NCBI RefSeq assembly: GCF_044324785.1
Contig: NZ_CP172127.1
Length of the DNA stretch: 64,000 bases
DNA from: Escherichia coli
GTDB lineage: Bacteria; Pseudomonadota; Gammaproteobacteria; Enterobacterales; Enterobacteriaceae
Reading direction: 5' to 3' (one strand)
Shown here: in pieces, positions 1 to 64,000 of the stretch
Numbering within the stretch: the first letter of the stretch is position 1
Layout: each line of letters begins with the position of its first letter
Made by a program: the position numbers and the translations under genes
The notes under the pieces: generated by a model
Seen by the model: only the letters and a program-made list of their open reading frames with translations
Databases searched by the model: none
Told to the model about the DNA's origin: nothing

Positions 1-1
1 C

Positions 2-1129
2 ATTCAGACGGAACGTATTACAGCCGGAGCTTATGATTACATACTGAAACGTGGTCAGGGGATTAACAGCACTAACTGGTATCTGATTAGCAGAAAAGAC
101 ATTCCTGTACCACAACCTGAAGCTGTACCGGAAAGCCATGATAATAATTTGCGTCCTGAGGCAGGTAGCTATGTTGCCAGTATTGCTGCTGCAAATAATC
201 TGTTTGTAACGAATCTGTATGAACGACAGGGACAGGAGTTGTATATCAGCCACATGACAGGAGAAGAAAATGAAGCAGGTATCTGGATGTATAATAAAGG
301 AAAACATAATCGCTGGCGTGACAACAGTAGTCAGCTGAGAACCCGGGGGAATAGCTACGTTGTGTTAATAGGGGGAGATATAGCTCAGTGGAGCCTGAAT
401 GGTACCGATCGCTGGCATACAGGTATGATGGCTGGCTATGGTCATAATAATAACAGTACGAATGCCCTGAGCACCGGATACCATTCGGAAGGAAGAATGA
501 ATGGATACACAGCGGGTCTTTATGCAACATGGTATGCCAATGATGAAACACACAATGGTTCTTATCTTGATAGCTGGCTGCAATACAGCTGGTTTGATAA
601 TCATATAAATGGAGAACGGCTGCCTGCTGAGTCATGGAAGTCAAAAGGGTTTACGGTATCTCTGGAAGCAGGATATTCATGGAAGGCTGGAGAGTTTACC
701 GACAATTACAAGGGAAGTCATGAATGGTATGTTCAGCCGCAGCTTCAGGTTGTCCGGATGAATGTAAAATCAGACAAATATCATGAAAGTAACGGAACCA
801 GTATTGAAAATACCGGTAACGGAAATATTCTCACCCGCCTGGGAGCAAGAACATGGCTTACCAGCAAAAACGGTAAAAATACGCGGTATGCGGTTCCGTT
901 CAGACCATTTGTGGAGGCACACTGGTTGCACAATAGTCGTGTTTTCGGCACCAGTATGAATGGTGTAAGTATATACCAGGATGGTGCGCGTGATATCGGA
1001 GAAATAAATGGTGGTGTTGTGGGAATGATAACACCAGAAGTAGCATTCCGGGCTGATGCAGGCATTCAACTTGGAGAACATGGATACCATAATACATCTG
1101 CCATGTTGAGTGTGGAATATCGTTTCTGA
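2..1129 (+). CDS. Autotransporter outer-membrane beta-barrel (translocator) domain protein, C-terminal portion; 5' end outside window
   Basis: Reading frame open from nt 2 to stop at 1129 with no stop codon; Gly/Tyr/Trp/Asn-rich alternating composition and terminal aromatic motif ...SVEYRF typical of autotransporter beta-domains; family by recall. Confidence 0.6.
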   Translation: MQTERITAGAYDYILKRGQGINSTNWYLISRKDIPVPQPEAVPESHDNNLRPEAGSYVASIAAANNLFVTNLYERQGQELYISHMTGEENEAGIWMYNKGKHNRWRDNSSQLRTRGNSYVVLIGGDIAQWSLNGTDRWHTGMMAGYGHNNNSTNALSTGYHSEGRMNGYTAGLYATWYANDETHNGSYLDSWLQYSWFDNHINGERLPAESWKSKGFTVSLEAGYSWKAGEFTDNYKGSHEWYVQPQLQVVRMNVKSDKYHESNGTSIENTGNGNILTRLGARTWLTSKNGKNTRYAVPFRPFVEAHWLHNSRVFGTSMNGVSIYQDGARDIGEINGGVVGMITPEVAFRADAGIQLGEHGYHNTSAMLSVEYRF

Positions 1130-1150
1130 TGTGTCGGTAATGACTCCAAC

Positions 1151-1654
1151 TTATTGATAGTGTTTTATGTTCAGATAATGCCCGATGACTTTGTCATGCA
1201 GCTCCACCGATTTTGAGAACGACAGCGACTTCCGTCCCAGCCGTGCCAGGTGCTGCCTCAGATTCAGGTTATGCCGCTCAATTCGCTGCGTATATCGCTT
1301 GCTGATTACGTGCAGCTTTCCCTTCAGGCGGGATTCATACAGCGGCCAGCCATCCGTCATCCATATCACCACGTCAAAGGGTGACAGCAGGCTCATAAGA
1401 CGCCCCAGCGTCGCCATAGTGCGTTCACCGAATACGTGCGCAACAACCGTCTTCCGGAGCCTGTCATACGCGTAAAACAGCCAGCGCTGGCGCGATTTAG
1501 CCCCGACATAGCCCCACTGTTCGTCCATTTCCGCGCAGACGATGACGTCACTGCCCGGCTGTATGCGCGAGGTTACCGACTGCGGCCTGAGTTTTTTAAG
1601 TGACGTAAAATCGTGTTGAGGCCAACGCCCATAATGCGGGCTGTTGCCCGGCAT
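1151..1654 (-). CDS. insB: IS1 transposase InsB frame
   Basis: ORF-track protein ...[46 protein letters not shown] matches IS1 InsB by recall; normally expressed as InsAB' by frameshift. Confidence 0.85.
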
Positions 1655-1848
1655 CCAACGCCATTCATGGCCATATCAATGATTTTCTGGTGCGTACCGG
1701 GTTGAGAAGCGGTGTAAGTGAACTGCAGTTGCCATGTTTTACGGCAGTGAGAGCAGAGATAGCGCTGATGTCCGGCGGTGCTTTTGCCGTTACGCACCAC
1801 CCCGTCAGTAGCTGAACAGGAGGGACAGCTGATAGAAACAGAAGCCAC
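1573..1848 (-). CDS. insA: IS1 InsA
   Basis: 91-aa protein [43 protein letters not shown]... (zinc-finger, HTH) matches IS1 InsA by recall. Confidence 0.85.
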
Positions 1849-2320
1849 TGGAGCACCTCAAAAACACCATCATACACTAAATCAGTAAGTTGGCAGCATC
1901 ACCCGTTCATTTTCTGAGCCTGTAAAACATGTGGTGATATAGTCTGAGAGCATAAAAGTTGAGATTCTGTGTATCAAGTCCTGTCTTGGCACCGAATGAA
2001 TATTGCTTACGAAGCCCCTTCATGCTTTCCTTGAGAACAATAATTTTATCTTTATGTGAATCTCATTTTTTATAATGATGTCAGATGATTGAAATGCTAA
2101 ATTATATCTGAATCAACTTTTCCTTTGCTAAAGGTATAGAAATAACTGCAAGGCTGTATTTTGTAATTGCCAATTTAAAAATGTCAATTTGTTTTTAATT
2201 ATGTTTTTGTAATAAGTTTGAAGACACAAAAAATAATATAATAACAAAAATCCTCCAGCCTTGTAGGCCAGAGGATAAAATACTTAATTGAGGAAAACAT
2301 CAGGGAAAAGTATTTCTGAC

Positions 2321-3505
2321 TTAACTTTCCCGGCTGGAGAGTGAATCAATGTAATCAGCGTACCATTGCATCATTTCACGGCGGCCATCGAGATACAGGG
2401 CATGATTATAGGTACCCCTGATGGAATTTTTATCCACATGAGCTAACTGCATTTCAATCCAGGCAGAATTAAAGCCCTGTTCGTGCAGAATGGTACTCAT
2501 GGTGTGACGAAAACCATGACCGGTTGCCCTGCCATCGTAACCGATACGTTTGAGCACCATATTGATGCTGGCTTCGCTCATTGGCTTGTTGATATCACAA
2601 CGTCCCGGAAAAACCAGCCGGTATTGCCCGGAGAAAGTTTTGAGCTGCAGCAGAATGTCAGTGGCCTGTCGTGACAGTGGTACGACATGTTTACGTCGCA
2701 TTTTCATGCGGCTTTCAGGGATTGTCCACAGTGCATTATCAAAATCAATTTCTGACCATTCAGCGGACCGTAGCTCAATGGTTCTGAGACCTGTCAGAAG
2801 CAGCAGATTTGTCGCCATGCGGGTAACAGGACTGCCATGATACTCAGCGAGCTTCCGGAGAAAAACAGGGAGCTCATCTGCTCTCAGGTGGGGGAAATGT
2901 GCAGCTTTTGGCGCCGCCAGCGTACTGGTCAGTTCAGATGCCGGATTGACAGTGGCTCGTCCGGTGGCGATGGCATAACGAAAAATCTGATTACAGTATT
3001 GACGCACCTTACGAAGTTTTTCCAGCGAGCCACGTTTTTCTATGCGGCGCAGAATTTCCAGCATTTCCAGCGGGAGGATATCCGTAACGCTTCGTTTGCC
3101 CAGATACGGGAAAATATCTTTATCCAGCGCTTCCAGTACGCTTCTGGCGTAACTTTCAGACCATGACAAAGATTTATGCTGGTGCCATTCCGTAGCGAGG
3201 GCATGGAACGTATTGGTGGCAGAGATTTTCTGAGTGAGTTTTTCCTTTCGCTTCTTTTCGCCCGGGTCACCACCTTCGGAGATGATTTTTCGGGCATCGT
3301 CGCGTTTGATTCTGGCCTCAGCAAGGGAGACGTCGGGATAGACGCCGAGGGCCAGTTTTTTCTCTTTTCCTGCTATCCGGTATTTAAGCCGCCAGTAGCG
3401 GGCACCCGTGGTTTTTACCAGCAGATATAAACCACGTTCGTCAGAGAGTTTATAGTCTTTTTCTTTAGGTCTGGCTGTTTCGACCTGTCTGGCTGTAAGT
3501 GCCAT
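2321..3505 (-). CDS. Tyrosine recombinase, P4-type phage/island integrase
   Basis: N-terminus MALTARQVETARPKEKDYKLSDERGLYLLV typical of P4-like integrases; C-terminal catalytic region with HGFRHT...R...Y; start set at ATG 3505 (MALTAR), not the longer track ORF; lies 177 bp from a tRNA-Phe 3' fragment. Confidence 0.85.
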   Translation of the reverse strand: MALTARQVETARPKEKDYKLSDERGLYLLVKTTGARYWRLKYRIAGKEKKLALGVYPDVSLAEARIKRDDARKIISEGGDPGEKKRKEKLTQKISATNTFHALATEWHQHKSLSWSESYARSVLEALDKDIFPYLGKRSVTDILPLEMLEILRRIEKRGSLEKLRKVRQYCNQIFRYAIATGRATVNPASELTSTLAAPKAAHFPHLRADELPVFLRKLAEYHGSPVTRMATNLLLLTGLRTIELRSAEWSEIDFDNALWTIPESRMKMRRKHVVPLSRQATDILLQLKTFSGQYRLVFPGRCDINKPMSEASINMVLKRIGYDGRATGHGFRHTMSTILHEQGFNSAWIEMQLAHVDKNSIRGTYNHALYLDGRREMMQWYADYIDSLSSRES

Positions 3506-3569
3506 ATGGGGGCTCCTGAAACTGACTGAACACAATGAGCCCCCACCGGGGCCCCCAATGAACGCTTGA

Positions 3570-3665
3570 TTGAGAGAGAGTTCAGTAGAGTCTGGTGGAG
3601 TTCAGAATGTTCAGATTGCTTGTAACGATGTGATTATACTTGAGTTTCGTGGAGTTCGGGAGATG
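3570..3665. promoter_or_regulatory. Cluster of short GGAGTTC(A/G)G direct repeats between integrase and tRNA-derived core; candidate arm-type integrase binding sites
   Basis: gagagttcag, tggagttcag, tgttcaga, tggagttcggg within ~100 bp; interpretation is inference. Confidence 0.3.
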
Positions 3666-3681
3666 AATCTGGAAGTGAAAG

Positions 3682-3734
3682 TGGTGCCCGGACTCGGAAT
3701 CGAACCAAGGACACGGGGATTTTCAATCCCCGTG
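3682..3734 (-). repeat. 3' fragment of tRNA-Phe (anticodon stem to CCA) = attachment-site direct repeat / island junction
   Basis: Reverse complement reads GGGGATTGAAAATCCCCGTGTCCTTGGTTCGATTCCGAGTCCGGGCACCA, identical to the 3' ~49 nt of E. coli tRNA-Phe (recall); the 5' half of the tRNA is absent, so not a functional tRNA gene. Confidence 0.75.
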
Positions 3735-3782
3735 CCATAATTGGCTGTGTCAGTTGGTTACACACCATTGAGGTGTGTACTA

Positions 3783-4661
3783 ATGAAAATACTGCCCGTT
3801 GTCTCCACAAAAGGTGGCGAAGGTAAATCAACACAATCCGCAAACCTGGCTGGTTTTCTCGCCGATGCAGGTATCCGTACCCTGCTGATTGACGGAGATC
3901 ATGCTCAGCCCACGGCAAGCAACATCTTTCCGCTGACATATGAAGCGTCAGCCGGTCTTTTTGAGTTGCTGATGCGCACGGCTGACCTCAGTCATCCCGA
4001 TAACATCATTTCCCGCACGGCTATCGACGGACTCGATCTGATAGTCTCCAATGACCCTCATGAGCAGTTAAAAACTGCGATGCTTCACGCCCCGGATGGT
4101 CGTCTGCGCCTCCGGAATGTCCTGCAGCATCCGCTTTTTCTGAACAACTACGATGTCATTGTAGTTGATTCTCAGGGAGCACGTTCTGTCATGCTCGAAA
4201 TGATTATGCTGTCGGCCACTGATTCGGTTGTCGGGATGGTCAATCCGGTACTCCCTGATGTGCGCGAGTTTATTCGGGGCACTGTCAATGTTATGGAGAA
4301 CCTGCTGCCTTACCGGGAGCTGGGGATACCCCTGCCGAAAGTACGCACGCTGGTTAACTGCATGGATTATACGGCACTGGCCAGGAAGACGCTGGATGAG
4401 CTGGCCGGAATTATTCAGACCGGTCGTTACAGCAGACAGTTACCTGAAGGTGCGGTTTCCCTTCTTTCCACACAGATTTACGACCTGAATATTTACAAGC
4501 AGGGGCATGCGGCTGGTCAACCCGTACATCGTCTCGAAAAAGAATCCACACGTCGCAGTGATTCCGCGCTTGTCACGATGCACAGCCTGGCCTGTGAACT
4601 CTTTCCTGAGTGGAAACAGGCGTTTGACGGGCTGCTGGCGAACGGGGGAATACGTCAGTGA
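3783..4661 (+). CDS. ParA/Soj-family partition ATPase
   Basis: MKILPVVSTKGGEGKST deviant Walker A (KGGxGKS/T); first gene inside the ICE next to att repeat as in PAPI-1/SPI-7-type elements (recall); start chosen at ATG 3783. Confidence 0.85.
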   Translation: MKILPVVSTKGGEGKSTQSANLAGFLADAGIRTLLIDGDHAQPTASNIFPLTYEASAGLFELLMRTADLSHPDNIISRTAIDGLDLIVSNDPHEQLKTAMLHAPDGRLRLRNVLQHPLFLNNYDVIVVDSQGARSVMLEMIMLSATDSVVGMVNPVLPDVREFIRGTVNVMENLLPYRELGIPLPKVRTLVNCMDYTALARKTLDELAGIIQTGRYSRQLPEGAVSLLSTQIYDLNIYKQGHAAGQPVHRLEKESTRRSDSALVTMHSLACELFPEWKQAFDGLLANGGIRQ

Positions 4662-4749
4662 TTCAGGTTAAGCGAGAACCATGCAGCTCCGTTACCCTGG
4701 CTTATGGACGTTATCAATACCGGACAATATGACGAGAAGGATTAACCCT

Positions 4750-5244
4750 ATGAATAACAGCAGCAATACCACAACCCGTAATACGCTTTCACCCGTTGAG
4801 TCAGCCTGTCATGCCTTACTGGATTTTATTGCCCGGGAAGTTTTTGAGAATAAAGCACCGGAAGAGGACGTCAGGGAACGTTGCAAAGTATTTACAGCGC
4901 TGCTTAACGAAGGATTTAAAGCCCTGCTTGATGAGGCAGGGCTGAATCTGTCAAACCTTCGTAAACAGTGTGAGGAACTGGAATCTCAGATAACCAGACT
5001 TGATTCTCAGTCCGATGCTATTTGTCGCAGAGGTGCTCAAATTGAACGCTTCATTGGTCACCATTTACCTTTTTTCGATTTGAACAAAGTTTTTGATACT
5101 GCCAGTCAGTCATGTGAACCAGCGCCTTCTCCGGCTCAGTCGGCTGTGTCCAGTAGTCAGCCCAGTAATCTGTCAGAGCAAGGGACATCTCAGCGGGTGT
5201 CATCTGTTCAACCGTTGCAGGGAGCCAGTGATGTTGATGAATAA
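4750..5244 (+). CDS. Hypothetical protein (helical N-terminal part, S/Q/P-rich tail)
   Basis: ATG 4750 preceded by AGAAGGA; tail overlaps a convergent minus-strand ORF, so 3' portion uncertain. Confidence 0.4.
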   Translation: MNNSSNTTTRNTLSPVESACHALLDFIAREVFENKAPEEDVRERCKVFTALLNEGFKALLDEAGLNLSNLRKQCEELESQITRLDSQSDAICRRGAQIERFIGHHLPFFDLNKVFDTASQSCEPAPSPAQSAVSSSQPSNLSEQGTSQRVSSVQPLQGASDVDE

Positions 5245-5527
5245 GAGCAAACTTAACGGCTTGTTGAACGCTGATACTGTTATCGTCCAGAAAAAACCAG
5301 CGGCGGCTGTTAATCAGCCAGTGTCCGAGCCAGCAAAGTCGGTAAGCGAGCTTCCGGTCAGCTCCGGGAAAGATTTCTGTTCCCTGGTCAAAGAAGGTTT
5401 TGCACCGTTCCACATCGTCGGTGCTCATACCTCCGACTTTCCAGTTTTCATAATATTTTGCCATGTTGCCATCCTCATCATGGTTGTTATCAATGCCGGA
5501 CGGCAGTTGCTGATGATTTGTGTTCAT
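5051..5527 (-). CDS. Hypothetical Trp-rich protein, antisense to the parA-dnaB operon direction
   Basis: Protein-like composition (…DYWADYWTQPTEPEKALVHMTDWQYQKL…); start chosen at MNTNHQQ; the same-region plus frame is hydrophobic low-complexity. Confidence 0.45.
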   Translation of the reverse strand: MNTNHQQLPSGIDNNHDEDGNMAKYYENWKVGGMSTDDVERCKTFFDQGTEIFPGADRKLAYRLCWLGHWLINSRRWFFLDDNSISVQQAVKFALIHQHHWLPATVEQMTPAEMSLALTDYWADYWTQPTEPEKALVHMTDWQYQKLCSNRKKVNGDQ

Positions 5528-5735
5528 AAGGTATTTCTCTTCGTAAACATGTTGATTATGAGCGCAAATATGCTGTACGTACCTTCTGACCGGGGTCGGC
5601 AAACTTACCGGTCGGAAAATGTACAGACAGTTATGGGCCTTTTATGCCCTGCAACTGTTCGTCCGGCACCCGTTTTCGTTTTTTTGCATGGTGGGTTTGC
5701 TGTGAAACAGGCTCCGTTTGCCCGGGAGGTGGCGT

Positions 5736-7124
5736 ATGTCTGAACGCTATATTCCACGCTCCGTTGATGCAGAGCAGGCCGTGCTGGGCGGCCTGATGCT
5801 CGATAATGAACGCTGGGATGAGGTGGTACTGATGCTCCGGGGGGAGGATTTTTCTCTGGCCGCACACCGGGTGATATTCCGCACCATGTCAGAGCTGGCA
5901 ACCAGCGGTCAGCCGTTCGACCTCATCACGCTGAGTGAGCATATTGAGAAAACAAACAATATTGAGGCACTGGGTGGTTTCGCTTATCTGGCTGAACTCA
6001 GCAAAAATACGCCTTCTGCAGCCAATATTATCGCTTATGCCCGTATTGTTGCTGAAAAGAGCATGCTGCGTCAGTTGCAGGAGACGGGGAATGCGCTGAT
6101 TACGGATGTGGCCGCACCGGATGCGACACCACGCACTGTTCTTGAATCCGCTGAACGTCGGCTCTTTTCACTTTCACAGACTGGCATGTTGCATGAGCGA
6201 TGTGAAGTCAGTCTCACCTCGGCTATGGAGCTGGCGCTGCGTCAACTGGAAGAGGGACTGAACGCCGGCGGGATGACGGGCACGCCCACGGGATTTGATG
6301 AACTGGATAAGATGACCTGTGGTCTGCAGCCCGGCGACCTCATTCTTCTGGCTGCACGCCCGTCTATGGGGAAAACAGCGCTGGGCCTTACCTTCTGTCT
6401 TAATGCCCTGTGTAACCGGACCGATGAAACGGTATTTCTTTTCAGTATCGAAATGTCCCGGGAGCAGCTGATTCTGCGTGTCCTGTCAATGCTCTCCAGG
6501 GTGGAGCTGACACGTCTTCGCAGCAGCATGATGAATGATGAAGAGTGGGCGAGAGTCACGGCAACCATGGGACGCTTCATGAATGAAGCGTCATTCATCG
6601 GAGATGGAAACCGCCTGATAATTGATGACACCTCCTTCCAGACGCCGTCATCGCTGCGTGCCAGCGCCCGTCGTTATGTCCGTCTGTATGGCAGACCTTC
6701 CCTGATAATGGTTGATTACCTCCAGCTGATTCGTTCTCCGGACCAGGAGAACCGAACGCAGGAAATTGCGGAAATATCCCGCGCCCTTAAGGCGTTAGGT
6801 AAAGAGCTGGGATGCCCGGTACTGGCACTGTCTCAGCTTAACCGTCAGGTGGAGCAGCGGGCGGATAAGCGCCCCAATAACGGTGACCTGCGTGATTCCG
6901 GGGCGCTGGAGCAGGATGCTGACCTCATTATGTTTATTTACCGTGATGAGGTTTATAACTCTGGCACGCTGGATAAGGGCGTTGCTGAAATCATTGTGAG
7001 CAAACAGCGGCAGGGGCCAACCGGAACGATACGGGTGAACTTCGACGGCCGCTACACCCTGTTTTCACCGTTTGAACGTGGATGGAATTTTGACCGTGCC
7101 GGAGGAAATGCGTATGTCAATTAA
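5736..7124 (+). CDS. DnaB-like replicative DNA helicase
   Basis: N-terminal DnaB domain (AEQAVLGGLMLDN), Walker A ARPSMGKTALGLTF, Walker B IMVDYLQL; SD GGGAGGTGG before ATG 5736. Confidence 0.9.
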   Translation: MSERYIPRSVDAEQAVLGGLMLDNERWDEVVLMLRGEDFSLAAHRVIFRTMSELATSGQPFDLITLSEHIEKTNNIEALGGFAYLAELSKNTPSAANIIAYARIVAEKSMLRQLQETGNALITDVAAPDATPRTVLESAERRLFSLSQTGMLHERCEVSLTSAMELALRQLEEGLNAGGMTGTPTGFDELDKMTCGLQPGDLILLAARPSMGKTALGLTFCLNALCNRTDETVFLFSIEMSREQLILRVLSMLSRVELTRLRSSMMNDEEWARVTATMGRFMNEASFIGDGNRLIIDDTSFQTPSSLRASARRYVRLYGRPSLIMVDYLQLIRSPDQENRTQEIAEISRALKALGKELGCPVLALSQLNRQVEQRADKRPNNGDLRDSGALEQDADLIMFIYRDEVYNSGTLDKGVAEIIVSKQRQGPTGTIRVNFDGRYTLFSPFERGWNFDRAGGNAYVN

Positions 7125-8766
7125 ACGAAATCATTCCGTTGATCTGGGAGCTGCCATCATGCAACCGGGCCGTCAGGCCAGCACGACGGGTAACGTGGTG
7201 GCGCTGGGGGAAACACCGATGATTCTGACGCTGGATCAACTGCGCCCCAACCCGGATAACCCGAGGACCACGCGTAATCCCCGGTACGACGATATTAAAA
7301 GTTCAATTTTCTCCCGTGGACTGGATACGGTGCCCAAAGTCACCCGGATACCTGAGAGTGAGCCGGATATCTATATTTTCAGCGATGGTGGTAACACGCG
7401 ATATCAGATCCTGAAAGAGCTGTGGGAGGAGACCGGCGATCAGCGTTTCTATCGTATTCATGTGCTTTTCAAGCCATGGCCGGGACGGCTTCAGTGCGTC
7501 ATTGGTCACCTGGCTGAGAATGAAGTCAGGGGCGAACTGACGTTTATTGAAAAGGCCCGGGGTATCCATAACGCCCGGATGATTTATGAGGAGTCGATGC
7601 AGCGAACCGTGACGATCAGGGAACTGGCGTCACTGCTGACGGATGAAGGACTTCCGGTAAGCCACTCATCTGTCAGCAGGATGGAGCATACTCTGAAATA
7701 TCTGTATCCGTGGATCCCCGATCTTCTGGAATCAGGATTAGGAAGACCGCAGATCAATTCACTGTTGTCTCTCCGGCAGGATGCGGAACGCATCTGGGGA
7801 CAGTTTGCGGTGGCAACAGAGAACGGGGCGGATTTTGACCGCGTGTTTGGTGAATGCTGCAGCAAATTCAATTCACCGGAGCTCTGGTCACTGGAGATGT
7901 TCCGGGATGAGCTGATTGGTGATCTGCTGAAAGCGTTACCACATCCGGTGCTGGATTATGACCGCTGGTTGCTTGAACTGGATCCGCGGGAGCGTAACCG
8001 ACGTCACCATTTTGGCGAACCTGAGCCGGTGCTCATTCCCGCAGACAGTGATGCGATGCCAGAGCCTGCGACTGACGGTGTGTCGGCAGTGACGGCGGAG
8101 AAGAACAGCGGAAGGGAGCAGTCTGTGATTTCCGCACCGGCTGACCATGACACCGTCATGAATACGGAGCAATCCCCGGCTGGAAAGGCGGAGAGTTCAG
8201 TTATCGAACAACGCGAAGAACGCCGTAGAAAGGAAGTCCAGCCGGATATGTATGGTGGTGAAGAAACATACAGCGGCGATTACGAAGAGGATGGCGATAC
8301 CCGTGATGCTGCGGATCTGCCGGTAACGTCACCGGAAGAGGGGGCTCAGCAGAGCAGCGGTGAAATATTCAGTGAGCCGGTATTCAGTGTTGGTGAACTG
8401 GATGATATCGAATATCTGCAGAATGAGGCATTTCACCTGGCATGGGAGCTGGCGTCACACACAGGCTGTGTCGATGAGCTGGCTATGGACAGGGAAAGCG
8501 AACTGTCTGCGGGATTCGGCGCGGCAGAGGCGAATTGTTCTCCGGTCATGGCATTTCTTGTCAGACTGACCGGTGAGGAGGTTCTGCGGGTCAATCCGGT
8601 TTCCCTTGATGCACTGCTGATAGGCGGCAGTACTGAAGAAGACCTGCCGTTGCTTGATGATGAACATGCAGGAAAGTTGCTTCGCCTGCTGGGTGTGTTG
8701 CGTCGTCTGCGGGGGCTGCAGCGTATGGTGGAAGACGAGAGTGAGGAAGGGCGCGATGAATGCTGA
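7114..8766 (+). CDS. ParB-like nuclease-domain protein with acidic C-terminal region
   Basis: N-terminal ParB/Srx-like domain (LTLDQLRPNPDNPR...); SD GGAGGAA before ATG 7114; overlaps dnaB-like stop by 11 nt. Confidence 0.8.
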   Translation: MSIKRNHSVDLGAAIMQPGRQASTTGNVVALGETPMILTLDQLRPNPDNPRTTRNPRYDDIKSSIFSRGLDTVPKVTRIPESEPDIYIFSDGGNTRYQILKELWEETGDQRFYRIHVLFKPWPGRLQCVIGHLAENEVRGELTFIEKARGIHNARMIYEESMQRTVTIRELASLLTDEGLPVSHSSVSRMEHTLKYLYPWIPDLLESGLGRPQINSLLSLRQDAERIWGQFAVATENGADFDRVFGECCSKFNSPELWSLEMFRDELIGDLLKALPHPVLDYDRWLLELDPRERNRRHHFGEPEPVLIPADSDAMPEPATDGVSAVTAEKNSGREQSVISAPADHDTVMNTEQSPAGKAESSVIEQREERRRKEVQPDMYGGEETYSGDYEEDGDTRDAADLPVTSPEEGAQQSSGEIFSEPVFSVGELDDIEYLQNEAFHLAWELASHTGCVDELAMDRESELSAGFGAAEANCSPVMAFLVRLTGEEVLRVNPVSLDALLIGGSTEEDLPLLDDEHAGKLLRLLGVLRRLRGLQRMVEDESEEGRDEC

Positions 8767-9487
8767 TGCCGCACGTCAGGATCAACTGATTAAACGGATA
8801 AGAAAACTGCTGGCGCTGAGCCGGAATAACAGTAACCCCCATGAGGCAGGCCAGGCACTTTCCCGTGCTCAGGCGCTGATGCGCAAGCACGGTATCACTG
8901 AACTGGATACTGATATTTCGGTGATAAAGACCTCGTCATCAAAGGGGGCCCCGTCAGAAGCGGAAAAAGTTCCGGTATGGATGGGGCGCCTTATGCATGT
9001 TGTTGCAGAGGCATTCGGATGCCATACATACCTGGACTGGCGTATCACAACCGGAAGGTACTGGCGGCGGGTTGTCATATTTTATGGCTTTGGGGAGCGC
9101 CCGGTTGTGGCGGCGTATGCCTTTGATGTTCTCTGCCGGCAGATGCAAAAGGCAACAAAGGCGTATCTTTCAACCCAGAGCCGGACATTAAAATTGTCAA
9201 CCCGAAGGGCAAGAGCAGCCATGTTTCGTGACGGCTGGGTTTATGGGGTGCGTGATGTGGTGGATGCATTCCCGCTCACGGAAGATGAGACGCGTGTAAT
9301 GAAGACGTGGCTGAAGAGACAGCAATTTGAGGGAATGGCTGCCTTCCGGAATGTTAAGGACTGTAATGGTGGTGATCGTGCACGCTGGCAGGGATACAAC
9401 GAGGGGAAAAAGGCAACGCTGAATCACGGTGTTGGTTCCCGGGATCTGAGACCGGAAAGCCTGATATCGGGCGGAGGTGAGGTATGA
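8756..9487 (+). CDS. Conserved ICE protein, DUF2786-like N-terminus
   Basis: MNADAARQDQLIKRIRKLLALSRNNSNPHEAGQALSRAQALMRKHGI; SD GAGGAAGG before ATG 8756; family by recall. Confidence 0.65.
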   Translation: MNADAARQDQLIKRIRKLLALSRNNSNPHEAGQALSRAQALMRKHGITELDTDISVIKTSSSKGAPSEAEKVPVWMGRLMHVVAEAFGCHTYLDWRITTGRYWRRVVIFYGFGERPVVAAYAFDVLCRQMQKATKAYLSTQSRTLKLSTRRARAAMFRDGWVYGVRDVVDAFPLTEDETRVMKTWLKRQQFEGMAAFRNVKDCNGGDRARWQGYNEGKKATLNHGVGSRDLRPESLISGGGEV

Positions 9488-10062
9488 GTAACAACTTATC
9501 ACAGGCCACCAACGGGCTGTTGATGCAACTGGTGATGGATCTCAAGAGTGGCTATCTGCGGCGATGTGAAGCGCTGGGGCTTTCCCGGGAAGAAATGCAG
9601 ATGCTGCAGGGGCTGAGCATTGAAGAAATTCACTATCTGTCAAATTCAGAAGTGTCGGTGCTGCGGCTGGATATTAACCACAACAATCTTGTGCGCATGT
9701 TGCAGCAGGCGCGGACTGAACAGAAACGTCTGCAGCGAATCGATCGCGCTCTGGCGCTGGGTGGGTCTATCGAACTCATGGCGTTTTATTTTGGTCTTTC
9801 CAGCGTGGATGTGGCTGCGCGGCGTCGTATCTCCGGTATTGATGTTCGTCCCGGAAGGGGGATCACCCTGAGTGACGATGAGAATTCTGAACTCTGGCGG
9901 TTGTGGCAGAAAGCCGGGATCAATGATGTGGAGAGTGTGGATGGGCTGGATGTCATGATGCTTTGTGCTGAACAGATGAACATTCCACTGACGGCCATCT
10001 GGCATGCCGTCAGAGGGTGGCATACAACCGGAAATCCGGATCAGGTAAGGAGTGCGTCATGA
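9484..10062 (+). CDS. Conserved ICE hypothetical protein (SPI-7-type replication/regulatory region protein)
   Basis: 192-aa ORF translationally coupled to flanking genes; family by recall. Confidence 0.65.
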   Translation: MSNNLSQATNGLLMQLVMDLKSGYLRRCEALGLSREEMQMLQGLSIEEIHYLSNSEVSVLRLDINHNNLVRMLQQARTEQKRLQRIDRALALGGSIELMAFYFGLSSVDVAARRRISGIDVRPGRGITLSDDENSELWRLWQKAGINDVESVDGLDVMMLCAEQMNIPLTAIWHAVRGWHTTGNPDQVRSAS

Positions 10063-10307
10063 AGATGACAGAACTGGTTCCCGGAGTGCTGACAAGTCCG
10101 GGCGTCCCTCCCACCAGTCAGCGTAAGGCGGTTGAACTGGTCAATCGCTTCCGTCGTGGAGAGCGGAATTATCATGAACTGAAGGAAAGGGGATTTGGTT
10201 ATTTCAAGATTGATGTTGGTCCTGGCTGGCGGTTACTGAGCCGGAATAAAGGGCTGACCTGGGCCCTGTTGAGTCATGAACGATACAACAACATGAGACT
10301 GAAGTGA
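10059..10307 (+). CDS. Small protein, weak RelE/ParE-toxin-like C-terminal pattern
   Basis: SD AAGGAG before ATG 10059; ...GYFKIDVGPGWRLLSRNKGLTWALLSHERYNN resembles RelE/ParE fold signature only loosely. Confidence 0.5.
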   Translation: MKMTELVPGVLTSPGVPPTSQRKAVELVNRFRRGERNYHELKERGFGYFKIDVGPGWRLLSRNKGLTWALLSHERYNNMRLK

Positions 10308-10316
10308 GGTGGAAAG

Positions 10317-10574
10317 ATGAGTAATGCAGCAAGACTCCAGCTGGGTTTTTCTCCGTTTTCAAAAACTATCGTGCTGGCAAAAATGCGTAATCTTGACGAC
10401 GGAACCAGTCTTCGTGTCGGTAATGATCCCGGTCGCGATGTAACCAATGAGGCGGCTCAGCTTGTCTGGCATCTGGTCATGGCAGAAGGTGGTGAAATTA
10501 TGTGGGAAATGGACGATGGCTCCCGCATGGTGCTGAAGGCTGAAAGTCAGGAGGCAACCAGTGAGCAAGATTAA
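10317..10574 (+). CDS. Hypothetical protein
   Basis: 85-aa ORF in tightly packed same-strand cluster. Confidence 0.45.
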   Translation: MSNAARLQLGFSPFSKTIVLAKMRNLDDGTSLRVGNDPGRDVTNEAAQLVWHLVMAEGGEIMWEMDDGSRMVLKAESQEATSEQD

Positions 10575-10776
10575 CTACCAGGCACTGCGTGAGGCGGCAG
10601 AGAAAGCACCGTGGGGAGACTGGGACTCATATAAACCGCACCGTGGCGCACGAGGTTATGAGGTCCGACTAAGTAAGACGAGTGAGGTTGACGGGGTGTT
10701 GCGGGGTGATGGGGCACAGTTGTTGCAAAAAGCCCAGCGCGGCGCAAAACCGCTGGAAAAACCACTTGCGCACTAA
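10561..10776 (+). CDS. Hypothetical protein
   Basis: 71-aa ORF overlapping neighbours in operon-like arrangement. Confidence 0.45.
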   Translation: MSKINYQALREAAEKAPWGDWDSYKPHRGARGYEVRLSKTSEVDGVLRGDGAQLLQKAQRGAKPLEKPLAH

Positions 10777-10787
10777 AGGAGATTGAT

Positions 10788-11153
10788 ATGGCACTGACGA
10801 AAAAACAACGTGCAGAACTGCGCATGAAGTTCGGCGGTCGCTGCGCTTATTGCGGCTGCGAGCTTGGCGAAAAGTGGCATGCAGACCATGTAAAACCGGT
10901 CATTCGTTTTGCTGGAAATATGCTTCACCAGGACCGTGACGATATATCCAACATGGTTCCGGCATGCCACCCATGCAATCTGCACAAGCATTGCAGTAGC
11001 CTGGAAGATTATCGGCGAATTATCAGTGATGGTCGTCGTGAATTCCTTGCGTCCGGGAAAGGCAAGGCGCTGGTTCGTATGGGATTGGTTGAAATGAAAT
11101 CTGACCCGGTTGTGTTCTGGTTTGAAAAATATCAAGAAGGGGCTACGGCATGA
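10788..11153 (+). CDS. HNH endonuclease
   Basis: CAYCGCELGEKWHADHVKPV ... VPACHPCNLHKH: Cys-box plus His-Asn-His motif. Confidence 0.8.
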   Translation: MALTKKQRAELRMKFGGRCAYCGCELGEKWHADHVKPVIRFAGNMLHQDRDDISNMVPACHPCNLHKHCSSLEDYRRIISDGRREFLASGKGKALVRMGLVEMKSDPVVFWFEKYQEGATA

Positions 11154-11536
11154 CCACTATTACCAAAGAGCGACTGCTGACAATCAAACAGTGGCGCGAA
11201 ACATACGGACCGGGTAGCAACGTTGTCCTTCCAGCAGAAGAAGCGGAAGAACTGGCACGAATTGCTCTGGCATCGCTGGAAGCAAAACCAATAGGTGCAT
11301 TCCACATTGCAGAACAGCAAGTTGACGGCACAAGTGACTACCTCAAGGATGGAGAATGGCCTATTGATAATGGAATTATTGAGGTCTACGCCGCTCCCCC
11401 CGTTCCAGTAGTACCGGAAGAAAAACCAATGCCTAATCCTCTTAGCATGTACGCGGTCGATGCTGTTGCCGCTATTGCAGAGGTGAGAGGCTGGAACGCC
11501 TGTCGTGCCGCCATGCTTCATGGTAAAGGAGAGTGA
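11150..11536 (+). CDS. Hypothetical protein (paralogous N-terminus with 11744-12250)
   Basis: MTTITKERLL...RIALASLEAKP shared with downstream ORF. Confidence 0.55.
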   Translation: MTTITKERLLTIKQWRETYGPGSNVVLPAEEAEELARIALASLEAKPIGAFHIAEQQVDGTSDYLKDGEWPIDNGIIEVYAAPPVPVVPEEKPMPNPLSMYAVDAVAAIAEVRGWNACRAAMLHGKGE

Positions 11537-11537
11537 T

Positions 11538-11747
11538 ATGGCTATTGCCGCAAGTTACACAATGCATCTCTATTGTGACTGCCGCCAGTGTACGGAAGGT
11601 GTATATCCAGTGCCAGACTTCGGTGAGTATATAGGTACGTCATGGGCTGGCTGTGCAAAAGAGGCGCGCAAGGATGGCTGGCGAATAAGCAAAGACAAAA
11701 CACGTGCTTTTGCGCCAGGGCATAAAGTTTTAAGGATTAACAAATGA
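11538..11747 (+). CDS. Small Cys-rich protein (possible zinc-binding)
   Basis: SD AAGGAG before ATG 11538; HLYCDCRQC...C motif. Confidence 0.5.
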   Translation: MAIAASYTMHLYCDCRQCTEGVYPVPDFGEYIGTSWAGCAKEARKDGWRISKDKTRAFAPGHKVLRINK

Positions 11748-12250
11748 CCACTATTACCAGAGAAAACGCGGAAATTAAATCATTCATCACTGGTTTCCTG
11801 AGCGACGCGGCGCACGATAAACAATCGTCAAACAGCCTGCTTGCCAATGTGTTTCGTATCGCACTGGCATCACTGGAAGCAGAGCCAGTTGCGTGGCGAT
11901 ATCGCTACGTGAAAAAAGGCGTTACGGACTCTCAGGGGGAGTCGTGGGTTGGTGACTGGAAATATGTACCGACAAAAGAGGATTGCAACGACAGACCGAA
12001 CTATGAAATTCAGGCGTTATTCACGGCTCAGCCTGTGCCACTGACACAAGAAGTGTTGAATCTGGAGAAGGCCAGGATGCAGTTGCGTGTTTTGTTATCT
12101 GGACCTGTTCCTGCAATCACTCCGATGGCGCATGCCGTGGCAATAAAAGTTGTGCTTGATGCTCTGGATGCGAGTGAGCGGAGGGTGGCTGAACTGGAAC
12201 AGGTCTGCACTGCCGCGGGTATTCGTATCAAAGGGGAACAAGTGAAATGA
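11744..12250 (+). CDS. Hypothetical protein (paralogous N-terminus with 11150-11536)
   Basis: MTTITRENAE...RIALASLEAEP. Confidence 0.55.
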   Translation: MTTITRENAEIKSFITGFLSDAAHDKQSSNSLLANVFRIALASLEAEPVAWRYRYVKKGVTDSQGESWVGDWKYVPTKEDCNDRPNYEIQALFTAQPVPLTQEVLNLEKARMQLRVLLSGPVPAITPMAHAVAIKVVLDALDASERRVAELEQVCTAAGIRIKGEQVK

Positions 12251-12257
12251 ACTGAAA

Positions 12258-12467
12258 ATGCAGACAATTTCGGGTCCTGTGATTATCGACAGTAATGAGG
12301 TGACACAGTTTTACCCGGACCATGAAAGTGGAGGGGAACTCACCGCTGTTGAGTACCTTGCTGACGGGGGAAGAATCACCGCGAGGGTGAGGCACTCTTT
12401 TTATCAGGTTGCTGCGGCACTTGCCGGGGCATGGCGTGCGGATGATGCATCAAAAAGCGGTGGGTGA
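12258..12467 (+). CDS. Hypothetical protein
   Basis: 69-aa ORF ending the small-gene cluster. Confidence 0.4.
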   Translation: MQTISGPVIIDSNEVTQFYPDHESGGELTAVEYLADGGRITARVRHSFYQVAAALAGAWRADDASKSGG

Positions 12468-12728
12468 GGACTGTGCCGGAATGATTGTCTGTTCCGAAGC
12501 TGCTGAGCCGCGACATAAATTTTTTATGTTGCGGTGAAGCAGCCGACAAACGAAGTGCGTCAGCGTGCTGGTTATTAAGGCAATATTTTTTCAGAGGAAC
12601 CGCAATACCGTCGGTATTAACGGTTTACGGGTAATGAAGTGTTTAGCCTGCATCTTTGCCGGGTGCAGTTATAAGCATTTCGGAAACCGTTCCCCGGCGC
12701 AGTCTGCCGGGATTTAAGGAGTTTATTT

Positions 12729-13994
12729 ATGGCGCTACCTGCAGAAAGCCTTATTGCGCATACGCTCAGAAAAATGAAGGCCAGCATGGCAGAGAAAGCC
12801 AGTCGTGAGGACGGGAGGATACGCAGTGGGCTGTTGTTTACCGGCAATGTTCACGATTCGTATCCCCGCAGGCTGTTGCTGGATACGCGCCTTTCTCCCC
12901 TTGATAAAACTGCGTGGATGATGATTCGTCTGCATGCCCTGAATAATGAGGGCGCAGTATTTCCGACGTACGATGAACTGCAGTTACAACTGGCATCTCC
13001 CGGGCGCGGGAAGGCGTCCCGTGAAACAGTGAGCCGGGTGCTGACAATGCTGCGGCTTACGGGCTGGCTGAGTCTGTGTAAGCGGGTCAGGGATGAAAAA
13101 GGGCGGGTCCGGGGGAATATTTACGCCCTGCATGATGAGCCACTGACCTGCTGTGATGCAGAAAAGTTTGACCCACGATACCTGGATATGGTTCTGGATA
13201 CTGTGAGCAGGAGCCGGAACAAGACAATCCGGCACACAGCCAGTGAAGTGCTCAGTGATATCAAAAATGAGCCCGGTATGCGGCATTACCACAGCCATAT
13301 CACTCTGTTTGAATCGCGTATGGGGGCAGCACAGACACCTGGTCAGCTGGCGGCGCGTCAGCGGGTGAACCCGATGGTGAATGAAAACACAGGCAGAGAG
13401 AGTGGTTCGGATTCCGTACATACCCCTGCACCTGTCGTGCAGGTAACCGAACTCAGTGCTCCGTTAACCGAACTCAGTGAAAAACAGGAAATGAGCCCAC
13501 TCAGTTCGGATTCCGTACTTCCTGAAAAATCAGTAACTTATCACTCGGTTCGGAAACCGAACAATTACGTACGTAATATCACACACAGTGTGATTAAAAA
13601 TACGTACGTATTGCCTGAGTCGGTGAAATCGCAAATCAGCGCAGAAGACACGGACATGCTGACAAAACAACTGCAGGCGTTGCCGGAAGAACTGGCAGGT
13701 AGTGTGCTGAGCAGCCTGTTACAGATGCTCAGCAAAAACACGCTCCAGAATCCGGTTGGCTGGATGCTGGCTGTGATGAAACTTGCGCGTGAGGGACGTT
13801 TTAATACGCCGGATATGTCCGTGCATGAATCCCGGTCGCCAGCCCGTGCACCATATCAGCCTGTGTACAACCGTGATGAACGTGAACGTCGTCGCGGGAA
13901 AGTGGCGTCACCTGAAACGGTGAGCAACATTGTCGCAGAATTCCGGGCCAGCCTGAAACGTGCAAATGCTGCCCGTCTGGCGGCGCGTGTGTGA
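12729..13994 (+). CDS. Putative ICE replication initiator (winged-helix Rep-like; SPI-7 STY4528-type family by recall)
   Basis: SD AAGGAG before ATG 12729; N-terminal HTH/winged-helix-like segment; internal peptide repeats coincide with DNA repeats/palindromes; followed immediately by a 36-bp tandem array. Confidence 0.7.
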   Translation: MALPAESLIAHTLRKMKASMAEKASREDGRIRSGLLFTGNVHDSYPRRLLLDTRLSPLDKTAWMMIRLHALNNEGAVFPTYDELQLQLASPGRGKASRETVSRVLTMLRLTGWLSLCKRVRDEKGRVRGNIYALHDEPLTCCDAEKFDPRYLDMVLDTVSRSRNKTIRHTASEVLSDIKNEPGMRHYHSHITLFESRMGAAQTPGQLAARQRVNPMVNENTGRESGSDSVHTPAPVVQVTELSAPLTELSEKQEMSPLSSDSVLPEKSVTYHSVRKPNNYVRNITHSVIKNTYVLPESVKSQISAEDTDMLTKQLQALPEELAGSVLSSLLQMLSKNTLQNPVGWMLAVMKLAREGRFNTPDMSVHESRSPARAPYQPVYNRDERERRRGKVASPETVSNIVAEFRASLKRANAARLAARV

Positions 13995-14008
13995 TGGTTA
14001 AAAGTCAA

Positions 14009-14836
14009 TCTATGGCGCTACTGGCACCATAGTACAAAAAATGAGCGATGGTGCCACTGACACCACGGTATAAAAAATGAGCGATGGTGACGCTGGCACC
14101 ATAGTACAAAAAATAAGCGATGGTGCCACTGGCACCATAGTACAAAAAATGAGCGATGGTGCCACTGGCACCACGGTATAAAAAATGAGCGATGGTGCCA
14201 CTGGCACCACGGTACAAAAAATAAGCGATGGTGCCACTGGCACCACGGTATAAAAAATGAGCGATGGTGCCACTGGCACCACGGTACAAAAAATAAGCGA
14301 TGGTGCCACTGGCACCACGGTACAAAAAATAAGCGATGGTGCCACTGGCACCACGGTACAAAAAACGAACGATGGTGCCACTGGCACCATAGTACAAAAA
14401 ATAAGCGATGGTGCCACTGGCACCACGGTACAAAAAATAAGCGATGGTGCCACTGGCACCACGGTACAAAAAACGAACGATGGTGCCACTGGCACCATAG
14501 TACAAAAAATAAGCGATGGTGCCACTGGCACCATAGTACAAAAAATAAGCGATGGTGCCACTGGCACCACGGTACAAAAAATAAGCGATGGTGCCACTGG
14601 CACCATAGTACAAAAAATGAGCGATGGTGCCACTGGCACCACGGTATAAAAAATGAGCGATGGTGCCACTGGCACCACGGTACAAAAAATAAGCGATGGT
14701 GCCACTGGCACCATAGTACAAAAAATGAGCGATGGTGCCACTGGCACCACGGTATAAAAAATGAGCGATGGTGACGCTGGCACCATAGTACAAAAAATAA
14801 GCGATGGTGCCACTGGCACCATAGTATAAAAACGAA
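14009..14836. repeat. Tandem array of ~22-23 copies of a 36-bp unit, each containing a 17-19-bp palindrome (A)TGGTGCCACTGGCACCA(T) plus an A-rich spacer
   Basis: Directly visible periodicity of 36 bp across ~830 bp with minor unit variants (cggtac/tagtac, ataa/atga/acgaa, gtgacgctg). Confidence 0.95.
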
Positions 14837-14964
14837 CGCAATTCATACGCTCAATCCCGTTAATTTTAAAAGGTTCAAATCTGTTTTCCTGTTGTTGTTA
14901 ATCCGGTTCTTTCTGACGATCTCACACTCAACTGGTGTTATTTCTGGTACTGAGTGGAGGTCAT

Positions 14965-15645
14965 ATGACTGATGAGAAAAAGACTGAACCTGGCGTGTTA
15001 AAAAGCTCCCTGACAATTAATATTCACACTTATTACGCTATTCGGTTGTGGAACGGTCGCAAGCCTGAGACTGGTGCTGATAAGTCGGAACGTCGGCGCA
15101 GGATCATTGGCATGCCCGGGGTTATTTCCCGTGCGGGTATCGCAACAAAAGATTCTGAGAACAATAATCCGTGGGCGGATGAATTTTTGTTCAGCCTTGA
15201 GGAAAAGCTGAATCACTCAAAGCAAAAGATTAATGACCTGGTTGAGCAGTTAAATGATGTTTTACGGGATGTGCCAGGGGATATTTGTATTTCTGAAATA
15301 TCATCAACCAGTCCAGTAAATATTGGTGTGCACAGTCGTTCACCTCTTGGTTACAAATGTGTATGGCTGCTTGTCGGGTACGATGAACTGGTGCTTAAAG
15401 CCTTTCAGGCTTTCCACTATGGACTGATTGCCCGATCACGTCGTGATGAAATACTTAATGCCGGAGGGCATGCTGTACGTCAGATTTGTGCTCTTGCCCA
15501 GGGATATAAAACTGTACCTGCAACGAGGGGTGATATTTCTTCTGGCTCACAAAAAGGAAAAGATGCGATCAGCCGCTATGGCATGCCTGATCCTGACATC
15601 CTTACCGGGAAGAAACGGTCCTCCTTTTCTGCACCGCTGAAATAA
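14965..15645 (+). CDS. Conserved ICE protein (PFL_4669-type family by recall)
   Basis: SD GGAGG before ATG 14965; conserved position before topB in this ICE family. Confidence 0.65.
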   Translation: MTDEKKTEPGVLKSSLTINIHTYYAIRLWNGRKPETGADKSERRRRIIGMPGVISRAGIATKDSENNNPWADEFLFSLEEKLNHSKQKINDLVEQLNDVLRDVPGDICISEISSTSPVNIGVHSRSPLGYKCVWLLVGYDELVLKAFQAFHYGLIARSRRDEILNAGGHAVRQICALAQGYKTVPATRGDISSGSQKGKDAISRYGMPDPDILTGKKRSSFSAPLK

Positions 15646-15657
15646 TCTGGTAACTCT

Positions 15658-17676
15658 ATGCGTCTCTATTTATGTGAAAAACCTTCACAGGCCGCTGATA
15701 TAGCCAGAGTACTTGGGGCTGCCAGACGTGGTGATGGTGCGATTGAAGGTAAGGACTTTGTTGTGACCTGGGCCTTTGGTCACTTGCTGGAGCAGGCGCC
15801 ACCGGAGGCGTATGGTGAACAGTTTGGCAGCCCCTGGAAAATTGACGTTTTGCCGGTCTTTCCTAAACAGTGGAAGATGGTGGTGAAGGATAATGTCGGG
15901 AAGCAGTTTAATGTGATCAGCCGCCTTCTCCGTAAGACTGATGAAGTGGTGATTGCCACTGACGCCGATCGTGAAGGCGAAATTATCGCAAGGGAACTGC
16001 TGGATTATTGTGGTTATACCGGCGTTGTGCGCCGTCTCTGGCTGTCCGCACTGGATGAGAGCAGTATCAGGGAGGCGCTGGGCAGAATACTGCCCGGAGA
16101 GGAGACCGAGAAGTTATATGAAGCCGGTAAGGGACGCAGCCGGGCTGACTGGCTGACGGGGATCAACCTGACGCGTCTGTATACCCTGAAAGCCAGGGGG
16201 TGTGGTGTGTCCGGCGTCCTCTCTGTTGGCAGGGTGCAGACGCCCACGCTTGCGATGGTGGTCAGACGGGACGCGGAAATAAAAAATTTTATTCCGGTAC
16301 CTTACTGGCAACTGTATCTCTGGCTGGAGAAGGATAATGTGCGTTTTCGTACCACCTGGATTGCGGCAGCGCAGTACTGCGATACTGAAAAACGGTGTGT
16401 GAATGTGCAGGCGGCAACAGCCGTCCTGTCACAGTGTCGTCAGGCAGGTGTTGCTGTTGTCAGGGATGTCAGCAGCAGACGGGAGAAAAAGCAGCCTCCG
16501 CTGTGTTTTTCGCTCGGAACGTTGCAGGAGGTCTGTTCGCGCAAATTTGGCCTCGGAGCGCAGGCTGTTCTTGATATAGCCCAGTCGCTGTACGAAAAGC
16601 ATAAGGCGACAACATATCCGCGTACAGATTGCGGTTATCTGCCGGTATCAATGCACAAAGAAGTGCCTGACGTACTGGCGGCGCTGGAAAAAACCGATCC
16701 GGATATTGCCACGGAGCTGGCAAAACTCAGTCCTGATATTGTGTCGGGGATCTGGAACGACAGGAAGATCACCGCGCATCATGCGATAATCCCCACCCGT
16801 CAGCCGTTTAATATTGTGGCGCTGAGTGATAATGAGCTTAAGGTGTACCGGTTAATTCGTCAGCATTATCTGGCTCAGTTTTTACCCATGCAGGAGTCGG
16901 ATGTCACAGAGGCCACATTTCTTGTTGCGGGGCAGTTGTTCGGAACGCGGGGACGGGTGGAGGTTGTCAGGGGATGGCGTGCGCTTTTTGTGTCAGATTC
17001 GGCGGGAGAGGAAGAGGATGTTGCAGACGATGAGCAGGCGATGCCCCTTCCCGTACTGGCAAAAGGTGATGAATGTCGTCCTGCTGAAGCTGAACTCAAA
17101 GAGATGCAGACCACGCCACCACGTCATTATACGGAAGGCACGCTGATTGCGGCGATGAAAAATGCTGCGGGTATGGTGAGTGATCCGGCACTGAAAAAAG
17201 TGTTACGCGAAAATGCGGGGCTGGGTACTGAAGCGACCCGCGCAGAAATACTGGAAACGTTGTTCACCCGCAAATATATCGAGAAGCAGGGTAAGCATAT
17301 CCGTGCCACGCAACTGGGGGCGGAGCTGATAGCGGGATTGCCGGAGGCGCTGACCAGTCCGGGAACAACGGCGCTGTGGGAACAGGCTCTGGATGATATT
17401 GCACAGGGTAAACTGTCACTGTCGTCATTTATGGAGAAGCAGAAACAGTGGCTTAACCACCTGGTGGCCGGTGCAAGGCAGCAGCCACTGCAGATCACGG
17501 CACCGGTTACGCCTGCATGCCCTCTTTGCAGGGGAAGAATGCGGAAAGTGAAGATGAAAAGCGGGAAAGGGGAATTCTGGAGTTGTCAGCGTTATCCGGA
17601 GTGTAAGGGAGTGATTTCAGAGCAGAAACCGACATCCGGGAAACGGGGCGGCAGAAAAATTAAAAAGCGTGGATGA
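15658..17676 (+). CDS. topB: DNA topoisomerase III
   Basis: TOPRIM (IATDADREGE), topo IA core (SVGRVQTPTLAMVV), C-terminal zinc ribbon (CPLCRGRM...CQRYPECKG). Confidence 0.9.
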   Translation: MRLYLCEKPSQAADIARVLGAARRGDGAIEGKDFVVTWAFGHLLEQAPPEAYGEQFGSPWKIDVLPVFPKQWKMVVKDNVGKQFNVISRLLRKTDEVVIATDADREGEIIARELLDYCGYTGVVRRLWLSALDESSIREALGRILPGEETEKLYEAGKGRSRADWLTGINLTRLYTLKARGCGVSGVLSVGRVQTPTLAMVVRRDAEIKNFIPVPYWQLYLWLEKDNVRFRTTWIAAAQYCDTEKRCVNVQAATAVLSQCRQAGVAVVRDVSSRREKKQPPLCFSLGTLQEVCSRKFGLGAQAVLDIAQSLYEKHKATTYPRTDCGYLPVSMHKEVPDVLAALEKTDPDIATELAKLSPDIVSGIWNDRKITAHHAIIPTRQPFNIVALSDNELKVYRLIRQHYLAQFLPMQESDVTEATFLVAGQLFGTRGRVEVVRGWRALFVSDSAGEEEDVADDEQAMPLPVLAKGDECRPAEAELKEMQTTPPRHYTEGTLIAAMKNAAGMVSDPALKKVLRENAGLGTEATRAEILETLFTRKYIEKQGKHIRATQLGAELIAGLPEALTSPGTTALWEQALDDIAQGKLSLSSFMEKQKQWLNHLVAGARQQPLQITAPVTPACPLCRGRMRKVKMKSGKGEFWSCQRYPECKGVISEQKPTSGKRGGRKIKKRG

Positions 17677-17876
17677 TGATTACATGCTTTTTTTATTTGT
17701 TAAAGTGCATACGCTTTGATGCGTACCCTGCTGACCACAGTAAAGAGCGGGCAGCTCTTCGGTCCGGTGATCGGCTCTACACACCAGCTGGATCACAAGG
17801 CGCATAAACTCCGTGAAAACCGCGCCGGGAGAAATCCCCGGAGACTGATGAGATAAACCACAGGGCTGGTAACCCC

Positions 17877-17908
17877 GGGCACCGTTTTTACGGTGCCCTT
17901 TTTATTTT
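17877..17908 (+). terminator. Rho-independent terminator-like hairpin
   Basis: GGGCACCGT-ttttt-ACGGTGCCC followed by TTTTTATTTT. Confidence 0.6.
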
Positions 17909-17940
17909 GGTATTGACTTTCTTTATGTGAGCTTTAAATA

Positions 17941-18270
17941 TGGCAGGGCTAACTTGTCGCTCCGGCGACCACCAATGTTCCATAGTGGCCTGTGAGGAAC
18001 GCCTTCGGGTGGCCCATGTCGCTTCAGCGACCACCAATGTTCCATGTGGCCTGTGAGGAACGCCTTCGGGTGGCCCACGTCGCTCCGGCGACCACCAATG
18101 CTTCATCTGACCTGTGAGGAGCGCCTTCGGGTGGTCAGTTTTACACCTCCTGAGCCTGAAAGGAGCTGTGCGTACTGAAGGGATATATTCCCGGAAGTAC
18201 GGGCAAATCTGCACACCTTTGAGAGCAGATGTCACTGCGGTTTTCCGTGATGATGAAGGCTTTTTTTACT
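17941..18270 (+). repeat. Structured ~320-bp element, copy 1 of 3 (three ~61-bp tandem units plus hairpin-rich tail)
   Basis: Unit gtcgctccggcgaccaccaatgttccatgtggcctgtgaggaacgccttcgggtggcccac x3, then tail with CTCCT/AGGAG, GTACT/AGTAC, ATCTGC/GCAGAT stems; near-identical at 46163 and 48465. Confidence 0.85.
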
Positions 18271-18385
18271 GCACAGACAGCCGGAAATTCAGCTGATTCC
18301 GGCATCCCCGACGGGAACTATCACTCCCGTCAGGGCTGGTGATGTTCTCCGTCATATCTTTTTTTCACTCCATGGAGAAATCATC

Positions 18386-18850
18386 ATGTCTGCAACTAAC
18401 TCTACTTCTGCAAAAACTGAATACTTCAACCTGACCATGAAAGGTCTTGGGTATCTCAGCAATGTACGTCAGGTTAACCATCAGAACGGTTCGTTCCTCA
18501 GCTGTGTGATTAACGCACTGAGTGGACCAACGGACAATCCGTCCTATACGCGTTTTGATGTTACGGTTGCCGGTAAAGAGGCGACCACCCTGATCTCCCG
18601 CTGCCAGAAAGCAGTGGATGAGGACCGCAAGGTACTGCTTGGTTTTACGTTAAGCAACCTTGCCACCGACATTTTCACCCTGAACAAGGGGGAGCATGCC
18701 GGTGAGCAACGCGTCAGCCTGAAAGCCCGCCTGATCAAGGTGGACTGGATAAAAATAGGCCAGGAGCAGGTCTATAAGGCTGAAAAAGCGGAGTCCCAGC
18801 CACCGAGCCATGGCACCACAAAACGTGAATACGCAGAAGACTCCTTCTGA
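18386..18850 (+). CDS. Conserved ICE protein preceding ssb (STY4534-type family by recall)
   Basis: SD GGAGAAA before ATG 18386; conserved neighbour of ssb in this ICE family. Confidence 0.65.
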   Translation: MSATNSTSAKTEYFNLTMKGLGYLSNVRQVNHQNGSFLSCVINALSGPTDNPSYTRFDVTVAGKEATTLISRCQKAVDEDRKVLLGFTLSNLATDIFTLNKGEHAGEQRVSLKARLIKVDWIKIGQEQVYKAEKAESQPPSHGTTKREYAEDSF

Positions 18851-18949
18851 TCGCGTATTTTTCTCACTGCCTCCCTGATAAAGAAAACAGACCACCATCA
18901 GGGAGGTCTGTTTTCTTATTGTGTTTACTGAACTTTAAGGAAACAAATT

Positions 18950-19153
18950 ATGACTTCTACAAACGGTATTCTCGCAGCTGCGGCAGGTTATACATTACCT
19001 CTGGAAATACTCAAAAGTGGGCGCGGATATTATATTGGCACTCAGTGTTGTGAGGGGCCGGTATCCCGTGAATCAGAAGAGTATTTCAAAAAATATGAGC
19101 AGGCTGAGCGGGCGCTGAAAAATGGCACCTGGACACAACGTCATGCCTGGTAA
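18950..19153 (+). CDS. Small hypothetical protein
   Basis: 67 aa; SD AAGGAAA before ATG. Confidence 0.45.
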   Translation: MTSTNGILAAAAGYTLPLEILKSGRGYYIGTQCCEGPVSRESEEYFKKYEQAERALKNGTWTQRHAW

Positions 19154-19165
19154 TGAGGAGGTGCT

Positions 19166-19723
19166 ATGGCTTCACGTGGCGTAAACAAAGTTATCCTGAT
19201 AGGACATCTGGGGCAGGATCCGGATATCCGGTATTTCCCCAATGGCGGTGGCGTTGTGGCGAATCTGTCACTGGCGACCAGCGACACCTGGCGGGATAAA
19301 CAGAGCGGTGAAATGAAGGAAGTCACTGAATGGCACCGCGTTGTTCTCTATGGAAAACTGGCTGAAGTTGCCTGCGAGTACCTGCATAAGGGGTCGCAGG
19401 TGTATATAGAAGGCCAGCTTAAAACCCGTAAATGGTTTGACCAGCAGAATGGTGTGGACCGTTATTCAACTGAGGTTGTTGTGGGCGTGAATGGTGTCAT
19501 GCAGATGCTGGGTTCATCGCGTCAGCAGGGCGCTTCCGGTAATGGTGCTTCAGCACCGGCACAAGGGGGCCAGGGACAGCCGCCGAAGACGACCGGACAG
19601 ACTGGTCGTGCTACCCGGACAACTTCAACAGGTAATGGTGCTCCACCTGTGGACTTTGACGATGATATCCCCTTTATGGGGATCGGGTATGGCATGGAAC
19701 GGCGAATTATTCATGCCATGTAA
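19166..19723 (+). CDS. ssb: Single-stranded DNA-binding protein with C-terminal extension
   Basis: OB-fold N-terminus ([28 protein letters not shown]...), Gly/Gln-rich linker, acidic tip DFDDDIPF followed by 15 extra residues before stop. Confidence 0.9.
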
Positions 19724-19769
19724 TATTAACCATGGGGCGATACGCCCCACTTTTTTATCCGGAGGTTAC

Positions 19770-20714
19770 GTGAGTGAAAAAGTTAACAAAATCACTATGA
19801 TTCATGACGGGGCGTTAAAGAAGACGCTTGAAGATCCCGCAGCAGTAAGGGACTTTCTTGAACAGGTCTTGACACACGATCAGATATCCCGCTGTAATCT
19901 TGATACAATAGAAGTTGAAAAGAATTCGTTCGTGACGGAAAGTTTGCGTCAGCATGCCTGTGATGTTTTGATCAGCATGAAGACAAACGACGGCAGGGAC
20001 GGATACATTTATACCTTAATCGAGCACCAGAGTTCGCCGGATAAATTCATCCCGCTGCGTATGATGCGATATATCCTGGCTGTAATGGAGCAACATGTTG
20101 AAAAGCATAAGTGTGCACCTGTGGTGATCCCCGTGCTGTTTTATCATGGTGCAGTGCGGCCATATCCGTATCCGCTGAACTGGGTGGATTGTCTGGATGA
20201 CCCGGAGTACGGACGTGAGATTTATGGCGAGTCAAAGCCATTCAGTCTGGTGGATGTCAGTACGCTTGATGATGATGAAATTGAGCAGTATCGCCGGATG
20301 GCGGCGCTGATGTACACCATGAAGTCCGGAACTCAGGGTGATTTGATTGAGCTGATTGGTAAATCGATCACACTGACGGATAAGTATGGCAGCAGCGTTC
20401 ACCTGAATACGGTGCTTACTTATCTGATGGAACTTTACCAGATGGATGTTGCTGAACTTTTTGAAGCAATATCCACACACTATCCCAGCCACAAGGGGGT
20501 GATTATGACGATAGCGGAACAACTGGAAGAGAAAGGCCTTGAGAAAGGCCGTGCTGAAGGTCTTGCTGAAGGCCGTGCTGAAGAGCGTCAAAAAGCGCTT
20601 GCAGAAACCTATGCATCTGTCCGTCGCATGAGTGATATGGGGATGTCAACAGAAGTTATTAAGCAAGCTCTTCAGCTTTCTGATGAACAGATTCAGGAAG
20701 CGCTTAATAATTAA
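19770..20714 (+). CDS. Rpn-family (YhgA-like) recombination-promoting nuclease
   Basis: DGYIYTLIEHQSSPDKFIPLRMMRY, PVLFYHG, C-terminal GLEKGRAEGLAEGRAEE repeats; resembles E. coli RpnA by recall; GTG start 19770 after GGAGG. Confidence 0.75.
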   Translation: MSEKVNKITMIHDGALKKTLEDPAAVRDFLEQVLTHDQISRCNLDTIEVEKNSFVTESLRQHACDVLISMKTNDGRDGYIYTLIEHQSSPDKFIPLRMMRYILAVMEQHVEKHKCAPVVIPVLFYHGAVRPYPYPLNWVDCLDDPEYGREIYGESKPFSLVDVSTLDDDEIEQYRRMAALMYTMKSGTQGDLIELIGKSITLTDKYGSSVHLNTVLTYLMELYQMDVAELFEAISTHYPSHKGVIMTIAEQLEEKGLEKGRAEGLAEGRAEERQKALAETYASVRRMSDMGMSTEVIKQALQLSDEQIQEALNN

Positions 20715-20782
20715 CCTCACATCGTAATGATGTGGCAGAGCGCGACTGATGCGTCAGAATGCGTGATGCCCTGTGAACACAG

Positions 20783-20810
20783 CGCCTGCCATTGTGCAGG
20801 CGTTTTTTTT
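20783..20810 (+). terminator. Rho-independent terminator
   Basis: CGCCTGC-cattgt-GCAGGCG followed by T8. Confidence 0.6.
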
Positions 20811-20904
20811 GTCAACCGGAAATCAGTTGTTCATTGAGCCTCCCCTCACTTCTTCTGCAAATTGACCTCTGACTTTATCACTTCACTGCAGAGGTAATTC
20901 CCTG

Positions 20905-21483
20905 ATGAAAATATCCCTTCTTTTTTCCGCGCTGTCTGCCTGTGTGTTGCTGGCGGGGTGCCAGAGTCCGCAAAAACTGCAGCAGAGGGCGGCTGCCGTC
21001 CCGGTACCGTCGGTGACAGTCAGCAACAATGTCCGTCCGGCAAATCCGGATGTGTACGCCGGTGCGGCGACACCGGAGGTGGTGCGTTATGACCGCTATC
21101 TGCTGGTTAACACGGCACCGGATACGGTACAGCGTGACCCGCTTTCCCAGGTGATTGACATCCGCATTCCGGCATCACTGAAGCCGACGGTGGCGGATGC
21201 GATGCGTTATGCCCTGAAACAGTCCGGCTACACACTCTGCGCCACGGGGCCTGCCAACGGTGTGCTCTACCGTCAGCCGCTACCGGCCGTGCAGTACCAG
21301 ACCGGGCCGGTCAGACTGCGGAGCGCGCTGCAGATGATGGCGGGGCCGGCATGGCAGCTTGAGGTGGATGATGTGCAGCGCGTGGTCTGTCACAGTCTGC
21401 GTGAGGGTTATCAGTTACCGGCACGCCAGCTGGCGCCGGTACCGGCGGTGGTGAAGGTATCCGGTGCGGAGCAGAAAAAATGA
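20905..21483 (+). CDS. pilL: PilL-like lipoprotein of GI-type conjugative T4SS
   Basis: Signal peptide with lipobox LLAGC; first gene of T4SS block as in PAPI-1/SPI-7 (recall). Confidence 0.7.
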   Translation: MKISLLFSALSACVLLAGCQSPQKLQQRAAAVPVPSVTVSNNVRPANPDVYAGAATPEVVRYDRYLLVNTAPDTVQRDPLSQVIDIRIPASLKPTVADAMRYALKQSGYTLCATGPANGVLYRQPLPAVQYQTGPVRLRSALQMMAGPAWQLEVDDVQRVVCHSLREGYQLPARQLAPVPAVVKVSGAEQKK

Positions 21484-22259
21484 GTGAAAAGCAACAGGAG
21501 ATATCAGCCGCTGCAGGTGGTTCAGGTGGCACCACACCGTCAGGAAGGGCGAAACGGCGTCCCTCTCCCGGTCTGTTCGCAGGGCTGGTGACGGTGGTGA
21601 TGATGGCGATCGCGGTTGCCGGTCTGGTTCGTTATACGGGAGAGCAGGACAGGCGAATGACTGCGCTGGCGGTGCAGATGAAGGCGTATTCTGATGCGCT
21701 CGCCTTGTCCGGAACGGAACTGGTACCACTGAGGGAGAGGCTGGCTGAGACCGAAAAACAGCTGAAGAGTGTGGCGGAACGTATTTCTCAGCTGGAAAAG
21801 CGTCCTGCACTGACGGAGGAAGAGCATGCGCGTACGGGAGAGATGGCCGCCAGCCTGGCATCACTGCAGACCTCACTGGCGCAACAGGGAGAAACGCTTC
21901 GCACGTATGAGCAGCGACTGGAGAAGGTGGAGAAGACTTCAGTCACCCCGGTATCACCGTCATCTGCGAAAGGCGCGGGCGGGACGATGAAGGGCACAGC
22001 GGCGGTTGCGCCACAGAAGAAACGAATGTCTGCCGGCGTGCCGGTGGTCAGTCGTACCGCGCCGTTTGTTCTGACCGGGACAGAGCAGCGGGGAGGCCGT
22101 ACGTATGCGGCAGTGGCCCCCCGTGGATTCAGCAGTCTTGCTGATGTGACGTTACTGGGTGAAGGGGAGAGCACGACAGGCTGGGTGCTTGAGCGTGCAG
22201 GACGTGGCGAGGCCACGTTCCGGGTGAATGGTCGTCAGGTCCGGGTCATGGTGGAGTGA
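21480..22259 (+). CDS. T4SS-associated membrane-anchored coiled-coil protein
   Basis: One TM helix then long helical region; translationally coupled within conjugation block. Confidence 0.65.
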   Translation: MSEKQQEISAAAGGSGGTTPSGRAKRRPSPGLFAGLVTVVMMAIAVAGLVRYTGEQDRRMTALAVQMKAYSDALALSGTELVPLRERLAETEKQLKSVAERISQLEKRPALTEEEHARTGEMAASLASLQTSLAQQGETLRTYEQRLEKVEKTSVTPVSPSSAKGAGGTMKGTAAVAPQKKRMSAGVPVVSRTAPFVLTGTEQRGGRTYAAVAPRGFSSLADVTLLGEGESTTGWVLERAGRGEATFRVNGRQVRVMVE

Positions 22260-22263
22260 GAAA

Positions 22264-22983
22264 ATGAAGCTGAAAAGTCTGTCACTGGCGCTCATGCTGC
22301 TGTCCCTGCAGGCGATGGCCGCCGTACAGGAGAGTACGCAGCAGGGAACGCGCACCTCCTCATCCTCTCAGGTCAGTACCACCACACAGGAACTGCAGCA
22401 GCAGGCCGGGCAGTGGGGACTCAGTGAGGAAGATTACCGGCGTTACCGTACCCTGATGGAAGGTCCCCGCGGTATTCAGTCTCCGGGGCTGGACCCGCTG
22501 ACGGTACTGGGGATTGAAGCGCGGACGGATGCAGAGCGCAGGGTGCTGGCCGAAAAATGGGTTAAAGCTGAGTATGAACGCACTGAGAAGGAACTGGCTT
22601 TCCAGCGTGAAGTGAATGCCGCCTGGAAACGGTTGTATCCGGGGGTGATGCCGGTCAGCCTGGGGAATTCTGCCGGCATCGCCCGTGACACCGGGGGACG
22701 TCTTGCCCTGTTTGTCAGGTCGAAAGACTGCAGTACCTGTGATGCGCGGCTGGCCGCCGTGCTTTCATCCGGTCGTCAGGTGGATATTTACCTGGTCGAC
22801 AGTCAGGGAAATGATGAAAAGCTGAGGCAGTGGGCCCGGGAGCACAGTATCCCGGCAGACCGTGTGCGCAGTCGCCACATCACGCTGAACCATGACGGCG
22901 GTCGCTGGCTGCGGTTTGGGGAGGGGAGAATGCCGGTGGTACTTCAGCAGGGGGCTGACGGATGGCGCGTGGCAGCCTTCTGA
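22264..22983 (+). CDS. ICE conjugation protein with signal peptide (thioredoxin/DsbC-like, by recall)
   Basis: MKLKSLSLALMLLSLQAMA signal; SD GGAG before ATG 22264. Confidence 0.65.
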   Translation: MKLKSLSLALMLLSLQAMAAVQESTQQGTRTSSSSQVSTTTQELQQQAGQWGLSEEDYRRYRTLMEGPRGIQSPGLDPLTVLGIEARTDAERRVLAEKWVKAEYERTEKELAFQREVNAAWKRLYPGVMPVSLGNSAGIARDTGGRLALFVRSKDCSTCDARLAAVLSSGRQVDIYLVDSQGNDEKLRQWAREHSIPADRVRSRHITLNHDGGRWLRFGEGRMPVVLQQGADGWRVAAF

Positions 22984-23618
22984 TGTCGCTGCTGCTGATG
23001 GCAGTCAGCATTCCGGCGGGGGCGGCGCTGCATGATATCCCGGAGGGATACGTGCGTGTGGCGGAACAGCATGGTGTTCCGGCAGAAGTACTCTATGCCG
23101 TCTCGCTGACCGAGACGGCCATGGTCCCCTCCGCCATTGGTGCTGTAATGAAAAAACGGAATGAGGATTACAGGGTACCAGCAGTGGCACGTCCCTGGCC
23201 CTGGACCATCAATGTGGCGGGCCGGGGATACCGCTATGCCAGTCGACTGGAGGCCTGGCAGGCCCTCCAGGTTTTTCTGAAACGATATCCGGCCCGACGG
23301 ATTGATGTGGGGATAGCCCAGGTCAATCTGGGCTGGAACGGGCACCGTTTTGCGTCCACATGGGCGGCATTTGACCCGTACACCAGTCTGAACACGGCGG
23401 CGGTCATCCTGAGAGAATGTCGCCGTCGCCATCCTGACAGCTGGCTGCAGGCTGCCGGCTGTTATCACCATCCGGCAGGCGGCGCACCCGCAGTACGCTA
23501 CATCGCGCTGGTGAGGCGGCATATTGACCGCCTCCACCGTGATGCGGTCAGTACGTCAGGTGTGACTGCCATGAATCCCCGTTATATCCGGACAGAACCC
23601 CGGGAGTTAACCCCATGA
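22962..23618 (+). CDS. Lytic transglycosylase (SLT-domain) of T4SS
   Basis: Signal peptide; ...EVLYAVSLTETAM... SLT-like catalytic Glu region. Confidence 0.7.
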   Translation: MARGSLLMSLLLMAVSIPAGAALHDIPEGYVRVAEQHGVPAEVLYAVSLTETAMVPSAIGAVMKKRNEDYRVPAVARPWPWTINVAGRGYRYASRLEAWQALQVFLKRYPARRIDVGIAQVNLGWNGHRFASTWAAFDPYTSLNTAAVILRECRRRHPDSWLQAAGCYHHPAGGAPAVRYIALVRRHIDRLHRDAVSTSGVTAMNPRYIRTEPRELTP

Positions 23619-24142
23619 AACGATTTAAACGATATGTCATGACGACCGCAACGGGTCTGTTGCTGTGCGCGGCTCAGGCCGGCGCGGAGCTCAGGGTGAT
23701 TGCTGACCTTGGTGGCAGTGATGCCGGCAGGTTTTATGAAGCAATAAACCGCCAGGCGGACAGCGGAACGTCGTCGCCTGTCACGGCGCTGCTGCCGCAG
23801 GGGGAGAGTGCGATGCTGCCTGTTTCCACGCCGGAAATGTCTCCCGGAGAGGTGACGCCGAGGCCACTGCAGTTACCGGGGCTGGGGGCACTGTTCCTCG
23901 TGGGGGATGATGCACTCTCCCGTCAGTGGCTGCAGGCGAATGCGGCCGCGCTGCTTGAAAGGAAGGCTGCCGGTATGGTGGTGAGCGTGACGAATGAGAG
24001 CGGTCTGCAGGCGCTGCGGGCGCTGGCTCCCGGTGTGATGATGGTACCGGCTTCCGGTTCAGCACTGGCCCGCCGTCTGCAGCTTGACCACTGGCCGGTG
24101 CTGATAACGGACAGTGGTATCAGCAGTGTGGTGATGCCGTGA
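23615..24142 (+). CDS. ICE conjugation protein (secreted)
   Basis: Signal peptide LLCAAQAGA; SD GGGAG before ATG. Confidence 0.65.
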   Translation: MKRFKRYVMTTATGLLLCAAQAGAELRVIADLGGSDAGRFYEAINRQADSGTSSPVTALLPQGESAMLPVSTPEMSPGEVTPRPLQLPGLGALFLVGDDALSRQWLQANAAALLERKAAGMVVSVTNESGLQALRALAPGVMMVPASGSALARRLQLDHWPVLITDSGISSVVMP

Positions 24143-24732
24143 TGCAGAGACAACTGACGGACCTGTTACAGGAAGGCGCGTGGCACGGCATTCTGCTGTG
24201 CGTTCTGGTCGTGCTGTTTCTGTTTTTTCCGCGCCTGTGGGGGCGATGCAGGCATCGTGAACGCGCCAGTGAGCGTCGTCACCGCCGTTACCGCGCTGCG
24301 GCTGAACGTGTGCTGACAAAGCTGCCGGAAGGTGGGGCGGGTGTGAAATACCTGCGAAAAATTAACCCGTATGTGTTTGAAGAACTGCTGCTTCTGGCGT
24401 TTGAACGCAGGGGGATGGCGGTCATCCGTAACACACGTTACAGCGGAGATGGTGGCCTGGATGGTCAGGTGCTGATTGACGGCGAGCGGTGGCTGATTCA
24501 GGCCAAACGTTACGGACGGACCATCCGTCCGTCGCATATTGATGATTTTGGTGACCTGCTGCGCCGTGAAGGCTGCCGTGGATTTTTTATTCACACCGGT
24601 CGTACGGGACCTGCCAGCCGGGCACGGCTGGCGCTGTGGCCGGATATTGAGCTGGTCAGCGGGCAGCGTCTGCTGAAACTGCTGAACGGGGCATTGCTGC
24701 CGGATGAACTTACCAGAGGAGCGCGGAGATGA
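24139..24732 (+). CDS. Membrane-anchored restriction-endonuclease-like (Mrr-cat-like) protein
   Basis: N-terminal TM segment; C-terminal ...YSGDGGLDGQVLIDGERWLIQAKRY... resembles PD-(D/E)xK Mrr catalytic core (recall). Confidence 0.6.
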   Translation: MMQRQLTDLLQEGAWHGILLCVLVVLFLFFPRLWGRCRHRERASERRHRRYRAAAERVLTKLPEGGAGVKYLRKINPYVFEELLLLAFERRGMAVIRNTRYSGDGGLDGQVLIDGERWLIQAKRYGRTIRPSHIDDFGDLLRREGCRGFFIHTGRTGPASRARLALWPDIELVSGQRLLKLLNGALLPDELTRGARR

Positions 24733-25241
24733 TGACGGTAAAACGGATGTTTATGTTTTTATTCAGAATAACGATTGTCTGGCCATCCGTGCTGACAGGA
24801 TGCGTGATGATGCTGTATTTCGCGAAGGTCGCCGGCGGTGGTGTGGCGGGACTGGAGCAGCGTTACGGGGTGGAATCCGCCCGCTGGCGTGATGCGCCGG
24901 AAGGGATGGTGATGACAGTGCAGTGCCCGTCGCGTCCCTTTATGGCGTCTGTGAGCACCGGGGAGTGGCGTGCACTGGCTGCATCTGATGATGAATGCAG
25001 CCAGGTTTCGCGCTCTTTCAGAGAAGCTGCAGAGGGCGATGCGCAGTCGCTGCGCAGAGTGGCAGTGACACTGCTGCTGGCATCCGTGGTTCTGGAAGCG
25101 TTTTCAGCCTGCATTCTGCGCCGGGTAACGGCATCCGTCCGGGTATCACCACACTGTGGATATGGCTGCGGACGTGGTGCGGTGGCGCACTGGCCAGAGA
25201 GCAGCGTTCACACTGCACCGGAGAAAGGAGAGCGGGTGTGA
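24729..25241 (+). CDS. Putative lipoprotein
   Basis: Hydrophobic N-terminus with LTGC lipobox; low-complexity remainder lowers confidence. Confidence 0.4.
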   Translation: MMTVKRMFMFLFRITIVWPSVLTGCVMMLYFAKVAGGGVAGLEQRYGVESARWRDAPEGMVMTVQCPSRPFMASVSTGEWRALAASDDECSQVSRSFREAAEGDAQSLRRVAVTLLLASVVLEAFSACILRRVTASVRVSPHCGYGCGRGAVAHWPESSVHTAPEKGERV

Positions 25242-26023
25242 ACGTTTCATTTACTGAACAGGTGCAGAGGGATATGCCGCAATGGGCGAATGACCCGTTA
25301 CTGGCATGGGATGCCACCGCGTTTGCGGCAATGTCGGATTTTATTACAGAGCACTACTGGACGGGACAGGGCAGCATCAATGTGTTCCGCATTGTGGGAA
25401 CTGACCATCCACAGTATGCCGGAATGACCTGGCTGGAGCTGCTGGAGCGCGGTAACCGTATGGACATCAATATCCCGTTACTGGAAAAAAATCCGGGATA
25501 CTACACGCAGGCAGAGCAACAGCATGCCGGGATGAGTTTTGTCAGCACGGATGGCGTTGACTGGTATGTCAGTGCAGACGGCAATCACCGCAGTTGCCTG
25601 GCACGCTTTCTGTTTCACCTGCAGGGGGAGGAGCGCACACAGCTTCACAACGTGGCACAGAGTATTTATCACACAGACCGGGCGTTCTGGTCTGCCTGCC
25701 GGGAAATCCACAACCTGACTGACGCGCTGTCCCGGCATGGTGTGTATATCCGTCTGCAGACCCGACGGCAGTGTGTTGCCCGCGAAGACCTGGCCTGCTG
25801 GAAAGTGGACCGTTTCAGCACAGAGGCGCAGCTGACAGTGGATGACGTGCGTGCCGGCGGACATGATATGCCTGCGGTGTATAAGACGTTGCTGCTGAAT
25901 GCAGCAGACGCATGGCGTGAGGTGATGGTATTACAGCGCAGACTGGAGGCGCTGTCTGCATCACCGGGGAACGATTTGCCACGCACATGGTGGCGACGTC
26001 TTTTACGGAAGGGGGACATGTAA
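25238..26023 (+). CDS. ICE conjugation-block hypothetical protein
   Basis: GTG 25238 after AAAGGAGAG; stop overlaps traD start (TAATG). Confidence 0.55.
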   Translation: MNVSFTEQVQRDMPQWANDPLLAWDATAFAAMSDFITEHYWTGQGSINVFRIVGTDHPQYAGMTWLELLERGNRMDINIPLLEKNPGYYTQAEQQHAGMSFVSTDGVDWYVSADGNHRSCLARFLFHLQGEERTQLHNVAQSIYHTDRAFWSACREIHNLTDALSRHGVYIRLQTRRQCVAREDLACWKVDRFSTEAQLTVDDVRAGGHDMPAVYKTLLLNAADAWREVMVLQRRLEALSASPGNDLPRTWWRRLLRKGDM

Positions 26024-28140
26024 TGAGCAACCGCTATGTCATTGAGGCATTGCTGAGACCGGCTGTGGAGTTCAATACGGCAGTGGTGGCAGCAACAGCA
26101 GCATGTATCTGTGTGACAGCCCCCTGGGCGGTGGCGCTGGCACCCACCGTCAGTTACGCCACTGCCGGTGGATTTGCCCTGCTGGCCGTGGTGCGTTTCC
26201 GGCAGGGGATGAACATCATCCGGTATCGCCGTAATCTGCGCCGGCTGCCCCGCTATGTGATGAGTACACGGCAGATCCCGCTCAGCCGTCAGCGGCTGTT
26301 TCTGGGGCGGGGATTTCGCTGGACCCAGAAGCATACCCAGCGTCTCCAGGATACGCTGCGACCGGAGGTGGCACACTATCTGCAGCCGGGCGGACTTTAC
26401 CGGCTGGCGCGCTGGCTGGAAATGAAAACGGAACACCGTCTGCCCGCGCTGGGGAAACTGCTCCGGCATGAGTCGTCGCTGAATCCTGTGCGTCCTCTGC
26501 CGCCGGTGGGGGGAAATCCCGCCCTGCATGGTATTGAGCCGGATGAACAGGATGTGACGCTGGCTCTGGGGGAGCGTGTGGGGCATACCATTGTCTACGG
26601 CACCACCCGTGTCGGTAAAACCCGCCTGGCAGAACTGCTGGTCACTCAGGATATCCGCAGGGGAGAGGTGACCATTGTGTTTGATCCCAAAGGTGATGCT
26701 GATCTGCTGCTGCGTGTCTGGGCGGAAGCACACCGTGCCGGGCGGGGTGATGAACTGTATATTTTCCATCTGGGATGGCCGGAAATTTCGGCCCGATATA
26801 ATGCGGTGGGACGCTTCGGGCGTGTTTCGGAAGTGGCTTCCCGTGTGGCCGGTCAGTTGTCCGGTGAAGGGAACTCGGCGGCTTTCCGCGAGTTCGCCTG
26901 GCGGTTCGTCAACATCATTTCCCGCGCCCTGGTGGCACTCGGTGAGCGCCCGGACTACCTGCTGATTGTGCGGTATGTGAACAACATAGCCGATCTCTAT
27001 ATCCGCTATGCCGGAAAGGTGATCCGCGAGCGCATGCCGGAACTGGAGCAGGCGATTGCGAATAACCAGAATGTGATCAGCGAGGAGGATGTTCCCCGCA
27101 CCATGCAGAACCAGCCGGATGCGGTACGTATCTGGTCCATCGAGATGGCCCTGAGCAGTGAGGAGGGTAAAAAAATTTACGATCCGATCCTGGACGGGCT
27201 TCGCAGTGCGGTCCGCTATGACCGTACCTATTTTGACAAAATCGTGGCGTCCCTGCTGCCGCTGCTGGAAAAACTCACCACGGGCAGGATCGCAGAGCTG
27301 CTGGCACCGGACTATCTGGACATGAACGATGCGCGACCGATTTTTGACTGGGAACAGGTGATCCGTAAAAAGGCGGTGGTCTATATCGGCCTGGATGCAC
27401 TCAGCGACAGTGTGGTAGCCAGTGCTGTGGGGAATTCGATGTTTGCGGACCTGGTGAGCGTGGCGGGGCATATCTACAAGCACGGCATGCATGCCGGTCT
27501 GCCCGGTAAGGGGGAAGGCAAAAATGTGGTGAACCTGCACTGCGATGAGTTTAACGAACTGATGGGGGATGAGTTTATTCCGCTCATTAACAAGGGGGGC
27601 GGTGCCGGTATGCAGGTCACCGCGTACACCCAGACATCGTCAGATATTGAAGCGCGTATCGGTAATGCAGCCAAAACGGCGCAGGTTCAGGGAAACTTCA
27701 ACAACATGATCATGCTGCGTGTCAGGGAGAACAGGACGGCAGAGCTGCTGACCACACAACTGCCTCAGGTGGAGATCTACACCAAGACGCTGGTCTCCGG
27801 TCACCAGGATACGGCGGACGTGTCTGCCGGTCAGGATTTCACGTCCAGCACCCAGGATCGTGTCGGCACGGTGAAGGTACCTCTGCTGGAGCCGTCAGAT
27901 ATTGTCACCCTGCCCAAGGGACAGGCGTTTGCCCTGCTGGAAGGGGGGCAGTTGTGGAAAATCCGGATGCCGCTGCCGGCAGGGGATACGGATGACGTGC
28001 TGATGCCGGAGAACATTGCCCGGGTGGCAGAGGCGATGAGACAGAACTATCACACCGGTGAAGGATGGTGGAATGAGCCGCCGTCAGCGCAGGCCGCCGG
28101 AACAGATGAAGGAGGCGGATATGGCGGAAGCGCGTCGTGA
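26023..28140 (+). CDS. traD: Conjugative coupling protein TraD (T4CP, GI-type)
   Basis: Two N-terminal TM helices, Walker A GTTRVGKT, TraD/VirD4-like architecture. Confidence 0.85.
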   Translation: MSNRYVIEALLRPAVEFNTAVVAATAACICVTAPWAVALAPTVSYATAGGFALLAVVRFRQGMNIIRYRRNLRRLPRYVMSTRQIPLSRQRLFLGRGFRWTQKHTQRLQDTLRPEVAHYLQPGGLYRLARWLEMKTEHRLPALGKLLRHESSLNPVRPLPPVGGNPALHGIEPDEQDVTLALGERVGHTIVYGTTRVGKTRLAELLVTQDIRRGEVTIVFDPKGDADLLLRVWAEAHRAGRGDELYIFHLGWPEISARYNAVGRFGRVSEVASRVAGQLSGEGNSAAFREFAWRFVNIISRALVALGERPDYLLIVRYVNNIADLYIRYAGKVIRERMPELEQAIANNQNVISEEDVPRTMQNQPDAVRIWSIEMALSSEEGKKIYDPILDGLRSAVRYDRTYFDKIVASLLPLLEKLTTGRIAELLAPDYLDMNDARPIFDWEQVIRKKAVVYIGLDALSDSVVASAVGNSMFADLVSVAGHIYKHGMHAGLPGKGEGKNVVNLHCDEFNELMGDEFIPLINKGGGAGMQVTAYTQTSSDIEARIGNAAKTAQVQGNFNNMIMLRVRENRTAELLTTQLPQVEIYTKTLVSGHQDTADVSAGQDFTSSTQDRVGTVKVPLLEPSDIVTLPKGQAFALLEGGQLWKIRMPLPAGDTDDVLMPENIARVAEAMRQNYHTGEGWWNEPPSAQAAGTDEGGGYGGSAS

Positions 28141-28882
28141 TGCGGAACGCAGCCCGCAGTCCCGGGCGCCCCGTCAGCATGGTCTGCTGTACAATCTGGT
28201 GTGGGGCTGGCCGTGGGCACTGGTGGGGCTGATTTTATCCTCCCTGCTGCTGAGTCTGTTGATTGAGTATGCCGGTATGACGTTTTTCTGGAGTGAGGAG
28301 GGGGCGGCGCACAGCCGCGCTGTCATGAACACGGAGCTGGGCTGGCTGTCAACGGAGTTCACCCGCAGTCTGCTGCTTTCCGCGCCGGCAGAAACGGTGC
28401 CGGCGTGGATTTCCGCCGCGTATCAGTGGCTGTTTGTGGACAGTGGCATGCAGACATGGCTGCATGCACAGCAGGCGGGGACGGCGGCAGGCAGAAGCGT
28501 GTCTGAATTCAGCAGTGAGCTGAGTCAGTGGCTGGCTTATCATCTTCATGACTACCTGCTGGCGACGGTGTATGTGACGGTGGTGACGATGGTCAGGGTG
28601 GTTATTCTCGTCCTGTCCGTTCCGTTGTTTGTGATGGTGGTTCTGGTGGCCGTTGTGGAGGGGCTGGGGCGCCGTGATTTGCGGCGTTACGGCGCGGCTT
28701 ATGAGTCCAGCTTTGTCTATCATCATGCAAAAAAATCAGTCAGACCGGCGATTTATGTCCCCTGCATTATTTACCTTTCCTGGCCCGGCGCGGTATATCC
28801 GAACCTGCTGATATGGCCGGCGGCCATGCTGCTGGGACTGGCGGTTACCGTGACTGTGGCATCGTTCAAAAAATATCTCTGA
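28121..28882 (+). CDS. ICE integral membrane protein
   Basis: SD AAGGAGG before ATG 28121; multiple TM helices. Confidence 0.65.
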   Translation: MAEARRDAERSPQSRAPRQHGLLYNLVWGWPWALVGLILSSLLLSLLIEYAGMTFFWSEEGAAHSRAVMNTELGWLSTEFTRSLLLSAPAETVPAWISAAYQWLFVDSGMQTWLHAQQAGTAAGRSVSEFSSELSQWLAYHLHDYLLATVYVTVVTMVRVVILVLSVPLFVMVVLVAVVEGLGRRDLRRYGAAYESSFVYHHAKKSVRPAIYVPCIIYLSWPGAVYPNLLIWPAAMLLGLAVTVTVASFKKYL

Positions 28883-28965
28883 TTCATGCGCCGGACACCC
28901 CGGTGCAAAACGTGTTTTGTGGCGGGGTGTCGGCAGACAAGCCACGTACTGACTGTCACAGCGCG

Positions 28966-29157
28966 TCAGCGTAAGAGCACCGGCAGCAAGGGAATGACAA
29001 CAATGGTGATGACGATGATGAGCAGGTTGATGCCCCTGATGACGTCATATAACCAGACAGGGCACTGTGGCTCTTCCCTGACGATATATAACACAACAAA
29101 AAACCAGGTAAGACTGAACAGGGCCCGGTACGGAAGGGCGGTGAGGAGAAATTCCAT
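28966..29157 (-). CDS. Small hydrophobic protein (63 aa), antisense within T4SS block
   Basis: Strong SD AGAGGAAA 7 nt before ATG; two predicted TM helices; sits in a 0.5-kb gap with no plus-strand gene. Confidence 0.4.
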   Translation of the reverse strand: MEFLLTALPYRALFSLTWFFVVLYIVREEPQCPVWLYDVIRGINLLIIVITIVVIPLLPVLLR

Positions 29158-29400
29158 GCTGATGTTTCCTCTTTACGGGGGGTCATTAGCGGGAAACTGT
29201 AGTGATGACCTGTTTCAGTAAACAGAAAAAATCATTAAAGATGGAATAAAATTGCGCCCCGGCGCGGGGATATGTTCCGGCATTCAGCCATGTCCGTTTT
29301 CCCTTAAAAATTTTCAGTTTTACAAATAGAGTTTATCGCTGACCGGCACACCTGCCTTCTTCATGCTGTACGCACCCACAGATTCTTAACGGAGGTGCGT

Positions 29401-29742
29401 ATGTTTTCTCTTCCCGCATTTCCCCGGCGTGCCGCTGCCCTGGCAGGTACTACCGGGATGATGCTTCTTGCCATTGTGGCTGTGCCGGTTCAGGCCGCCG
29501 AAAAGGATGAGCTGGCAACGGCCATGCGCCAGCTTGACCAGGTACGGGCGGCGCTTGACCGTGCCAGAACGGCATCCCTTCAGGCCACGCCTCATGACGG
29601 GCGTTATTTCTTCGACTACCCGCGCGCACAGGCTGACATTCAGACCATGCAGGCGGGTATTGACCGTTATCTCACGCCGTCCCGTGCCCAGCCCCGAAAC
29701 GGCAGTGCCGTGACCGGTGAATACCGGCGGGAGCGTCCCTGA
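29401..29742 (+). CDS. RAQPRD-family ICE protein (secreted)
   Basis: Signal peptide; motif SRAQPRN near C-terminus; SD GGAGG before ATG 29401. Confidence 0.7.
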   Translation: MFSLPAFPRRAAALAGTTGMMLLAIVAVPVQAAEKDELATAMRQLDQVRAALDRARTASLQATPHDGRYFFDYPRAQADIQTMQAGIDRYLTPSRAQPRNGSAVTGEYRRERP

Positions 29743-29984
29743 TGGCGCTGACGTCGGCACAGATCACGGCCTTTAAGGTGGCATCCGGTGATGTGGATCT
29801 GAATGTGGTGCATCTGACATCGGTGGGAATGCTGGTTGCCGTTCTCTTTCTCTGGGCCGCCTGGGGACTGTCGGATGCATGGTCCGGGTGGCGTAACGGT
29901 GACGTCAGGGAATCTGCGTTTATCTGGTTTACCGTCCGTACCGCACTGCTGCTTGTCAGCAGTATCTGGATGTTTGCGGGCTGA
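29742..29984 (+). CDS. Small T4SS membrane protein
   Basis: 80 aa, two TM helices. Confidence 0.65.
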   Translation: MALTSAQITAFKVASGDVDLNVVHLTSVGMLVAVLFLWAAWGLSDAWSGWRNGDVRESAFIWFTVRTALLLVSSIWMFAG

Positions 29985-30011
29985 TTTTCCGTTTTCTTTA
30001 AGGAGACATAT

Positions 30012-30377
30012 ATGTTTAAAAACGCTTTTACTTTCCGTCACCTGCGTCTGGCGGGAATGGGGCTGATTGCTTTTCTGCTGGGCAGTCTGACCCCGGCACT
30101 GGCCGATTTGCCCAAAATTGAGCCGCCATCATCCGGTGGGGGTGGTGGTTTTTTTAATCAACTCAAAGGCTATATCCAGGATGGCATTGTGCTGTTTGGT
30201 CTGGTAGTTGCAGCGGCGGCCTTTGTGAAGGTGGCGGAGGCTGCCGTTACCACTTTTTCTGAGGTGCGTGACGGCAAGACGGGCTGGGGACAGTTCGGGG
30301 CCATTATCGTGGTCGGGGTGGTGCTGCTGGTTGCGGTTATCTGGCTGCTCGGCAAATCCGCGAACATCATCCTGTAA
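30012..30377 (+). CDS. Pilin-like T4SS membrane protein
   Basis: Signal sequence, Gly-rich segment, two hydrophobic helices; SD TAAGGAG. Confidence 0.65.
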   Translation: MFKNAFTFRHLRLAGMGLIAFLLGSLTPALADLPKIEPPSSGGGGGFFNQLKGYIQDGIVLFGLVVAAAAFVKVAEAAVTTFSEVRDGKTGWGQFGAIIVVGVVLLVAVIWLLGKSANIIL

Positions 30378-30396
30378 TCCACCAGGAGGGCTGTTT

Positions 30397-30762
30397 ATGG
30401 AAACCATTCGTTTTCTGCCCGATCGTCTGAATGCCGAACCGACGGTGTTCCGGGGATTCACCACGCCAGAGCTGGGTCTGGCCGCACTGAGCGGTGTCTT
30501 TCTCGGTCTTCTCTGGACACTGCCACTGATACCGCTGTTCGGCTGGGTGATTATTCCCACCGGTGCCCTGCTCACTCCACTGCTTCTGGTCTGGACCGGC
30601 GGCGTGTGGATCACCCGGCTGAAACGGGGCAAACCGGATAACTGGCTCTGGCAGCGTATTGAAGAGAAAAAAGCGGCGCTGGGTGTGGGGCGCCCTGCAT
30701 TTATCAGGGAAGCACAGGGCTGGTCCCTGCGTCGTTCCCGCGTCAGGGGAGGAAAAGGATGA
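30397..30762 (+). CDS. T4SS membrane protein
   Basis: SD AGGAGGG before ATG 30397; two TM helices. Confidence 0.65.
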   Translation: METIRFLPDRLNAEPTVFRGFTTPELGLAALSGVFLGLLWTLPLIPLFGWVIIPTGALLTPLLLVWTGGVWITRLKRGKPDNWLWQRIEEKKAALGVGRPAFIREAQGWSLRRSRVRGGKG

Positions 30763-31406
30763 GTCGTTTTCGTCATGCCCTGCAGGATCGTGACCAGCAT
30801 ATTCTGACGCTTCGTGTGTTCAGTGGTGTGCTGGCGGGGCTGCTTCTGATGGTCACCCTCGGCTGGATGTCTGCACCTGACCGGCTGACCATCCATAATC
30901 CACCTGATTTACGTTCCGGCAGTACCCGTCCGTGGTGGGAGGTTCCGCCTTCCACTGTCTATTCCTTTGCGTATTACATTTTCCAGCAACTGAATGCCTG
31001 GCCGAAAAACGGTGAGGTGGATTATCCGGCAAAAATTCATGCCCTGTCGGCCTATCTGACACCGTCGTGCCGGGAAATCCTTGAAACGGATGCACGACGC
31101 CGTAAGGACGCGGGGGAACTGCTGGATCGTGTTCGTGTGGTGTATGAGATCCCTGAGCACGGTTACGGCGGACGTTACAACCGTAATCCGGTCACGGTGG
31201 AAGGCCGGGACAACTGGCAGGTTCGTCTCGACCTGGTGGTGGATGAGTATTTTCATGCTGAGCCGGTCAAACGGGCGCTGGTCCGCTATCCGATGAAGGT
31301 GGTGCGTATGGAGGGCGATCCGGAACTTAATCCGTTTGCTCTGGCGCTGGACTGTTACAGCTCCACGCCGCAGCGTCTGGAAGCCGTGAAGGGAGGTGGT
31401 GAATGA
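30759..31406 (+). CDS. T4SS protein (membrane-anchored)
   Basis: N-terminal TM helix; coupled overlaps with neighbours. Confidence 0.65.
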   Translation: MSRFRHALQDRDQHILTLRVFSGVLAGLLLMVTLGWMSAPDRLTIHNPPDLRSGSTRPWWEVPPSTVYSFAYYIFQQLNAWPKNGEVDYPAKIHALSAYLTPSCREILETDARRRKDAGELLDRVRVVYEIPEHGYGGRYNRNPVTVEGRDNWQVRLDLVVDEYFHAEPVKRALVRYPMKVVRMEGDPELNPFALALDCYSSTPQRLEAVKGGGE

Positions 31407-32323
31407 GAACCTGTGTACTGCGCAACCTGCTGCGTCCTGCCGCTGTGATGTTGTCGCTGTCAGTGATGTCCCTGACGGCGCAGGCAGATGAACTGATGAA
31501 GTGGGAGCGTATTCCGCTGGATGTCCCGCTGATGGTGGGGCAGGAGCGGGTCATTTTTGCCGATAAAAACGTGAGGGTGGGCTTTCCGCCGGCACTGAAC
31601 GGCAGGCTGCGGGTGCAGAGCACCGGCGGTGCCGTTTACCTGAAAGCGGACAGCGCGTTTCCGAAAACGCGGATCCAGCTGCAGGATGTGGAAAGCGGGG
31701 AGATGATCCTGCTGGATGTGACGGCCGCAGAAAAGGGGCCCACTGAGCCTGTCCGGATTGTGTATGACGGGGAGGTGAACACGGTGAGCCGTGCCGGCGG
31801 CAGCGCTCCGGAGAGCGCGAAGGCGGGCAGCAGTGACGGACGTCCCGGGAAAGTCGGTGCGGATGACGGCACGCAGGCCCGCCGGACCGCCCCCCGTTAT
31901 GACGAGCCCTTGCCGGTTCTGCTGACCCGGTATGCGGCACAGTCCCTGTATGCTCCGCTGCGCACCCTTGAACCGGTTGCGGGGATCAGACCGGTGGTGC
32001 CACCTCTTCCCCGGCAAATCACCACGCTTTACCCGTCTGAACCCCTGACGGTATCCCCGGTGGCGGCATGGTCCGCCGGCGGACGAACCGTGGTGGCCCT
32101 GAAACTCACCAGTACGGTGAGCCGGCGTATTGTGCTTGATCCGCGAGCCCTGCAGGGCCGTTTTGTGGCGGCCACCTTCCAGCACCGCTGGCTGGGTGCT
32201 GCCGGGACACCGGAAGACACCACAATGCTGTATGTGGTGACGGCAGGCCGCCCGGAGAAGGCCTTTGTGGCAGAGCCTGTGGCACCGAGCAGGACGGGCG
32301 GGGAGGTGAAACATGCAGATTAA
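31403..32323 (+). CDS. T4SS protein with signal peptide (VirB9/TraK-like role by position)
   Basis: Signal peptide ...SLTAQA; conserved block position. Confidence 0.65.
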   Translation: MRTCVLRNLLRPAAVMLSLSVMSLTAQADELMKWERIPLDVPLMVGQERVIFADKNVRVGFPPALNGRLRVQSTGGAVYLKADSAFPKTRIQLQDVESGEMILLDVTAAEKGPTEPVRIVYDGEVNTVSRAGGSAPESAKAGSSDGRPGKVGADDGTQARRTAPRYDEPLPVLLTRYAAQSLYAPLRTLEPVAGIRPVVPPLPRQITTLYPSEPLTVSPVAAWSAGGRTVVALKLTSTVSRRIVLDPRALQGRFVAATFQHRWLGAAGTPEDTTMLYVVTAGRPEKAFVAEPVAPSRTGGEVKHAD

Positions 32324-33791
32324 GTCCAATACCCTGGTGAAATTTGTGGTACCTGCTGTGGTACTGGCGGGGCTGGTGATCACGATGAAAAGCTGCAGCA
32401 CACCGGAGAGCGGGAGTGAGAGTACAGCACAGAGCGGTGCGCTGGCCGGATTATCGTCAGAAGAGCTGCGTGCGCTGGGCGTGGAAGGGGACACGCCGGA
32501 GGATACCCTGCGGACCCTGGTTGCCCGCCTGAACCAGGTCAGGGATAACCAGAAAACGCTGGAGAGCCAGAATGCGCAGTTGCTGAAGGACAACGAACAG
32601 CTGCGTCGCCGGGGGACGGATGTGTCCGGCCAGGTCAGTGAAGCCGTGGCGGGAATGCAGAAAACCTACGATCAGAAGCAGCGTGAACTGCAGGAGCAGC
32701 AGCGCTCCCTGATGTCGCAGATTGATGTGCTGCGGGGGCAACTGAGTGACCAGCTGACGGGAAGTCACACGAAGCTCAGCGATATTCCTGACGGGCTGGG
32801 ACTGGATTCAGGCAGTGGTGCCGGGTCGTTGATCTCGCAGGGGGCGGACGGGCTGATGTGGGTGAGTCCGGCCGATCAGTCACAGGATGATCCGCTGAGC
32901 AGCGGCGGAAAGAGCGGTCCGCGTTTTCCGACCTCCTTCCTTGAAGATAACCCCCTGACCCGGCAGAAAGCAGCCTATGAGCAGCAGGTGAAGGGGTACA
33001 GCAATGAGCAGCAGGCGGCCACCACGCAGGCCGTGTACACCCTGCCGGAGAACTCAACCCTGACGGGCAGCCGTGCCATGACGGCCCTGCTGGGCAGGGT
33101 GCCGGTAAACGGCACGGTGACCGATCCGTATCCGTTCAAGATCCTCGTGGGGCGCGATAACCTCACGGCAAACGGCATTGAACTGCCGGATGTGGAGGGG
33201 GCTGTGGTGTCAGGGACGGCCAGCGGTGACTGGACGCTTTCCTGTGTGCGCGGACAGGTGAACAGCATCACCTTTGTGTTTGCTGACGGCACGGTACGCA
33301 CGCTGCCACAGGCGGATGTGAACGGTACCACCAACAGCAATCAGCAGGCGAAAAACGGGAATAACGCAGGCGGGATTGGCTGGATTTCGGATGAGGATGG
33401 GATCCCGTGTATCAGCGGCACCCGTAAATCCAATGCGTCAACCTACCTGCCGACGATATTCGGGCTGGCCGCAGCCGGCGCGGCCGGGGATGCCCTGAGT
33501 GAGGGGCAGTACACCTCGCAGAACAATGTCAACGGTATCACCTCGACGCTGACCGGCAGTGCCGGTGAAGCGGCGCTGGGTAAGGCCCTTTCCGGCGGGA
33601 TGAATGAGACCGCGGACTGGGTAAGACAGCGTTACGGGCAGACCTTTGATGCCATTTATGTGCCGCCGGGAAAAACGCTGGCCGTTCACATTACCCGTCA
33701 GCTGGCGATTGATTATGAAGAGCGTGGACGTCGTGTGCGTTATGACTTCACCCTGCCGGGAGAAGCGGGCGACCGGGGCGGCCTTGACTGA
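32313..33791 (+). CDS. T4SS protein (VirB10/TraB-like role by position)
   Basis: N-terminal TM helix, coiled-coil, Gly-rich C-terminal domain. Confidence 0.65.
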   Translation: MQIKSNTLVKFVVPAVVLAGLVITMKSCSTPESGSESTAQSGALAGLSSEELRALGVEGDTPEDTLRTLVARLNQVRDNQKTLESQNAQLLKDNEQLRRRGTDVSGQVSEAVAGMQKTYDQKQRELQEQQRSLMSQIDVLRGQLSDQLTGSHTKLSDIPDGLGLDSGSGAGSLISQGADGLMWVSPADQSQDDPLSSGGKSGPRFPTSFLEDNPLTRQKAAYEQQVKGYSNEQQAATTQAVYTLPENSTLTGSRAMTALLGRVPVNGTVTDPYPFKILVGRDNLTANGIELPDVEGAVVSGTASGDWTLSCVRGQVNSITFVFADGTVRTLPQADVNGTTNSNQQAKNGNNAGGIGWISDEDGIPCISGTRKSNASTYLPTIFGLAAAGAAGDALSEGQYTSQNNVNGITSTLTGSAGEAALGKALSGGMNETADWVRQRYGQTFDAIYVPPGKTLAVHITRQLAIDYEERGRRVRYDFTLPGEAGDRGGLD

Positions 33792-33808
33792 ACAGGGAGA
33801 ATGAGTCC

Positions 33809-34213
33809 GTGAAACGATTACTGTTCGTGATGAGTGTGGCACTGGTGCTGTCGGGCTGTGCCACCTCTAAAGAAGAGCTGCTGCCTGCCGGAGAGCAGAC
33901 GATGCTGGAGCTCTGGCAGGGTAAAACCGCAGGTGGCGGTCAGCGGCATGCGCTGGCCGCCCGGGAAACGTTGCGCCGTCCCCTTACGGTAACGGAGCAG
34001 CAGGGGATGAACGCGGAGGCGTACAGCTACAGCCGGACGCAGGAAAGCGAAATCAGCCAGCAGTTTCCGCGTCTGCCGAATCCCGACATGGTGATGTATG
34101 TGTTTCCGCATCTGGCCGGCGGTACGTCGCCGGTTCCGGGCTACAGCACGGTATTTCCTTTTTACAGCAGGACGCAGTATGCGCTGCCAGGTGAGCGTAC
34201 GGAGGCTCTGTAA
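33809..34213 (+). CDS. Conjugal transfer lipoprotein
   Basis: GTG start; lipobox VLSGC. Confidence 0.65.
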   Translation: MKRLLFVMSVALVLSGCATSKEELLPAGEQTMLELWQGKTAGGGQRHALAARETLRRPLTVTEQQGMNAEAYSYSRTQESEISQQFPRLPNPDMVMYVFPHLAGGTSPVPGYSTVFPFYSRTQYALPGERTEAL

Positions 34214-37062
34214 TGACATTCTCGCTTTTCAGACGCCGTGAGGAAAAAGGTACAGCAGAGACCAGGGAACGACCGGAAGCAGAAGCGGGGGCATCTTCAT
34301 CGGCCTTTGTTCCGCCCTGTCCTCCGGGGGCACAGCCCCTGCGACGTCCGGGACAGATGACCCGTGATGCTGAGGCGGCGGTTTATCATGCCGGTCCGTC
34401 GGTTATTGATTTTCTGCCATGGGTGGAATATCTGGATGAGGAGCAGTGTCTGCTGCTTGACGACGGGGTGTCGGTGGGAGCGGTCTATTCGGTGACGCCG
34501 GCCGCAACGGAAGGGCGTACGGAAGAGCGCCTGGCGCAAATCAGGGACATGGTGGAGGATGCCCTCCAGGACAGTTTTGATGAGTACGACACGCATCCCT
34601 GGGTGGTGCAGTTCTACTGTCAGGATGAAAATGATGTGGATGCGTACCTGGACTATCTGAAGGGGTATGTGAAACCCCACGCGCAGGGAACGGCATTCAC
34701 GGAGGCCTGGCTGGGTGAAATGGCCCGCCATCTCAGGGGGATTGCCCGTCCTGAGGGACTGTTTACGGACACCCTGGTCACCGGTCAGCCCTGGCGGGGA
34801 CAGCAGCGACGAACCCGGATGGTGGTTTACCGTCGTATCGGGAAGAACAATAACGATCCGATGTCGCCGGTGGCGATGCTGAACCAGGTCTGCGACCGCG
34901 TGGTGTCCGCACTGGGTGGAGCCGGTATCCGCTGTACCCGGATGAACGGTCAGCAGGTGCACAGCTGGCTGCTGCGGTTATTTAATCCGGCACCGGACTG
35001 GATTGCCCGTGAAGAGCTGTACCGGATGGCCTCACGGGTTGATCCGCGTGAGCGTGGTGATGATGTGATGCCGGTGATGACGGATTTTGCCGAGAGCCTG
35101 TGGTTTAACCCGCCGTATTCCGATCCGGAGAACGGGGTGTGGTGGCTGGACGCCATGCCGCACTGTGCCGTGGTGGTGGAAAAGCTGCGTACGCCGCCGG
35201 AGCCGGGGACCATCACCGGAGAGATGCCCCGTGGGGAAAAAACGGTGAATGCGCTGATGGACACCTTTCCGGAGGGAACGGTGATGTGCATGACCATCGT
35301 GGTGCAGCCCCAGGACACCCTGGAGGACCGTTTCACCCGGCTGTCGAAAAATGCGGTGGGTGAGAACACGGAATCCATCCGGGCGCGTCAGGACGTGAAG
35401 GTGGTGAAGGAGCTGCTGGGGAACCGGCACAAGCTGTACCGGGCAGGGCTCACCTTTCTTCTGCGGGCAGAGGATATGGACAGCCTGAAACGCCGGCGTG
35501 TGGAGCTGACCACGGTGCTTCTGGGGGCTGGTCTGCAGCCGGTGCGGCCTGAGTTTGACGTGGGGCCGCTGAACAGCTGGCTGCGGGCGCTGCCGATGTG
35601 TTTTGATCCGGATACGGACAAAAAGCAGTGGTACACGCGTCTGATGTGGGTACAGCACATGGCAGGATTGTTGCCGGTGACCGGCCGGGATACGGGGACC
35701 GGACATCCGGGGTTCAGTTTTTTTAACCGGGGTGGTGATGTGCTGACTTTCGATCCGCTGAACAAGCTGGACCGTACCCAGAACGCGCATCTGCTGCTGT
35801 TCGGACCAACGGGGGCCGGTAAATCGGCCACGCTGTGTGCTTCACTGTCGCAGGTGATGGCAGTACACCGTCCCCGCCTGTTCATTGCCGAAGCGGGGAA
35901 CTCGTTTGGTCTGCTGGCCGATTATTTTGAGAGTCTCGGGCTGTCGGTGAACAAAATCAGCGTCAGACCGGGAACCGGTGTGACCCTGCCGCCGTTTGCA
36001 GATGCGCATAAACTGGTTGAGGAAGGGCAGGATCTGCAGTGCGTGGATGAGCACTCACTGCCTGATATTGAGGATGAAGCCGGGGATGAAGGGGAGGATA
36101 AACGAGACATTCTGGGCGAGATGGAAATCTCAGCCAGGATGATGATCACCGGGGGGGACCCGAAAGAAGAGGCCGCGCTGAAGCGTGCGGACAGGGCGAT
36201 GATCCGCGAGGCGCTGCTGATGGCCACACACCGGACATACCGTGAGGGGCGGCAGATGCTGCCGGAGGATTTGCAGTCCGCCCTGTGGGAGATCTCCCGT
36301 GACAGCAGCCGTAACGATGTGCGCAATGCAAAGGCGGCGGAGATGGCGGAGTCTCTGGGGATGTTCACCCAGAAGGGGAGTTTTGAGGCGGAGTTGTTCA
36401 ACCGCGAGGGCGAACTGTGGCCGGAAGCGGATGTGACGCTGATTGACCTGGGGCATCTGGCCCGTGAGGGGTATGAGGCACAGATGGCGCTGACCATGGT
36501 GTCGATGACCAACATGATCAATAACATTGCCGAACGTGATCAGTATCTGGGGCGTGACATCGTGTTTGCGGTGGATGAGGCGCATATCGTGACGGTCAAT
36601 CCGCTGCTTTCGCCGTACATGACGAAGGTTGTGAAGATGTGGCGTAAGCTGGGAGCGTGGCTGTGGCTGGCGACACAGAACCTGAAGGATTATCCGGATG
36701 TGTCGGAGAAGATGCTGAATATGGCGGAATGGTGGGTGTGTCTGACGATGCCACCGGAGGAAGTGAACAACATTGCACGCTTTAAATCACTGACGGAGGA
36801 GCAGAAAGCGGTGCTGATGTCGGCGAGTAAGCTGTCCGGCTGTTATACCGAAGGCGTGGTGCTGGCGAAGCAGATTGAGGCGCTGTTCCGTGCGGTGCCG
36901 CCAAGTCTCTATCTGGCGCTGGGCATGACGGAGAAGGAGGAGAAGGCTGAGCGGCGTATGCTGATGAAGGAACACCAGTGCAGCGAACTGGAGGCTGCGT
37001 TCCATGTGGCGCGTAAGCTGGACAGGCTGCGTGGTCTGTCGTCCATGGAGGCGGAGGTATGA
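34213..37062 (+). CDS. Conjugative transfer ATPase (VirB4/TraC-like, GI-type)
   Basis: 949 aa; Walker A GPTGAGKS; Walker B region VFAVDEAH. Confidence 0.85.
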   Translation: MTFSLFRRREEKGTAETRERPEAEAGASSSAFVPPCPPGAQPLRRPGQMTRDAEAAVYHAGPSVIDFLPWVEYLDEEQCLLLDDGVSVGAVYSVTPAATEGRTEERLAQIRDMVEDALQDSFDEYDTHPWVVQFYCQDENDVDAYLDYLKGYVKPHAQGTAFTEAWLGEMARHLRGIARPEGLFTDTLVTGQPWRGQQRRTRMVVYRRIGKNNNDPMSPVAMLNQVCDRVVSALGGAGIRCTRMNGQQVHSWLLRLFNPAPDWIAREELYRMASRVDPRERGDDVMPVMTDFAESLWFNPPYSDPENGVWWLDAMPHCAVVVEKLRTPPEPGTITGEMPRGEKTVNALMDTFPEGTVMCMTIVVQPQDTLEDRFTRLSKNAVGENTESIRARQDVKVVKELLGNRHKLYRAGLTFLLRAEDMDSLKRRRVELTTVLLGAGLQPVRPEFDVGPLNSWLRALPMCFDPDTDKKQWYTRLMWVQHMAGLLPVTGRDTGTGHPGFSFFNRGGDVLTFDPLNKLDRTQNAHLLLFGPTGAGKSATLCASLSQVMAVHRPRLFIAEAGNSFGLLADYFESLGLSVNKISVRPGTGVTLPPFADAHKLVEEGQDLQCVDEHSLPDIEDEAGDEGEDKRDILGEMEISARMMITGGDPKEEAALKRADRAMIREALLMATHRTYREGRQMLPEDLQSALWEISRDSSRNDVRNAKAAEMAESLGMFTQKGSFEAELFNREGELWPEADVTLIDLGHLAREGYEAQMALTMVSMTNMINNIAERDQYLGRDIVFAVDEAHIVTVNPLLSPYMTKVVKMWRKLGAWLWLATQNLKDYPDVSEKMLNMAEWWVCLTMPPEEVNNIARFKSLTEEQKAVLMSASKLSGCYTEGVVLAKQIEALFRAVPPSLYLALGMTEKEEKAERRMLMKEHQCSELEAAFHVARKLDRLRGLSSMEAEV

Positions 37063-37445
37063 TGTGTCTGAAATACCCGAAACCGGAGGTGATGACAGAG
37101 GTCATGCCCGGGGGCAGCGTGTTTTTTCTGCCGCCGCAGGGAAAACCGGGTGTTGCGGATCTGGCGCAACCGCATCTGCAGCGCCTGCGGTCACAGCTTG
37201 AACGCAGGCTGGGTACGCTGCATCGTGTGGTGTGTCAGCCCCAGCGGGTGGGGCAGAGCAGCAGTGTGGCCGTGACAGCAGAAGGGGCGTGTGGCGAGGT
37301 GCATCTTCTGCTGACAGTAGGGGGGCATGAGAGCTGGCCCTCTGAAGAGGAATACCGGCATCCGCGCTGGTATATCCAGGTGGTGGATGCGGCCGATCTG
37401 TTCTACCTGCTGCTCTGGCTGTGTGATGGCGGGCAGGAAGCCTGA
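37059..37445 (+). CDS. Hypothetical protein in T4SS block
   Basis: 128-aa ORF coupled to ATPase gene. Confidence 0.5.
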   Translation: MMCLKYPKPEVMTEVMPGGSVFFLPPQGKPGVADLAQPHLQRLRSQLERRLGTLHRVVCQPQRVGQSSSVAVTAEGACGEVHLLLTVGGHESWPSEEEYRHPRWYIQVVDAADLFYLLLWLCDGGQEA

Positions 37446-37818
37446 AAAAACTGCCGCTACTGGCAACTGTGTCGTGGTGGCATGTTACTGGCAGGTGGTT
37501 TACGGAGTATGGGCCCAATTCTGGCCTGCCGGAACATGCCCTTATAACCTTTAACACAGCGGTTACATAAAAAACAATGTCTTTTATGCACAGCAGTATT
37601 ATGGCTGAAAGTGAAATAAAAGCGCGATATTATACTGCTTCGCGTCCGGTTGTCATTATCATGGATAGTGCGTTATGTTTATAAAGGCGTGACGGACGCT
37701 TAATTCTCACGCAACGCACCCCTCTTAAATTTTCAGTTTCCGGTTTTGAATTTATTGCTGCTATTGGTGCTGCTTATGCGCACGCTGTAAGTCGGATATT
37801 GTCTGACGGAGGCGTACA

Positions 37819-38214
37819 ATGTACCGGATTTTCTGTTCCCTGTTTTTCCTGCCGCTGGCAGCGTCTGCTGGCACAACAATTTATACCGATTCTCAGCACC
37901 TCCCCGTTAATACTCCCGATGGTGTCAGGGTGGTTCTGCTGGATGCACCGGAGCAGCTTCAGAACCGCTTTTTTGGCTCGTTGCCTGCTGATGCGGATAA
38001 GGCTGAAGCGCTGGTCAGGGCACGTATGCAGTCTCCCGAATGGCAGATGATGCAGGCGGAACTGGCTGCTCATTACCGCGATGTGGCACATGCCTGGTCG
38101 CTGGGCGTGAAGAAATATCCTGCCGTGGTGTTTGATGACAGTGAGGTGGTTTACGGCACCACTGATGTGGTGGTGGCCGGGAAACTCCGTACTGAGGGAG
38201 GAGTGCAGCCATGA
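37819..38214 (+). CDS. Secreted T4SS protein
   Basis: Signal peptide FFLPLAASAG; SD GGAGG. Confidence 0.65.
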   Translation: MYRIFCSLFFLPLAASAGTTIYTDSQHLPVNTPDGVRVVLLDAPEQLQNRFFGSLPADADKAEALVRARMQSPEWQMMQAELAAHYRDVAHAWSLGVKKYPAVVFDDSEVVYGTTDVVVAGKLRTEGGVQP

Positions 38215-39185
38215 TATCCCTGAAAGGTCGTCTGCGTGCCGGCGCGCTGTTACTGAGTGTGGCATCACTGCCTCTGGCGTCTGCGTCACTGAATACTGCC
38301 AGCATTATCGCCAGCGCGGCGGCACCGGACTGTATCAGCTGGCGTGTCAGCGGGATTTGTTACTGGCTTTACTGCAGCACGTTTGGCTGCAAGGTCCGAA
38401 CCTCCGTGAAGGTGACGCATTTCATCCCGGAAGTGGTTGTTTCCACCTATACGGCACCGGGTGGTAATCCCTGGAAAGAGATGTCGCTGGTCAGCCGGAC
38501 GGCAGGTGGCCCGGAGAATGCCATCACTGACGGTCTGTCGGGGCTGAGTGCAGGCGGGGGAAATCCGGCGGATATGAAAGCACAGGGGGAGCGGCGTTCA
38601 GCCATTCGCTTCAAATACGCAGATGCGCTGGGGCATCCGGCAACGAAGCTTATCGGCGGGATGGTGCCCGGATTCAGCTGTGATTCACCGGTGACGCCGG
38701 CCATGCCCTATTTCCTGAGTACCCTGGACAGCATCGTCTGGCGAACGGGATTACCTGAATCCCTGTATCCCGAAGCACTGGTTCCCGGCAAACGCGAGAT
38801 TGGCAGCCAGGCCGATAAAAACATGTGGGGGAGTGTTTATCCAAGAAGCGGTTTTGTGATGCAGACCGATGATGACCGGGCCGCGGCGGTGGTGGCCCAG
38901 CGGGTGGCCGACATTATCACGCGGACGGGGGAGCCGCATGTCTACAGGGAGGTGAAGGGCGTGAAACGTGACGGCTACTGGCCCCCGGAGGCGGTGGAGG
39001 AAAACACCGGCACCCGCAATCACAAATGGCAGCGACTGACGCCGTCAGTGTCGCGTTCCTGTGCCGTTTTCCCGGATGGTGAACACCAGGCAGCGGAGAA
39101 CGGTAATGCCGCCTTTGCACTGTGGCAGCCCTACAGTTGCTGCAAAAAGCGCGGGCAGCGATTCCTTGGCAGTACGAATTTTTAA
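38211..39185 (+). CDS. TraU-like T4SS protein
   Basis: Signal peptide; Cys-rich mature region; family by recall. Confidence 0.65.
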   Translation: MISLKGRLRAGALLLSVASLPLASASLNTASIIASAAAPDCISWRVSGICYWLYCSTFGCKVRTSVKVTHFIPEVVVSTYTAPGGNPWKEMSLVSRTAGGPENAITDGLSGLSAGGGNPADMKAQGERRSAIRFKYADALGHPATKLIGGMVPGFSCDSPVTPAMPYFLSTLDSIVWRTGLPESLYPEALVPGKREIGSQADKNMWGSVYPRSGFVMQTDDDRAAAVVAQRVADIITRTGEPHVYREVKGVKRDGYWPPEAVEENTGTRNHKWQRLTPSVSRSCAVFPDGEHQAAENGNAAFALWQPYSCCKKRGQRFLGSTNF

Positions 39186-39191
39186 GGAACC

Positions 39192-40613
39192 ATGATGATG
39201 AAGATGAAAACAGGTGTGGTGGCACTGAGTGTGATGCTGTGCTGCAGTACTCCGGTGATGGCTGATCTTCTTTCCCTGCCGAAACTGAATGACAGCACGT
39301 TCGGTTACGGGAAATCCGTGGATGGCGCCGTATCTGACAAACTGTTCTATACGCTGGGTGGCGGCTCGGTGATCTCCCAGCCAGCCACGCGCAGCAACAT
39401 GCAGAAGCTGGGTATGGACCTGGGCTGGAGCAGCGATCTGATGTGCGGCAACTTTGACCTGAAGACCACGGTGGGTAATCAGCTTAACGGCGTGACCGAA
39501 GGTTTTAAAAATCTGATGGGGGATGTGATTCAGGGGGCGACCGGCGCCGTTGCCAGTCTGCCGGCGATGGTGATACAGCGTGCCAATCCCGGCCTGTACG
39601 ACATGATCACCAACGGTGTGCTGCAGGCGAATGTGGCTTTCGACAAGGCGCAACTGAACTGCCAGAACATGGCAAAACGGATGATGGACTTTTCTGATCG
39701 CAGCAAATGGACGCAGGCTGCGATGCTGGAAGAGTACAAGAAGGTGGTGAACAGCGGTGACGGCGATGCGGTGAAAGGGGATGAGGCCGGGCGTCAGGCC
39801 ACCGGGAAGGAGGGTAAGAAATGGATTGGCGGACAGCAGCGTGGCGGGGCAGGTCAGCCCGCCATCCGGCCGGTGCATGATCTGACAGCGGCCGGGTTTA
39901 ACATGATGAACGGTCTGCCCGTGACCAGTACGGCCAGCGTCAGTGCCGGCAACTGTAACGGCAGCGCCTGTGAGATGTTCCGGAATGCAGAAGAGGCCGC
40001 GAAGGCGGTGGTGAAGGTGCTGGGTGATCGTACCATGCGCACCTGTACGGATGCGAAGGCCTGTACCAGCGGGGATAATGAACAGCAGCAGGGAACCGTT
40101 GCAGGAACGGGGTTTGCGCCGGTGCTGGAAGAGGCGACCCGGGTGAACACGGAACAACTGGTCCGTCTGGTGAATGGTCAGGAGAAACCCACAGCGGAGA
40201 ATCTGGCAAAACTGAAAACCGGCAGTCTGGCTGTCTCTGCAGGGGTGATCAATGCCCTGCGTCGTGACCCGGACAATATGTCCCTGACATCGCGGCTGGC
40301 GGGAGAACTGGCGATGGCGCATACCGTGGAAACGGCTCTGGTGATGCGCAGAATGCTGCTCACCGGGATGTCTGAGCCGTATGCGGCCGCAGAAGATGCC
40401 GCGATTCAGGAAGGCGACCGGCGTATCGCTTCACTGGACAGGGAAATCATGGCGCTGAAGAACGAGATGGAGCTGAAACGCGATCTGGCACGTAACAGCG
40501 TGCTGACCATCATTGAACGCGACAATGAGCGCGTGGGCAGCAACCCGATGATCCAGCCTGCAGACAATACTGACAGTCGTGTCCGGGCACTGGAAACTCC
40601 GGACGGGGAGTAA
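39192..40613 (+). CDS. T4SS protein (secreted, coiled-coil C-terminus)
   Basis: Signal peptide; conserved block position. Confidence 0.65.
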   Translation: MMMKMKTGVVALSVMLCCSTPVMADLLSLPKLNDSTFGYGKSVDGAVSDKLFYTLGGGSVISQPATRSNMQKLGMDLGWSSDLMCGNFDLKTTVGNQLNGVTEGFKNLMGDVIQGATGAVASLPAMVIQRANPGLYDMITNGVLQANVAFDKAQLNCQNMAKRMMDFSDRSKWTQAAMLEEYKKVVNSGDGDAVKGDEAGRQATGKEGKKWIGGQQRGGAGQPAIRPVHDLTAAGFNMMNGLPVTSTASVSAGNCNGSACEMFRNAEEAAKAVVKVLGDRTMRTCTDAKACTSGDNEQQQGTVAGTGFAPVLEEATRVNTEQLVRLVNGQEKPTAENLAKLKTGSLAVSAGVINALRRDPDNMSLTSRLAGELAMAHTVETALVMRRMLLTGMSEPYAAAEDAAIQEGDRRIASLDREIMALKNEMELKRDLARNSVLTIIERDNERVGSNPMIQPADNTDSRVRALETPDGE

Positions 40614-40617
40614 GCGT

Positions 40618-40977
40618 ATGGCGATGACTCAGGGGACAAAAGCGGGGCTGGTCCTGAAGGGCGTTAAGGTGGCCGGCATGTGGCTGTCGGGCCTTATTGC
40701 CATGATGATTCTGGCCCTCCTGGTGGCTGATACGGGCATGCGGCATACGCAGGAAGTGGAAGCATTACGGCTCTGGCTCCACGAGACACGTTTCGGATGG
40801 CTGGGGTGGCGGGTGTGCCTCTACGGTGCGCTGGCATGGGGATGCCGGAAAATCTGGCGTGCGCCGGGGTTCAGACCGGAATACCGCCGTCCCTTTGCGC
40901 GGATTTGTCTGGTCAGTGCTCTGTTTGCGTTACTTTGCGAGTACAGCATTTTTTTCGGACCGGGGGCTGAACTGTGA
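40618..40977 (+). CDS. Membrane protein
   Basis: SD GGGGAG before ATG 40618; TM helices. Confidence 0.55.
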   Translation: MAMTQGTKAGLVLKGVKVAGMWLSGLIAMMILALLVADTGMRHTQEVEALRLWLHETRFGWLGWRVCLYGALAWGCRKIWRAPGFRPEYRRPFARICLVSALFALLCEYSIFFGPGAEL

Positions 40978-42476
40978 CCACGAATAACTATCTGGAACAC
41001 TTTCTGACCCTGCTGGGCTGGCTGGTGAATAACGGCCTGTGGGATCTGCTGACGGGGACGGGGCTGTTTGCCCTGCCACTGGCCTTCAGGGTTATCGGGA
41101 TCTGGCTGAAAGTGCGGGAAGAGGGGGCGGATGAGGGAAATAAAGGGATGCTCTCACTGCCCCGCATTGAGCATGCCCTGTATGGTGCATTTTTTGTGAT
41201 GGTGGCCTGCTGTGTGCCGCTGGTACAGGTGACGCTGGACACGCTGAAATTTGATCGCAGCCGTGCCCAGACCTGCGGTGTGTGGACACCGAAAGCACCC
41301 GGTGATACCGGGTACAGCGGGGTGATCAGCAGCCTGGGTGACAGGACAGCGGCCGCCCCGGTGTGGTGGGTGGTGGTGCATAAACTCTCCAAAGGTGTGA
41401 CGCAGGCTGCTGTGGCGTCCATTCCCTGCCGGCCGGATATACGGCAACTGCGTTTTGAGGTGCAGCGGACATTCATTGCGAACCGGGCGCTGGCCGACGA
41501 GCTGCAGGACTTCACCAACGACTGTTACTCGCTGGCGCTGTATCAGTGGAAGCAGCGTGACCAGGGGATGACGAAGGACAGGAAGCTGCTTTCGGATATC
41601 AGCTGGATTGGCAGCAGTACGTTCATGCAGGGTGACTACGGGACACTGCAGTCGAAAATGCCACGTGCGGCATTCCCGTGGAATAGCGCCCGTGACAGCG
41701 GCCGTCCGGATACGGGACGGGGGGGTTATCCCACATGCCGTGAATGGTGGAGTGACAGTAGTGTCGGGCTGAAGAAGCGGGTGACAGAGGAAGTTGATGA
41801 AGGACTGTGGTTACGTATTTCGGCGGCAATGAAAATGCTGGGGAACGCGCAGGCGAACTACCAGGAGGAAATCATCAAACGTCTGGTGAGTCCGGCGAAC
41901 CTGACCCTGTCACAGGGGGGGGAGGTGTACCGTGGCTATGGCGGTAATGCAGATATGACGGCGGCGAATGCGGTCACGCGTGCAGCAGGCACGGCGGGTT
42001 CTGCCGTTGCTAGTCTGGCAGCGTTTCCGGCGTTTGATGCGATGCGGCAGGCGCTGCCGATGGTGCAGAGTATTCTGCTGATGGCGGTGTATATCATGCT
42101 CCCGTTGATTCTGGCGTTTGCGGCGTATGAATTCAGCACGCTGATCACACTGACGTTTGTGGTGTTTGCACTGAATTTCCTGACGTTCTGGTGGGAGCTG
42201 GCGCGGTGGCTTGACAGCTGGATGCTGACGGCCTTGTACAGTTCGGACACGCATTCCCGAGTGAACATGATGGGGCTGCAGAACACGTCGGATGATATCA
42301 TCATGAATTTTGTGATGGGCACGATGTTTCTCGTATTACCGGCGGTGTGGCTGGGAGCATTATCCTGGGCTGGAGTTAATATCGGACAGGCTATTTCTGA
42401 GGGATTCAATCGAGCAGGGCATGTTACACAACAAGCAGGCCAGCATGCTGGAAGTTTTGTTAAAAGAATAAAATAA
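40974..42476 (+). CDS. traG: TraG-like (N-terminal domain type) conjugal transfer membrane protein
   Basis: GTG start; multiple TM helices at both ends; last gene of T4SS block. Confidence 0.75.
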   Translation: MTTNNYLEHFLTLLGWLVNNGLWDLLTGTGLFALPLAFRVIGIWLKVREEGADEGNKGMLSLPRIEHALYGAFFVMVACCVPLVQVTLDTLKFDRSRAQTCGVWTPKAPGDTGYSGVISSLGDRTAAAPVWWVVVHKLSKGVTQAAVASIPCRPDIRQLRFEVQRTFIANRALADELQDFTNDCYSLALYQWKQRDQGMTKDRKLLSDISWIGSSTFMQGDYGTLQSKMPRAAFPWNSARDSGRPDTGRGGYPTCREWWSDSSVGLKKRVTEEVDEGLWLRISAAMKMLGNAQANYQEEIIKRLVSPANLTLSQGGEVYRGYGGNADMTAANAVTRAAGTAGSAVASLAAFPAFDAMRQALPMVQSILLMAVYIMLPLILAFAAYEFSTLITLTFVVFALNFLTFWWELARWLDSWMLTALYSSDTHSRVNMMGLQNTSDDIIMNFVMGTMFLVLPAVWLGALSWAGVNIGQAISEGFNRAGHVTQQAGQHAGSFVKRIK

Positions 42477-42489
42477 CTACCTGTTTTTT

Positions 42490-42527
42490 ATGGCGATATT
42501 TGTCATGAATATCGCCATATTTTTATT
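42490..42527 (+). terminator. Hairpin terminator after traG
   Basis: ATGGCGATATT-tgtcatga-AATATCGCCAT followed by ATTTTTATT. Confidence 0.55.
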
Positions 42528-42822
42528 CTGGCGTTTTGTAAGGGCTACCACTCCATTCTCTACTATCAATAGGATGATGATCTCGATAAAGAGGATGAAA
42601 GGGATTGAACATCGCTTCATTCGAATCTTTTTCATTTGAATCGCATATATCAGATAAAACAGATGTTAAATAATTGTTTTCTTTCTTATTGACACGATGA
42701 ACCGTGTGTGGACCAGAATCCGGTAAAACCGCACAGATAGCCTTTTTCAGCAGGCGGCTGAAAGTCCATGGTGTGTCAGAGGTTTTGCAACTCCACATTG
42801 CTTTTTCTGTTTCATTGGTCAT
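42523..42822 (-). CDS. Hypothetical protein
   Basis: SD GGAGG 6 nt before ATG 42822 (MTNETEKAMW...); AT-rich. Confidence 0.45.
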   Translation of the reverse strand: MTNETEKAMWSCKTSDTPWTFSRLLKKAICAVLPDSGPHTVHRVNKKENNYLTSVLSDICDSNEKDSNEAMFNPFHPLYRDHHPIDSREWSGSPYKTPE

Positions 42823-43118
42823 CGCGGCCTCCTGTAAGTGGATAATCATCCTGGTACTATCATACGTGTTGTATGATAAATGTTCAATGCTTGCGAATCC
42901 AGGTATAATTGTCCGATTTTGCACCTCCTGCTGTACAGCTTGTGATGTGGGCCAGGATGTGACTCTGCATGTCACAATAGCTCCAGGAACTTCAGTCTCA
43001 GCCCTGCTGAACATTGTGTGATTAATTTTTAAAAATGAGAAAAGAATAATCTCTCTTTTTAGTCGTCCGGCTATGCCTTAATTCTCCCTGAGTCAAAACC
43101 TGTATCAGGAGAAGCTGA

Positions 43119-43691
43119 ATGAAAATATCAAAACTGGTTGTTGTGGCTACAGTATGTTCCACGCTTAGTGCATGTTCCGTGGAAGAGATGGCTGCTGTGA
43201 ACAAGAAAATCAGTGACGGTGCATTTGCTGTGACGAAAGCGCTCAATGGGGGAACGGGCTACGCGGATAATGGTATGCCGATCCTTAACAAGCAATTGCC
43301 GCCGGCGCAGGATAAACGCGAAAATGTTATTGATGTCCCTGTTGATGTGGATACCGCAGCAGGCCGACTGAAACGCTATTACAAGTTTTACTCGAATGAT
43401 GAGGTAAATGCGATCCGCAATAACGGCACAACTGACGGAAAATGGCAGGCAAGTGCGATTATTGACAATGGGCATATCTGGGATGCGATGCCGGGCAGTT
43501 ACTACAAAATGGGAGGAAACTGGCGTAAAGGCAGCTTTGATGATCACCTGACGATTGAGGTGGAAAAGAACGGTAAGGGAAGCCGGGTCTATATCACCTA
43601 TGCTTCAGCTTCTCAGGCGCATTTGCAGGCAAGTTCTCTTGAGCCTCTGTTTAAGCGAGTGAAGGATGTGGCTGAAGGAAAGGTTCGTTGA
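43119..43691 (+). CDS. Putative lipoprotein
   Basis: Signal peptide with lipobox LSAC; SD AGGAGAA. Confidence 0.6.
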   Translation: MKISKLVVVATVCSTLSACSVEEMAAVNKKISDGAFAVTKALNGGTGYADNGMPILNKQLPPAQDKRENVIDVPVDVDTAAGRLKRYYKFYSNDEVNAIRNNGTTDGKWQASAIIDNGHIWDAMPGSYYKMGGNWRKGSFDDHLTIEVEKNGKGSRVYITYASASQAHLQASSLEPLFKRVKDVAEGKVR

Positions 43692-43915
43692 TGAGCACGC
43701 CACGGGCAAGCCCTTATGGCTAAAGGAGAGGGAGATTGCCCGTGGCGGCCCACTTTTTTTAATCATTTTTTTACCATGTTGTCCAGTATTTTTACATAAG
43801 TGAAACATCTGGTGTTGTTTTCTGTTCATCGTGCTGGAAGTTACAGGGCTTGTAATTGAACGGGGAGAGATGTAATTTACGTGCGCAAAAATTTTACTCA
43901 AGGGGGAGAAAACCG

Positions 43916-44179
43916 ATGAAACCGAATATCCATCCTGAATACCGTACTGTGGTGTTCCACGATACCAGTATCGATGAGTACTATAAAATTGGTTCGACCA
44001 TCAAGACTGAACGTGTGATTGAGCTTGATGGTGTCACCTATCCGTACGTAACAATTGATGTTTCCTCTAAGTCGCATCCTTTCTACACTGGCAAACTGAG
44101 AACTGTTGCTTCAGAAGGTAACGTGGCGCGCTTTAACCAGCGTTTCGGTCGTTTTGTTGACACCAAAAAAGGCGCATGA
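43916..44179 (+). CDS. ykgM: 50S ribosomal protein L31 type B (zinc-independent paralog)
   Basis: [31 protein letters not shown]... matches RpmE2/YkgM by recall, lacks the CxxC zinc ribbon; SD GGGGAGAAAA. Confidence 0.8.
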
Positions 44180-44301
44180 GCAGAAATCGATCACAGGCGC
44201 TATTGATATGCAAAAGTATTGCTTGAGTGTCTGAGGTCGGTTATTTTACGTTTCACAAGAAAGAAGCACTTAAACAGAAACTCACAGTCCATATTCCTTC
44301 A

Positions 44302-44325
44302 TCCCCGGTTACGGGGATTTTTTTT
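44302..44325 (+). terminator. Rho-independent terminator after ykgM-like gene
   Basis: TCCCCG-gtta-CGGGGA followed by T8. Confidence 0.6.
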
Positions 44326-44898
44326 AGCTGTTGTCTGGGGAGGGAAGGGGGCTGTGTCGGGCTGGGAGCTGTAAGGCTGCGATTGTCCGGGTGATGTCTG
44401 AACATGCGGTATGTTTGCGTTAAACAAGGGGGGAGTATGTGGATACTGATTTTCTGGCTTTCAACACCATATTCAGTGTCATCCAGTGTTGCCAGACAAC
44501 CAACGCTTGCTGTTCATTCTCAGGAGTTCGCTGGCTGAGATGAAGAAGGTGAATGTCGGAGAACTGACCCTGAGGGGGATCTGTGTCTCAAAAGAATAGT
44601 GGGGTAGAGGGAGCGAACCAGGCTGTTTTATCAGGATGTGATTCTGGAGAGTCCGCTCGCCGCAGTCCGGCGACCGAACGGTAGTGAGCGAGCGGACGAG
44701 GAAGCGGAACGTCACAGTTCTTTCATAATGCACCTACGCTGTGTGGTTACATGGGTAAAGGATGAATATCACCATTCTATATCTGTTTCTGAAAAACAGT
44801 TTCGCTTGTTGCCTGTCATTGCCGGCTGGCGTTAGCATACAGAGGCGGTATTATCCCCTGTGATATTACGGGTTATTTTGTTTTGCTCTGTAAGACCT

Positions 44899-44924
44899 GG
44901 CCAGCTATTATGCTGGCCTTTTTT
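44899..44924 (+). terminator. Hairpin plus T-run
   Basis: GGCCAGC-tattat-GCTGGCC followed by TTTTTT. Confidence 0.45.
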
Positions 44925-44929
44925 GTGGT

Positions 44930-45247
44930 TTATTGTTCGCAGTCCAGCATTGCAAATAATTTTCGTTTCTGTTCCTTCACATACTCAACATCAACAGTAC
45001 AATCCAGATAACTTAACTCATCTTCTGTCCAGGCATTGATGGATTCTTTTATTCGGTGTGTCACATCCGGTGTGAGTATGTCGCGCATTTTCTCAATGGT
45101 ATCCCGGCTTATTTCTCCTCGTGGAGATTCAAGCAGAGGAATTACTGCCTGATGTCCCGGAGGGAGTATAAGACGTAATTCATATTTAAGTGTTTCGTTG
45201 AGTAAACGACAGAAAGCACTGTATTTCTCTTTCCGGGTACTGTTCAT
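44930..45247 (-). CDS. Hypothetical protein (low GC)
   Basis: SD GAGAAGGAA before ATG 45247. Confidence 0.5.
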   Translation of the reverse strand: MNSTRKEKYSAFCRLLNETLKYELRLILPPGHQAVIPLLESPRGEISRDTIEKMRDILTPDVTHRIKESINAWTEDELSYLDCTVDVEYVKEQKRKLFAMLDCEQ

Positions 45248-45342
45248 CGTTTTATTCCTTCTCATTACTGTGCATGGTGTAAGATTAAAGCGTTTTGCAA
45301 AAGATGTACAAGTTGTTTTTATCCGGATTTAATATCATGGAC

Positions 45343-45996
45343 TCACTTTTCTTTTGTGTCAGTGGGTACTGCATTGTTTATTAGCCACGGCAATTGTTGA
45401 TTACCCTGTATTTTTCGGATGTAGTTATCAATAATATCTTTTGTTTCATCACTATTATTATAAAAAGATTCAAGTGTGCATATAAAATCATCATTTAATG
45501 CAGGTAGCAGGATTATGTTTTTTACTGTGAACCGGATATGACGATTACTCAGTGTTTTTAAATAAAGTTTCTTTCCAATAACAGGATTTACATTGAAAAT
45601 ATTGTAACAGATTTCCACTGTGTTTTCTGAAGGTGCGTATAATACGTATACCGGATATTTTTTATGAAGTTTTATCAGGCAATTTATAAAGTCTAAGGAA
45701 TTTGTTTGTTTTGCTTTTTCTCGCATCTTATTTACGTGTTGCGAAAAGAAATATGCTTTTGTAAATATAAAAAGAAAAATAAGCGCAGTGTTTAACAGAA
45801 ATGTGATGGCAATTGTTATAAATAACCATTTACCTGAACCTGTATTAAAGATATGGGATGAAAGATACCCACCTGTCAGCAACAAAAATATAAATAATAA
45901 TGACTGCATTTTTTCCTGGTTGTTTATTGATGATTTCAGACACAGAAATATAACAACACATGCAAAGCTCCAGAAAAATATAACAGCAAAATCCAT
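45343..45996 (-). CDS. Hypothetical membrane protein (3 N-terminal TM helices plus soluble C-domain; low GC)
   Basis: SD AAAGGTGA before ATG 45996; strongly AT-rich relative to ICE backbone. Confidence 0.55.
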   Translation of the reverse strand: MDFAVIFFWSFACVVIFLCLKSSINNQEKMQSLLFIFLLLTGGYLSSHIFNTGSGKWLFITIAITFLLNTALIFLFIFTKAYFFSQHVNKMREKAKQTNSLDFINCLIKLHKKYPVYVLYAPSENTVEICYNIFNVNPVIGKKLYLKTLSNRHIRFTVKNIILLPALNDDFICTLESFYNNSDETKDIIDNYIRKIQGNQQLPWLINNAVPTDTKEK

Positions 45997-46162
45997 ATTA
46001 TCACCTTTTGTCTGACAGTTCATTTGTTGATGCTATCACGATATTCGCGATGCGGTAAATATATCAATATGTTGGTTTATTTGTGTAATACATTATTTCC
46101 CATATGCCATAAATCAGTCTGTTGACGATAGCTTTTTTCTTTTGTTATTCTGTTCCCGCATT

Positions 46163-46478
46163 AACTGTCGCTTCGGCGACCACCAATGTTCCATGAGGCC
46201 TGTGAGGAACGCCTTCGGGTGGCCCATGTCGCTCCGGCGACCACCAATGTTCCATGTGGCCTGTGAGGAACGCCTTCGGGTGGCCCACGTCGCTCCGGCG
46301 ACCACCAATGCTCCATCTGACCAGTGAGGAGCGCCTTCGGGTGGTCAGTTTTACACCTCCGTAGCCTGAAAGGAGCTGTGCGTGCTGATGGGATATGTTT
46401 CCGGAAGTACGGGTAAATCTGCACACCTTTGCGAGCAGATGTCACCACGGTTTACGTGATGATGAAGGCATTCCGGAT
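46163..46478 (+). repeat. Structured ~320-bp element, copy 2 of 3
   Basis: Same three-unit plus hairpin-tail organisation as 17941-18270, with a few substitutions. Confidence 0.85.
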
Positions 46479-47175
46479 TTCGTCCGGTACTTTTACTTTT
46501 TCTCAGCAGACTTTCATAAAAAATGCTTTATGGATCTGCGTCTTAACATATTTTCTGACTTTCCGCATAAGCTTCTTATGACTGTGCGCACGGCATAAGG
46601 CCATTTGAAATTTGGCCGCTTGCGTGTGTACGTGGAGTTTGAAGCAGTGCATGCGTCACTTTTGTCGGCGTTCACGCTGACAAAGTGACGCATGAACGTC
46701 GACTCAACGAACCCGCATAAACAGGCTCTTCACGGGATGTTTTTTAACATTTGAAGAAGTGACCTGACGTGATCGTTTTTTTTCAACTTCATTCTGTTTC
46801 GTAGTGACGTCTCTCCGGTAAAACTTCCGGAAAAACGTCAGTCAACAGAATATCATTGTTTTTTAAGGAGTTTAATGTAGTGAGATGCCGAATCGGCGAT
46901 ATATCTGACAGGCAGATATGTCGGGGGCGACCTTCAGAGGTACAGTTAATTCTGCGGCCGGTTAAACTAACCGGCTTGACACCCCGCAAAACCTGAACAC
47001 TTTGCGTTACCCTGACGCACAGGCACTCACTCACCGAAGGAACGTAACGAAGAACCGTGTCGTCAGGTGAAATGCAGATGAATTCTTCTGTTGTGTTCAC
47101 GGCACAACAGAAGAATTCATCTGTGTTGTGTGCTGCTGTTTTGTTTAGGTCATAGGTCATAAGGAGAATGTACAG

Positions 47176-48081
47176 ATGTCCAGACGTGAGAAATTGCTTA
47201 AAAAGGATCTGGTTGCTCATGTCCGAAAAGAAAAGGGGAGTTTTAAAAAGTTAAGTGACTATACAAGGATTATGCATCGATTCGCTGAAACGCTTGCTCG
47301 TCTGAATGTACAGATTAGTTCTGCTGCACAGTTAAAAGTTCGTCACATTGAATTATATATGAACAGCAGGACGGATGTATCAAAACGAACGAGAGAAAAT
47401 GAAATGTCAGCAATACGCGCGGTTTTACGTCAGGTTGGTAAGAATAAACTTGCCGATCCCAGCCATCCACGGCTGAGTAATAAAGCATTAGGTATTTCAG
47501 GTGAGAGTCGTAAAGGTACGAAAAGTCTGATTACAGACGATCGTTTTCGTGAAATTCTTCAGCGCATTGAACAAAAAGATAAAGGACTCGCTGCAACGGT
47601 TAAATTGTCGCGTTATCTTGGTCTGAGAAATGAGGAGGCCATTCAGTCCGCCAAATCGCTCAAAACATGGAAACAGGCATTAGAACGGGGAGATGAAAAA
47701 TTACGTGTTATTTTTGGTACGAAAGGCGGTCGTGAGAGAATGACCACGATTGTTGACAGAAATAATGTTATTGAGGCTGTTAATTATGCTATTAAATATG
47801 CCGGTGAGCATGACGGGCGATTAATCGACAGAGGTAATCTTAAGTCTGCAATGAATTATTATCTTAACTCATTGCGTCGTTATGGTGAAATGAAAGGCGG
47901 TGATGAGACACCACATAGTTTTCGTTACAGTTATGCCGCAAGTGCAATGAAATACCATATTATGAATGGTTACAGTTATCATGAAGCGCTTGCATTAACA
48001 TCTATGGATCTTGGTCACGGTGACGGCAGAGGACGTTATATCGAGCAGGTATATTGCCAGTTGTTAGGACATGAAGAATAG
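47176..48081 (+). CDS. Tyrosine-recombinase/integrase-like protein
   Basis: SD TAAGGAGAA before ATG; candidate catalytic residues R (LGLRNEEA), HxxR (HSFRYSYA), Y (GRGRYIEQVY); family by pattern only. Confidence 0.55.
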   Translation: MSRREKLLKKDLVAHVRKEKGSFKKLSDYTRIMHRFAETLARLNVQISSAAQLKVRHIELYMNSRTDVSKRTRENEMSAIRAVLRQVGKNKLADPSHPRLSNKALGISGESRKGTKSLITDDRFREILQRIEQKDKGLAATVKLSRYLGLRNEEAIQSAKSLKTWKQALERGDEKLRVIFGTKGGRERMTTIVDRNNVIEAVNYAIKYAGEHDGRLIDRGNLKSAMNYYLNSLRRYGEMKGGDETPHSFRYSYAASAMKYHIMNGYSYHEALALTSMDLGHGDGRGRYIEQVYCQLLGHEE

Positions 48082-48121
48082 CTGTTATTATATTGTAGCC
48101 ATTTTCTTAAAAGGGACCGTT

Positions 48122-48415
48122 ATGAGTGATTATATTTATATGACTATTACTTCTGTTAAAAGTATCACTGACAACTCTCCTTTCTGGTCTTATGATTTAG
48201 GTTATTATCTTTATTCAGGAAAACTTGTGTCTTTTTATTGTGAGGGCATGTCCAACGAATGGGATATGTGTTCTGCTATCGCGGATCATTTTGACGTTGT
48301 CGGAGATTTTTCTTTTGATGTTATTCGTAAGAAAAAAAGAACGCTGATACGTGGGAACTGCGTTTTTCTTTTTGAACAACCCTTTCCGGGAGCGTATAAA
48401 ATACCGCTTTACTGA
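48122..48415 (+). CDS. Hypothetical protein (AT-rich)
   Basis: SD AAAGGGA before ATG 48122. Confidence 0.4.
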   Translation: MSDYIYMTITSVKSITDNSPFWSYDLGYYLYSGKLVSFYCEGMSNEWDMCSAIADHFDVVGDFSFDVIRKKKRTLIRGNCVFLFEQPFPGAYKIPLY

Positions 48416-48464
48416 ATTTTTTTGTTGTTCTTCCACGTAGTTTGTGCTTACAATTTAAACGCTA

Positions 48465-48775
48465 ACTTGTCGCTTCGGCGACCACCAATGTTCCATGTGG
48501 CCTGTGAGGAACGCCTTCGGGTGGCCCATGTCGCTCCGGCGACCACCAATGTTCCATGTGGCCTGTGAGGAACGCCTTCGGGTGGCCCACGTCGCTCCGG
48601 CGACCACCAATGCTTCATCTGACCTGTGAGGAGCGCCTTCGGGTGGTCAGTTTTACACCTCCTGAGCCTGAAAGGAGCTGTGCGTACTGAAGGGATATGT
48701 TTCCGGAAGTACGGGCAAATCTGCACACCTTTGAGAGCAGATGTCACTGCGGTTTTCCGTGATGATGAAGGCTTT
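48465..48775 (+). repeat. Structured ~320-bp element, copy 3 of 3
   Basis: Near-identical to copy 1. Confidence 0.85.
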
Positions 48776-48901
48776 TTTATCACTGTATGACCTGAGTTAT
48801 CTCTGGTCCTTAAGCACATCGTGTTATCGCATTGATGTGTTCACCTGACGGATTTTCCAGTCCGTCAGGGCGGAACGTCCGTCTTTTATCCGGAGGTTCC
48901 A

Positions 48902-49303
48902 ATGTTTATTCCACTTCTGTTTCGCGCAGAGATGCGCCTGACACCTTTCTTTCAGCGACTCAGACAACGTCTGTGTTATCCGGTGAGTCGTGTTCATACA
49001 CAACATCCCTGGTCTTCTCCACAGTTGCGGCACCTTTACTGCACGCCGTGGTTTGTTAACGCCACCGGCAATCTTGCACTCCGTGCCTGCATTGTTTCCA
49101 TTGACGGTTCTTTGCGACACTGCTTTGAGTTCCGTGAAGGCTCTCACAGCCGTGAATACCGTTTCTGGTTTGAGGCGCTTCCTTTGTCGGTACTGCGTTT
49201 TAACACTTTTACCGGTCGAATATCCGATCGCCGTACACTCTCTGCTGCCTCCCGTATGGCCGCGCAGCTTACTTCCTTTCGCTATCGCTTCGGTTTGCGC
49301 TGA
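48902..49303 (+). CDS. Hypothetical basic protein
   Basis: SD GGAGG 5 nt before ATG 48902; preceded by 9-bp-stem hairpin. Confidence 0.45.
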   Translation: MFIPLLFRAEMRLTPFFQRLRQRLCYPVSRVHTQHPWSSPQLRHLYCTPWFVNATGNLALRACIVSIDGSLRHCFEFREGSHSREYRFWFEALPLSVLRFNTFTGRISDRRTLSAASRMAAQLTSFRYRFGLR

Positions 49304-49455
49304 AGCTGTTTGAGGTCGTTATGACAGTCATTTTCTCTACGAGCAGCGTTGTCTGATCGCGCCATTCAGAACGCGATGACAAAGCTGATTTTTCCTTAAC
49401 CCGTCCGGGACCGCTTCCGTTCGGGGAACGGTCTCTCTGTTTCTGGAGATTGTTT

Positions 49456-49842
49456 ATGGGACTCGATATTTTTTTCCTTGGGCGTGATCGTGTTTGTGTT
49501 ACCGACGCAGTGGTATCGGTACCGGAAACGCGGGAAGTGGGGTACTTTCGCAAGGTTAACCCACTGATTGCCTGGTTTGAGAAGCATTGTGGACCGCTTG
49601 AAAATGCCGTGGAGCGTCCGGTTTCCAGAACGGAACTGGAGGCACTACTGAGCGATCTTGAATGCCTTACGCCGGAGAACTGCCGGGAATTCTTCCCCAC
49701 AACAGAAGGATTCTTTTTTGGCTCTCAGGAGTATGACCAGTATTACTGGAAGGATGTTGAGGACGTGAAGTCGTGGGTCAGAAGCACGCTTGATTCGTTT
49801 GATTTTGAACGAAAAATACTGTTGCTCTGGGCATGGTGGTAA
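49456..49842 (+). CDS. Hypothetical protein
   Basis: SD GGAGA before ATG 49456 (track ORF begins at upstream TTG). Confidence 0.5.
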   Translation: MGLDIFFLGRDRVCVTDAVVSVPETREVGYFRKVNPLIAWFEKHCGPLENAVERPVSRTELEALLSDLECLTPENCREFFPTTEGFFFGSQEYDQYYWKDVEDVKSWVRSTLDSFDFERKILLLWAWW

Positions 49843-49928
49843 CTATTTCTCAGTCCTTGTTTTTAACCATGTGATTATTCGCAGAAGCCCGACTTCTCTG
49901 GCCTGCTTTTATTCCGGAGAATGAGATT

Positions 49929-50177
49929 ATGCAAATAAGTGCAGAAACTCGCGCTGTTTTACGTCACTACAGACAGATCATTAACGCCAGACGGCGTGAA
50001 GATGGCATGAAAGCTCTCAGCACGCCGCAAATCGTTGATGAGATCTGTGAGTTTATGCTCAGCCAGCCAGCAGTGTATCTGGGGGGGGCAGTTCATCATG
50101 CAGAAGGCCAGAACAAGATAGCTGTCTTTGTTCATGGCTTTTCAACAGACCGTTATGCTTTCGCCACCACATGGTAA
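49929..50177 (+). CDS. Hypothetical small protein
   Basis: 82-aa ORF in same-strand block. Confidence 0.45.
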   Translation: MQISAETRAVLRHYRQIINARRREDGMKALSTPQIVDEICEFMLSQPAVYLGGAVHHAEGQNKIAVFVHGFSTDRYAFATTW

Positions 50178-50261
50178 GGCGGGTCTGATTTTACTGTTAA
50201 CCGTACGGTTCACTCTCATACCGTACGGTGGGAGTGAACCCTTTTCATTAAGGACACTCTC

Positions 50262-50771
50262 ATGAAAACGAAAACTTCTGCACCTGCTGTATATGTTGGT
50301 ACCTGGGCTAAATACAACAATGGCAGCATAGAAGGATGCTGGTTTAATGATTTAACCGTTTTTGAAACTGAAAGCGATTTTTTATCTGCGGCCCGTAAGT
50401 TTCATCAGGATGAAAAAGATCCTGAATTTATGTACCAGGATTATGAAAACTTTCCTTCGGGAATGGCTTCAGAATATGGTTTCAACTGGGCTTATGTTGA
50501 AGGTTATCGTCTTGCCCGTGAAGAAGGCTGTGAAGATGCATGGTATGCATGGGTTTCTAATACCGGTGATACCTGTTTCGAACAGTTCAGGGAGGCGTGG
50601 CTTGGTGGTCCTTATGACAGTGAACTCGAGTTCGCCGCGCAGTACGTGGATGAATGCGGTTTTCTGTCAGAGGTACCTGATACTGTTGCACGCTATTTTG
50701 ATTATGAGGCTTTTGCGCGCGATTTGTTCATGGAACTGGATTTTGTCGACGGACACGTTTTCCATCGGTAA
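50262..50771 (+). CDS. ardA: Antirestriction protein ArdA
   Basis: PAVYVGTWAKYNNGSIEGCWF...HQDEKDPEFMYQDYENFP and acidic composition match ArdA by recall. Confidence 0.8.
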   Translation: MKTKTSAPAVYVGTWAKYNNGSIEGCWFNDLTVFETESDFLSAARKFHQDEKDPEFMYQDYENFPSGMASEYGFNWAYVEGYRLAREEGCEDAWYAWVSNTGDTCFEQFREAWLGGPYDSELEFAAQYVDECGFLSEVPDTVARYFDYEAFARDLFMELDFVDGHVFHR

Positions 50772-50967
50772 CTCACAGCCATGAGGGCGCATATAAGCCG
50801 TGTACTGGCGGATGTGATTTCAGCATACATTCTGCTGGTTTTTTTACCGTTGTTGACAATTTTAATCATCGCGGATGAACAACCTGAACTCTGTTGTTCA
50901 CCGCCCGGAGGCATCGTTCCTTCGGACGGTGTGCTCTTTCATCAGAAAGAATCAGACAGGGGGTTTT

Positions 50968-51327
50968 ATGTATTCGCGTTTTATTACTGGTTACTGGCAT
51001 CTTCAGACGCAGTCCGCTTTGCTGGCACATCTCTGTCAGCTTGAAGGTGAACTGACGATACTTCGCGCCTGGCAACGTCTCGGAATTACCCCGGTGCCGG
51101 AGGATGAAGATGAGCCTTCACCACTTTACTCAATTTTGTGGGATGTTGGTGAGGCTCTGGGCTGGTTGCTGTATGACCTGGAGATGGAAAATGTTCCTGC
51201 ACCGGGAACGATTTTCCACGAGGTATTCGACAGGGTTATATCTCTGGGGTATGAGACTGAGCCCGGTATCTGGGCTGAAAGTATCAGTACCGGAAAGCGC
51301 TACGCTGCAATGCCTGACGAATTTTAA
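50968..51327 (+). CDS. Hypothetical protein
   Basis: SD GGGGG before ATG 50968. Confidence 0.45.
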   Translation: MYSRFITGYWHLQTQSALLAHLCQLEGELTILRAWQRLGITPVPEDEDEPSPLYSILWDVGEALGWLLYDLEMENVPAPGTIFHEVFDRVISLGYETEPGIWAESISTGKRYAAMPDEF

Positions 51328-51394
51328 TGTTTTCCACATTCCCACAGGGACTCATCCCTGTGGGACGGGTCCCGGCTTTTTCAGGAGAAATTTC

Positions 51395-51733
51395 ATGAGA
51401 CCCGATTTGAATACTTTACCCGGAGATTCCGGCTGCAGCGTCTGGTTCTATGACGGAATGTCTCAACCGCGTCTGCTGGCGGGCAGTATTGCCGGGTTAC
51501 TGACGGATGTTACGATCACATCGAATTACCGTGGTGACGTCACATCTGAAATTCATGACGTGGTGCAGGAGTGGCTTGCGACCGGCAGGGGTAACCTGGC
51601 GGATTTAAAGGAAGAACTCTGGTACTACAACCTCTACATAAATCCGTCGGCAGACGAACTTATGAATGCCAACAGGCGGTATGGCCTCGGACATACCACC
51701 AGGCTGAAAGGCTTTATCAATAACGCGGCGTGA
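51395..51733 (+). CDS. Hypothetical protein
   Basis: SD AGGAGAAA before ATG 51395; preceded by hairpin. Confidence 0.5.
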   Translation: MRPDLNTLPGDSGCSVWFYDGMSQPRLLAGSIAGLLTDVTITSNYRGDVTSEIHDVVQEWLATGRGNLADLKEELWYYNLYINPSADELMNANRRYGLGHTTRLKGFINNAA

Positions 51734-51808
51734 CACACCGCCATCCCGTGAGGGCTCAGCTCCTCACGGGGCTGTTCCCTCGGTGATTTTCATACAGAGA
51801 GGAGCAGA

Positions 51809-52246
51809 ATGATGAACGTTAAGTCTGTGACTGAGGTTGACGACGCTGTGGTTGCCCGTGTCAGTGAAGTTCTGGAATTCGCATTTCCGGGGCAGAAATT
51901 TGAAGTGCTGAAGGTATGCGATTCCGGCGTTTACAACATGATTAATGTGTACTGGCTGGACGGCCCGACACAGGCTGAAGTGCGGTTTATCACCCGTGCG
52001 TTTGAAGGCAAAAACGGGCTGAGGTTTGTGCACGAATCCCGCGAATTCAGTAATGAATTTGTGCAGGAGTGCATTGACCGGCTTCGCCAGAAGTACGGGC
52101 ATCGCAACGTTCCGCCAGAGGTGACCGTGGAGCGTTACTGGAAAAACGATCTGTGGAAGATTAAAACAGATCGTTTCCCGGGCACTATTGAGGTTGCCAT
52201 CAACGAAATGGGGATGGAAACCAGTAAATACCGGAAGGTTGTATAA
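51809..52246 (+). CDS. Hypothetical protein
   Basis: 145-aa ORF, SD GAGAGGAG upstream. Confidence 0.5.
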   Translation: MMNVKSVTEVDDAVVARVSEVLEFAFPGQKFEVLKVCDSGVYNMINVYWLDGPTQAEVRFITRAFEGKNGLRFVHESREFSNEFVQECIDRLRQKYGHRNVPPEVTVERYWKNDLWKIKTDRFPGTIEVAINEMGMETSKYRKVV

Positions 52247-52353
52247 CCGGCTGGACTTTTGACGATGGCGGAATGTGACAATTCCGCTTTTCCCGTGAGG
52301 GCATTGTTCCTCACGGGACAATGCCCTCTTCATTTACCAGAGGAGCATTGATT

Positions 52354-53331
52354 ATGGCTGAATGGTGCAGAAATCGTTTTGAAATCACCGGTAAGTCAGT
52401 CTGTCTTGACGTACTGATTCAGTGGATTGAAGGGAATGATGCCCCCCGGTACCGTCATGCGATCCAGCAGAGCATACTGCTGTTTCTTGCAGGCTGTGCG
52501 GGGATACTGAAACCGGTAAGAACGGTGTCATATCCGCCTTATCCCGGGCTGGTCAGTCACGGTGCCGGCTCAACAACTGTAGCCAGTCAGGCGTTTGAAC
52601 AATGGCTGGGATTACTGACCAGGGATGCCTTCCTTGATCACGAGACGGTGAAGACAATAGATCGTCTTTATCATCAGACAGGGACAGGCGCTATCCGGTG
52701 GAGTAATCTGCCTGATACGGCGAAGGAGATAATCGGTGGTGTGCTTGCACAACAATATGCTGACTGGTTTGGCGTGGCGGATGTGTATGAACGCCCTGAT
52801 AACGCCTTTCTCTGGGAGTCGTTGTTAACATTTGCGGAGTATTCGCAACCCTGTGATATGCTGCAGGTGATGCCAACACGACTGGCCACGGAGCTGAACG
52901 GAAGTGGTGGTTTGCTGAAAGGCACCGGAACGACCCGCAGTTTTTACTGCCGCCAGTTTGGTATGGAGTACCCACTGGGGCAGAATGTCCGGTGGAAACG
53001 AACCGGGCTGAGTACGTTGATACTGGAGTTTGATACCATCTGGTGTCCGCCTTCAGGTGTACTGGTGGGGGAGATTTCGGCAGTGTTTGACTGTGAGGTC
53101 CGTCACTGGTACAGCGAGCCGAAGAACGGAATCAGAGGCTATGACTGTTATGATGGTGGTGAACATACGGACAGCAATATGGAAGCCGAATGGCCACACT
53201 CTGACGATGAGGGGGAGGTCGCGGAGCATGAGCAGCCACAACTCTGTCTGATCAGGGACACGCAGCCAGGTGAACGCGTCATGGCATTAGCATCAGTCGA
53301 GTCCCCGGGGCCAGTAGTAAAAATAGTGTAA
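52354..53331 (+). CDS. Hypothetical protein
   Basis: SD GGAG before ATG 52354 (MAEWCRNRFEITG...). Confidence 0.55.
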   Translation: MAEWCRNRFEITGKSVCLDVLIQWIEGNDAPRYRHAIQQSILLFLAGCAGILKPVRTVSYPPYPGLVSHGAGSTTVASQAFEQWLGLLTRDAFLDHETVKTIDRLYHQTGTGAIRWSNLPDTAKEIIGGVLAQQYADWFGVADVYERPDNAFLWESLLTFAEYSQPCDMLQVMPTRLATELNGSGGLLKGTGTTRSFYCRQFGMEYPLGQNVRWKRTGLSTLILEFDTIWCPPSGVLVGEISAVFDCEVRHWYSEPKNGIRGYDCYDGGEHTDSNMEAEWPHSDDEGEVAEHEQPQLCLIRDTQPGERVMALASVESPGPVVKIV

Positions 53332-53340
53332 TGAAACAAT

Positions 53341-53365
53341 GCGCCACATTTTGTGGCGCTTTTTT
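53341..53365. terminator. Terminator hairpin between convergent genes
   Basis: GCGCCACA-tttt-GTGGCGC followed by TTTTTT. Confidence 0.6.
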
Positions 53366-53412
53366 AATAAATCAGTGATGGCAGAGTTGTTATTGTAAAT
53401 AACTCTCCGTGT

Positions 53413-56328
53413 TTACTGAGTCAGTTTTTTTATCAGGTCGTGAATTTTATCACCTGAAAACTGGGTCATGAAAGTTATCTTTATGGATTTACTGATTTGT
53501 TCGAAGAGTTTCTGTGCATGTTTTATTTTATCGCGTTCTTCATGTCTGAGTTCACGTTTGCCATCAACATTTTTGGTTTCAATAATAAGGTTCAGATAAT
53601 CACCCTTTGACGTGTTTACAACATAAGCGAAGTCAGGGGAGTAAGTGTATCCTCCCGCTACAGGAATTTTTATTGAATTTTTGGGGATCTTTGTGAAGAC
53701 AATGACTGACCTGACCTCACCCTCTGTCATATTGAGTTTTTCAAGTTCTGAATCATAAAATACTTCTTCAAAAAGATAAGAGTCCAGTGGAGGGCTTGTA
53801 TTATCCTGTAAAACGCCAAGATCACTTGACAATACATCAGCAAGATAACCGCCGTCTGCATTGGTGAATTTCGTGGGATGGACAGTTCCTGATATTACAT
53901 TATACCCAAGGCTGAATTTACTGAACGAGTTATTAAGCAAATACTTGCTGAAACCAGATTTAATTTTTCTGATTGTCTGAATGTTAAGGTATTCAGTTAT
54001 ATTTATGATGTCTTTTATATCACAAAAAACCTTATGCATGGTGTCATGTTTGACAAAAATAGTCTGTGATAATTTATCAAGGAATTCACGATAGCTCATT
54101 GTGTTTATTTTGTGAAAATTATCCTCATCAACACTGAGAATGCTTTTCGACATTGCCGTATCATTATGGATATAAATTCTTTCAATACGAGTATGAGCAC
54201 CGGATTTGGTAAATCTGTCTGCTTCTTCCAGCATAAACGCTCTGAAAAGGGATAAAAACTCACGTTCACTTTTTATTTTATACTCAATCACGACCTTTTG
54301 ATTGATCAAGTCCCATAGTTCTTTCAGCTCACTGAACTTACCAACACGCATTTTAGTGCGTCTTTTTCCATCAGAGGCTTTTTTTATTTTGCCTGGTTTC
54401 ACTCCTGCAGGAAATGCTGCCGGATATCTGGCTTTTAAGCGGCTATAGGCATCTGAATCTTTGAAGTTATCATTATCATCAATGATCTCATCACCAAAAA
54501 TTTCATTCAAGAGTGTTCTGGAGGAAAGCTCCGGATATTGAGACAGGATTTTATCCTTAAGCTCCTGAGTAAACTTACCTGGAACAGTCTCTTTGAAAGA
54601 ACTATCGTTGATCTCTTTGACAAGAGAATCGACAAAATCTTTTTCTGTAAAATCAACATAATAGTTGAGGGTAAAATTGCGGTCTTTCACACGACACATG
54701 TATTCATTCACCGGAAGACGTAAACCACGCCCTACTTCCTGAAGTTTAGATGTGGTGCTACCGCTCGAACGGAGCTTACAAATCTGAAAGACATTTGGGT
54801 TATCCCATCCCTCACGCAACGTCCATTTAGAGAAAATGAAACGGCGAGGATTTTCTAAAGACAATAGAAGCTCTTTATCATGAAGGATTTCGTTGATTTC
54901 CTGCTCAATTTTATCATCTTTATCACTATTATCTTTTGAAAAATAACCACCATGAACAGAAGATATATCCTTAACAGTTTTTTCAAGGTAGTTTCTGTAA
55001 AACTCATCTTTTTCTGTTTTTAACAGTTCATTTGCTTCTGCCAAAACGTATTCTTCGAACTTAGTTTTCAGGCTTCCTGCAATATCATTACCATCACGAT
55101 AGCCTTCAATGTCATCAATGAAGAAAAGAGTAAGAGGTTTTATGCGTGGCCTTTGTGTCAGATACTCTTTTTCTAACTTAAAGTGTTCTTTGACAGCTTT
55201 ACGTATCATGTTATCAGCAAGTGTCTGATCGTAAGAATAGGGGTTTATCGAACTACCAATTTTTAGCTCAATACCATTACTCAACACTGCTGTATTCTTA
55301 TTTAAAGCATCAAGAGTTAAATCATGGATCGCACTATGCGTCTTAGATAGTGATTCACCTTTGGCTAACTTAAAAATTTTTTTATTATTATTTTCGTTCA
55401 GTTCAAATGTAGCTTCTTTTCCGTCAGATTTGACCAACTTGAGGTTGGCATTACCATCACCAACTATATCCTCAATGTATGCATCAATACCTTTAACAAG
55501 ATCTTCATTGAAGGCATCTACGGCTGTAAGACGATAAACTAAGTTCTTATAGCCTTCACTAAAGGTTGCACCATAGCGGATGATATATTGGGCATTAAAT
55601 TTTTGAATATGTTCCCATGTCTTTTTACCAGTAGGAAATTTATGAGGCTCATCAATGATAATGAATGGTTTTATCGCACTAAGTGCAGAAAATGGGGTAT
55701 CAAACTGATTATTAAGCAAGCCAACATCATAAGTGTCAGTTAAAGACTTAGAGTTAATCATCCCTGAATTGATCACAAGAATGTGTATATATTTCTTATT
55801 GAAATTACTTGCTTCAACAAAATCATGGATAGCTTGAGGTATATACGATTTTGTATTTTTACCCGAACGTTTCTGACTTTCAACAACGTAAGTCTTTAGT
55901 TCACGCTCGTAATCATCTCGAAAGTGTTCTTTTATAGCATCGCTTTTTAAAAAGTTAACGGTTCCGGCTTTGATCGATAGGGTAGGAACAATGATGATAA
56001 ACTTGTTAATACCAAATGATTTGTTCAGGTCAAAAATTGTTTTGGTGTAAGTATAAGTTTTACCTGTACCTGTCTCCATAGAAACATCAATTACGTTGCT
56101 TTTAGCATCGTAATTATCTTTTGAGTGCTCAATACCATTGAACTCCTGAACATTTTTTATGTTGTTGTAGTATTGTTGTTCAGATAGATTCAGTTCTGGA
56201 TTAGCTAACAGGCGAATTGCAACATGATCCGTCTGATGAGGTATGGCGGATACAAAGACATTCATTACCGAATCAACGCCAGCCTTTTGATGAGGTAAAT
56301 TTTTTTCGAATGTGAACCCTTTAGACAT
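53413..56328 (-). CDS. res: Type III restriction enzyme Res subunit
   Basis: 971 aa; helicase Walker A METGTGKTYT, DEAH-like IIIDEPH, motif VI QEVGRGLRL, C-terminal PD-(D/E)xK; low GC; immediately downstream of mod. Confidence 0.85.
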   Translation of the reverse strand: MSKGFTFEKNLPHQKAGVDSVMNVFVSAIPHQTDHVAIRLLANPELNLSEQQYYNNIKNVQEFNGIEHSKDNYDAKSNVIDVSMETGTGKTYTYTKTIFDLNKSFGINKFIIIVPTLSIKAGTVNFLKSDAIKEHFRDDYERELKTYVVESQKRSGKNTKSYIPQAIHDFVEASNFNKKYIHILVINSGMINSKSLTDTYDVGLLNNQFDTPFSALSAIKPFIIIDEPHKFPTGKKTWEHIQKFNAQYIIRYGATFSEGYKNLVYRLTAVDAFNEDLVKGIDAYIEDIVGDGNANLKLVKSDGKEATFELNENNNKKIFKLAKGESLSKTHSAIHDLTLDALNKNTAVLSNGIELKIGSSINPYSYDQTLADNMIRKAVKEHFKLEKEYLTQRPRIKPLTLFFIDDIEGYRDGNDIAGSLKTKFEEYVLAEANELLKTEKDEFYRNYLEKTVKDISSVHGGYFSKDNSDKDDKIEQEINEILHDKELLLSLENPRRFIFSKWTLREGWDNPNVFQICKLRSSGSTTSKLQEVGRGLRLPVNEYMCRVKDRNFTLNYYVDFTEKDFVDSLVKEINDSSFKETVPGKFTQELKDKILSQYPELSSRTLLNEIFGDEIIDDNDNFKDSDAYSRLKARYPAAFPAGVKPGKIKKASDGKRRTKMRVGKFSELKELWDLINQKVVIEYKIKSEREFLSLFRAFMLEEADRFTKSGAHTRIERIYIHNDTAMSKSILSVDEDNFHKINTMSYREFLDKLSQTIFVKHDTMHKVFCDIKDIINITEYLNIQTIRKIKSGFSKYLLNNSFSKFSLGYNVISGTVHPTKFTNADGGYLADVLSSDLGVLQDNTSPPLDSYLFEEVFYDSELEKLNMTEGEVRSVIVFTKIPKNSIKIPVAGGYTYSPDFAYVVNTSKGDYLNLIIETKNVDGKRELRHEERDKIKHAQKLFEQISKSIKITFMTQFSGDKIHDLIKKLTQ

Positions 56329-56330
56329 GA

Positions 56331-58367
56331 TTAGTTCCTTACCACCAAATCTAAATCAATAGATTTTTTATTAGCATAACTTTTTAGTGCTTCATTGAGT
56401 TCCATCTGTTTCGCACTTTCGAAGTTGCTGCCATAAAATACAACTTTGTTAGGGGCAAAGTCTTTGTCTGCATCCAGCTTTTGAAGTAAAGCTTTCAAAG
56501 CCTCACTTGTGAAATTAGGCGCAATTAGATATAGCCGACCATCGCACAAGTGTGCTTTGTAGCCATTAAGGTCAATATCTTCAATTGGTGTTGTTAGCAA
56601 GCTGCCATCATACACGCACCATGTCGTCAATAGAGTGTCATACTGCTCTGGTGTCAATACAGCATCGTCAAAGAAACTAAGATTAGAAAGCGTAAGTTCA
56701 GACTCATCTTTCACTCGAAAATCATGAACTGTTTCAAATATTTTAAATCCCAAATCTCCATTATAATTAGGATTATCTTTTTTCAGCTTTTTTCCTGCCT
56801 TAATAATTCTGTCTTTTGTTATATTGAAGATGGATTTATACCCTTCTTTATAGGCTTGTTTCTTTTTATCTGTTTCTTCATCTAATTGAACACAGATGAA
56901 GTTTCTTTTCCTGCCGTCTTCAATATTTAACTCCAGAATACCATGAGCTGTAGTTCCAGAGCCAGCAAAAAAGTCAAGATAAATGTCTTTATCTTCGGTT
57001 TTTACTGAACCAAATAGTGTTTTTATTAAACTTGTTGGCTTCGGGTAGGAGAAATATCCTTTCCCACCAAAAAGATTTTCAACCTCAACACCACCATCAC
57101 TTTTAGTTGAAATAATTGATCTTAGTAAAAACTCTTCAACTTCATCTAAAAATTTAACCGAACTGGGTTGGGTGTTTTCTGTACTGGCAAACCAAATTCC
57201 ACCACAAATAACGCTACCATCATGTAGTTTTTTGATATCTGCATACTTTCCATCTATTCTTTTTGCAATATGATTAAAAGTGCCTTCTTTCCAACGCCAG
57301 CCTCTGTCTGGGATTTTGACAGGGTTATTAGTCAAAGGGTGCAATACTTCATACGTGGGTCCAAATGAATCTGCATTAGGCCAGCTCATATTAATTTTAC
57401 CCCATGGCCTATAATCTTCGTTCAAACAGTTGTAAAGAGTAATTCCACGATCATATCCGTTGGAGCTGTAGAATTTTTTGAGTTGCTGCTCTGCTTTATC
57501 TAATGGCACCTTCTCCTTTTTTAACTTTTCAATAAACTGATATACATCATCAATACCATCTTTCCGCATTAAAAATTCTTTACTTATTTCGTTATTCTTC
57601 GCATAAGCAAGGATGTACTCATGGATATTACCAATACCCTTATCATTTTTAGGGATACGTTTATTCCATACAATATTTTCTATGAAATTTGCTTCGCCAA
57701 AAATTTCATCACAAATAGTTTTAAGTTGATTTAATTCATTTTCGTCAATCGAAATAAATATCACACCATCTTCACGTAGAAGCTCACGAGCAATATATAA
57801 ACGAGGATAAATGAACGTTAACCATGCGCTATGGCTGCTTGAACCATTCGTGGTAAATTCAAGTATACGTTTAGCCTCATCAAGATCGATACCTGCCAGA
57901 TCAGAAAGCTGTTCAGGTGTAAACTTGCGATCATCGTTATAGGCGAATCCATCCTTACCTGTATTGTATGGTGGATCAATGTAAATCATCTTCACCTTTT
58001 CAGAGTAAGCATTAACCATATGCTTCAATACTTCGAGGTTATCCCCTTTGATTAACAGATTCTGACTGTTTTTGTTCTCTTCACGTTGGTTATGGTCTTT
58101 ATCTTCGGAGAGTAATGTCTTCGGCGGCAAGTTAGCTAACAGACGGGCATAGGATTTACCAAGCCAGTTCAGGCTGTATGATTCTTTGGAGAGTTCAACA
58201 TCCGATGATTTGACGATTTCAAGCAATTTTTCCTGAATGAACGCTCCATTTTTATCAAAACACTGTGGAAAGTTAGCCTTTAAAATCGCAAGCTGTTTAC
58301 TGTTTGTGGTTTCAGTTTCAGAGAAAAGAGTTTCTTTTTTCAGTTGAAATTGGGGTTGTGTATTCAT
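56331..58367 (-). CDS. mod: Type III N6-adenine DNA methyltransferase Mod subunit
   Basis: Motif IV DPPY (MIYIDPPYNTG) preceding motif I FFAGSGTT (beta-class order); SD GGAGGTG 5 nt before ATG 58367; mod-res order. Confidence 0.85.
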   Translation of the reverse strand: MNTQPQFQLKKETLFSETETTNSKQLAILKANFPQCFDKNGAFIQEKLLEIVKSSDVELSKESYSLNWLGKSYARLLANLPPKTLLSEDKDHNQREENKNSQNLLIKGDNLEVLKHMVNAYSEKVKMIYIDPPYNTGKDGFAYNDDRKFTPEQLSDLAGIDLDEAKRILEFTTNGSSSHSAWLTFIYPRLYIARELLREDGVIFISIDENELNQLKTICDEIFGEANFIENIVWNKRIPKNDKGIGNIHEYILAYAKNNEISKEFLMRKDGIDDVYQFIEKLKKEKVPLDKAEQQLKKFYSSNGYDRGITLYNCLNEDYRPWGKINMSWPNADSFGPTYEVLHPLTNNPVKIPDRGWRWKEGTFNHIAKRIDGKYADIKKLHDGSVICGGIWFASTENTQPSSVKFLDEVEEFLLRSIISTKSDGGVEVENLFGGKGYFSYPKPTSLIKTLFGSVKTEDKDIYLDFFAGSGTTAHGILELNIEDGRKRNFICVQLDEETDKKKQAYKEGYKSIFNITKDRIIKAGKKLKKDNPNYNGDLGFKIFETVHDFRVKDESELTLSNLSFFDDAVLTPEQYDTLLTTWCVYDGSLLTTPIEDIDLNGYKAHLCDGRLYLIAPNFTSEALKALLQKLDADKDFAPNKVVFYGSNFESAKQMELNEALKSYANKKSIDLDLVVRN

Positions 58368-58425
58368 AACGCACCTCCAGAATGCACGGAGGTACTTGAC
58401 GCGGAATTTTTATACAGGCATATTG

Positions 58426-58575
58426 TTGCGTTGCGTTGCGTTGCGTTGCGTTGCGTTGCGTTGCGTTGCGTTGCGTTGCGTTGCGTTGCGTTGCGTTGCG
58501 TTGCGTTGCGTTGCGTTGCGTTGCGTTGCGTTGCGTTGCGTTGCGTTGCGTTGCGTTGCGTTGCGTTGCGTTGCG
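58426..58575. repeat. Perfect pentanucleotide repeat (TTGCG)x30; (CGCAA)x30 on the mod-sense strand
   Basis: 150 bp of uninterrupted 5-nt periodicity, 58 bp upstream of mod ATG, preceded on the sense strand by ATG-AAA with SD GAGG. Confidence 0.95.

Positions 58576-64000: not shown

What the first reader, a model, noticed from the sequence alone, without database searches (positions are those of the whole stretch)
28883..29400. 0.5-kb gap in the T4SS operon holding an antisense 63-aa hydrophobic ORF with a strong SD
Seen: plus-strand T4SS genes are otherwise tightly coupled, but here there is a 518-bp interval whose only well-formed ORF is on the opposite strand (28966-29157; SD AGAGGAAA; two predicted TM helices), plus a GC-rich palindrome CCCCG-GCG-CGGGG near 29255. 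Candidates: small membrane toxin or entry-exclusion peptide, or an internal promoter/regulatory region of the transfer operon.
Basis: seen in the sequence. Interest (0 to 1): 0.5.

Follow-up and report, generated by a model that had tools for sequence, protein, structure and literature searches.

The report
Operon boundary inside an ICE conjugation cluster
The 0.5-kb gap is the normal junction between two transcription units of an E. coli integrative conjugative element: a folded element closing the first unit, a variable slot holding a small opposite-strand membrane-protein gene, and a conserved promoter for the second unit, an arrangement already described in the model element ICEclc.

Summary
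There are 518 bp between the TIGR03747 gene (stop 28882) and the RAQPRD gene (ATG 29401). The gap contains a 63-aa minus-strand ORF (28966-29157) predicted to form two helices.

The gap has three parts.
- **Element (a), 28890-28969 (+).** A 20-bp hairpin with a bulged G and a second, variable hairpin. It always lies directly after the last gene of the traD unit and shows strong covariation. It has no Rfam match.
- **A variable cargo slot.** The interval runs from 195 bp to more than 3 kb in other Enterobacterales. Here it holds the small ORF. That ORF belongs to a narrow Escherichia/Salmonella family that is always antisense at this site. It is intact in some lineages and disrupted or absent in others (dN/dS 0.2-0.8).
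- **A conserved weak promoter with upstream boxes, 29305-29367, plus a 5'UTR hairpin over the SD and start codon.** A second copy lies at 37724-37786, before the TIGR03757 operon.

This matches ICEclc, which has orf68241, then antisense orf67800, then the BisDC-dependent P67231 promoter. The window also encodes BisD- and BisC-like proteins.

The ORF's function is unknown. Verdict: ordinary architecture, with modest new details.

The parts
28121..28882 (+). TIGR03747 (DtrJ-like) membrane-protein gene, the last gene of the traD transcription unit. Included as context.
   Evidence: RefSeq annotation of the 100%-identical E. coli SF-088 record; ORF list.
28890..28934 (+). Hairpin 1 of element (a). 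It has 20 bp and a conserved bulged G (28894), conserved apical GCAAAAC/GTTTTGTG and conserved basal GCYGGAC/GTCRGC.
   Evidence: RNAalifold found compensatory changes in 9 of 20 pairs. Across 34 distinct sequences, 98.7% of cells are paired, and 84 cells changed on both sides against 19.5 in shuffles (0/500 shuffles reach this). The U.G and G.U pairs favour the + strand.
28935..28969 (+). 3' half of element (a): conserved linker AGACAAGCC, a variable GC-rich hairpin 2, and the conserved motif GCGCG[T/G]CAG. The stop codon of the antisense ORF lies inside that motif.
   Evidence: Alignments A3 and A4. Folds of the 34 aligned sequences (genome and metagenome copies) show a hairpin between AAGCC and GGCGCG in most of them. 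Sequence read directly.
28966..29157 (-). 63-aa small membrane-protein gene predicted as a helical hairpin. It is accessory and lineage-restricted.
   Evidence: WP_000394957.1; intact alleles listed; family members and their positions; dN/dS; AF2 model.
29164..29173 (-). Shine-Dalgarno region AAGAGGAAAC of the small gene. The GAGG core lies 10 nt before the ATG.
   Evidence: Conserved in all E. coli alleles. In the L177 subfamily the ATG follows GAGGAAAC directly.
29176..29250 (-). Block upstream of the small gene, presumed to be its own promoter or operator. It contains the imperfect inverted repeat CTGTTT-N4-AAACAG. No consensus sigma-70 site was found.
   Evidence: Identity here is 75-85% against 62-78% across most of the ORF (higher near its 5' end). 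The block is conserved between protein subfamilies. The promoter scan was negative.
29257..29269 (.). It is specific to this window and has no support as a functional element.
   Evidence: Not conserved in L002-L006; folding z-score +1.1.
29305..29367 (+). Promoter P1 of the RAQPRD-to-VirB4 unit. It comprises the upstream box AAATTTTCAGTTT (29308-29320), AGAGTTTATCGCTGAC (29328-29343), a -35-like CTGACC (29339-29344), a 17-nt spacer and a -10-like CATGCT (29362-29367).
   Evidence: Conserved with constant spacing in 23 of the 25 loci where the RAQPRD gene start was found (22 distinct upstream sequences, several genera). In more distant E. coli ICEs only this part of the gap is conserved. It is the positional equivalent of ICEclc P67231.
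29368..29403 (+). 5'UTR of the RAQPRD gene. A hairpin pairs GUACGCACC (29368-29376) with GGUGCGUAU (29394-29402), covering the 3' end of the SD (GGAGG, 29391-29395) and the AU of the start codon.
   Evidence: MFE -14.1 kcal/mol, z -3.6. Compensatory variants include TAAGCACC/GGTGCTTA and TGCACACC/GGTGTGCA; 5 cells changed on both sides against 1.5 in shuffles, 0/500.
29401..29742 (+). RAQPRD-family gene, the first gene of the second T4SS unit. Included as context.
37724..37786 (+). Promoter P2, a second copy of the same promoter architecture, 33 nt upstream of the TIGR03757 ATG (37819). It lies at the 3' edge of a second variable gap (37446-37723).
   Evidence: It is the second-best PWM hit in the window (z 5.9). 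The exact 13-mer AAATTTTCAGTTT occurs only at 29308 and 37727. Sequence. In divergent ICEs, conservation starts exactly at this box.
7072..10062 (+). Candidate activator genes: a TIGR03764 ICE_PFGI_1_parB protein (ORF 7072-8766), an intervening ORF, and a DUF2857 protein (9484-10062). These are BisD-like and BisC-like.
   Evidence: NCBIfam 2.5e-113; Pfam DUF2857 9.8e-66 plus a weak FlhD hit. BisC carries DUF2857 and BisD carries a ParB domain in ICEclc (PMC7423338).

Best explanation
The interval is the boundary between two transcription units of the mating-pair-formation genes of a SPI-7/PFGI-1/ICEclc-type integrative conjugative element in E. coli. It has three parts.

1. **3' end of unit 1.** Directly after the stop codon of the TIGR03747 gene lies an ~80-nt plus-strand element of two hairpins (28890-28969). 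I infer that it marks or stabilises the 3' end of the traD-TIGR03747 transcript and separates it from what follows.
2. **Variable slot.** The middle of the gap is where different ICE lineages carry different cargo. In this lineage it holds an oppositely oriented gene for a 63-aa, two-helix inner-membrane protein with its own upstream region. The gene is accessory. Its role is unknown. My leading guess is a constitutively expressed immunity or exclusion-type membrane factor, not a T4SS part.
3. **Promoter of unit 2.** The last ~100 nt are an activator-dependent promoter. It has weak -35 (CTGACC) and -10 (CATGCT) elements with conserved upstream boxes. It is followed by a short 5'UTR whose hairpin partly occludes the SD and start codon of the RAQPRD gene. 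It drives the RAQPRD-pilin-VirB8/9/10-VirB4 unit. A sister promoter at 37724 drives the next unit. I infer that both are switched on by the element's ParB-like and DUF2857 (BisDC-like) proteins, as in ICEclc.

**Shown here:** sequence conservation, covariation, repeated promoter architecture, and positional conservation of the ORF family.
**Inferred:** transcription start and end points, activator dependence, and protein function.
For: **Identity of the element.** The window is 100% identical over this region to E. coli SF-088 and other genomes. The genes are annotated TraD, TIGR03747, hypothetical, RAQPRD, TIGR03758 and so on.

**Variable interval.** In 38 loci from E. coli and other Enterobacterales the TIGR03747-to-RAQPRD interval ranges from 195 bp to more than 3 kb, with unrelated contents. 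These include candidate defence proteins matching PADLOC Hp1/Hp2, PDC-M65A and PDC-S32.

**Element (a).**
- It is conserved across genera.
- The hairpin has 98.7% of cells paired and 84 double-change cells against 19.5 in shuffles, 0/500.
- In all 48 metagenome copies it directly follows the TIGR03747 C-terminus.
- In L038 an extra plus-strand ORF is inserted and (a) follows that ORF instead.
- Many loci that lack (a) have a canonical hairpin-plus-T-run terminator at the same place.

**Promoter.**
- The architecture is invariant in 22 distinct sequences.
- A second copy, P2, sits at the same distance from its start codon. The shared 13-mer is found only at these two sites.
- In divergent ICEs, conservation begins exactly at the upstream box for both P1 and P2.
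- The 5'UTR hairpin has z -3.6 and compensatory changes.

**ICEclc parallel.** ICEclc has iceD4, then orf68241 (TIGR03747), then orf67800, then P67231 in front of orf67231 (RAQPRD).
- orf67800 is oppositely oriented and has no database match.
- It lies outside the transfer-competence regulon, and deleting it does not affect transfer.
- Its site is described as permissive for gene loss.
- P67231 is BisDC-dependent.
- Sources: PMC10018362; PMC9286271; PMC12409273.

**Activator genes.** BisC- and BisD-like genes are present in the window.

**ORF family.**
- Three subfamilies exist, all antisense at this site.
- dN/dS is 0.21-0.38 in the deeper comparisons.
- The model shows two helices.
Against: - There are no expression data. 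No transcription start or 3' end has been mapped for this element.
- Element (a) has no U-tract, so it is not a canonical intrinsic terminator.
- Conserved primary sequence in its loop, base and tail suggests specific recognition by some factor. That could equally act on DNA.
- About half of the related loci lack (a).
- The enterobacterial promoter boxes do not visibly resemble the published 27-bp ICEclc motif. Shared regulation by BisDC-like proteins is therefore by analogy only.
- Only two copies of the box were found in 64 kb.
- The window allele of the ORF compared with its closest other alleles gives dN/dS 0.6-0.8, with differences spread evenly over codon positions.
- The ORF is frameshifted, interrupted or deleted in several E. 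coli ICE lineages.
Confidence: 0.7

Rival explanations
1. The small ORF is the functional core of the gap, acting as an entry-exclusion or immunity factor. A constitutively made inner-membrane hairpin protein in ICE-bearing cells would block redundant acquisition of the same ICE type. Its allelic subfamilies would define exclusion groups.
For: - It is a two-helix membrane protein.
- It is always encoded on the strand opposite to the transfer genes, and so outside their regulon.
- The ICEclc positional analogue is constitutively transcribed.
- Distinct allelic subfamilies track ICE lineages.
- Being non-essential fits an exclusion function.
Against: - It has no similarity to any known exclusion protein or any other family.
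- It is absent from most related ICEs in other genera.
- It is disrupted in several E. coli lineages.
- The literature search found no exclusion system reported for this ICE family.
- Deleting ICEclc orf67800 did not change transfer. However, recipient-side exclusion was not what that experiment tested.
Confidence: 0.15
2. The small ORF is a membrane-damaging toxin, either a type I toxin-antitoxin-like maintenance module or an abortive-infection effector. Its expression would be held down by convergent antisense transcription from the traD unit or by an unrecognised RNA.
For: - It is very hydrophobic (GRAVY 1.37) and small.
- It converges on a structured RNA element that overlaps its stop codon.
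- The slot carries candidate defence genes in other ICEs.
- The SD-to-ATG spacing is sub-optimal.
Against: - It has two transmembrane helices and 61-73 aa, unlike typical single-helix type I toxins of fewer than 60 aa (own knowledge).
- No antisense RNA gene, Rfam hit or PADLOC hit was found.
- Frequent pseudogenisation without loss of the neighbours suggests there is no addiction.
Confidence: 0.1
3. Element (a) works at the DNA level rather than as RNA. It could be a strand-specific single-strand initiation site or origin for the ICE's own replication module, an origin of transfer, or a recombination site through which cargo enters the slot.
For: - Primary sequence is conserved in the loop, base and tail, and there is a conserved bulged base. 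These features are typical of protein-recognised hairpins.
- The strand asymmetry could equally reflect single-stranded DNA.
- In L172 a cargo gene is flanked by a full copy of (a) and a partial second copy.
- The ICE encodes DnaB, TopoIII, SSB and replication proteins.
Against: - Its distance from the stop codon of the last plus-strand gene stays tightly fixed even when an extra gene is inserted.
- It is replaced by ordinary terminators in loci that lack it.
- About half of the related loci lack it, which is hard to reconcile with an essential oriT.
- There is one copy per element, and it is not next to the relaxase.
- As far as I recall, the ICEclc oriTs lie near traI. This is own knowledge and was not verified here.
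Confidence: 0.15
4. The middle of the gap is decaying remnant DNA, and the 63-aa ORF is not expressed as a protein. Only the flanking conserved elements matter.
For: - dN/dS is 0.6-0.8 between the window allele and its nearest alleles, with differences evenly spread over codon positions.
- Frameshifted, interrupted and deleted versions exist.
- No homologues were found outside Escherichia and Salmonella-labelled assemblies among 1.84 billion representative proteins.
Against: - The reading frame, the start region and the loop motif EEPxxPxW plus IVVIP survive down to 37-41% identity across subfamilies.
- dN/dS there is 0.21-0.38.
- Position and strand are conserved.
- The SD is conserved.
Confidence: 0.1

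Closest known systems
ICEclc (Pseudomonas) region orf68241 | orf67800 | P67231-orf67231
   Same: - The flanking gene families are the same: TIGR03747/DUF4400 upstream and RAQPRD downstream, after the TraD/IceD4 coupling protein.
- A short gene of unknown function lies between them in the opposite orientation.
- In ICEclc that gene is outside the transfer regulon, dispensable for transfer, and at a site permissive for gene loss.
- A dedicated promoter lies directly upstream of the RAQPRD gene.
- A second promoter and variable site follow the VirB4 gene (P58432 in ICEclc, P2 at 37724 here).
- ParB-like and DUF2857 regulator genes are present in the element.
   Different: - The antisense genes differ in size (63 aa against 134 aa), and their sequences could not be compared with the available tools. 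The ICEclc protein has no predicted transmembrane helix.
- The enterobacterial promoter boxes are A/T-rich and do not visibly match the GC-rich ICEclc motif.
- Element (a) has not been described for ICEclc. It was found here only in Enterobacterales and in metagenome contigs.
- Nothing has been tested experimentally for this E. coli element.
Variable-region hotspots of ICE backbones, such as HS1-HS5 of SXT/R391 elements
   Same: Fixed intergenic positions in a conserved transfer-gene backbone carry different accessory or defence genes in different family members. The core functions are not disturbed.
   Different: The ICE family and T4SS type are different. Here the slot is bounded by a specific structured element on one side and a promoter on the other. 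In one case (L172) the cargo is flanked by a repeat of the bounding element.
Rho-independent terminators and 3'UTR stabilising stem-loops
   Same: A GC-rich, stable hairpin lies immediately after the last stop codon of an operon, between convergent genes. Canonical terminators take its place in sister elements.
   Different: It has no U-tract, is much longer (20 bp plus a second hairpin), and has conserved primary sequence and a conserved bulge. These features imply recognition by a specific factor.
Small hydrophobic proteins of conjugative elements and type I toxins (for example TrbK-type exclusion proteins, Hok, TisB)
   Same: It is a small, very hydrophobic, membrane-targeted protein encoded on a mobile element next to transfer genes.
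   Different: It has no sequence or profile similarity to them. It is predicted as a two-helix hairpin, not a lipoprotein or a single helix. No partner antisense RNA was identified.

Membership tests
PFGI-1/ICEclc/SPI-7-type ICE (GI-type T4SS) inter-operon junction equivalent to ICEclc orf68241|orf67800|P67231 | Flanked by a TIGR03747/DUF4400 gene (after TraD) and a RAQPRD-family gene, followed by TIGR03758 and TIGR03745 | tested here: met
   RefSeq annotation of the identical record; Pfam tags on related loci; ICEclc gene table.
PFGI-1/ICEclc/SPI-7-type ICE (GI-type T4SS) inter-operon junction equivalent to ICEclc orf68241|orf67800|P67231 | An oppositely oriented, poorly conserved, dispensable gene between the two units, at a site that tolerates gene loss and gain | tested here: met
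   Orientation. Loss, disruption and variable content of the gap. Dispensability is inferred only from natural variants. Homology to orf67800 could not be tested because no ICEclc sequence was available.
PFGI-1/ICEclc/SPI-7-type ICE (GI-type T4SS) inter-operon junction equivalent to ICEclc orf68241|orf67800|P67231 | The element encodes the BisD (ParB-like) and BisC (DUF2857) activator pair | tested here: met
   TIGR03764 ICE_PFGI_1_parB, 2.5e-113; DUF2857, 9.8e-66. Orthology to BisDC is inferred from the shared domains.
PFGI-1/ICEclc/SPI-7-type ICE (GI-type T4SS) inter-operon junction equivalent to ICEclc orf68241|orf67800|P67231 | The promoter carries the common transfer-competence motif of ICEclc (27-bp MEME motif / 15-nt BisC site) | tested here: inconclusive
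   The published motif instances show no evident similarity to 29305-29367 by inspection. Instead, a different box is shared by P1 and P2 in this element. The 15-nt BisC consensus was not available as text.
PFGI-1/ICEclc/SPI-7-type ICE (GI-type T4SS) inter-operon junction equivalent to ICEclc orf68241|orf67800|P67231 | Promoter activity depends on BisDC and is restricted to transfer-competent cells | not testable with these tools
   Needs reporter fusions or RNA-seq.
Intrinsic (Rho-independent) terminator, considered for element (a) | Stable GC-rich hairpin directly after the gene | tested here: met
   (-40 kcal/mol for 28886-28975).
Intrinsic (Rho-independent) terminator, considered for element (a) | A run of U immediately 3' of the hairpin | tested here: not met
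   The scan found no terminator there. Tails are CAGACAAGCC after hairpin 1 and mostly non-T-rich after GCGCGKCAG. The one exception is L138.
Any described RNA family (Rfam 15) | Covariance-model match | tested here: not met
   No hit at E <= 1 in 28000-30500 on either strand.
Origin of transfer, considered for element (a) | A cis-acting site that is essential and therefore present in all functional relatives, usually near the relaxase gene | tested here: not met
   Roughly half of the 38 related loci lack it at this position. There is a single copy in the window, and it is not near a relaxase gene. Nicking and mobilisation cannot be tested here.
Type I toxin-antitoxin toxin, considered for ORF63 | A small single-helix hydrophobic peptide with a cognate antisense RNA. 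Toxicity on overexpression is also defining but was not testable here. | tested here: inconclusive
   It is hydrophobic, but two helices are predicted. No RNA partner was found. No match to PADLOC or Pfam.
Entry-exclusion proteins, considered for ORF63 | A membrane protein made in ICE-bearing cells that lowers acquisition of the same element, with allele-specific pairing to a donor T4SS protein | not testable with these tools
   Only membrane topology and allelic diversity could be examined. No homology to known families.

The most novel reading that the evidence does not exclude
Element (a) at 28890-28969 is an undescribed, factor-recognised structured nucleic-acid motif specific to the traD-TIGR03747 unit of enterobacterial GI-type ICEs. 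It could be an RNA 3'-end or processing signal bound by an ICE- or host-encoded RNA-binding protein, or a strand-specific single-stranded DNA signal. It would also serve as the left border at which cargo is exchanged. The antisense two-helix protein family next to it could be a new exclusion or immunity determinant of these elements.
Probability: 0.3. Interest if true: 0.55.

Novelty: new member of a known kind. Interest (0 to 1): 0.3.

Why it matters
SPI-7/ICEclc-type elements spread virulence and resistance genes in E. coli, Salmonella and many other proteobacteria. Their regulation has been worked out only in Pseudomonas.

This analysis gives concrete, testable coordinates in an enterobacterial member:
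- two sister promoters with a shared upstream box, which are candidate targets of the ParB-like/DUF2857 activator;
- a translation-occluding 5'UTR hairpin;
- a strongly covarying two-hairpin element that closes the traD unit;
- a defined cargo slot that carries candidate defence genes in relatives;
- a small, narrowly distributed membrane-protein family tied to that slot.

None of this overturns current views. It extends the ICEclc model to Enterobacterales and supplies one possibly new structured motif.

Tried and rejected
- **Rfam scan of 28000-30500 at E <= 1:** nothing.
- **Consensus promoter and terminator scan of 28500-29800:** no promoter. The only terminator-like site lies inside the RAQPRD gene.
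- **Pfam, NCBIfam, PADLOC and PHROGs on the 63-aa protein:** nothing meaningful.
- **Further copies of elements (a) and (b) in the window:** exact or near-exact patterns found none. A position-weight matrix was needed to find P2.
rejected as a feature, because it is not conserved and folds no better than shuffles.
- **RNAalifold on the 5'UTR across all clades:** A subset alignment with a named structure was used instead.
- **Metagenome pattern scan:** the pattern was too degenerate, and 72 of 120 hits were chance. Filtering for the full hairpin left 48 true copies.
- **Published BisC 15-nt consensus and the position of the ICEclc oriTs:** not retrievable from the held texts.
- **Gene coordinates mapped from SF-088:** wrong for the left part of the window, because of a ~1.4-kb indel. 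They were corrected with the ORF list.
- **sigma-54 reading of the promoter and attC, REP or dif readings of element (a):** considered by inspection and dropped, because the spacing or the motif position does not fit.
Full report
**What the window is.** The region 28700-29600 is 100% identical to the chromosomes of E. coli SF-088 and about 35 other complete E. coli genomes. RefSeq annotates the neighbourhood as follows: TraD coupling protein; TIGR03747 membrane protein; a 192-bp hypothetical gene on the other strand; then RAQPRD, TIGR03758, TIGR03745, TIGR03750, PFL_4703, TIGR03749, TIGR03752, TIGR03751 and the conjugative ATPase. Other genes include STY4528/STY4534-type replication genes, DnaB-PI, ParA, a type IVB pilus with a shufflon, and an integrase next to tRNA-Ser. 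Together these identify a SPI-7/PFGI-1/ICEclc-type integrative conjugative element with a GI-type T4SS.

**Check of the observation.**
- The gap, the ORF and the palindrome are at the stated coordinates.
- The gap is the largest in the T4SS cluster. The next largest is 373 bp at 37446-37818.
- The ORF's SD has a GAGG core 10 nt from the ATG, so it is moderate rather than strong.
- Hydropathy and an AlphaFold2 model (helices 2-28 and 34-62, pLDDT 75) support a two-helix hairpin.
- The palindrome at 29257-29269 is not conserved in any related element and folds no better than shuffled sequence.

**Comparative anatomy.** I collected the same interval from these sources:
- five other E. coli ICE lineages and five more E. 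coli alleles;
- 34 genome contigs of other Enterobacterales, found with a TIGR03747 protein alignment;
- 48 metagenome contigs.

The interval between the TIGR03747 and RAQPRD genes is always present but ranges from 195 bp to more than 3 kb. Its contents are unrelated from one lineage to the next. They include IS elements, regulators, a RelE/ParE-like pair, ParA-like ATPases, a fimbrial-adhesin-like gene, and proteins matching the candidate anti-phage families Hp1/Hp2, PDC-M65A and PDC-S32. Only the two edges of the interval are conserved.

**Left edge: element (a), 28890-28969.**
- Structure. A 20-bp hairpin starts 2-25 nt after the stop codon. Its base is conserved (GCYGGAC/GTCRGC, with a bulged G) and so is its apex (GCAAAAC/GTTTTGTG). 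The conserved linker AGACAAGCC follows, then a second GC-rich hairpin of variable sequence and length, then GCGCG[T/G]CAG.
- Covariation. Across 34 distinct sequences, 98.7% of cells form standard pairs. Nine of 20 pairs change on both sides. There are 84 double-change cells against 19.5 in column shuffles (0/500), and the slid controls collapse.
- Strand. Two adjacent positions are U.G and G.U in 26 and 17 of 34 sequences. These would be mismatches on the other strand, so the plus strand is the structured one.
- Position. Every one of the 48 metagenome copies sits right after the TIGR03747 C-terminus. In L038 an extra plus-strand ORF has been inserted, and the element follows that ORF instead.
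- Substitution. Many loci without (a) carry an ordinary hairpin-plus-T-run terminator at the same spot.
- What it is not. It has no U-tract and no Rfam match.
- Reading. I take it to be a 3'-end element of the traD-unit RNA, acting in termination, processing or stabilisation. Because its primary sequence is conserved, it is probably recognised by a specific factor.
- Alternative. A single-stranded-DNA or recombination role is not excluded. In L172 a cargo gene with its own terminator is bracketed by a full copy of (a) and by a remnant of the TIGR03747 3' end with a partial copy of (a).
- Overlap with the ORF. The stop codon of the antisense ORF (28966-28968) lies inside the conserved GCGCGTCAG motif.

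**Right edge: element (b), 29305-29403.**
- Architecture. Twenty-two distinct upstream sequences (23 of the 25 loci where the RAQPRD gene start was found), from Escherichia, Serratia, Pantoea, Morganella, Xenorhabdus, Brenneria, Erwinia, Klebsiella, Yersinia, Pectobacterium and others, align without gaps over this core. It reads (A)AATTTTCA, ~13 nt, AAAGAGTT(T)ATCSGCTGAC(C), 17 nt, CAYNCT.
- Promoter quality. The -35-like CTGACC and -10-like CATGCT are poor sigma-70 matches, and the consensus scan calls nothing. That is what one expects of an activator-dependent promoter.
- 5'UTR. Directly downstream, GUACGCACC pairs with GGUGCGUAU. This covers the last two G of the SD and the AU of the start codon (-14.1 kcal/mol, z -3.6). 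Compensatory variants occur in other genera. The Serratia clade keeps an equivalent AGCAC/GUGCU pairing shifted by 2 nt.
- Second copy. A position-weight matrix built from these sites finds one other strong hit in 64 kb, at 37724-37786, ending 33 nt before the TIGR03757 start codon. For P1 the distance is 34 nt.
- Shared sequence. The two sites share the exact 13-mer AAATTTTCAGTTT, which occurs nowhere else in the window, together with TTTATYGCTG and CAYGCTGT.
- Conservation boundary. For both sites, similarity to divergent E. coli ICEs begins exactly at the upstream box, and the rest of each gap is variable.

**The parallel in the model element.** In ICEclc the order is iceD4 (TraD), orf68241 (TIGR03747/DUF4400), orf67800, orf67231 (RAQPRD), orf67001, iceB2.
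- orf67800 is 134 aa with no database match.
- It is oriented opposite to the transfer genes and is transcribed independently of the transfer-competence regulon.
- It can be deleted without effect on transfer, and it lies at one of two sites permissive for gene loss in related elements.
- P67231, upstream of the RAQPRD gene, is one of the best-characterised transfer-competence promoters. It is active in 3-7% of stationary-phase cells and depends on BisDC. BisC is bound there in ChIP-seq.
- The other permissive site and a further motif-bearing promoter (P58432) lie after iceB4. That corresponds to P2 here.
- BisC is a DUF2857 protein and BisD a ParB-like CTP-dependent clamp.
- The window encodes a DUF2857 protein (9484-10062, 9.8e-66, plus a weak FlhD hit) and a TIGR03764 ICE_PFGI_1_parB protein.
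- The published ICEclc motif instances do not visibly resemble the A/T-rich enterobacterial boxes. The regulatory parallel therefore rests on position and gene content, not on a shared DNA motif.

**The antisense ORF.**
- Alleles in E. coli ICEs. Three are intact: the window type (63 aa, with a two-substitution variant), a 61-aa type and a 63-aa type, at 52-62% identity to the window protein by alignment. All have a conserved SD and start. One lineage is frameshifted, two are interrupted by a 72-bp insertion, and one lacks the gene. Database entries for frameshifted versions also exist.
- Absence elsewhere. tblastn finds nothing in the 34 loci from other genera.
- Exhaustive search. A profile search of 1.84 billion representative proteins returns seven hits. 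Six are from this same locus type, and one is a 73-aa relative.
- Subfamilies. A profile that includes that relative and its 62-aa tandem neighbour recovers three subfamilies: MEFL..., MPEHLF.../MAILL... and MTELTLKIYAG.... They come from E. coli, E. albertii and a Salmonella Typhi-labelled assembly.
- Position. Every member examined lies between the TIGR03747/DtrJ-like and RAQPRD genes, on the strand opposite to them.
- Selection. dN/dS is 0.61-0.84 between the window allele and its nearest alleles, with differences spread evenly over codon positions. It is 0.19-0.38 in the other comparisons.
- Conserved features. The loop motif EEPxxPxW and the IVVIP stretch are retained.
- Conclusion. This is a real but weakly constrained accessory gene. 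No family assignment is possible.
- Its upstream region. About 75 nt upstream on the minus strand are better conserved than most of the coding region, and they are shared between subfamilies. This suggests the gene has its own control region, although no consensus promoter is evident.

**Conclusion.** The finding is real, but it describes an ordinary and, in the model system, already characterised feature: a transcription-unit boundary with a variable slot inside the transfer-gene cluster. The "toxin or exclusion peptide" option remains open.

The modest new points are:
- the strongly covarying two-hairpin element after the TIGR03747 gene;
- the shared box of two sister promoters in enterobacterial elements, together with a start-codon-occluding 5'UTR hairpin;
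- a small protein family confined to this slot.

Noticed in passing
window 37446-37818: A second variable gap lies in the T4SS cluster, between the gene after the VirB4-like ATPase and the TIGR03757 gene. Only its last ~100 nt (promoter P2, 37724-37786, plus the 5'UTR) are conserved in divergent E. coli ICEs. In one relative (L051) an AraC-family regulator gene occupies the slot.
   Followed up: partly
L003 about 1700-1772 and L005 (same insertion): A ~72-bp insertion splits the small ORF. It contains two direct repeats, GATCGATT[T/C]AGATGCCA, and may be a miniature mobile or duplicated sequence.
   Followed up: no
L004, roughly 1950-2030: A tandem array of about seven copies of the 9-bp unit GCCCGTATT lies inside the gap, just upstream of the promoter block. 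PGAP annotates a probably spurious ORF across it.
   Followed up: no
L016 4035-4955; L017 3978-6186; L018 4044-5225: In Pantoea and Enterobacter relatives the same slot carries proteins matching the PADLOC candidate defence families PDC-S32, Hp1+Hp2 and PDC-M65A. The junction therefore acts as a defence or cargo hotspot.
   Followed up: partly
L172 3240-3310 and 4520-4610 (also L176): A cargo gene (338 aa, weak MrpH_C adhesin-like hit, with its own terminator) is bracketed by two things. One is a full copy of element (a). The other is a remnant of the TIGR03747 3' end with a partial copy of (a) from a different lineage. This hints that recombination at or near (a) exchanges cargo.
   Followed up: partly
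L172 2711-2899 and 3001-3222: Two small two-helix paralogues (62 aa and 73 aa) lie in tandem on the antisense strand of the slot. The Salmonella Typhi-labelled assembly (L176) has the 62-aa copy with an altered C-terminus.
   Followed up: partly
window, somewhere between about 10,100 and 28,100: The window is not collinear with E. coli SF-088 here. Genes to the left are offset by about 1.42 kb relative to a simple coordinate mapping. SF-088 has a run of ead/Ea22-like pseudogene fragments in that region.
   Followed up: no
window 29338-29343, 28929-28934 and 28965-28971: The hexamer GCTGAC/GTCAGC recurs at the base of hairpin 1, in the tail motif GCGCGTCAGCG of element (a), and at the -35 of promoter P1 (CGCTGAC). 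This may be coincidence or a shared recognition site.
   Followed up: no

Follow-up and report, generated by a model that had tools for sequence, protein, structure and literature searches.

The gene described here lies in a 64-kb stretch of Escherichia coli DNA, the whole of which was analysed and is called the window below; the gene and its surrounding features are listed in Table 1. Its ORF runs on the plus strand from an ATG at 43916 to a TGA at 44177–44179 and encodes an intact zinc-independent bL31B of the YkgM/L31p clade of Escherichia, an identity that is beyond chance. The product scores 121.6 bits against NCBIfam NF002462, "type B 50S ribosomal protein L31" (cutoff 86), and 87 bits against Pfam PF01197 (cutoff 27), and it shares 81 of 87 residues (93%) with K-12 YkgM, at a nucleotide identity of 81.8%. 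There is not one cysteine among the 87 residues and therefore no CxxC zinc ribbon, so that an earlier reading of the sequence alone (the sequence-only reading), which had called this a YkgM-type gene without the zinc-ribbon cysteines, was correct. Residues 1–18 are the same as in K-12 YkgM, and 64 of 68 positions are identical to the bL31B chain of the E. coli ribosome structure 6i7v (6i7v_D7). M1, K2, H6 and E8 are all unchanged; the first three of these touch 5S rRNA in PDB 6i7v (PMC9825181). The RefSeq accession of the protein is WP_000803993.1.

Table 1. The orphan bL31B gene and neighbouring features, by position in the window
Feature	Position	Strand	Remarks
traG_N-type conjugal transfer gene	40974..42476	+	PF07916 TraG_N, 263.5 bits; last large gene of the mating-pair module
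190-aa lipoprotein gene	43119..43691	+	Signal peptide and lipobox ...LSAC; ICE backbone neighbour
224-nt upstream part of the orphan cassette	43692..43915	+	Full-length homology with the sequence preceding the O157 urease-island orphan
Hairpin: 12-bp perfect stem (43698-43709 / 43736-43747), 26-nt loop, 6-nt gap, T7	43698..43760	+	
Candidate sigma-70 promoter: TTGTAA (43850-43855), 17-nt spacer, TAATTT (43873-43878)	43850..43878	+	From three-way alignment
Leader in place of the Zur palindrome of chromosomal ykgM	43879..43915	+	ACGTGCGCAAAAATTTTACTCAAGGGGGAGAAAACCG
Shine-Dalgarno sequence GGGGGAG	43902..43908	+	7 nt before the ATG; read from the sequence
Orphan bL31 type B (YkgM-like) CDS	43916..44179	+	87 aa, 0 cysteines
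Terminator-like 7-bp G+C-rich hairpin ATCCCCGGTTACGGGGAT (44301-44318), then T8	44301..44326	+	122 nt past the stop codon

In zinc starvation, the zinc-binding L31 is swapped for a zinc-free paralogue, an exchange that is thought to be strictly Zur-gated. The gene in the window resembles chromosomal ykgM–ykgO (L31p/L36p) in clade, length, absence of cysteine, N-terminus and promoter layout, but it lacks ykgO and the Zur palindrome, its Shine–Dalgarno sequence differs and is stronger, its flanks are unrelated, and it is carried on an ICE rather than beside ecp/fdeC. At 82% nucleotide identity to chromosomal ykgM, its synonymous sites are saturated. The Zur-regulated ykgM–ykgO operon is marked by an adjacent type B L36 gene and by a Zur box at its promoter, and the ICE copy lacks both. 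When YkgO and RpmJ were searched by tblastn against the whole window, the best match had E = 0.4 and none adjoined the bL31B gene, which extends to the entire window an earlier statement that no L36 paralogue is adjacent. Alignment of the K-12 ykgM–ykgO locus with the ICE copy gave similarity confined to the CDS, from start codon to stop codon. A ykgO remnant 3′ of the ICE gene is ruled out by the tblastn search and by the end of the K-12 alignment at the stop codon.

The element carrying the gene belongs to the PAPI-1/pKLC102/ICEclc/SPI-7 type, as judged from the RefSeq annotation of the closest complete genome together with Pfam, which provides matches for TraG_N and ParA. Its left-hand backbone reads, in order, ParA, an SPI-7-type DnaB, ParB, the STY4528/4534 replication proteins, topoisomerase III, SSB and PilL, followed by TraD, a run of TIGR037xx/PFL_47xx proteins, the conjugative ATPase, TraG_N, the 190-aa lipoprotein and L31B. 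The transfer and maintenance genes of the family (TIGR03745–03759, PFL_4669/4703, TraD, ATPase, DnaB, STY4528/4534, ParA and ParB) are thus present in order, and the stretch from ParA through the TraU-like and TraG_N genes is the backbone of the PAPI-1/pKLC102/ICEclc/SPI-7/ICEEc2 family, whereas L31B stands outside that backbone. The lipoprotein matched no Pfam or NCBIfam family. On the 3′ side of L31B come two small minus-strand ORFs, STAXI motifs, an Integrase_1-domain gene and ArdA, and then a type III restriction-modification system, IS debris and an integrase. A tyrosine integrase gene at 2321–3535 sits beside parA and another lies just past the end of the window; no tRNA was found in the window. 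Given that no gene in this stretch is annotated as a relaxase and that the right-hand part of the element contains IS fragments and pseudogenes, this copy of the ICE may not be self-transmissible. PADLOC returned nothing for the L31B gene and its five neighbours.

The closest complete genome is that of E. coli APEC E19035 (NZ_CP126926.1), to which the 651 bases from 43700 to 44350 are 100% identical and the aligned parts of the window 99.6–99.96% identical; the first 3.7 kb of the window differ, which makes the source of the window a close relative of that strain and not the strain itself. APEC E19035 keeps an intact ykgM–ykgO at 3956272–3956675, beside fdeC and ecp, so the ICE gene is a second bL31B in that genome.

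Comparison between elements identifies L31B as cargo specific to this lineage, placed at the left margin of a variable slot that follows traG_N and the lipoprotein gene. The exact ICE bL31B protein is very common in public assemblies. At all 10 places that we read, its left neighbours are the same (TraU-like, TraG_N, a small ORF and the lipoprotein); the right side differs between elements, three of which carry other genes (GmrSD-like gene, EcoRI-type methylase, CcdAB) starting within ~100 nt after the CDS, and ICE variants lose sequence identity 20–40 nt past the stop codon. We also fetched, through TraG_N, 80 diverged relatives of the ICE (46–76% identical) from Pantoea, Erwinia, Serratia, Xenorhabdus, Photorhabdus, Proteus, Edwardsiella and other genera. 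In none of the 80 does the sequence following traG_N, covered for up to 8 kb or to the end of shorter contigs, contain an L31 gene, which makes L31B cargo rather than backbone and rules it out as an ancestral backbone gene of the family. A homologue of the lipoprotein (39–51% identity) follows traG_N in 9 of the 80 relatives, with other genes after it. In Rosenbergiella and Edwardsiella, the lipoprotein gene ends in TAA and has its own short terminator, and it is followed by unrelated genes and then by a STAXI/integrase-like region. The proposal, made from the sequence alone, that the gene is ICE cargo therefore finds support both in the RefSeq and Pfam assignment of the backbone and in the survey of relatives.

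The ICE gene is not an isolated case. The same 90% protein cluster contains a second orphan (member P0011; WP_000803992.1) that lies after ureG in the urease/tellurite-type island of O157-type and other STEC strains, between a TraT fragment and hok/gef. The two orphans have I19, V34 and D82 in common, as well as ~220 nt of upstream sequence, a promoter layout and a G-rich Shine–Dalgarno sequence, and both are flanked by mobile-element debris. The island copy differs in a CDS that is 82.6% identical at the nucleotide level, in 7 amino acids, in its GTG start, in the hok/gef downstream, in possible distal Zur-like boxes and in being far commoner. Of 5426 complete E. coli genomes, 589 carry the O157-island orphan, 35 the ICE type and ~5040 chromosomal ykgM, and 356 yielded no match of any kind; if they do not overlap, the two orphan types amount to ~11.5%, roughly one in nine, of these genomes, and their carriers are mostly pathogens (APEC/ExPEC, STEC).

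The upstream regions of the two orphans show that they have a common origin. Local alignment of the 224 nt preceding the ICE gene with the O157 upstream region scores 34, against 12 ± 2 for shuffled sequence, and 0 of 300 shuffles reach 34. The left border of the homology is the stop codon of the ICE lipoprotein gene, and ICE relatives without L31B have a different terminator after that gene. The sequences downstream of the ICE and O157 orphans are unrelated. Because homology covers the 224 nt upstream and is absent downstream, the unit that moved is a cassette of ~0.5 kb, at about 43692–44200, made up of hairpin, promoter region and CDS. The ICE gene is one member of an older lineage of orphan cassettes that is also represented in the O157 urease island. 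A plasmid search found no plasmid carrying the ICE copy. The 93% plasmid matches were F-prime plasmids or mis-filed chromosomes, and "plasmid" matches from Salmonella and Enterobacter were chromosomal fragments with ykgO attached, which we used as Zur-box controls. Among phages, no record carries the cassette, and the best match is 57.5% identical.

At the chromosomal locus, Zn–Zur keeps the ykgM promoter silent, and expression rises ~1000-fold without Zur (PMC7297116). We scanned for Zur sites with the full enterobacterial 23-mer consensus and with its 17-mer core ATGTTATANTATAACAT. The 23-mer had no match with three or fewer mismatches in the whole 64 kb, and the core had none with six or fewer in the 430 nt upstream of the ICE gene. 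Across the window, the core matched once with four mismatches, at 55924, and never with three or fewer. The same scan found boxes with two or three mismatches right before chromosomal ykgM in K-12, the APEC reference strain, Salmonella and Enterobacter. Within 300 nt of the ICE gene, the best core match has seven mismatches, and shuffled versions of this region typically yield a better one, with six; if anything, the ICE upstream region is poor in Zur-like sequence. The absence of an obvious Zur box upstream of the gene, reported before for a shorter range, accordingly holds over 430 nt.

These scans bear directly on whether the gene still responds to zinc, be it through a Zur site that is distant or departs from the canonical form or, indirectly, by competition with the chromosomal system. 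Zur sites allow degeneracy, as illustrated by the K-12 ykgM box itself, which has six mismatches to the 23-mer consensus, and the O157 sister has Zur-like 17-mers at −122 (four mismatches, with a perfect right half-site) and at −247 (three mismatches). However, the ICE copy has a degenerate sequence where the −122 site would be (eight mismatches by eye) and the −247 site falls outside the shared cassette; together with a best nearby match worse than that of a typical shuffle and the lack of a close core match anywhere in the 64 kb, this leads us to consider continued zinc control very unlikely.

The sequence between promoter and start codon points instead to loss of the operator. Three-way alignment of K-12, O157 and ICE places the candidate promoter of the ICE gene at the position of TTGAAA-17-TATCTT, which matches 9 of 12 consensus positions and is the sole promoter-like match that a scan finds upstream of K-12 ykgM. 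The ICE candidate matches 7 of 12, which is under the scan threshold, so that it was not called and expression may be low; the O157 version likewise matches 7 of 12 and was not called. The candidate is unchanged across 11 ICE copies and may function as a promoter, with transcription predicted to begin ~7 nt past 43878; both orphans keep the ykgM-like arrangement TTGnnn-17-TAnnTT. In K-12, the sequence between the −10 element and the ATG is TATGGTTATGTTATAACATAACAGG, the Zur palindrome. The ICE copy has ACGTGCGCAAAAATTTTACTCAAGGGGGAGAAAACCG between its −10 element, TAATTT, and the ATG, and the O157 orphan has TTGAAT-17-TACCTT, then TATGCGGAATTTTCACTTAAAGGGGGAAAACTGTT and then the GTG start. The Shine–Dalgarno sequences of the O157 and ICE orphans, GGGGGAA and GGGGGAG, are similar, and both are G-rich and stronger than the AGG of K-12. 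The orphans thus seem to have kept the promoter layout in a weaker form, to have lost the Zur operator and to have acquired a stronger ribosome-binding site. The suggestion that the copy is possibly deregulated gains support from this combination of a retained −35/−10 layout and a replaced palindrome.

How far the orphan promoters descend from that of chromosomal ykgM can be judged only through the O157 copy. Direct comparison of the ICE and K-12 upstream regions gave no significant similarity (z = 1.2), whereas the O157 orphan and K-12 share a 35-nt alignment that 3 of 300 shuffles reached; kinship of the orphan and K-12 promoters is suggestive, not proven. An Rfam scan of 42400–47400 found no ribosomal-protein leader or riboswitch near the gene and only STAXI/EFASI further downstream. 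The predicted fold of the ICE leader RNA is no more stable than shuffles (z = 0.5), an inverted-repeat search upstream returned the terminator-like hairpin and no operator-like palindrome, and the only k-mers that recur between the upstream region and other parts of the ICE were chance 11- to 12-mers.

The sequence-only reading had credited the gene with both a Shine–Dalgarno sequence and a terminator. The first of these stands, and a terminator-like hairpin does lie downstream, but it falls outside the conserved unit, given that ICE variants diverge ~20–40 nt past the stop codon, and it is missing from variants that have other cargo right after the gene. The hairpin at 43698–43760 is a terminator-like end of the upstream gene and forms the left end of the cassette. 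The 6-nt gap between its stem and T-run suggests that it is an imperfect terminator that may permit some read-through.

Such leakage, to which the 26-nt loop of the hairpin at 43698–43747 may also contribute, could place the gene under the control of the element. It is co-oriented with the transfer operon and directly downstream of it, and read-through from the traG_N–lipoprotein operon could supply its transcript. Alternatively, the gene could be expressed early in recipients, since ArdA and two STAXI motifs lie 2–6 kb downstream on the same strand, in a stretch that resembles a leading region. Under either form of control, the ribosomes of new hosts or of donors competent for transfer would be adjusted by the gene, and it may be relevant here that bL31B takes the place of bL31A in stationary phase (cited in PMC7297116). 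However, relatives of the ICE transfer machinery do without the gene, the O157 sister copy has no transfer operon upstream, and two ORFs on the minus strand lie between the gene and the ArdA region. We regard control by the element as rather unlikely.

Between the ICE copy and K-12 ykgM, dS is 1.75, dN 0.036 and dN/dS 0.02; between the ICE copy and the O157-island orphan, dS is 1.33, which is saturated, dN 0.037 and dN/dS 0.028. Since the 224-nt upstream region is common to both, the ICE and O157 copies were already orphans when they split, and their dN/dS therefore gauges the selection that acted while they resided on mobile elements. ICE variants differ from one another by six synonymous and no non-synonymous changes, leaving the protein identical. 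These values show that the protein has been kept by purifying selection while on mobile elements. Both orphans fall inside the Escherichia clade (≥90% amino acid identity), whereas the L31B proteins of Salmonella, Klebsiella, Citrobacter and Enterobacter reach at most 77%; this confinement would fit a need to match Escherichia-type ribosomes and the Escherichia rpmE leader.

The same data weigh on the possibility that the gene is a silent or near-silent hitch-hiker, the remnant of a captured ykgM whose promoter has decayed and which sits in a cargo hotspot with no effect on the host. The promoter is poor, at 7 of 12 positions and uncalled by the scan, the slot also takes unrelated cargo (GmrSD, methylase, CcdAB), the closest complete genome has its own ykgMO, and the ICE type is rare (35 of 5426 genomes) and absent from ICE relatives. 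Nonetheless, an unexpressed gene would not be expected to keep the observed pattern. The hitch-hiker account is hard to square with a dN/dS of 0.03 over a saturated dS between copies that were already orphans, and the reading frame is intact, the Shine–Dalgarno sequence strong and the protein the same across variants that differ at six synonymous positions. We therefore consider it quite unlikely.

Our results are most consistent with a model in which the cassette supplies bL31B outside the Zur circuit. The captured unit would have retained a ykgM-like promoter layout while losing ykgO and the Zur operator and gaining a stronger ribosome-binding site. Modest transcription without Zur control, possibly aided by read-through from the transfer operon, would then deliver an ICE-encoded bL31B that occupies the exchangeable bL31 position on the 50S subunit, where it would contact 5S rRNA and contribute to intersubunit bridge B1b. 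bL31 is a loosely bound, exchangeable ribosomal protein that is also encoded by viruses (PMC6375957). The chromosomal L31p acts through a hairpin in the rpmE 5′ UTR to repress translation of that gene, an activity that requires K2, H6 and E8 (PMC9825181). If the ICE bL31B behaves like L31p, the zinc-binding rpmE of the host would be repressed at translation in the same way. In the host cascade, Zur acts on L31p and L31p in turn on L31, both as repressors; with the first of these steps bypassed by the ICE, ribosomes would shift towards the zinc-free form whatever the zinc status of the cell. The size of such a shift would depend on how much the weak-looking promoter delivers and on any transcription that passes the imperfect terminator at 43698–43760.

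From the sequence, we infer promoter activity, Zur independence in vivo, incorporation into ribosomes, repression of rpmE and any effect on fitness. We lean slightly towards accepting the whole chain, from a Zur-free supply of bL31B through entry into the ribosome and lower rpmE to a zinc-free shift. Counting against it are the rarity of the ICE type (35 of 5426 genomes), the relatives of the ICE that do without the gene, and the Zur-regulated ykgMO already present in the closest complete genome. A prior study found that cells with only bL31B or only bL31A differ in cold fitness, frameshifting and processivity, and it reported a fitness cost of constitutive bL31B at low temperature and in cyclic growth (PMC7363858), a further point against the chain.

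A bolder claim would be that operator-less orphan bL31B cassettes are a selected device of mobile elements that overrides the Zur/L31p/L31 switch, forcing ribosomes into the zinc-free form, shutting off rpmE and freeing zinc. Such a device could pre-adapt its carriers to zinc starvation imposed by a host. We put this forward tentatively, as a possibility that is more doubtful than the chain of events above. Of known systems, the closest in kind are the ribosomal proteins encoded by viruses (bS21, bL31, bL33 and others; Mizuno et al. 2019, PMC6375957), which are similarly mobile, exchangeable, under purifying selection and presumably replace the host copy. Those are phage genes, mostly from aquatic metagenomes, whereas here the cassette is carried by a conjugative element or an island, in a host that has this paralogue already.

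As a gene, the ICE bL31B is unremarkable; the point of interest is that a conserved, operator-less copy of it is mobile. What appears to be new is the orphan bL31B cassette of ~0.5 kb on mobile elements, with a sister in the O157 island. This copy of bL31B would have left the Zur circuit, being mobile, selected for its protein sequence and specifically deprived of the operator that gates its chromosomal counterpart. If the cassette is expressed, mobile elements can reprogram the ribosome composition of their host and its rpmE feedback loop, with implications for ribosome heterogeneity, for zinc economy during infection by APEC, ExPEC and STEC, and for the scope of ICE cargo. If it is not, the gene is a well-preserved curiosity. 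In a search of the literature, we found no paper that treats an ICE- or island-borne L31B; the sole mention is of a "ykgM_2" in the gene list of a genomic island of strains FDN-4 and EC958 (PMC12054123). Peptides that contain I19/Y23, N74 or D82 are specific to the ICE copy, and differences at I19/Y23, E32/V34, N74 and D82 tell bL31A, chromosomal bL31B and ICE bL31B apart. A natural experiment is provided by this one species, some of whose strains would have a Zur-independent L31p and others not.

The DNA directly 3′ of the zinc-independent L31 gene (L31B) is a hotspot for cargo and defence genes. Some ICE variants (the related copies L006, L009 and L012, positions 6313-9541) carry an insertion with a GmrSD-like nuclease, an EcoRI-type methylase and CcdAB, which begins no more than about 100 nt from the stop codon of L31B. 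One genome, GCA_027274645.1, holds two ICEs with the insertion and an L31B on each. In the window, 26 nt carried by seven related ICE copies are missing at about 44528-44529; their loss breaks a conserved 62-aa ORF, which is intact in the related copy L003 (6522-6710) and for which no family match was found.

About 2 kb 3′ of L31B, and immediately 5′ of an Integrase_1-domain gene and ArdA, lie a tandem pair of STAXI motifs and an EFASI-like match. This stretch resembles a leading region. In the record, none of the genes in the ICE stretch is annotated as a relaxase. In the right-hand part (53413-64000), a type III restriction-modification system is accompanied by IS3 fragments, frameshifted toxin-antitoxin genes and an autotransporter fragment. 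The copy of the ICE in the window may have lost self-transmissibility.

To the left of parA, window 149-3535 contains an autotransporter beta-domain fragment, an IS1 transposase and a P4-type tyrosine integrase. This region has no match in the closest complete genome, that of APEC E19035 (NZ_CP126926.1), and the left junction of the element therefore varies between strains. No tRNA gene lies in the 64,000-nt window. The alignment with NZ_CP126926.1 is also not clean across a 36-nt repeat array in the replication/partition part, which may reflect a difference in copy number between the two.

Coordinates of features in the ICE and of the sister L31B gene
Feature	Position	Strand	Details
P4-type tyrosine integrase	window 2321-3535	minus	left of parA
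36-nt tandem repeat	window 14012-14832		22.8 copies, 91% matches; unit ATGGTGCCACTGGCACCACGGTACAAAAAATAAGCG
STAXI RNA/ssDNA motif, first of pair	window 46166-46287	+	RF01728, 68.6 bits (gathering score 40.5)
STAXI RNA/ssDNA motif, second of pair	window 46288-46461	+	RF01728, 61.9 bits (gathering score 40.5)
EFASI-like match	window 46878-47031	+	RF02957, 46.3 bits, under gathering score 51.2
Sister orphan bL31B WP_000803992.1	L093 5001-5264; L104 6152-6415		E. coli O157:H7, GTG start

The sister orphan of O157:H7 sits 3′ of ureG in the urease island, with a TraT fragment on one side and hok/gef on the other, and its type was found in 589 of 5426 complete E. coli genomes. Because Zur-like 17-mers lie upstream at -122 (four mismatches) and -247 (three mismatches), this gene may still be zinc-responsive.

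The search of the same complete-genome set found no ykgM-like sequence at all in 356 of the 5426, and in some records (rows H46-H49) ykgM is present without an annotated ykgO. Escherichia YkgM shares only 70-77% identity with its L31B counterparts in Salmonella, Klebsiella, Citrobacter and Enterobacter (L102 4001-4407; L103 4001-4404; L002 1875-2278). The chromosomal locus differs as well: Escherichia ykgM lies in the ecp/fdeC region, whereas L31B of the other genera lies in the ylaC/maa/hha/acrB region. Escherichia ykgMO may thus itself be a separate acquisition.

Follow-up and report, generated by a model that had tools for sequence, protein, structure and literature searches.

Two adjacent AT-rich cargo genes of an ICEEc2-like element in Escherichia coli belong to two uncharacterised protein families with separate distributions

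The window analysed here is a stretch of 64,000 nucleotides from Escherichia coli (contig NZ_CP172127.1 of RefSeq assembly GCF_044324785.1), in which two adjacent minus-strand genes occupy a block of low GC content in the cargo region of an ICE. Gene 1 (45343–45996, minus strand) encodes a 217-residue inner-membrane protein, delineated from its open reading frame, its translation and a family alignment. Gene 2 (44930–45247, minus strand) encodes a 105-residue, acidic, all-helical soluble protein that is a member of phrog_1853. The two are separated by a 95-bp spacer (45248–45342, minus strand), in which no minus-strand terminator was predicted, and a weak promoter-like site (45362–45334, minus strand) overlaps the end of gene 1. 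Genes 1 and 2 are compositionally foreign cargo of the ICE. They had been described as AT-rich compared with the surrounding ICE, and this is borne out by GC fractions of 0.303 for gene 1 and 0.412 for gene 2, against 0.593 for the ICE core (21–42 kb) and 0.515 for the whole window; the GC profile reaches its minimum, 0.285, at 45400–45799.

The left edge of the low-GC block is marked by a GC-rich hairpin (44899–44918, assigned to neither strand) with a 7-bp stem that includes 6 GC pairs, located 11 nt past the gene 2 stop codon. The T-run is on the plus strand, so that the hairpin has no U-tract when read on the gene 2 strand. The right edge is formed by two STAXI motifs (Rfam), a 61-bp tandem repeat that starts at 46166 on the plus strand. 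The STAXI repeats are mis-annotated as proteins. They also constitute the far boundary of the gene 1 upstream region (45997–46165, minus strand; GC 0.33), which contains a Shine–Dalgarno sequence and sigma-70-like hexamers. The latter make up two promoter-like sites (46087–46058 and 46067–46038, minus strand), defined by consensus matches only.

When read from the first ATG, the longest open reading frames extend over 45343–46023 (226 residues) and 44930–45265 (111 residues), both on the minus strand. Alignments of homologues place the starts at 45996 for gene 1, because its relatives begin with a conserved MD(R)SLLFFY, and at 45247 for gene 2, because its relatives begin at the equivalent methionine. 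Ribosome-binding sites are present upstream of both ATG codons: AAGGTGA at a distance of 5 nt from 45996 and GAAGGA at a distance of 8 nt from 45247. Two minus-strand genes with strong Shine–Dalgarno sequences, the second encoding 105 residues, were part of the original prediction and agree with these assignments. In RefSeq, gene 1 starts at window position 45909, which yields a protein of 188 residues from which the first membrane helix has been lost; judging by the alignment, this start is probably too far downstream, and the annotation is corrected here. Both reading frames are taken to be genuine genes rather than chance ORFs, since gene 1 has 24 relatives and gene 2 matches phrog_1853 and has a family of 26 clusters.

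The structure of the gene 1 protein was predicted with AlphaFold2 at a pLDDT of 87 and a pTM of 0.76. The model consists of three helices (residues 3–22, 27–49 and 55–97) followed by an alpha/beta domain at residues ≈100–200. Residues 1–97 (nt 45706–45996, minus strand) comprise the three predicted membrane helices, the third of which runs on as a juxtamembrane helix, and residues 98–217 (nt 45346–45705, minus strand) comprise the conserved alpha/beta domain, which is predicted to be cytoplasmic. The elements of this ≈120-residue soluble domain follow in the order alpha, five strands, alpha, alpha. The arrangement of three N-terminal membrane helices and a soluble domain is thus the one that had been read from the DNA sequence originally. 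Lysine and arginine residues are concentrated at positions 80–96, where there are five, compared with two such residues in loop 1 and a single one in loop 2. According to the positive-inside rule, this distribution predicts a topology in which the N-terminus is outside and the C-terminal domain is cytoplasmic.

Relatives of gene 1 were sought by an exhaustive HMMER search over 1.84 billion representative proteins, which yielded 24 representatives at 50% clustering, with E-values down to 5e-38. All of the named members are from Enterobacterales (E. coli, Salmonella, Intestinirhabdus, Pseudocitrobacter, Entomohabitans and Serratia), and every member is annotated as hypothetical. The relatives, which are 25–49% identical and come from six genera, are well conserved in the C-terminal domain and poorly so in the membrane helices. 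The C-terminal domain includes nearly invariant residues, and the conserved segments are WYVLY.PS.N..EIG.N, PVIGKKFY.KTL.GR, IC.L..FY, TK..V.NYI..IK and PW.I. The low GC content is also a property of the family: the genes of the relatives have GC fractions of 0.27–0.35, compared to ≈0.5 in their flanks, with a single exception at 0.44.

Neither protein has a match in Pfam, NCBIfam or PADLOC, in line with the earlier statement that no motif could be recognised, and the Pfam search was empty for every other family member as well. PHROGs, searched with both proteins, returned only phrog_1853, for gene 2. In PADLOC-DB 2.0 (5027 models), no family matched either protein at E ≤ 1. When the gene 1 model was searched against AFDB50 with Foldseek, 12 family members were found and nothing else below E ≈ 0.9. 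Several weaker candidates were considered and rejected. Matches of gene 1 to Bax1-I, Acyl_transf_3 and ATP synthase b all fell in the membrane helices and were compositional. Foldseek matches to PilZ, Tudor and YolD-like folds, obtained with the full model and with the fusion model described below, had E ≈ 1. For PilZ in gene 1, the E-values were 0.5–1.2 and the probabilities 0.2–0.3, no family member had a Pfam PilZ match, and the c-di-GMP-binding motifs of PilZ were not found in the alignment, in which RxxxR is not conserved and the expected (D/N)xSxxG is reduced to a partial NxxxxG.

A profile search against the PDB returned ubiquitin for gene 1, with E = 3e-4 on polyubiquitin chains and 0.09–0.9 on shorter chains. 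No individual stretch passed the threshold, and the match came down to a 26-residue hairpin motif at profile positions 141–166, in which KKFYIKTLTGR..F.PE of gene 1 is aligned with QIFVKTLTGKTITLEVEPS. Homology to ubiquitin was therefore rejected. A beta-grasp fold was rejected as well: the order of elements in the model differs from beta-beta-alpha-beta-beta-beta, and Foldseek gave no ubiquitin-like match.

Gene 2 matches phrog_1853 with E = 7.3e-18, its residues 5–102 aligning with positions 60–156 of the 159-position profile. This family has no assigned function. It includes orf6 of the Stx2-converting phage 86, to which gene 2 is 38% identical over 91–93% of the length, and the motif ELSYLDC is common to gene 2 and its prophage relatives. 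By profile search, the gene 2 family comprises 26 clusters, for which the source, where named, is always E. coli; Foldseek added members from Salmonella and Shigella, none of known function. By sequence, the protein is acidic and has neither a signal peptide nor a membrane segment. In the AlphaFold2 prediction, made as part of the fusion model, it forms five helices with a pLDDT of ≈75–86.

The relatives of gene 2 were examined in five lambdoid or Stx prophages. In all five, the relative lay in the interval between holin and endolysin as a lone gene on the strand opposite to the late genes, usually convergent with the gene for a DUF1327 protein, with no relative of gene 1 in the vicinity. The fixed antisense position in the lysis cassettes suggests that the prophage gene is expressed in the lysogen. 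Remote homology searches and structure prediction, proposed originally as a way to follow up the locus, placed gene 2 in phrog_1853 and gave models of both proteins; beyond the two families themselves, no fold relative of either model was found in the PDB or AFDB50. Both gene products are folded proteins under family-level constraint, given the conserved C-terminal domain and pLDDT of 87 for gene 1 and a pLDDT of ≈80 for gene 2. Each of the two families delimited in this way is uncharacterised, and its model is reasonably confident and has no outside fold relatives in the libraries searched.

Of 5426 complete E. coli genomes, 35 contained an identical 1.2-kb stretch, and most of these were from avian or extraintestinal isolates. 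Its location was chromosomal every time, and it was absent from all of 72,556 plasmid records. In E. coli AR_0089, the identical region is annotated in RefSeq as part of the cargo region of an ICE that has the TIGR037xx set of transfer genes, TraG_N, TraD, a type IV pilus/shufflon cluster, iha and ArdA. As judged from this gene set, the carrier falls into the PAPI/pKLC102/PFGI-1 type of ICE. ICEEc2 of the avian E. coli strain BEN374 belongs to the same type (PMC6761156), and the carrier ICE is ICEEc2-like, the likeness being at the family level. The local order is TraG_N, a 190-residue putative lipoprotein, a type-B L31 paralogue, gene 2, gene 1, the STAXI and EFASI repeats, an integrase-domain gene, and ArdA with further cargo. 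Gene 1 sits 2.9 kb downstream of the TraG_N gene. The same cargo region also contains a Type III restriction–modification system (53413–58367), 7.4 kb away from genes 1 and 2.

The relatives of gene 1 occupy a variety of chromosomal sites. In Salmonella enterica subsp. salamae and in an Enterobacteriaceae MAG, the relative adjoins phoH; in Entomohabitans, it lies between proP and lplA; in Intestinirhabdus, it follows tRNA-Ser and adjoins type I-F cas genes, the only context in which a known defence locus stands beside a gene 1 relative; in another Salmonella context, it adjoins a DUF1440 gene; and in E. coli, one relative directly follows a P4-type integrase in an island at secG. Homologues in non-mobile housekeeping contexts had been named in the original prediction as evidence that would speak against a defence role. 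Gene 1 relatives are in part found in such places, between housekeeping genes such as phoH, proP and lplA, but they are AT-rich islets at these sites, not core genes. The family had no match in 50,697 phage records and was found on only three plasmid records, all non-mobilisable and 0.2–1.4 Mb in size, which look like chromosome fragments.

Closer to the present locus, a sister ICE has a gene 1 homologue of 42% identity in the equivalent slot, with STAXI alongside, and the tellurite/urease island of O157:H7 contains a block made up of the L31 paralogue, hok, a gene 1 homologue and STAXI/EFASI. Among 5426 complete E. coli genomes, 589 carry this O157-type allele (RefSeq WP_000397129) as an intact open reading frame, and the gene 1 family is present in roughly a tenth of the genomes. 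Sampled strains with this allele include O157:H7, O145 and O111, in which it is inside an ICE-derived block. A related ICE has no member of the gene 1 family in the equivalent slot. A literature search for the O157 homologue, by RefSeq accession, and for DUF1327 found nothing.

Whether a neighbourhood is conserved among homologues tells real systems from chance neighbours, and this comparison does not support the proposal that genes 1 and 2 form a two-gene module. By tblastn, no gene 2 relative was found at the loci of gene 1 relatives outside this ICE lineage (≈10 independent contexts), and the five prophage contexts of gene 2 had no gene 1. The pair was confined to this ICE lineage (35 of the 5426 complete E. 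coli genomes), apart from which the distributions of the two families are disjoint. The GC fractions of 0.30 and 0.41 suggest separate origins for the two genes. It is thus likely that the genes are not an obligate pair, and we favour, with somewhat less confidence, the view that they are two independent orphan cargo genes that have come to be adjacent in one ICE lineage, rather than a co-evolving two-component system.

Variation within the ICE lineage was examined as well. Two ICE alleles differ at 11% of the gene 1 residues, while gene 2 is identical. The differences all lie 5' of a sharp break at ≈45616, the 3' half of gene 1 being identical, and dN/dS in the divergent part is ≈0.7. Since the divergence of gene 1 is confined to one side of the break and gene 2 is identical, the pattern is that of a recombination mosaic, not of co-evolution, and the pair must have travelled together through at least one recombination event. 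Positive selection on gene 1 was considered and set aside, as a dN/dS of ≈0.7 together with a sharp recombination break provides no evidence for it. A third ICE sub-lineage has a frameshift in gene 1 and a deletion of six residues from the best-conserved motif of gene 2, indicating that both genes are dispensable there.

Co-transcription of genes 1 and 2 is possible, as they are co-directional, 95 bp apart and have no predicted terminator between them, and the two could have become functionally linked in this ICE. A fusion model, consisting of gene 2, a linker and the C-terminal domain of gene 1, was predicted from an alignment in which the rows of homologues were padded with the query's other half. 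Its pTM of 0.42, obtained with no PAE and no paired alignment, is silent on binding between the two proteins, because the padded rows carry no inter-domain covariation.

A genuine two-gene anti-phage defence or abortive-infection system, in which gene 1 would be a membrane effector and gene 2 a cytosolic sensor or regulator, would be consistent with two co-directional, closely spaced genes that have no terminator predicted between them. It would also fit their setting in the AT-rich cargo of an ICE that has antirestriction genes in addition to the nearby Type III restriction–modification system, and the gene 1 relative that adjoins type I-F cas genes. However, the pairing was conserved in none of the ≈10 gene 1 contexts and none of the five gene 2 contexts, there was no PADLOC match, both genes are decaying in one sub-lineage, and the difference in GC content suggests separate origins. 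Low GC content, adjacency and a membrane anchor are insufficient to call a defence system, and we consider this one unlikely. A toxin–antitoxin or addiction module that would stabilise the ICE, with gene 1 as membrane toxin and gene 2 as antitoxin, was also considered. The architecture, in which the gene for a membrane protein precedes that for a small, acidic, soluble one, has the appearance of such a module; sister elements have a hok/gef toxin gene where gene 2 is located here, at a distance of ≈0.9 kb from the homologue of gene 1; and the degraded gene 2 in the sub-lineage with a broken gene 1 is compatible with loss of a toxin followed by loss of its antitoxin. Yet hundreds of genomes, O157:H7 among them, have an intact gene 1 relative and no gene 2, and a toxin that needs this antitoxin would not tolerate its absence in these 589 E. 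coli genomes. Prophage gene 2 relatives likewise occur without gene 1, and searches of Pfam, NCBIfam and PADLOC matched neither protein to a family of toxins or antitoxins. We consider an addiction module the least probable of the explanations.

Two further explanations were considered. The genes might be silenced, effectively functionless xenogeneic DNA, hitch-hiking as H-NS-repressed remnants, as would be consistent with the very low GC content, the patchy distribution, the frameshift and motif deletion in one sub-lineage, and the gene 1 dN/dS of ≈0.7 between the two ICE alleles. This is difficult to reconcile with a gene 1 C-terminal domain that is conserved among relatives of 25–49% identity in six genera, with reasonably confident AlphaFold2 models of both proteins (pLDDT 87 and ≈80), with an O157-type open reading frame that is intact in 589 genomes, and with good ribosome-binding sites; we consider it quite unlikely. 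Alternatively, gene 1 might be an entry-exclusion factor of the ICE, similar to TraS of F or Eex of SXT. In exclusion of this type, an inner-membrane protein of the recipient blocks transfer from a donor that has the same element; F and SXT have divergent traS and eex genes, and Eex has its exclusion determinants in the cytoplasm. Gene 1 is modelled as a small polytopic inner-membrane protein with a cytoplasmic domain, the TraG_N gene is 2.9 kb upstream, and the TraG_N proteins of the sister ICEs are 89% identical, yet the gene 1 alleles in the same slot are only 42% identical. The location near TraG_N is seen in this ICE and the sister ICE, with other cargo genes intervening, but the related ICE has no family member in the slot, and members at phoH, proP and tRNA-Ser/cas have no conjugation genes around them. 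Furthermore, the C-terminal 50 residues of TraG_N vary among ICEs with 100% identical gene 1, so that there is no co-variation, and gene 1 is frameshifted in an ICE sub-lineage in which the transfer genes remain called open reading frames. The entry-exclusion version of the gene 1 role is thereby weakened, and we regard it as unlikely.

We classify genes 1 and 2 as ordinary uncharacterised cargo from two families with no known relative. As two independent orphan genes, each would act alone as accessory cargo. A defence or exclusion role is possible for gene 1 alone: it may serve as a membrane-anchored protective function for its carrier, either excluding incoming DNA or mounting a response of the abortive-infection type. 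In such a role, the conserved cytoplasmic domain would recognise a partner, and the poorly conserved membrane helices would merely provide an anchor. This guess, the most likely one for the function of gene 1 but still a tentative one, is drawn from the architecture and the residence in mobile elements and from nothing else. A more specific version is rather doubtful: that gene 1 represents a new family of stand-alone proteins from enterobacterial mobile elements, with a membrane anchor and a cytoplasmic fold that has no known relatives, acting by itself in exclusion or abortive infection, with gene 2 perhaps recruited in this ICE as a prophage-derived modulator.

Several characterised systems invite comparison with gene 1. 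F TraS and SXT/R391 Eex resemble it, by analogy, in being small, polytopic inner-membrane proteins with a cytoplasmic portion, encoded on a conjugative element at no great distance from a TraG-family gene. They are further alike in being AT-rich and in having strongly diverged alleles in a conserved slot. In contrast, gene 1 showed no relationship to a characterised protein in either sequence or fold, and its family also occurs away from conjugation genes, is missing from a related ICE and shows no co-variation with the TraG_N C-terminus. P22 SieA, T4 Imm and the lactococcal Abi proteins are likewise products of single, AT-rich accessory genes with an N-terminal membrane anchor and a small cytoplasmic domain. 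This is a resemblance of kind only, as gene 1 has no match in the 5027 PADLOC models and no relative in the 50,697 phage records. The hok/gef gene is related to the locus by position: in the sister ICE and the O157:H7 island, it is flanked by the L31 paralogue and the homologue of gene 1, in the position taken by gene 2 here. It has no homology to either gene and no NCBIfam match connects them; Hok has ≈50 residues and one membrane helix, in contrast to the 217 residues, three helices and additional domain of gene 1.

For gene 2, the counterpart is phrog_1853 itself, as represented by orf6 of Stx2 phage 86. Gene 2 is a homologue of equal length that shares the ELSYLDC motif, and the predicted all-helical folds are alike (TM-score ≈0.86, normalised to the targets). 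Their surroundings differ, however: gene 2 resides in an ICE and is co-directional with the gene for an unrelated membrane protein, whereas the prophage genes are usually convergent with the gene for the DUF1327 protein.

The variable cargo region of the ICE begins within the 3' end of the TraG_N gene (40974–42476). In comparison with three other copies of the ICE, the first ≈450 residues of the TraG_N protein are 100% identical, whereas identity falls to only ≈50% over the last ≈50 residues (≈42330–42476); the boundary of the variable region therefore lies inside the gene itself. Downstream of TraG_N is a plus-strand ORF of 190 aa (43119–43691) with a lipoprotein-type signal containing an LSAC lipobox. 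This predicted lipoprotein had no NCBIfam match, and a related ICE has a 191-aa ORF in the matching position (L023, 4482–5057).

Immediately upstream of gene 1, the 61-bp tandem repeat corresponds to two adjacent STAXI RNA motifs (RF01728, gathering score 40.5), one scoring 68.6 bits and the other 61.9. The STAXI pair is followed by an EFASI-like match of 46.3 bits, below its own gathering score of 51.2. The Rfam matches (46166–46461 and 46878–47031) are on the plus strand, which they share with the integrase-domain and ArdA genes, and the motifs may form single-strand structures in the early-entering region of the ICE.

The cargo also includes a plus-strand gene for a type-B, ykgM-like paralogue of ribosomal protein L31 (43916–44179), for which L022 and L024 were the loci compared. 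The tellurite/urease island of O157:H7 retains a block consisting of the L31 paralogue, hok/gef, the gene 1 homologue and STAXI/EFASI. Because this block is preserved there, the comparison suggests that the island was derived in part from an ICE of the type found in the window. Downstream of the gene 1 homologue in O157:H7, and on the same strand (plus), is an unannotated, very hydrophobic ORF of 113 aa (L024, 9718–10059), which is not related to gene 2.

Some of the ORFs called near gene 1 and its homologues are translations of repeat DNA. The 88-aa hypothetical protein annotated by RefSeq at 6414–6680 in L022, one of the compared loci, is just a translation of STAXI repeats, and equivalent minus-strand ORFs of 93–95 aa run across the STAXI repeats of the window (46145–46448). 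In Intestinirhabdus alba, a tandem DNA repeat of ≈180 bp that directly follows tRNA-Ser (GGA) has been called as a 213-aa gene (L020, 5138–5779); it lies at the margin of the island with the gene 1 homologue and the type I-F cas genes.

The gene 2 homologues of three lambdoid/Stx prophages each converge on a gene for an uncharacterised late-strand protein, belonging to phrog_1085 in two of them (L002, 5313–6119; L003, 5321–5962) and to Pfam DUF1327 in the third (L025, 5327–6106). In the L002 and L003 proteins the C-terminal half is conserved, whereas the N-terminal half varies.

PADLOC identified a Type III restriction-modification system on the minus strand at 53413–58367, made up of ORFs of 971 and 678 aa with a GC content of 0.35 (REase_III, 1597 bits; MTase_III, 771 bits). 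The corresponding slot in the ICE of E. coli AR_0089 is occupied by other genes.

Follow-up and report, generated by a model that had tools for sequence, protein, structure and literature searches.

The 64,000-nt stretch of DNA analysed here (the window) is an Escherichia coli integrative conjugative element (ICE) of the SPI-7/pKLC102 type. It contains three arrays of the STAXI RNA motif, which head separate gene blocks: copy 1 is flanked by TopB (15658-17676) and STY4534 (18386), copy 2 is followed by a gene of the Integrase_1 family of tyrosine recombinases, and copy 3 closes this recombinase module and heads a gene block including ArdA. The 0.7-kb stretch between copy 2 and the recombinase gene, seemingly empty, is an already catalogued arrangement of folded non-coding RNA elements, STAXI followed by EFASI (Table 1). 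This order before an integrase gene has been described by Rfam, with EFASI following STAXI at a distance of several hundred bp and itself preceding integrase genes (Rfam description quoted in PMC12370729), and for the window itself we report an instance of an arrangement catalogued before. Beyond the Rfam models, we add a fixed-offset promoter before STAXI, a hairpin with an invariant base (GCGTCACT/AGTGACGC), a long-range helix (helix X) and a long palindrome whose arms covary. Most likely, the stretch constitutes a long structured leader of the tyrosine-recombinase gene in this conjugative island.

Table 1. Features of the STAXI-EFASI-recombinase module, in window coordinates
Feature	Position	Strand	Basis
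Sigma-70-type promoter of STAXI copy 2	46122-46151	+	Promoter scan
STAXI RNA motif, second of the window's three copies	46166-46461	+	Rfam RF01728
Weak terminator-like hairpin CCGGAUUUCGUCCGG, then U-rich tail	46473-46503	+	Terminator scan, three-copy comparison
Conserved hairpin GGCCAUUUGAAAUUUGGCC, inside a larger stem at about 46584-46631	46599-46617	+	Locus comparison, folds
Invariant-base hairpin (GCGTCACT/AGTGACGC)	46653-46691	+	Locus comparison, covariation, folds
Conserved block with small hairpin AUGUUUUUUAACAU (46737-46750)	46735-46792	+	Locus comparison
Hairpin GACGU...ACGUC	46806-46839	+	Fold and sequence
AAGGAG, then ATG-TAG (start codon directly before stop)	46865-46880	+	Locus comparison; immediately 5' of EFASI
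EFASI-like RNA element, ICE-type subfamily	46878-47031	+	RF02957, sub-threshold
Long-range helix X, CCCUGACG (47010-47017) paired with CGUCAGGU (47061-47068)	47010-47068	+	Outside the Rfam EFASI model
Long hairpin (perfect palindrome)	47074-47124	+	Inverted-repeat search, locus covariation
Shine-Dalgarno AAGGAG of the recombinase gene	47161-47166	+	Sequence; 9 nt before ATG 47176
Integrase_1-family tyrosine recombinase gene, 301 aa	47176-48081	+	Pfam PF12835 (5e-56), PF12834 (2.5e-23)
STAXI copy 3 with its own promoter and U6 terminator	48425-48773	+	Rfam match, copy comparison, promoter comparison

Judging from its sequence and a structural model, the gene at 47176-48081 encodes a genuine two-domain tyrosine recombinase with a predicted R-K-HxxR-H-Y catalytic set; across 14 diverse homologues, R151, K183, H247, R250, H281 and Y288/Y293 never vary. 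The AlphaFold model (pLDDT 89) gave Foldseek matches to XerA, lambda Int, Tn1549 Int, XerH and Cre, and a sequence search of the PDB returned no solved structure. A phage origin was rejected, the family being essentially absent from 50,697 phage records. The literature searched yielded no functional study of an Integrase_1 recombinase.

The initial annotation had suggested that the non-coding stretch could be functionally linked to the neighbouring recombinase-like gene, and comparison with related loci (denoted by L-numbers) bears this out, as the same ordered elements precede Integrase_1 homologues in every locus examined. The order sigma-70 promoter, STAXI, invariant-base hairpin, EFASI and recombinase gene does not vary among more than 20 related loci, which come from about ten genera (Escherichia, Salmonella, Klebsiella, Citrobacter, Kluyvera, Phytobacter, Dickeya, Erwinia, Tatumella, Morganella and Yersinia), with 700-1160 nt between STAXI and the ATG, and the elements are inherited together with the gene. 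Cargo regions of Klebsiella ter plasmids (IncFIB/HI1B) contain the module too, as do the ends of tRNA-Asn/Phe islands and a decayed O157 island. Plasmid matches at 87-93% identity (IncK2/Z and the EDL933 "plasmid") were set aside as uninformative on function, being IS-flanked remnants or a decayed ter/ure island. A scan of the downstream DNA covered 12 ICE-type and plasmid loci, and in 10 of them (L011-14, L018, L020-23 and the window) a further STAXI array comes after the recombinase gene; L027 has none within 8.9 kb, in L026 the array is about 8.8 kb away, and L016 ends at a contig end.

What had been annotated as copy 2 of an unnamed structured element proved to be STAXI, with matches of 68.6 bits (46166-46287) and 61.9 bits (46288-46461), both above the gathering score of 40.5. 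Three tandem 61-nt pseudoknot units (46166-46348, starting at 46166, 46227 and 46288; identities 100%, 97% and 82%), in each of which the GUUCC/GGAAC pseudoknot complementarity is visible by sequence inspection, are followed by a tail with a final hairpin. In score, tandem pseudoknot units, UUCG loops and neighbourhood (topoisomerase III, an Ssb-region gene, antirestriction genes and XerDC-like integrase genes in an enterobacterial element) the array shows no essential difference from STAXI as originally described (Weinberg et al., 2010, PMC2864571). Our addition is a sigma-70 promoter at a fixed offset in nearly every array, often together with an intrinsic terminator. The promoter of copy 2 has a -35 box TTGACG (46122-46127), an 18-nt spacer and a -10 box TATTCT (46146-46151), with a predicted transcription start at about 46158, some 7 nt before STAXI; that of copy 3 has TTGTTC (48425-48430) and TACAAT (48449-48454). 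A TTGAcA-like -35 box and a TAnnnT -10 box were found at the same offset in 20 of 22 STAXI arrays (12 sources), with 12-14 nt from the end of the -10 box to the first nucleotide of STAXI (exception L020 2146, 26 nt) and a spacer whose sequence varies between arrays. The original paper left open whether STAXI acts as RNA or as DNA, raising a role in single-stranded DNA and noting that UUCG tetraloops favour RNA over DNA (PMC2864571). The fixed-offset promoter and the frequent intrinsic terminator favour the RNA reading. Both STAXI and EFASI RNAs have been found in a STEC strain, whose vesicle preparations gave RT-qPCR signals for them (PMC12370729), a detection in vesicle RNA that leaves the transcript ends undefined.

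We also confirmed the earlier observation that some 700 bp after copy 2 contain no convincing ORF: the interval 46462-47175 is without coding sequence, and no frame or length is kept in relatives. A coding explanation was rejected on six-frame ORFs from 11 loci, whose lengths and frames are not kept; for instance, the 37-aa plus-strand ORF of L011 reaches a stop in the window after only 7 codons. It is nucleotide conservation alone that makes short ORFs on both strands overlap EFASI, and ORFs of 143 aa and 67 aa had no match in NCBIfam. Substitutions relative to other loci showed no 3-base periodicity in the stretch (43/37/43), as against a strong one in the adjacent gene (42/14/125), while overall divergence was similar (79% for the stretch, 80% for the gene). 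The leader is thus non-coding but constrained, diverging as slowly as the gene without codon periodicity.

The stretch is also far more structured than expected by chance. The plus strand of 46462-47180 folds with -270 kcal/mol (z = -13.0) and the minus strand with -250 kcal/mol (z = -8.2), an advantage of 20 kcal/mol for the plus strand. All wobble cells in the covarying helices described below are G·U on the plus strand (6 in the long hairpin and 9 in helix X), where the opposite strand would have A·C mismatches. The gene-sense strand, and therefore RNA, is favoured by wobble pairs, folding energies and promoters alike; the fixed-offset sigma-70 promoters together with the strand asymmetry point to a transcribed RNA. 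G·T pairs and hairpins are compatible with a single-stranded DNA plus strand as well.

Between STAXI and EFASI, the inverted repeat with 14-bp arms noticed earlier (TGCGTCACTTTTGTC...GACAAAGTGACGCA) is real, lies at 46652-46692 and corresponds to the invariant-base hairpin of Table 1. This hairpin occurs exactly once per module in 22 of the 22 loci that retain this part of the module, from about ten genera (the truncated IncK2/Z remnants L002 and L004, without the hairpin region, are outside this count). Its base is invariant and its top variable and covarying, with T-A to G-C at stem position 10 and T-A to C-G at position 9 in L007; a bulged nucleotide is the 11th in most loci and the 12th in L016, L018, L021 and L022. 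It matched no Rfam family, and no second GCGTCACT...AGTGACGC hairpin was found in the window. An 8-bp base that is absolutely invariant across proteins only 46-50% identical looks like the mark of sequence-specific protein recognition, which could take place at the DNA level. The recombinase may bind this region as DNA, and the invariant hairpin especially.

ICEs pass through a single-stranded stage, and this hairpin, perhaps together with the long hairpin before the gene, might act there as folded single-stranded DNA in transfer or replication, either as substrates or loading sites for the recombinase or as signals for priming the complementary strand. The invariant base, the covarying top and the bulge held on one arm form a pattern that we take to resemble integron attC and CTX-phage att sites, and the hairpin strictly co-occurs with a catalytically intact recombinase. 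With attC/IntI and CTX-phage attP/XerCD it shares a conserved base, a variable paired top, a fixed bulge and a place beside a tyrosine recombinase in an element with a single-stranded stage; it differs in that the favoured strand is the transcribed sense strand and in having one site per element and no cassette-like organisation. A single-stranded DNA role was, moreover, raised in the original STAXI paper (PMC2864571). Nonetheless, we consider this reading improbable. The favoured strand is gene-sense and, by analogy with F-like systems, where the transferred strand is the template for leading genes (PMC11541004), would not be the strand entering the recipient. The promoters are placed to transcribe exactly the hairpin elements, the module persists in non-conjugative settings (plasmid cargo regions and decayed islands), each element has only a single copy of the hairpin, and no partner site came to light.

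The remaining elements of this interval are conserved to different degrees. The hairpin GGCCAUUUGAAAUUUGGCC is conserved across ICE-type loci, with a compensatory GACC...GGTC in L012 and L003, and appears in both the minimum-free-energy and the centroid folds. The block at 46735-46792 is nearly identical in the window, L011, L012 and L003, and other loci have a hairpin of different sequence in place of AUGUUUUUUAACAU, such as GTTGTTAACAAC in L020. Since it is not conserved in L011/L012, we give low weight to the hairpin at 46806-46839. The GTGACG/ACGTCA motifs to which the initial annotation drew attention are present (GTGACG at 46654 on the minus strand and at 46685 and 46804 on the plus strand; ACGTCA at 46834, plus strand), but they are mostly just hairpin arms, those outside the invariant-base hairpin being accounted for by the hairpin at 46806-46839; with 54 copies of GTGACG in the whole window, the enrichment is only modest. 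An A(A)GGAG(A) motif precedes EFASI by 10-14 nt in all loci. It is followed by an ATG-stop (TAG or TAA) only in the window, L003, L011-13, L014 and L016, and no conserved ORF lies downstream of the ATG-stop.

EFASI itself (RF02957, "Enterobacteriaceae, Frequently Around STAXI and Integrases") scores 46.3 bits in the window (E = 3e-8), below the gathering score of 51.2, over the full model (1-133). Orthologues at the same position in E. coli ICEs score 50.2-54.9 bits, other ICEs and plasmids 59-88 bits and tRNA-adjacent islands 100-120 bits, so that the scores form a continuous series. All EFASI consensus helices form in the cmscan alignment, with four non-canonical pairs flagged. The element starts 417 nt past the end of STAXI and ends 144 nt before the Integrase_1 ATG, on the same strand. 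It agrees with the Rfam family in full-length match, position and strand; it differs in that the window copy and its E. coli ICE orthologues lie at or below threshold (46-55 bits versus 51.2) and that further 3' elements, namely helix X, an AGGA-loop hairpin and the long hairpin, fall outside the model.

Helix X joins the 3' part of EFASI to a segment 43-60 nt downstream and crosses the closing helix of EFASI, so it must be part of a pseudoknot or of an alternative structure. A MAFFT alignment of all EFASI regions was too poor for RNAalifold, which found next to no consensus structure in it for either strand; helices were therefore tested singly on extracted segments, a procedure that biases helix X slightly towards pairing. 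Helix X is found in 17 of 17 intact loci. Over 12 distinct sequences, 97.9% of cells are paired, with compensatory changes in 3 of the 8 pairs and 9 G·U or U·G cells, as against only 33-49% of cells paired when the 3' partner was slid by 1-3 columns. The 3' strands also align in an alignment blind to pairing.

The Rfam curators considered EFASI more likely to act in trans (PMC12370729). STAXI and/or EFASI could accordingly be free-standing RNAs, whether regulatory sRNAs, protein sponges or anti-defence decoys acting early upon entry, with co-inheritance alone explaining the recombinase neighbourhood. STAXI has its own promoter, many copies have a hairpin and U6-7 terminator, the arrays head three separate gene blocks in the ICE, and both RNAs are detectable by RT-qPCR, as mentioned above. 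There are also AGGA-in-loop motifs just 3' of EFASI and many GGA/AGGA motifs in loops; these are presumably reminiscent of CsrA sites, and the sponge idea is a matter of motif resemblance. Yet EFASI always lies on the same strand, 64-157 nt upstream of the Integrase_1 start codon in all intact loci; helix X ties its 3' part to sequence 33-120 nt from that codon; and no positionally conserved promoter or terminator brackets EFASI across loci. An internal sigma-70 promoter for EFASI was rejected, as none is positionally conserved between the invariant-base hairpin and EFASI across loci. We therefore regard trans action as rather unlikely: with EFASI directly upstream of the gene in every locus examined, a role in cis fits better than the one proposed by Rfam. 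A clean U6-7 tract occupies, in copies 1 and 3, the position of the weak terminator-like hairpin after copy 2, and because the STAXI terminator looks strong in those copies and in L011/L013, EFASI may have a promoter that is invisible to a sigma-70 scan.

A more intimate relation between RNA and enzyme can also be imagined. IS110 elements encode a bridge RNA upstream of their recombinase, and on this model the whole leader (the STAXI array, the bulged hairpin with the invariant base, and EFASI plus helix X) would be a dedicated nucleic-acid partner of the Integrase_1 protein, as a tyrosine-recombinase counterpart: an RNA that binds the enzyme and licenses or directs it, or an attC-like single-strand substrate in ICE transfer or replication. 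We hold this to be quite improbable. It draws on the one-to-one co-inheritance of RNA elements and recombinase family and on the invariant 8-bp hairpin base.

Downstream of EFASI, the initial annotation had described a long perfect palindrome about 40 bp before the gene. The palindrome is real and its 21-nt arms are perfect, but it lies about 10 nt to the left of the position given (47075-47095 and 47103-47123), its loop has 7 nt (TTCACGG) rather than 8, and the gap to ATG 47176 is 52 nt. Arms of this kind did not arise in any of 100 shuffles. As RNA it is a hairpin with the loop UUCACGG, its stem extended through G·U pairs. In the six loci that have it, 99.2% of the cells of 22 pairs are paired, with compensatory changes in 8 pairs, 6 G·U cells and no A·C cell. 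L018 and L021 have a different long hairpin in its place.

It had been suggested that the palindrome is a recombination site for the adjacent recombinase or its operator, and as a double-stranded DNA site it might indeed serve as a crossover of the lox/FRT/dif type for multimer resolution. The geometry fits a core site for such an enzyme, with two inverted 21-nt arms separated by a 7-bp spacer that is asymmetric, the whole lying 52 bp before the gene; the spacer TTCACGG is conserved in five of the six loci; and the module behaves as an autonomous unit in plasmids and ICEs. In Cre/loxP and ResD/rfsF the site likewise lies upstream of the gene. These systems and XerCD/dif share with our locus a two-domain catalytic tyrosine recombinase and an inverted repeat with a 7-bp asymmetric centre upstream of the gene; to our knowledge, recombination activity is known for no Integrase_1 member. 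Conservation of the palindrome does not, however, follow that of the recombinase: at least 11 loci with intact, catalytically complete recombinase genes (L020, L022, L023, L026, L027 and L005-L010) lack it, and such an absence is what the initial annotation itself had named as speaking against its proposal. The arms vary in the manner of a folded single strand, with unrestrained change through G·U pairs and compensatory double substitutions (8 of 22 pairs), and not as a conserved recognition sequence would. They also exceed known core arms in length, and no second arm pair was found in the 64-kb window (up to 3 mismatches), although multimer resolution needs no second site per monomer. Missing from many intact relatives and present once in the window, the palindrome is therefore not the essential site of the recombinase, and its use as a double-stranded site or operator is very improbable.

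We also weighed the suggestion that the ICE has its origin of transfer (oriT) or nick site in this region or next to it. The neighbouring genes resemble those of plasmid leading regions (ArdA, ArdC, DUF1281, an orphan methylase, RadC and CbtA in relatives), and inverted repeats are typical of oriT regions; we found no oriT coordinates for this enterobacterial ICE group in the accessible literature. In a complete ICE that is 99.3% identical (NZ_CP135671), however, the genes for a TraI-domain relaxase and UvrD lie about 24.6 kb away, beside int and tRNA-Phe, proximity of the relaxase being usual for oriT but not obligatory. The module travels with the recombinase gene and not with the conjugation machinery, into Klebsiella ter-plasmid cargo, tRNA-island ends and decayed islands, and covariation of the transcribed strand explains all the structured elements. 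With the relaxase some 25 kb off and the module in plasmid cargo, oriT is unsupported, and we consider it extremely improbable.

A related candidate was a single-stranded-DNA promoter of the Frpo type. Frpo/ssi elements of F and ColIb-P9 (Samuel et al., 2024, PMC11541004) are likewise recurrent, structured, non-coding and in one orientation upstream of ssb/antirestriction/methylase blocks of conjugative elements, and in Frpo a long hairpin on the transferred (template) strand recreates the -35 and -10 boxes. At our locus, by contrast, the promoter is an ordinary duplex: the minus-strand DNA of 45990-46300 folds with -37.2 kcal/mol (z = -0.45), a degree of structure not exceeding that of shuffled sequence, and leaves the promoter segment unpaired, and the G·U covariation favours the sense strand. 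The candidate was rejected, and the same lack of an Frpo-like template-strand hairpin also speaks against oriT.

We thus return to the reading that the region is transcribed as a leader of about 1 kb, non-coding and highly structured, that belongs to the Integrase_1 recombinase gene; to this reading we assign a probability of roughly 0.55. In such a scheme, transcription would start at the sigma-70 promoter about 7 nt before STAXI. Some of it would end at the degenerate STAXI terminator, yielding a STAXI RNA of about 300 nt, and the remainder would read through the hairpins at 46599-46617 and 46653-46691, EFASI with its helix to 47061-47068 and the hairpin at 47074-47124 (22-27 bp), to reach the ribosome-binding site and ATG of the recombinase. 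The RNA structures might then set the amount of recombinase in cis by termination and read-through, by folding around the 5' untranslated region, by processing, or by some combination of these.

Both STAXI, which was described in 2010, and EFASI, an Rfam family of later date, have a wide distribution across enterobacterial ICEs, pathogenicity islands and some plasmids. Our comparison shows that they and the Integrase_1 recombinase gene form one conserved unit: its order is fixed, it has a promoter of its own, it folds on the sense strand and it includes two more covarying elements. This turns a loose genomic association into a specific unit that can be tested cheaply. In SPI-7/pKLC102-type ICEs that carry virulence and resistance genes, the unit stands at the head of the gene block for antirestriction and establishment, and its control could bear on how such elements become established in new hosts.

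As for processing, a perfect duplex of 22-27 bp would be a plausible substrate for RNase III, whose cleavage could separate an EFASI-containing RNA from the recombinase mRNA. Long hairpins cut by RNase III control integrase or early mRNAs in lambda sib retroregulation of int and at the R sites of the T7 early region; the leader resembles them in having a perfect RNA duplex of at least 20 bp by an integrase ORF in a mobile element, and differs in that the duplex lies 5' rather than 3' of the gene and is optional within the family. The consensus terminator scan flags the same hairpin in the window, where it is followed by the tail GTGTTGTGTG; in orthologues the tail is CTGTACGTAC or CCGTAATGAT, without a U tract.

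We propose, with a probability of roughly 0.55, that the region upstream of the tyrosine recombinase gene is transcribed as a leader RNA, about 1 kb long, which governs recombinase output. The RNA would start near 46158; part of transcription would end after STAXI (Rfam RF01728, the structured element of the initial annotation), and the remainder would run through conserved hairpins and an EFASI domain (RF02957) to the recombinase ribosome-binding site, with output set by whether transcription terminates or reads through, by how the 5'-UTR folds and by processing. The stretch between STAXI copy 2 and the recombinase gene is non-coding. No ORF with frame or length kept among relatives was found across it by six-frame comparison, and its substitutions lack 3-base periodicity (43/37/43; the equally diverged adjacent gene gives 42/14/125). 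Its + strand (46462-47180) has a fold of -270 kcal/mol, well beyond what shuffled sequence reaches (z = -13.0).

Coordinates of features in the window
Feature	Position	Strand	Remark
STAXI array copy 1	17955-18261	+	three 61-nt tandem units and tail
STAXI array copy 2	46166-46461	+	three 61-nt tandem units and tail
STAXI array copy 3	48468-48773	+	three 61-nt tandem units and tail
STAXI copy 2 promoter	-35 TTGACG 46122-46127; -10 TATTCT 46146-46151	+	promoter scan
Helix X	CCCYGRYG 47010-47017 (EFASI 3' part) with CRYCRGGG 47061-47068		arms 43-60 nt apart; 17/17 intact loci
Recombinase gene	47176-48081	+	Integrase_1 / Phage_int_SAM_2 (Pfam)
STY4528-family island replication protein gene	12729-13994		followed by 36-nt tandem array
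Type III restriction endonuclease gene	53413-56328	-	beside methyltransferase-like ORF
Type III methyltransferase-like ORF	56331-58367	-	adjoins restriction endonuclease gene

Everything that the initial annotation described is present in the sequence, with corrections to the palindrome's coordinates and loop length. Its inverted repeat was confirmed at 46652-46692, with arms of 14-15 nt. This hairpin (46653-46691), which no Rfam model includes, has an invariant base, GCGTCACT/AGTGACGC, a variable yet paired top, compensatory changes at stem positions 9 and 10, and a bulge on the 5' arm; among the 16 examples folded, 12 bulge at the 11th nucleotide. Exactly one occurs per module (STAXI, hairpin, EFASI and recombinase gene) wherever that part survives; it is the sole element marked by such sequence invariance, which suggests that it may be recognised by a protein. 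The GTGACG/ACGTCA motifs are also there, mostly as hairpin arms, and the hexamer is frequent window-wide.

The perfect palindrome has 21-nt arms at 47075-47095 and 47103-47123, about 10 nt from where it had been placed; its centre is the 7-nt TTCACGG, one base shorter than described, and 52 nt separate its end from the recombinase ATG (47176). It forms a 22-pair hairpin conserved in six loci, likewise outside the Rfam models, with 99.2% of cells paired, eight pairs changed on both sides, and six G·U but no A·C cells; the Phytobacter arms depart from those of the window at many positions, yet remain complementary around an identical loop. The palindrome had been read as a recombination site or operator, and its 21-7-21 geometry does resemble that of lox-type core sites. 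Such a duplex DNA site, the third-ranked alternative, is nevertheless very improbable: the palindrome is absent from functional relatives, the outcome that the initial annotation had named as refuting (it is missing from at least 11 loci in which the recombinase gene is intact), its place is taken by another hairpin in two loci, it evolves through pairing-preserving changes, and it is single-copy, no second occurrence of an arm being found in the 64-kb window (0 expected by chance). Under the leader RNA reading, RNase III could plausibly cut the 22-27-bp perfect duplex, which is an optional extra in this family. Outside the Rfam EFASI model, helix X has 97.9% of cells paired, three pairs with compensatory changes and nine wobble cells; because it crosses the EFASI closing helix, it would be a pseudoknot or alternative fold.

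A permissive Rfam scan placed EFASI at 46878-47031 over the full model length (46.3 bits, E = 3e-8), just below the curated cut-off of 51.2 bits; the window copy belongs to a divergent subgroup, of the type of integrative conjugative elements (ICEs), that straddles this threshold. EFASI stands for "Enterobacteriaceae, Frequently Around STAXI and Integrases", and the window anatomy is exactly the arrangement that Rfam describes, so that the window is a further instance of an order already catalogued. The anatomy added here, namely the promoter, invariant hairpin, helix X, strand preference and strict co-inheritance, makes specific experiments straightforward. Just 3' of the EFASI model (window 47032-47060 and orthologues), most ICE-type loci carry a short AGGA-loop hairpin, for example GCGC-AGGAU-GCGC in locus L014, and AAGGAG-like motifs recur in STAXI and ahead of EFASI. 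By motif likeness, we take these to resemble CsrA/RsmA binding sites.

All three STAXI arrays of the window lie on the + strand. A TTGAcA-like -35 and a TAnnnT -10, absent from the Rfam models, stand at a constant offset in 20 of 22 STAXI arrays; from the end of the -10 to STAXI nucleotide 1 there are 12-14 nt in 19 of the 20 promoter-bearing arrays; the remaining one (L020 2146) has 26 nt. The spacer shows no sequence conservation. A scan across loci for a sigma-70 promoter at a conserved position from the hairpin to EFASI found none, and EFASI and the recombinase mRNA would therefore arise by read-through from the STAXI promoter. STAXI copies 1 and 3 finish with a hairpin and U6-7, of which copy 2 has a degenerate version. 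Copies 1 (17915-18270; U7) and 3 (48425-48785; U6), with the better terminators, are mutually closer than either is to copy 2, with a separate promoter for each, again at the same offset.

Wobble pairs in the palindrome and helix X are all G·U on the + strand and would be A·C mismatches on the other. The + strand fold is also better than that of the - strand by 20 kcal/mol. This + strand carries the sense sequence of the recombinase and of almost all ICE genes, and is the one that the fixed-offset STAXI promoters are placed to transcribe. UUCG loops favour RNA (PMC2864571), and RT-qPCR on a STEC strain has detected both STAXI and EFASI RNAs (PMC12370729). That these act as trans-acting RNAs is unlikely, although first among the alternatives. 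The second, that the hairpins work as folded single-stranded DNA, either as recombinase substrates or as priming signals, is improbable. Leading genes of F-like plasmids are templated by the transferred strand (PMC11541004), and by analogy the sense strand here would not be the strand entering recipients. A Frpo-type single-stranded-DNA promoter, as in plasmid leading regions, is unsupported, because across the promoter/STAXI region the template strand shows no structure beyond that of shuffles (z = -0.45). There is a slim chance that the leader serves the recombinase as a dedicated partner, in the form of RNA or folded DNA, which would be of high interest if true.

Comparison loci included E. 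coli ICE relatives at ~79% identity (L011-L013), a decayed O157 ter/ure island (L003), six other species found by protein search (L005-L010), seven loci reached via homologous proteins at 54-75% identity (within L014-L023) and two plasmids (L026, L027). The order STAXI, hairpin, EFASI, recombinase gene holds on a single strand in every collected locus (in L003 the gene itself is replaced), with 700-1160 nt from STAXI start to start codon; most ICE-type loci have a small ORF and/or further STAXI array after the gene. The module follows TraG_N in ICEs, directly follows TopB in one deleted ICE, neighbours a P4-type integrase in islands at tRNA-Phe or tRNA-Asn, and sits amid tellurite-resistance and metabolic cargo in Klebsiella IncFIB/HI1B plasmids. 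Because these settings differ, the non-coding stretch travels with the recombinase gene and not with conjugation genes. An origin of transfer (oriT), also suggested by the initial annotation, ranks last and is highly improbable: the relaxase gene is ~24.6 kb off, the module occurs in non-transfer settings too, and every "palindrome" is accounted for as a sense-strand helix. Since published oriT coordinates for this ICE group were not found in the accessible literature, it is unsupported rather than disproved.

L012 (E. coli CFIAFB20190167, 5694-10626), with the module directly after TopB, lacks the ~28 kb, type IV secretion genes included, that part STAXI copies 1 and 2 in the window; this looks like deletion through recombination between direct STAXI arrays. 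L003 (E. coli O157:H7 EDL933 record NZ_CP124742, 5744-6524) retains STAXI (134 bits), the invariant hairpin and EFASI, with unrelated sequence in place of the recombinase gene and, upstream, the neighbourhood of window 43.8-46.0 kb (type B L31, 226-aa membrane protein). In the islands L005-L010 (~1300-2350), C4 antisense RNA, its a1/b1 targets and isrK-like RNAs precede the module by 1.3-2.3 kb, and the recombinase gene is back to back with the tRNA-adjoining P4-type integrase; occasional STAXI proximity to c4 RNAs was already in the 2010 STAXI paper (PMC2864571). IncK2/Z plasmid pE32-3 (L002, 6001-6328) and similar plasmids carry a 330-bp piece, 93% identical to window 46751-47080, comprising a conserved block and EFASI between IS100 and an IS3-family element, a remnant without the recombinase gene.

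The recombinase residues R151, K183, H247-x-x-R250, H281 and Y288/Y293 are invariant among 14 diverse homologues, and an AlphaFold model (pLDDT 89) matches XerA, lambda Int, Tn1549 Int, XerH and Cre; no solved structure was detectable by sequence search. Because of these catalytic residues and structural matches, the product is plausibly an active simple tyrosine recombinase.

The window is an E. coli ICE of the SPI-7 / pKLC102 / ICEclc type, with genes for ParA, SPI-7-type DnaB, ParB, STY4528, topoisomerase III, STY4534 and a type III restriction-modification system. A 2-kb query (46100-48100) matched the E. coli TUM9803 chromosome at 99.3% identity, with TIGR037xx-family ICE transfer genes and TraG_N upstream, ArdA, DUF1281 and a type IVb pilus/shufflon cluster downstream, and an integrase, TraI-domain relaxase and UvrD helicase at the element end at tRNA-Phe. 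Just past the STY4528-family gene, a 36-nt unit is repeated 22.8 times (14012-14832; 91% match). This could be an iteron or centromere-like array, presumably comparable to the repeat-rich oriV of pKLC102, and the long - strand ORFs over it may be artefacts. A perfect GTTGC repeat of 30.6 copies (58425-58577) lies directly 5' (- strand) of the type III methyltransferase-like ORF; together they look like a phase-variable type III mod gene (phasevarion) borne by the ICE.
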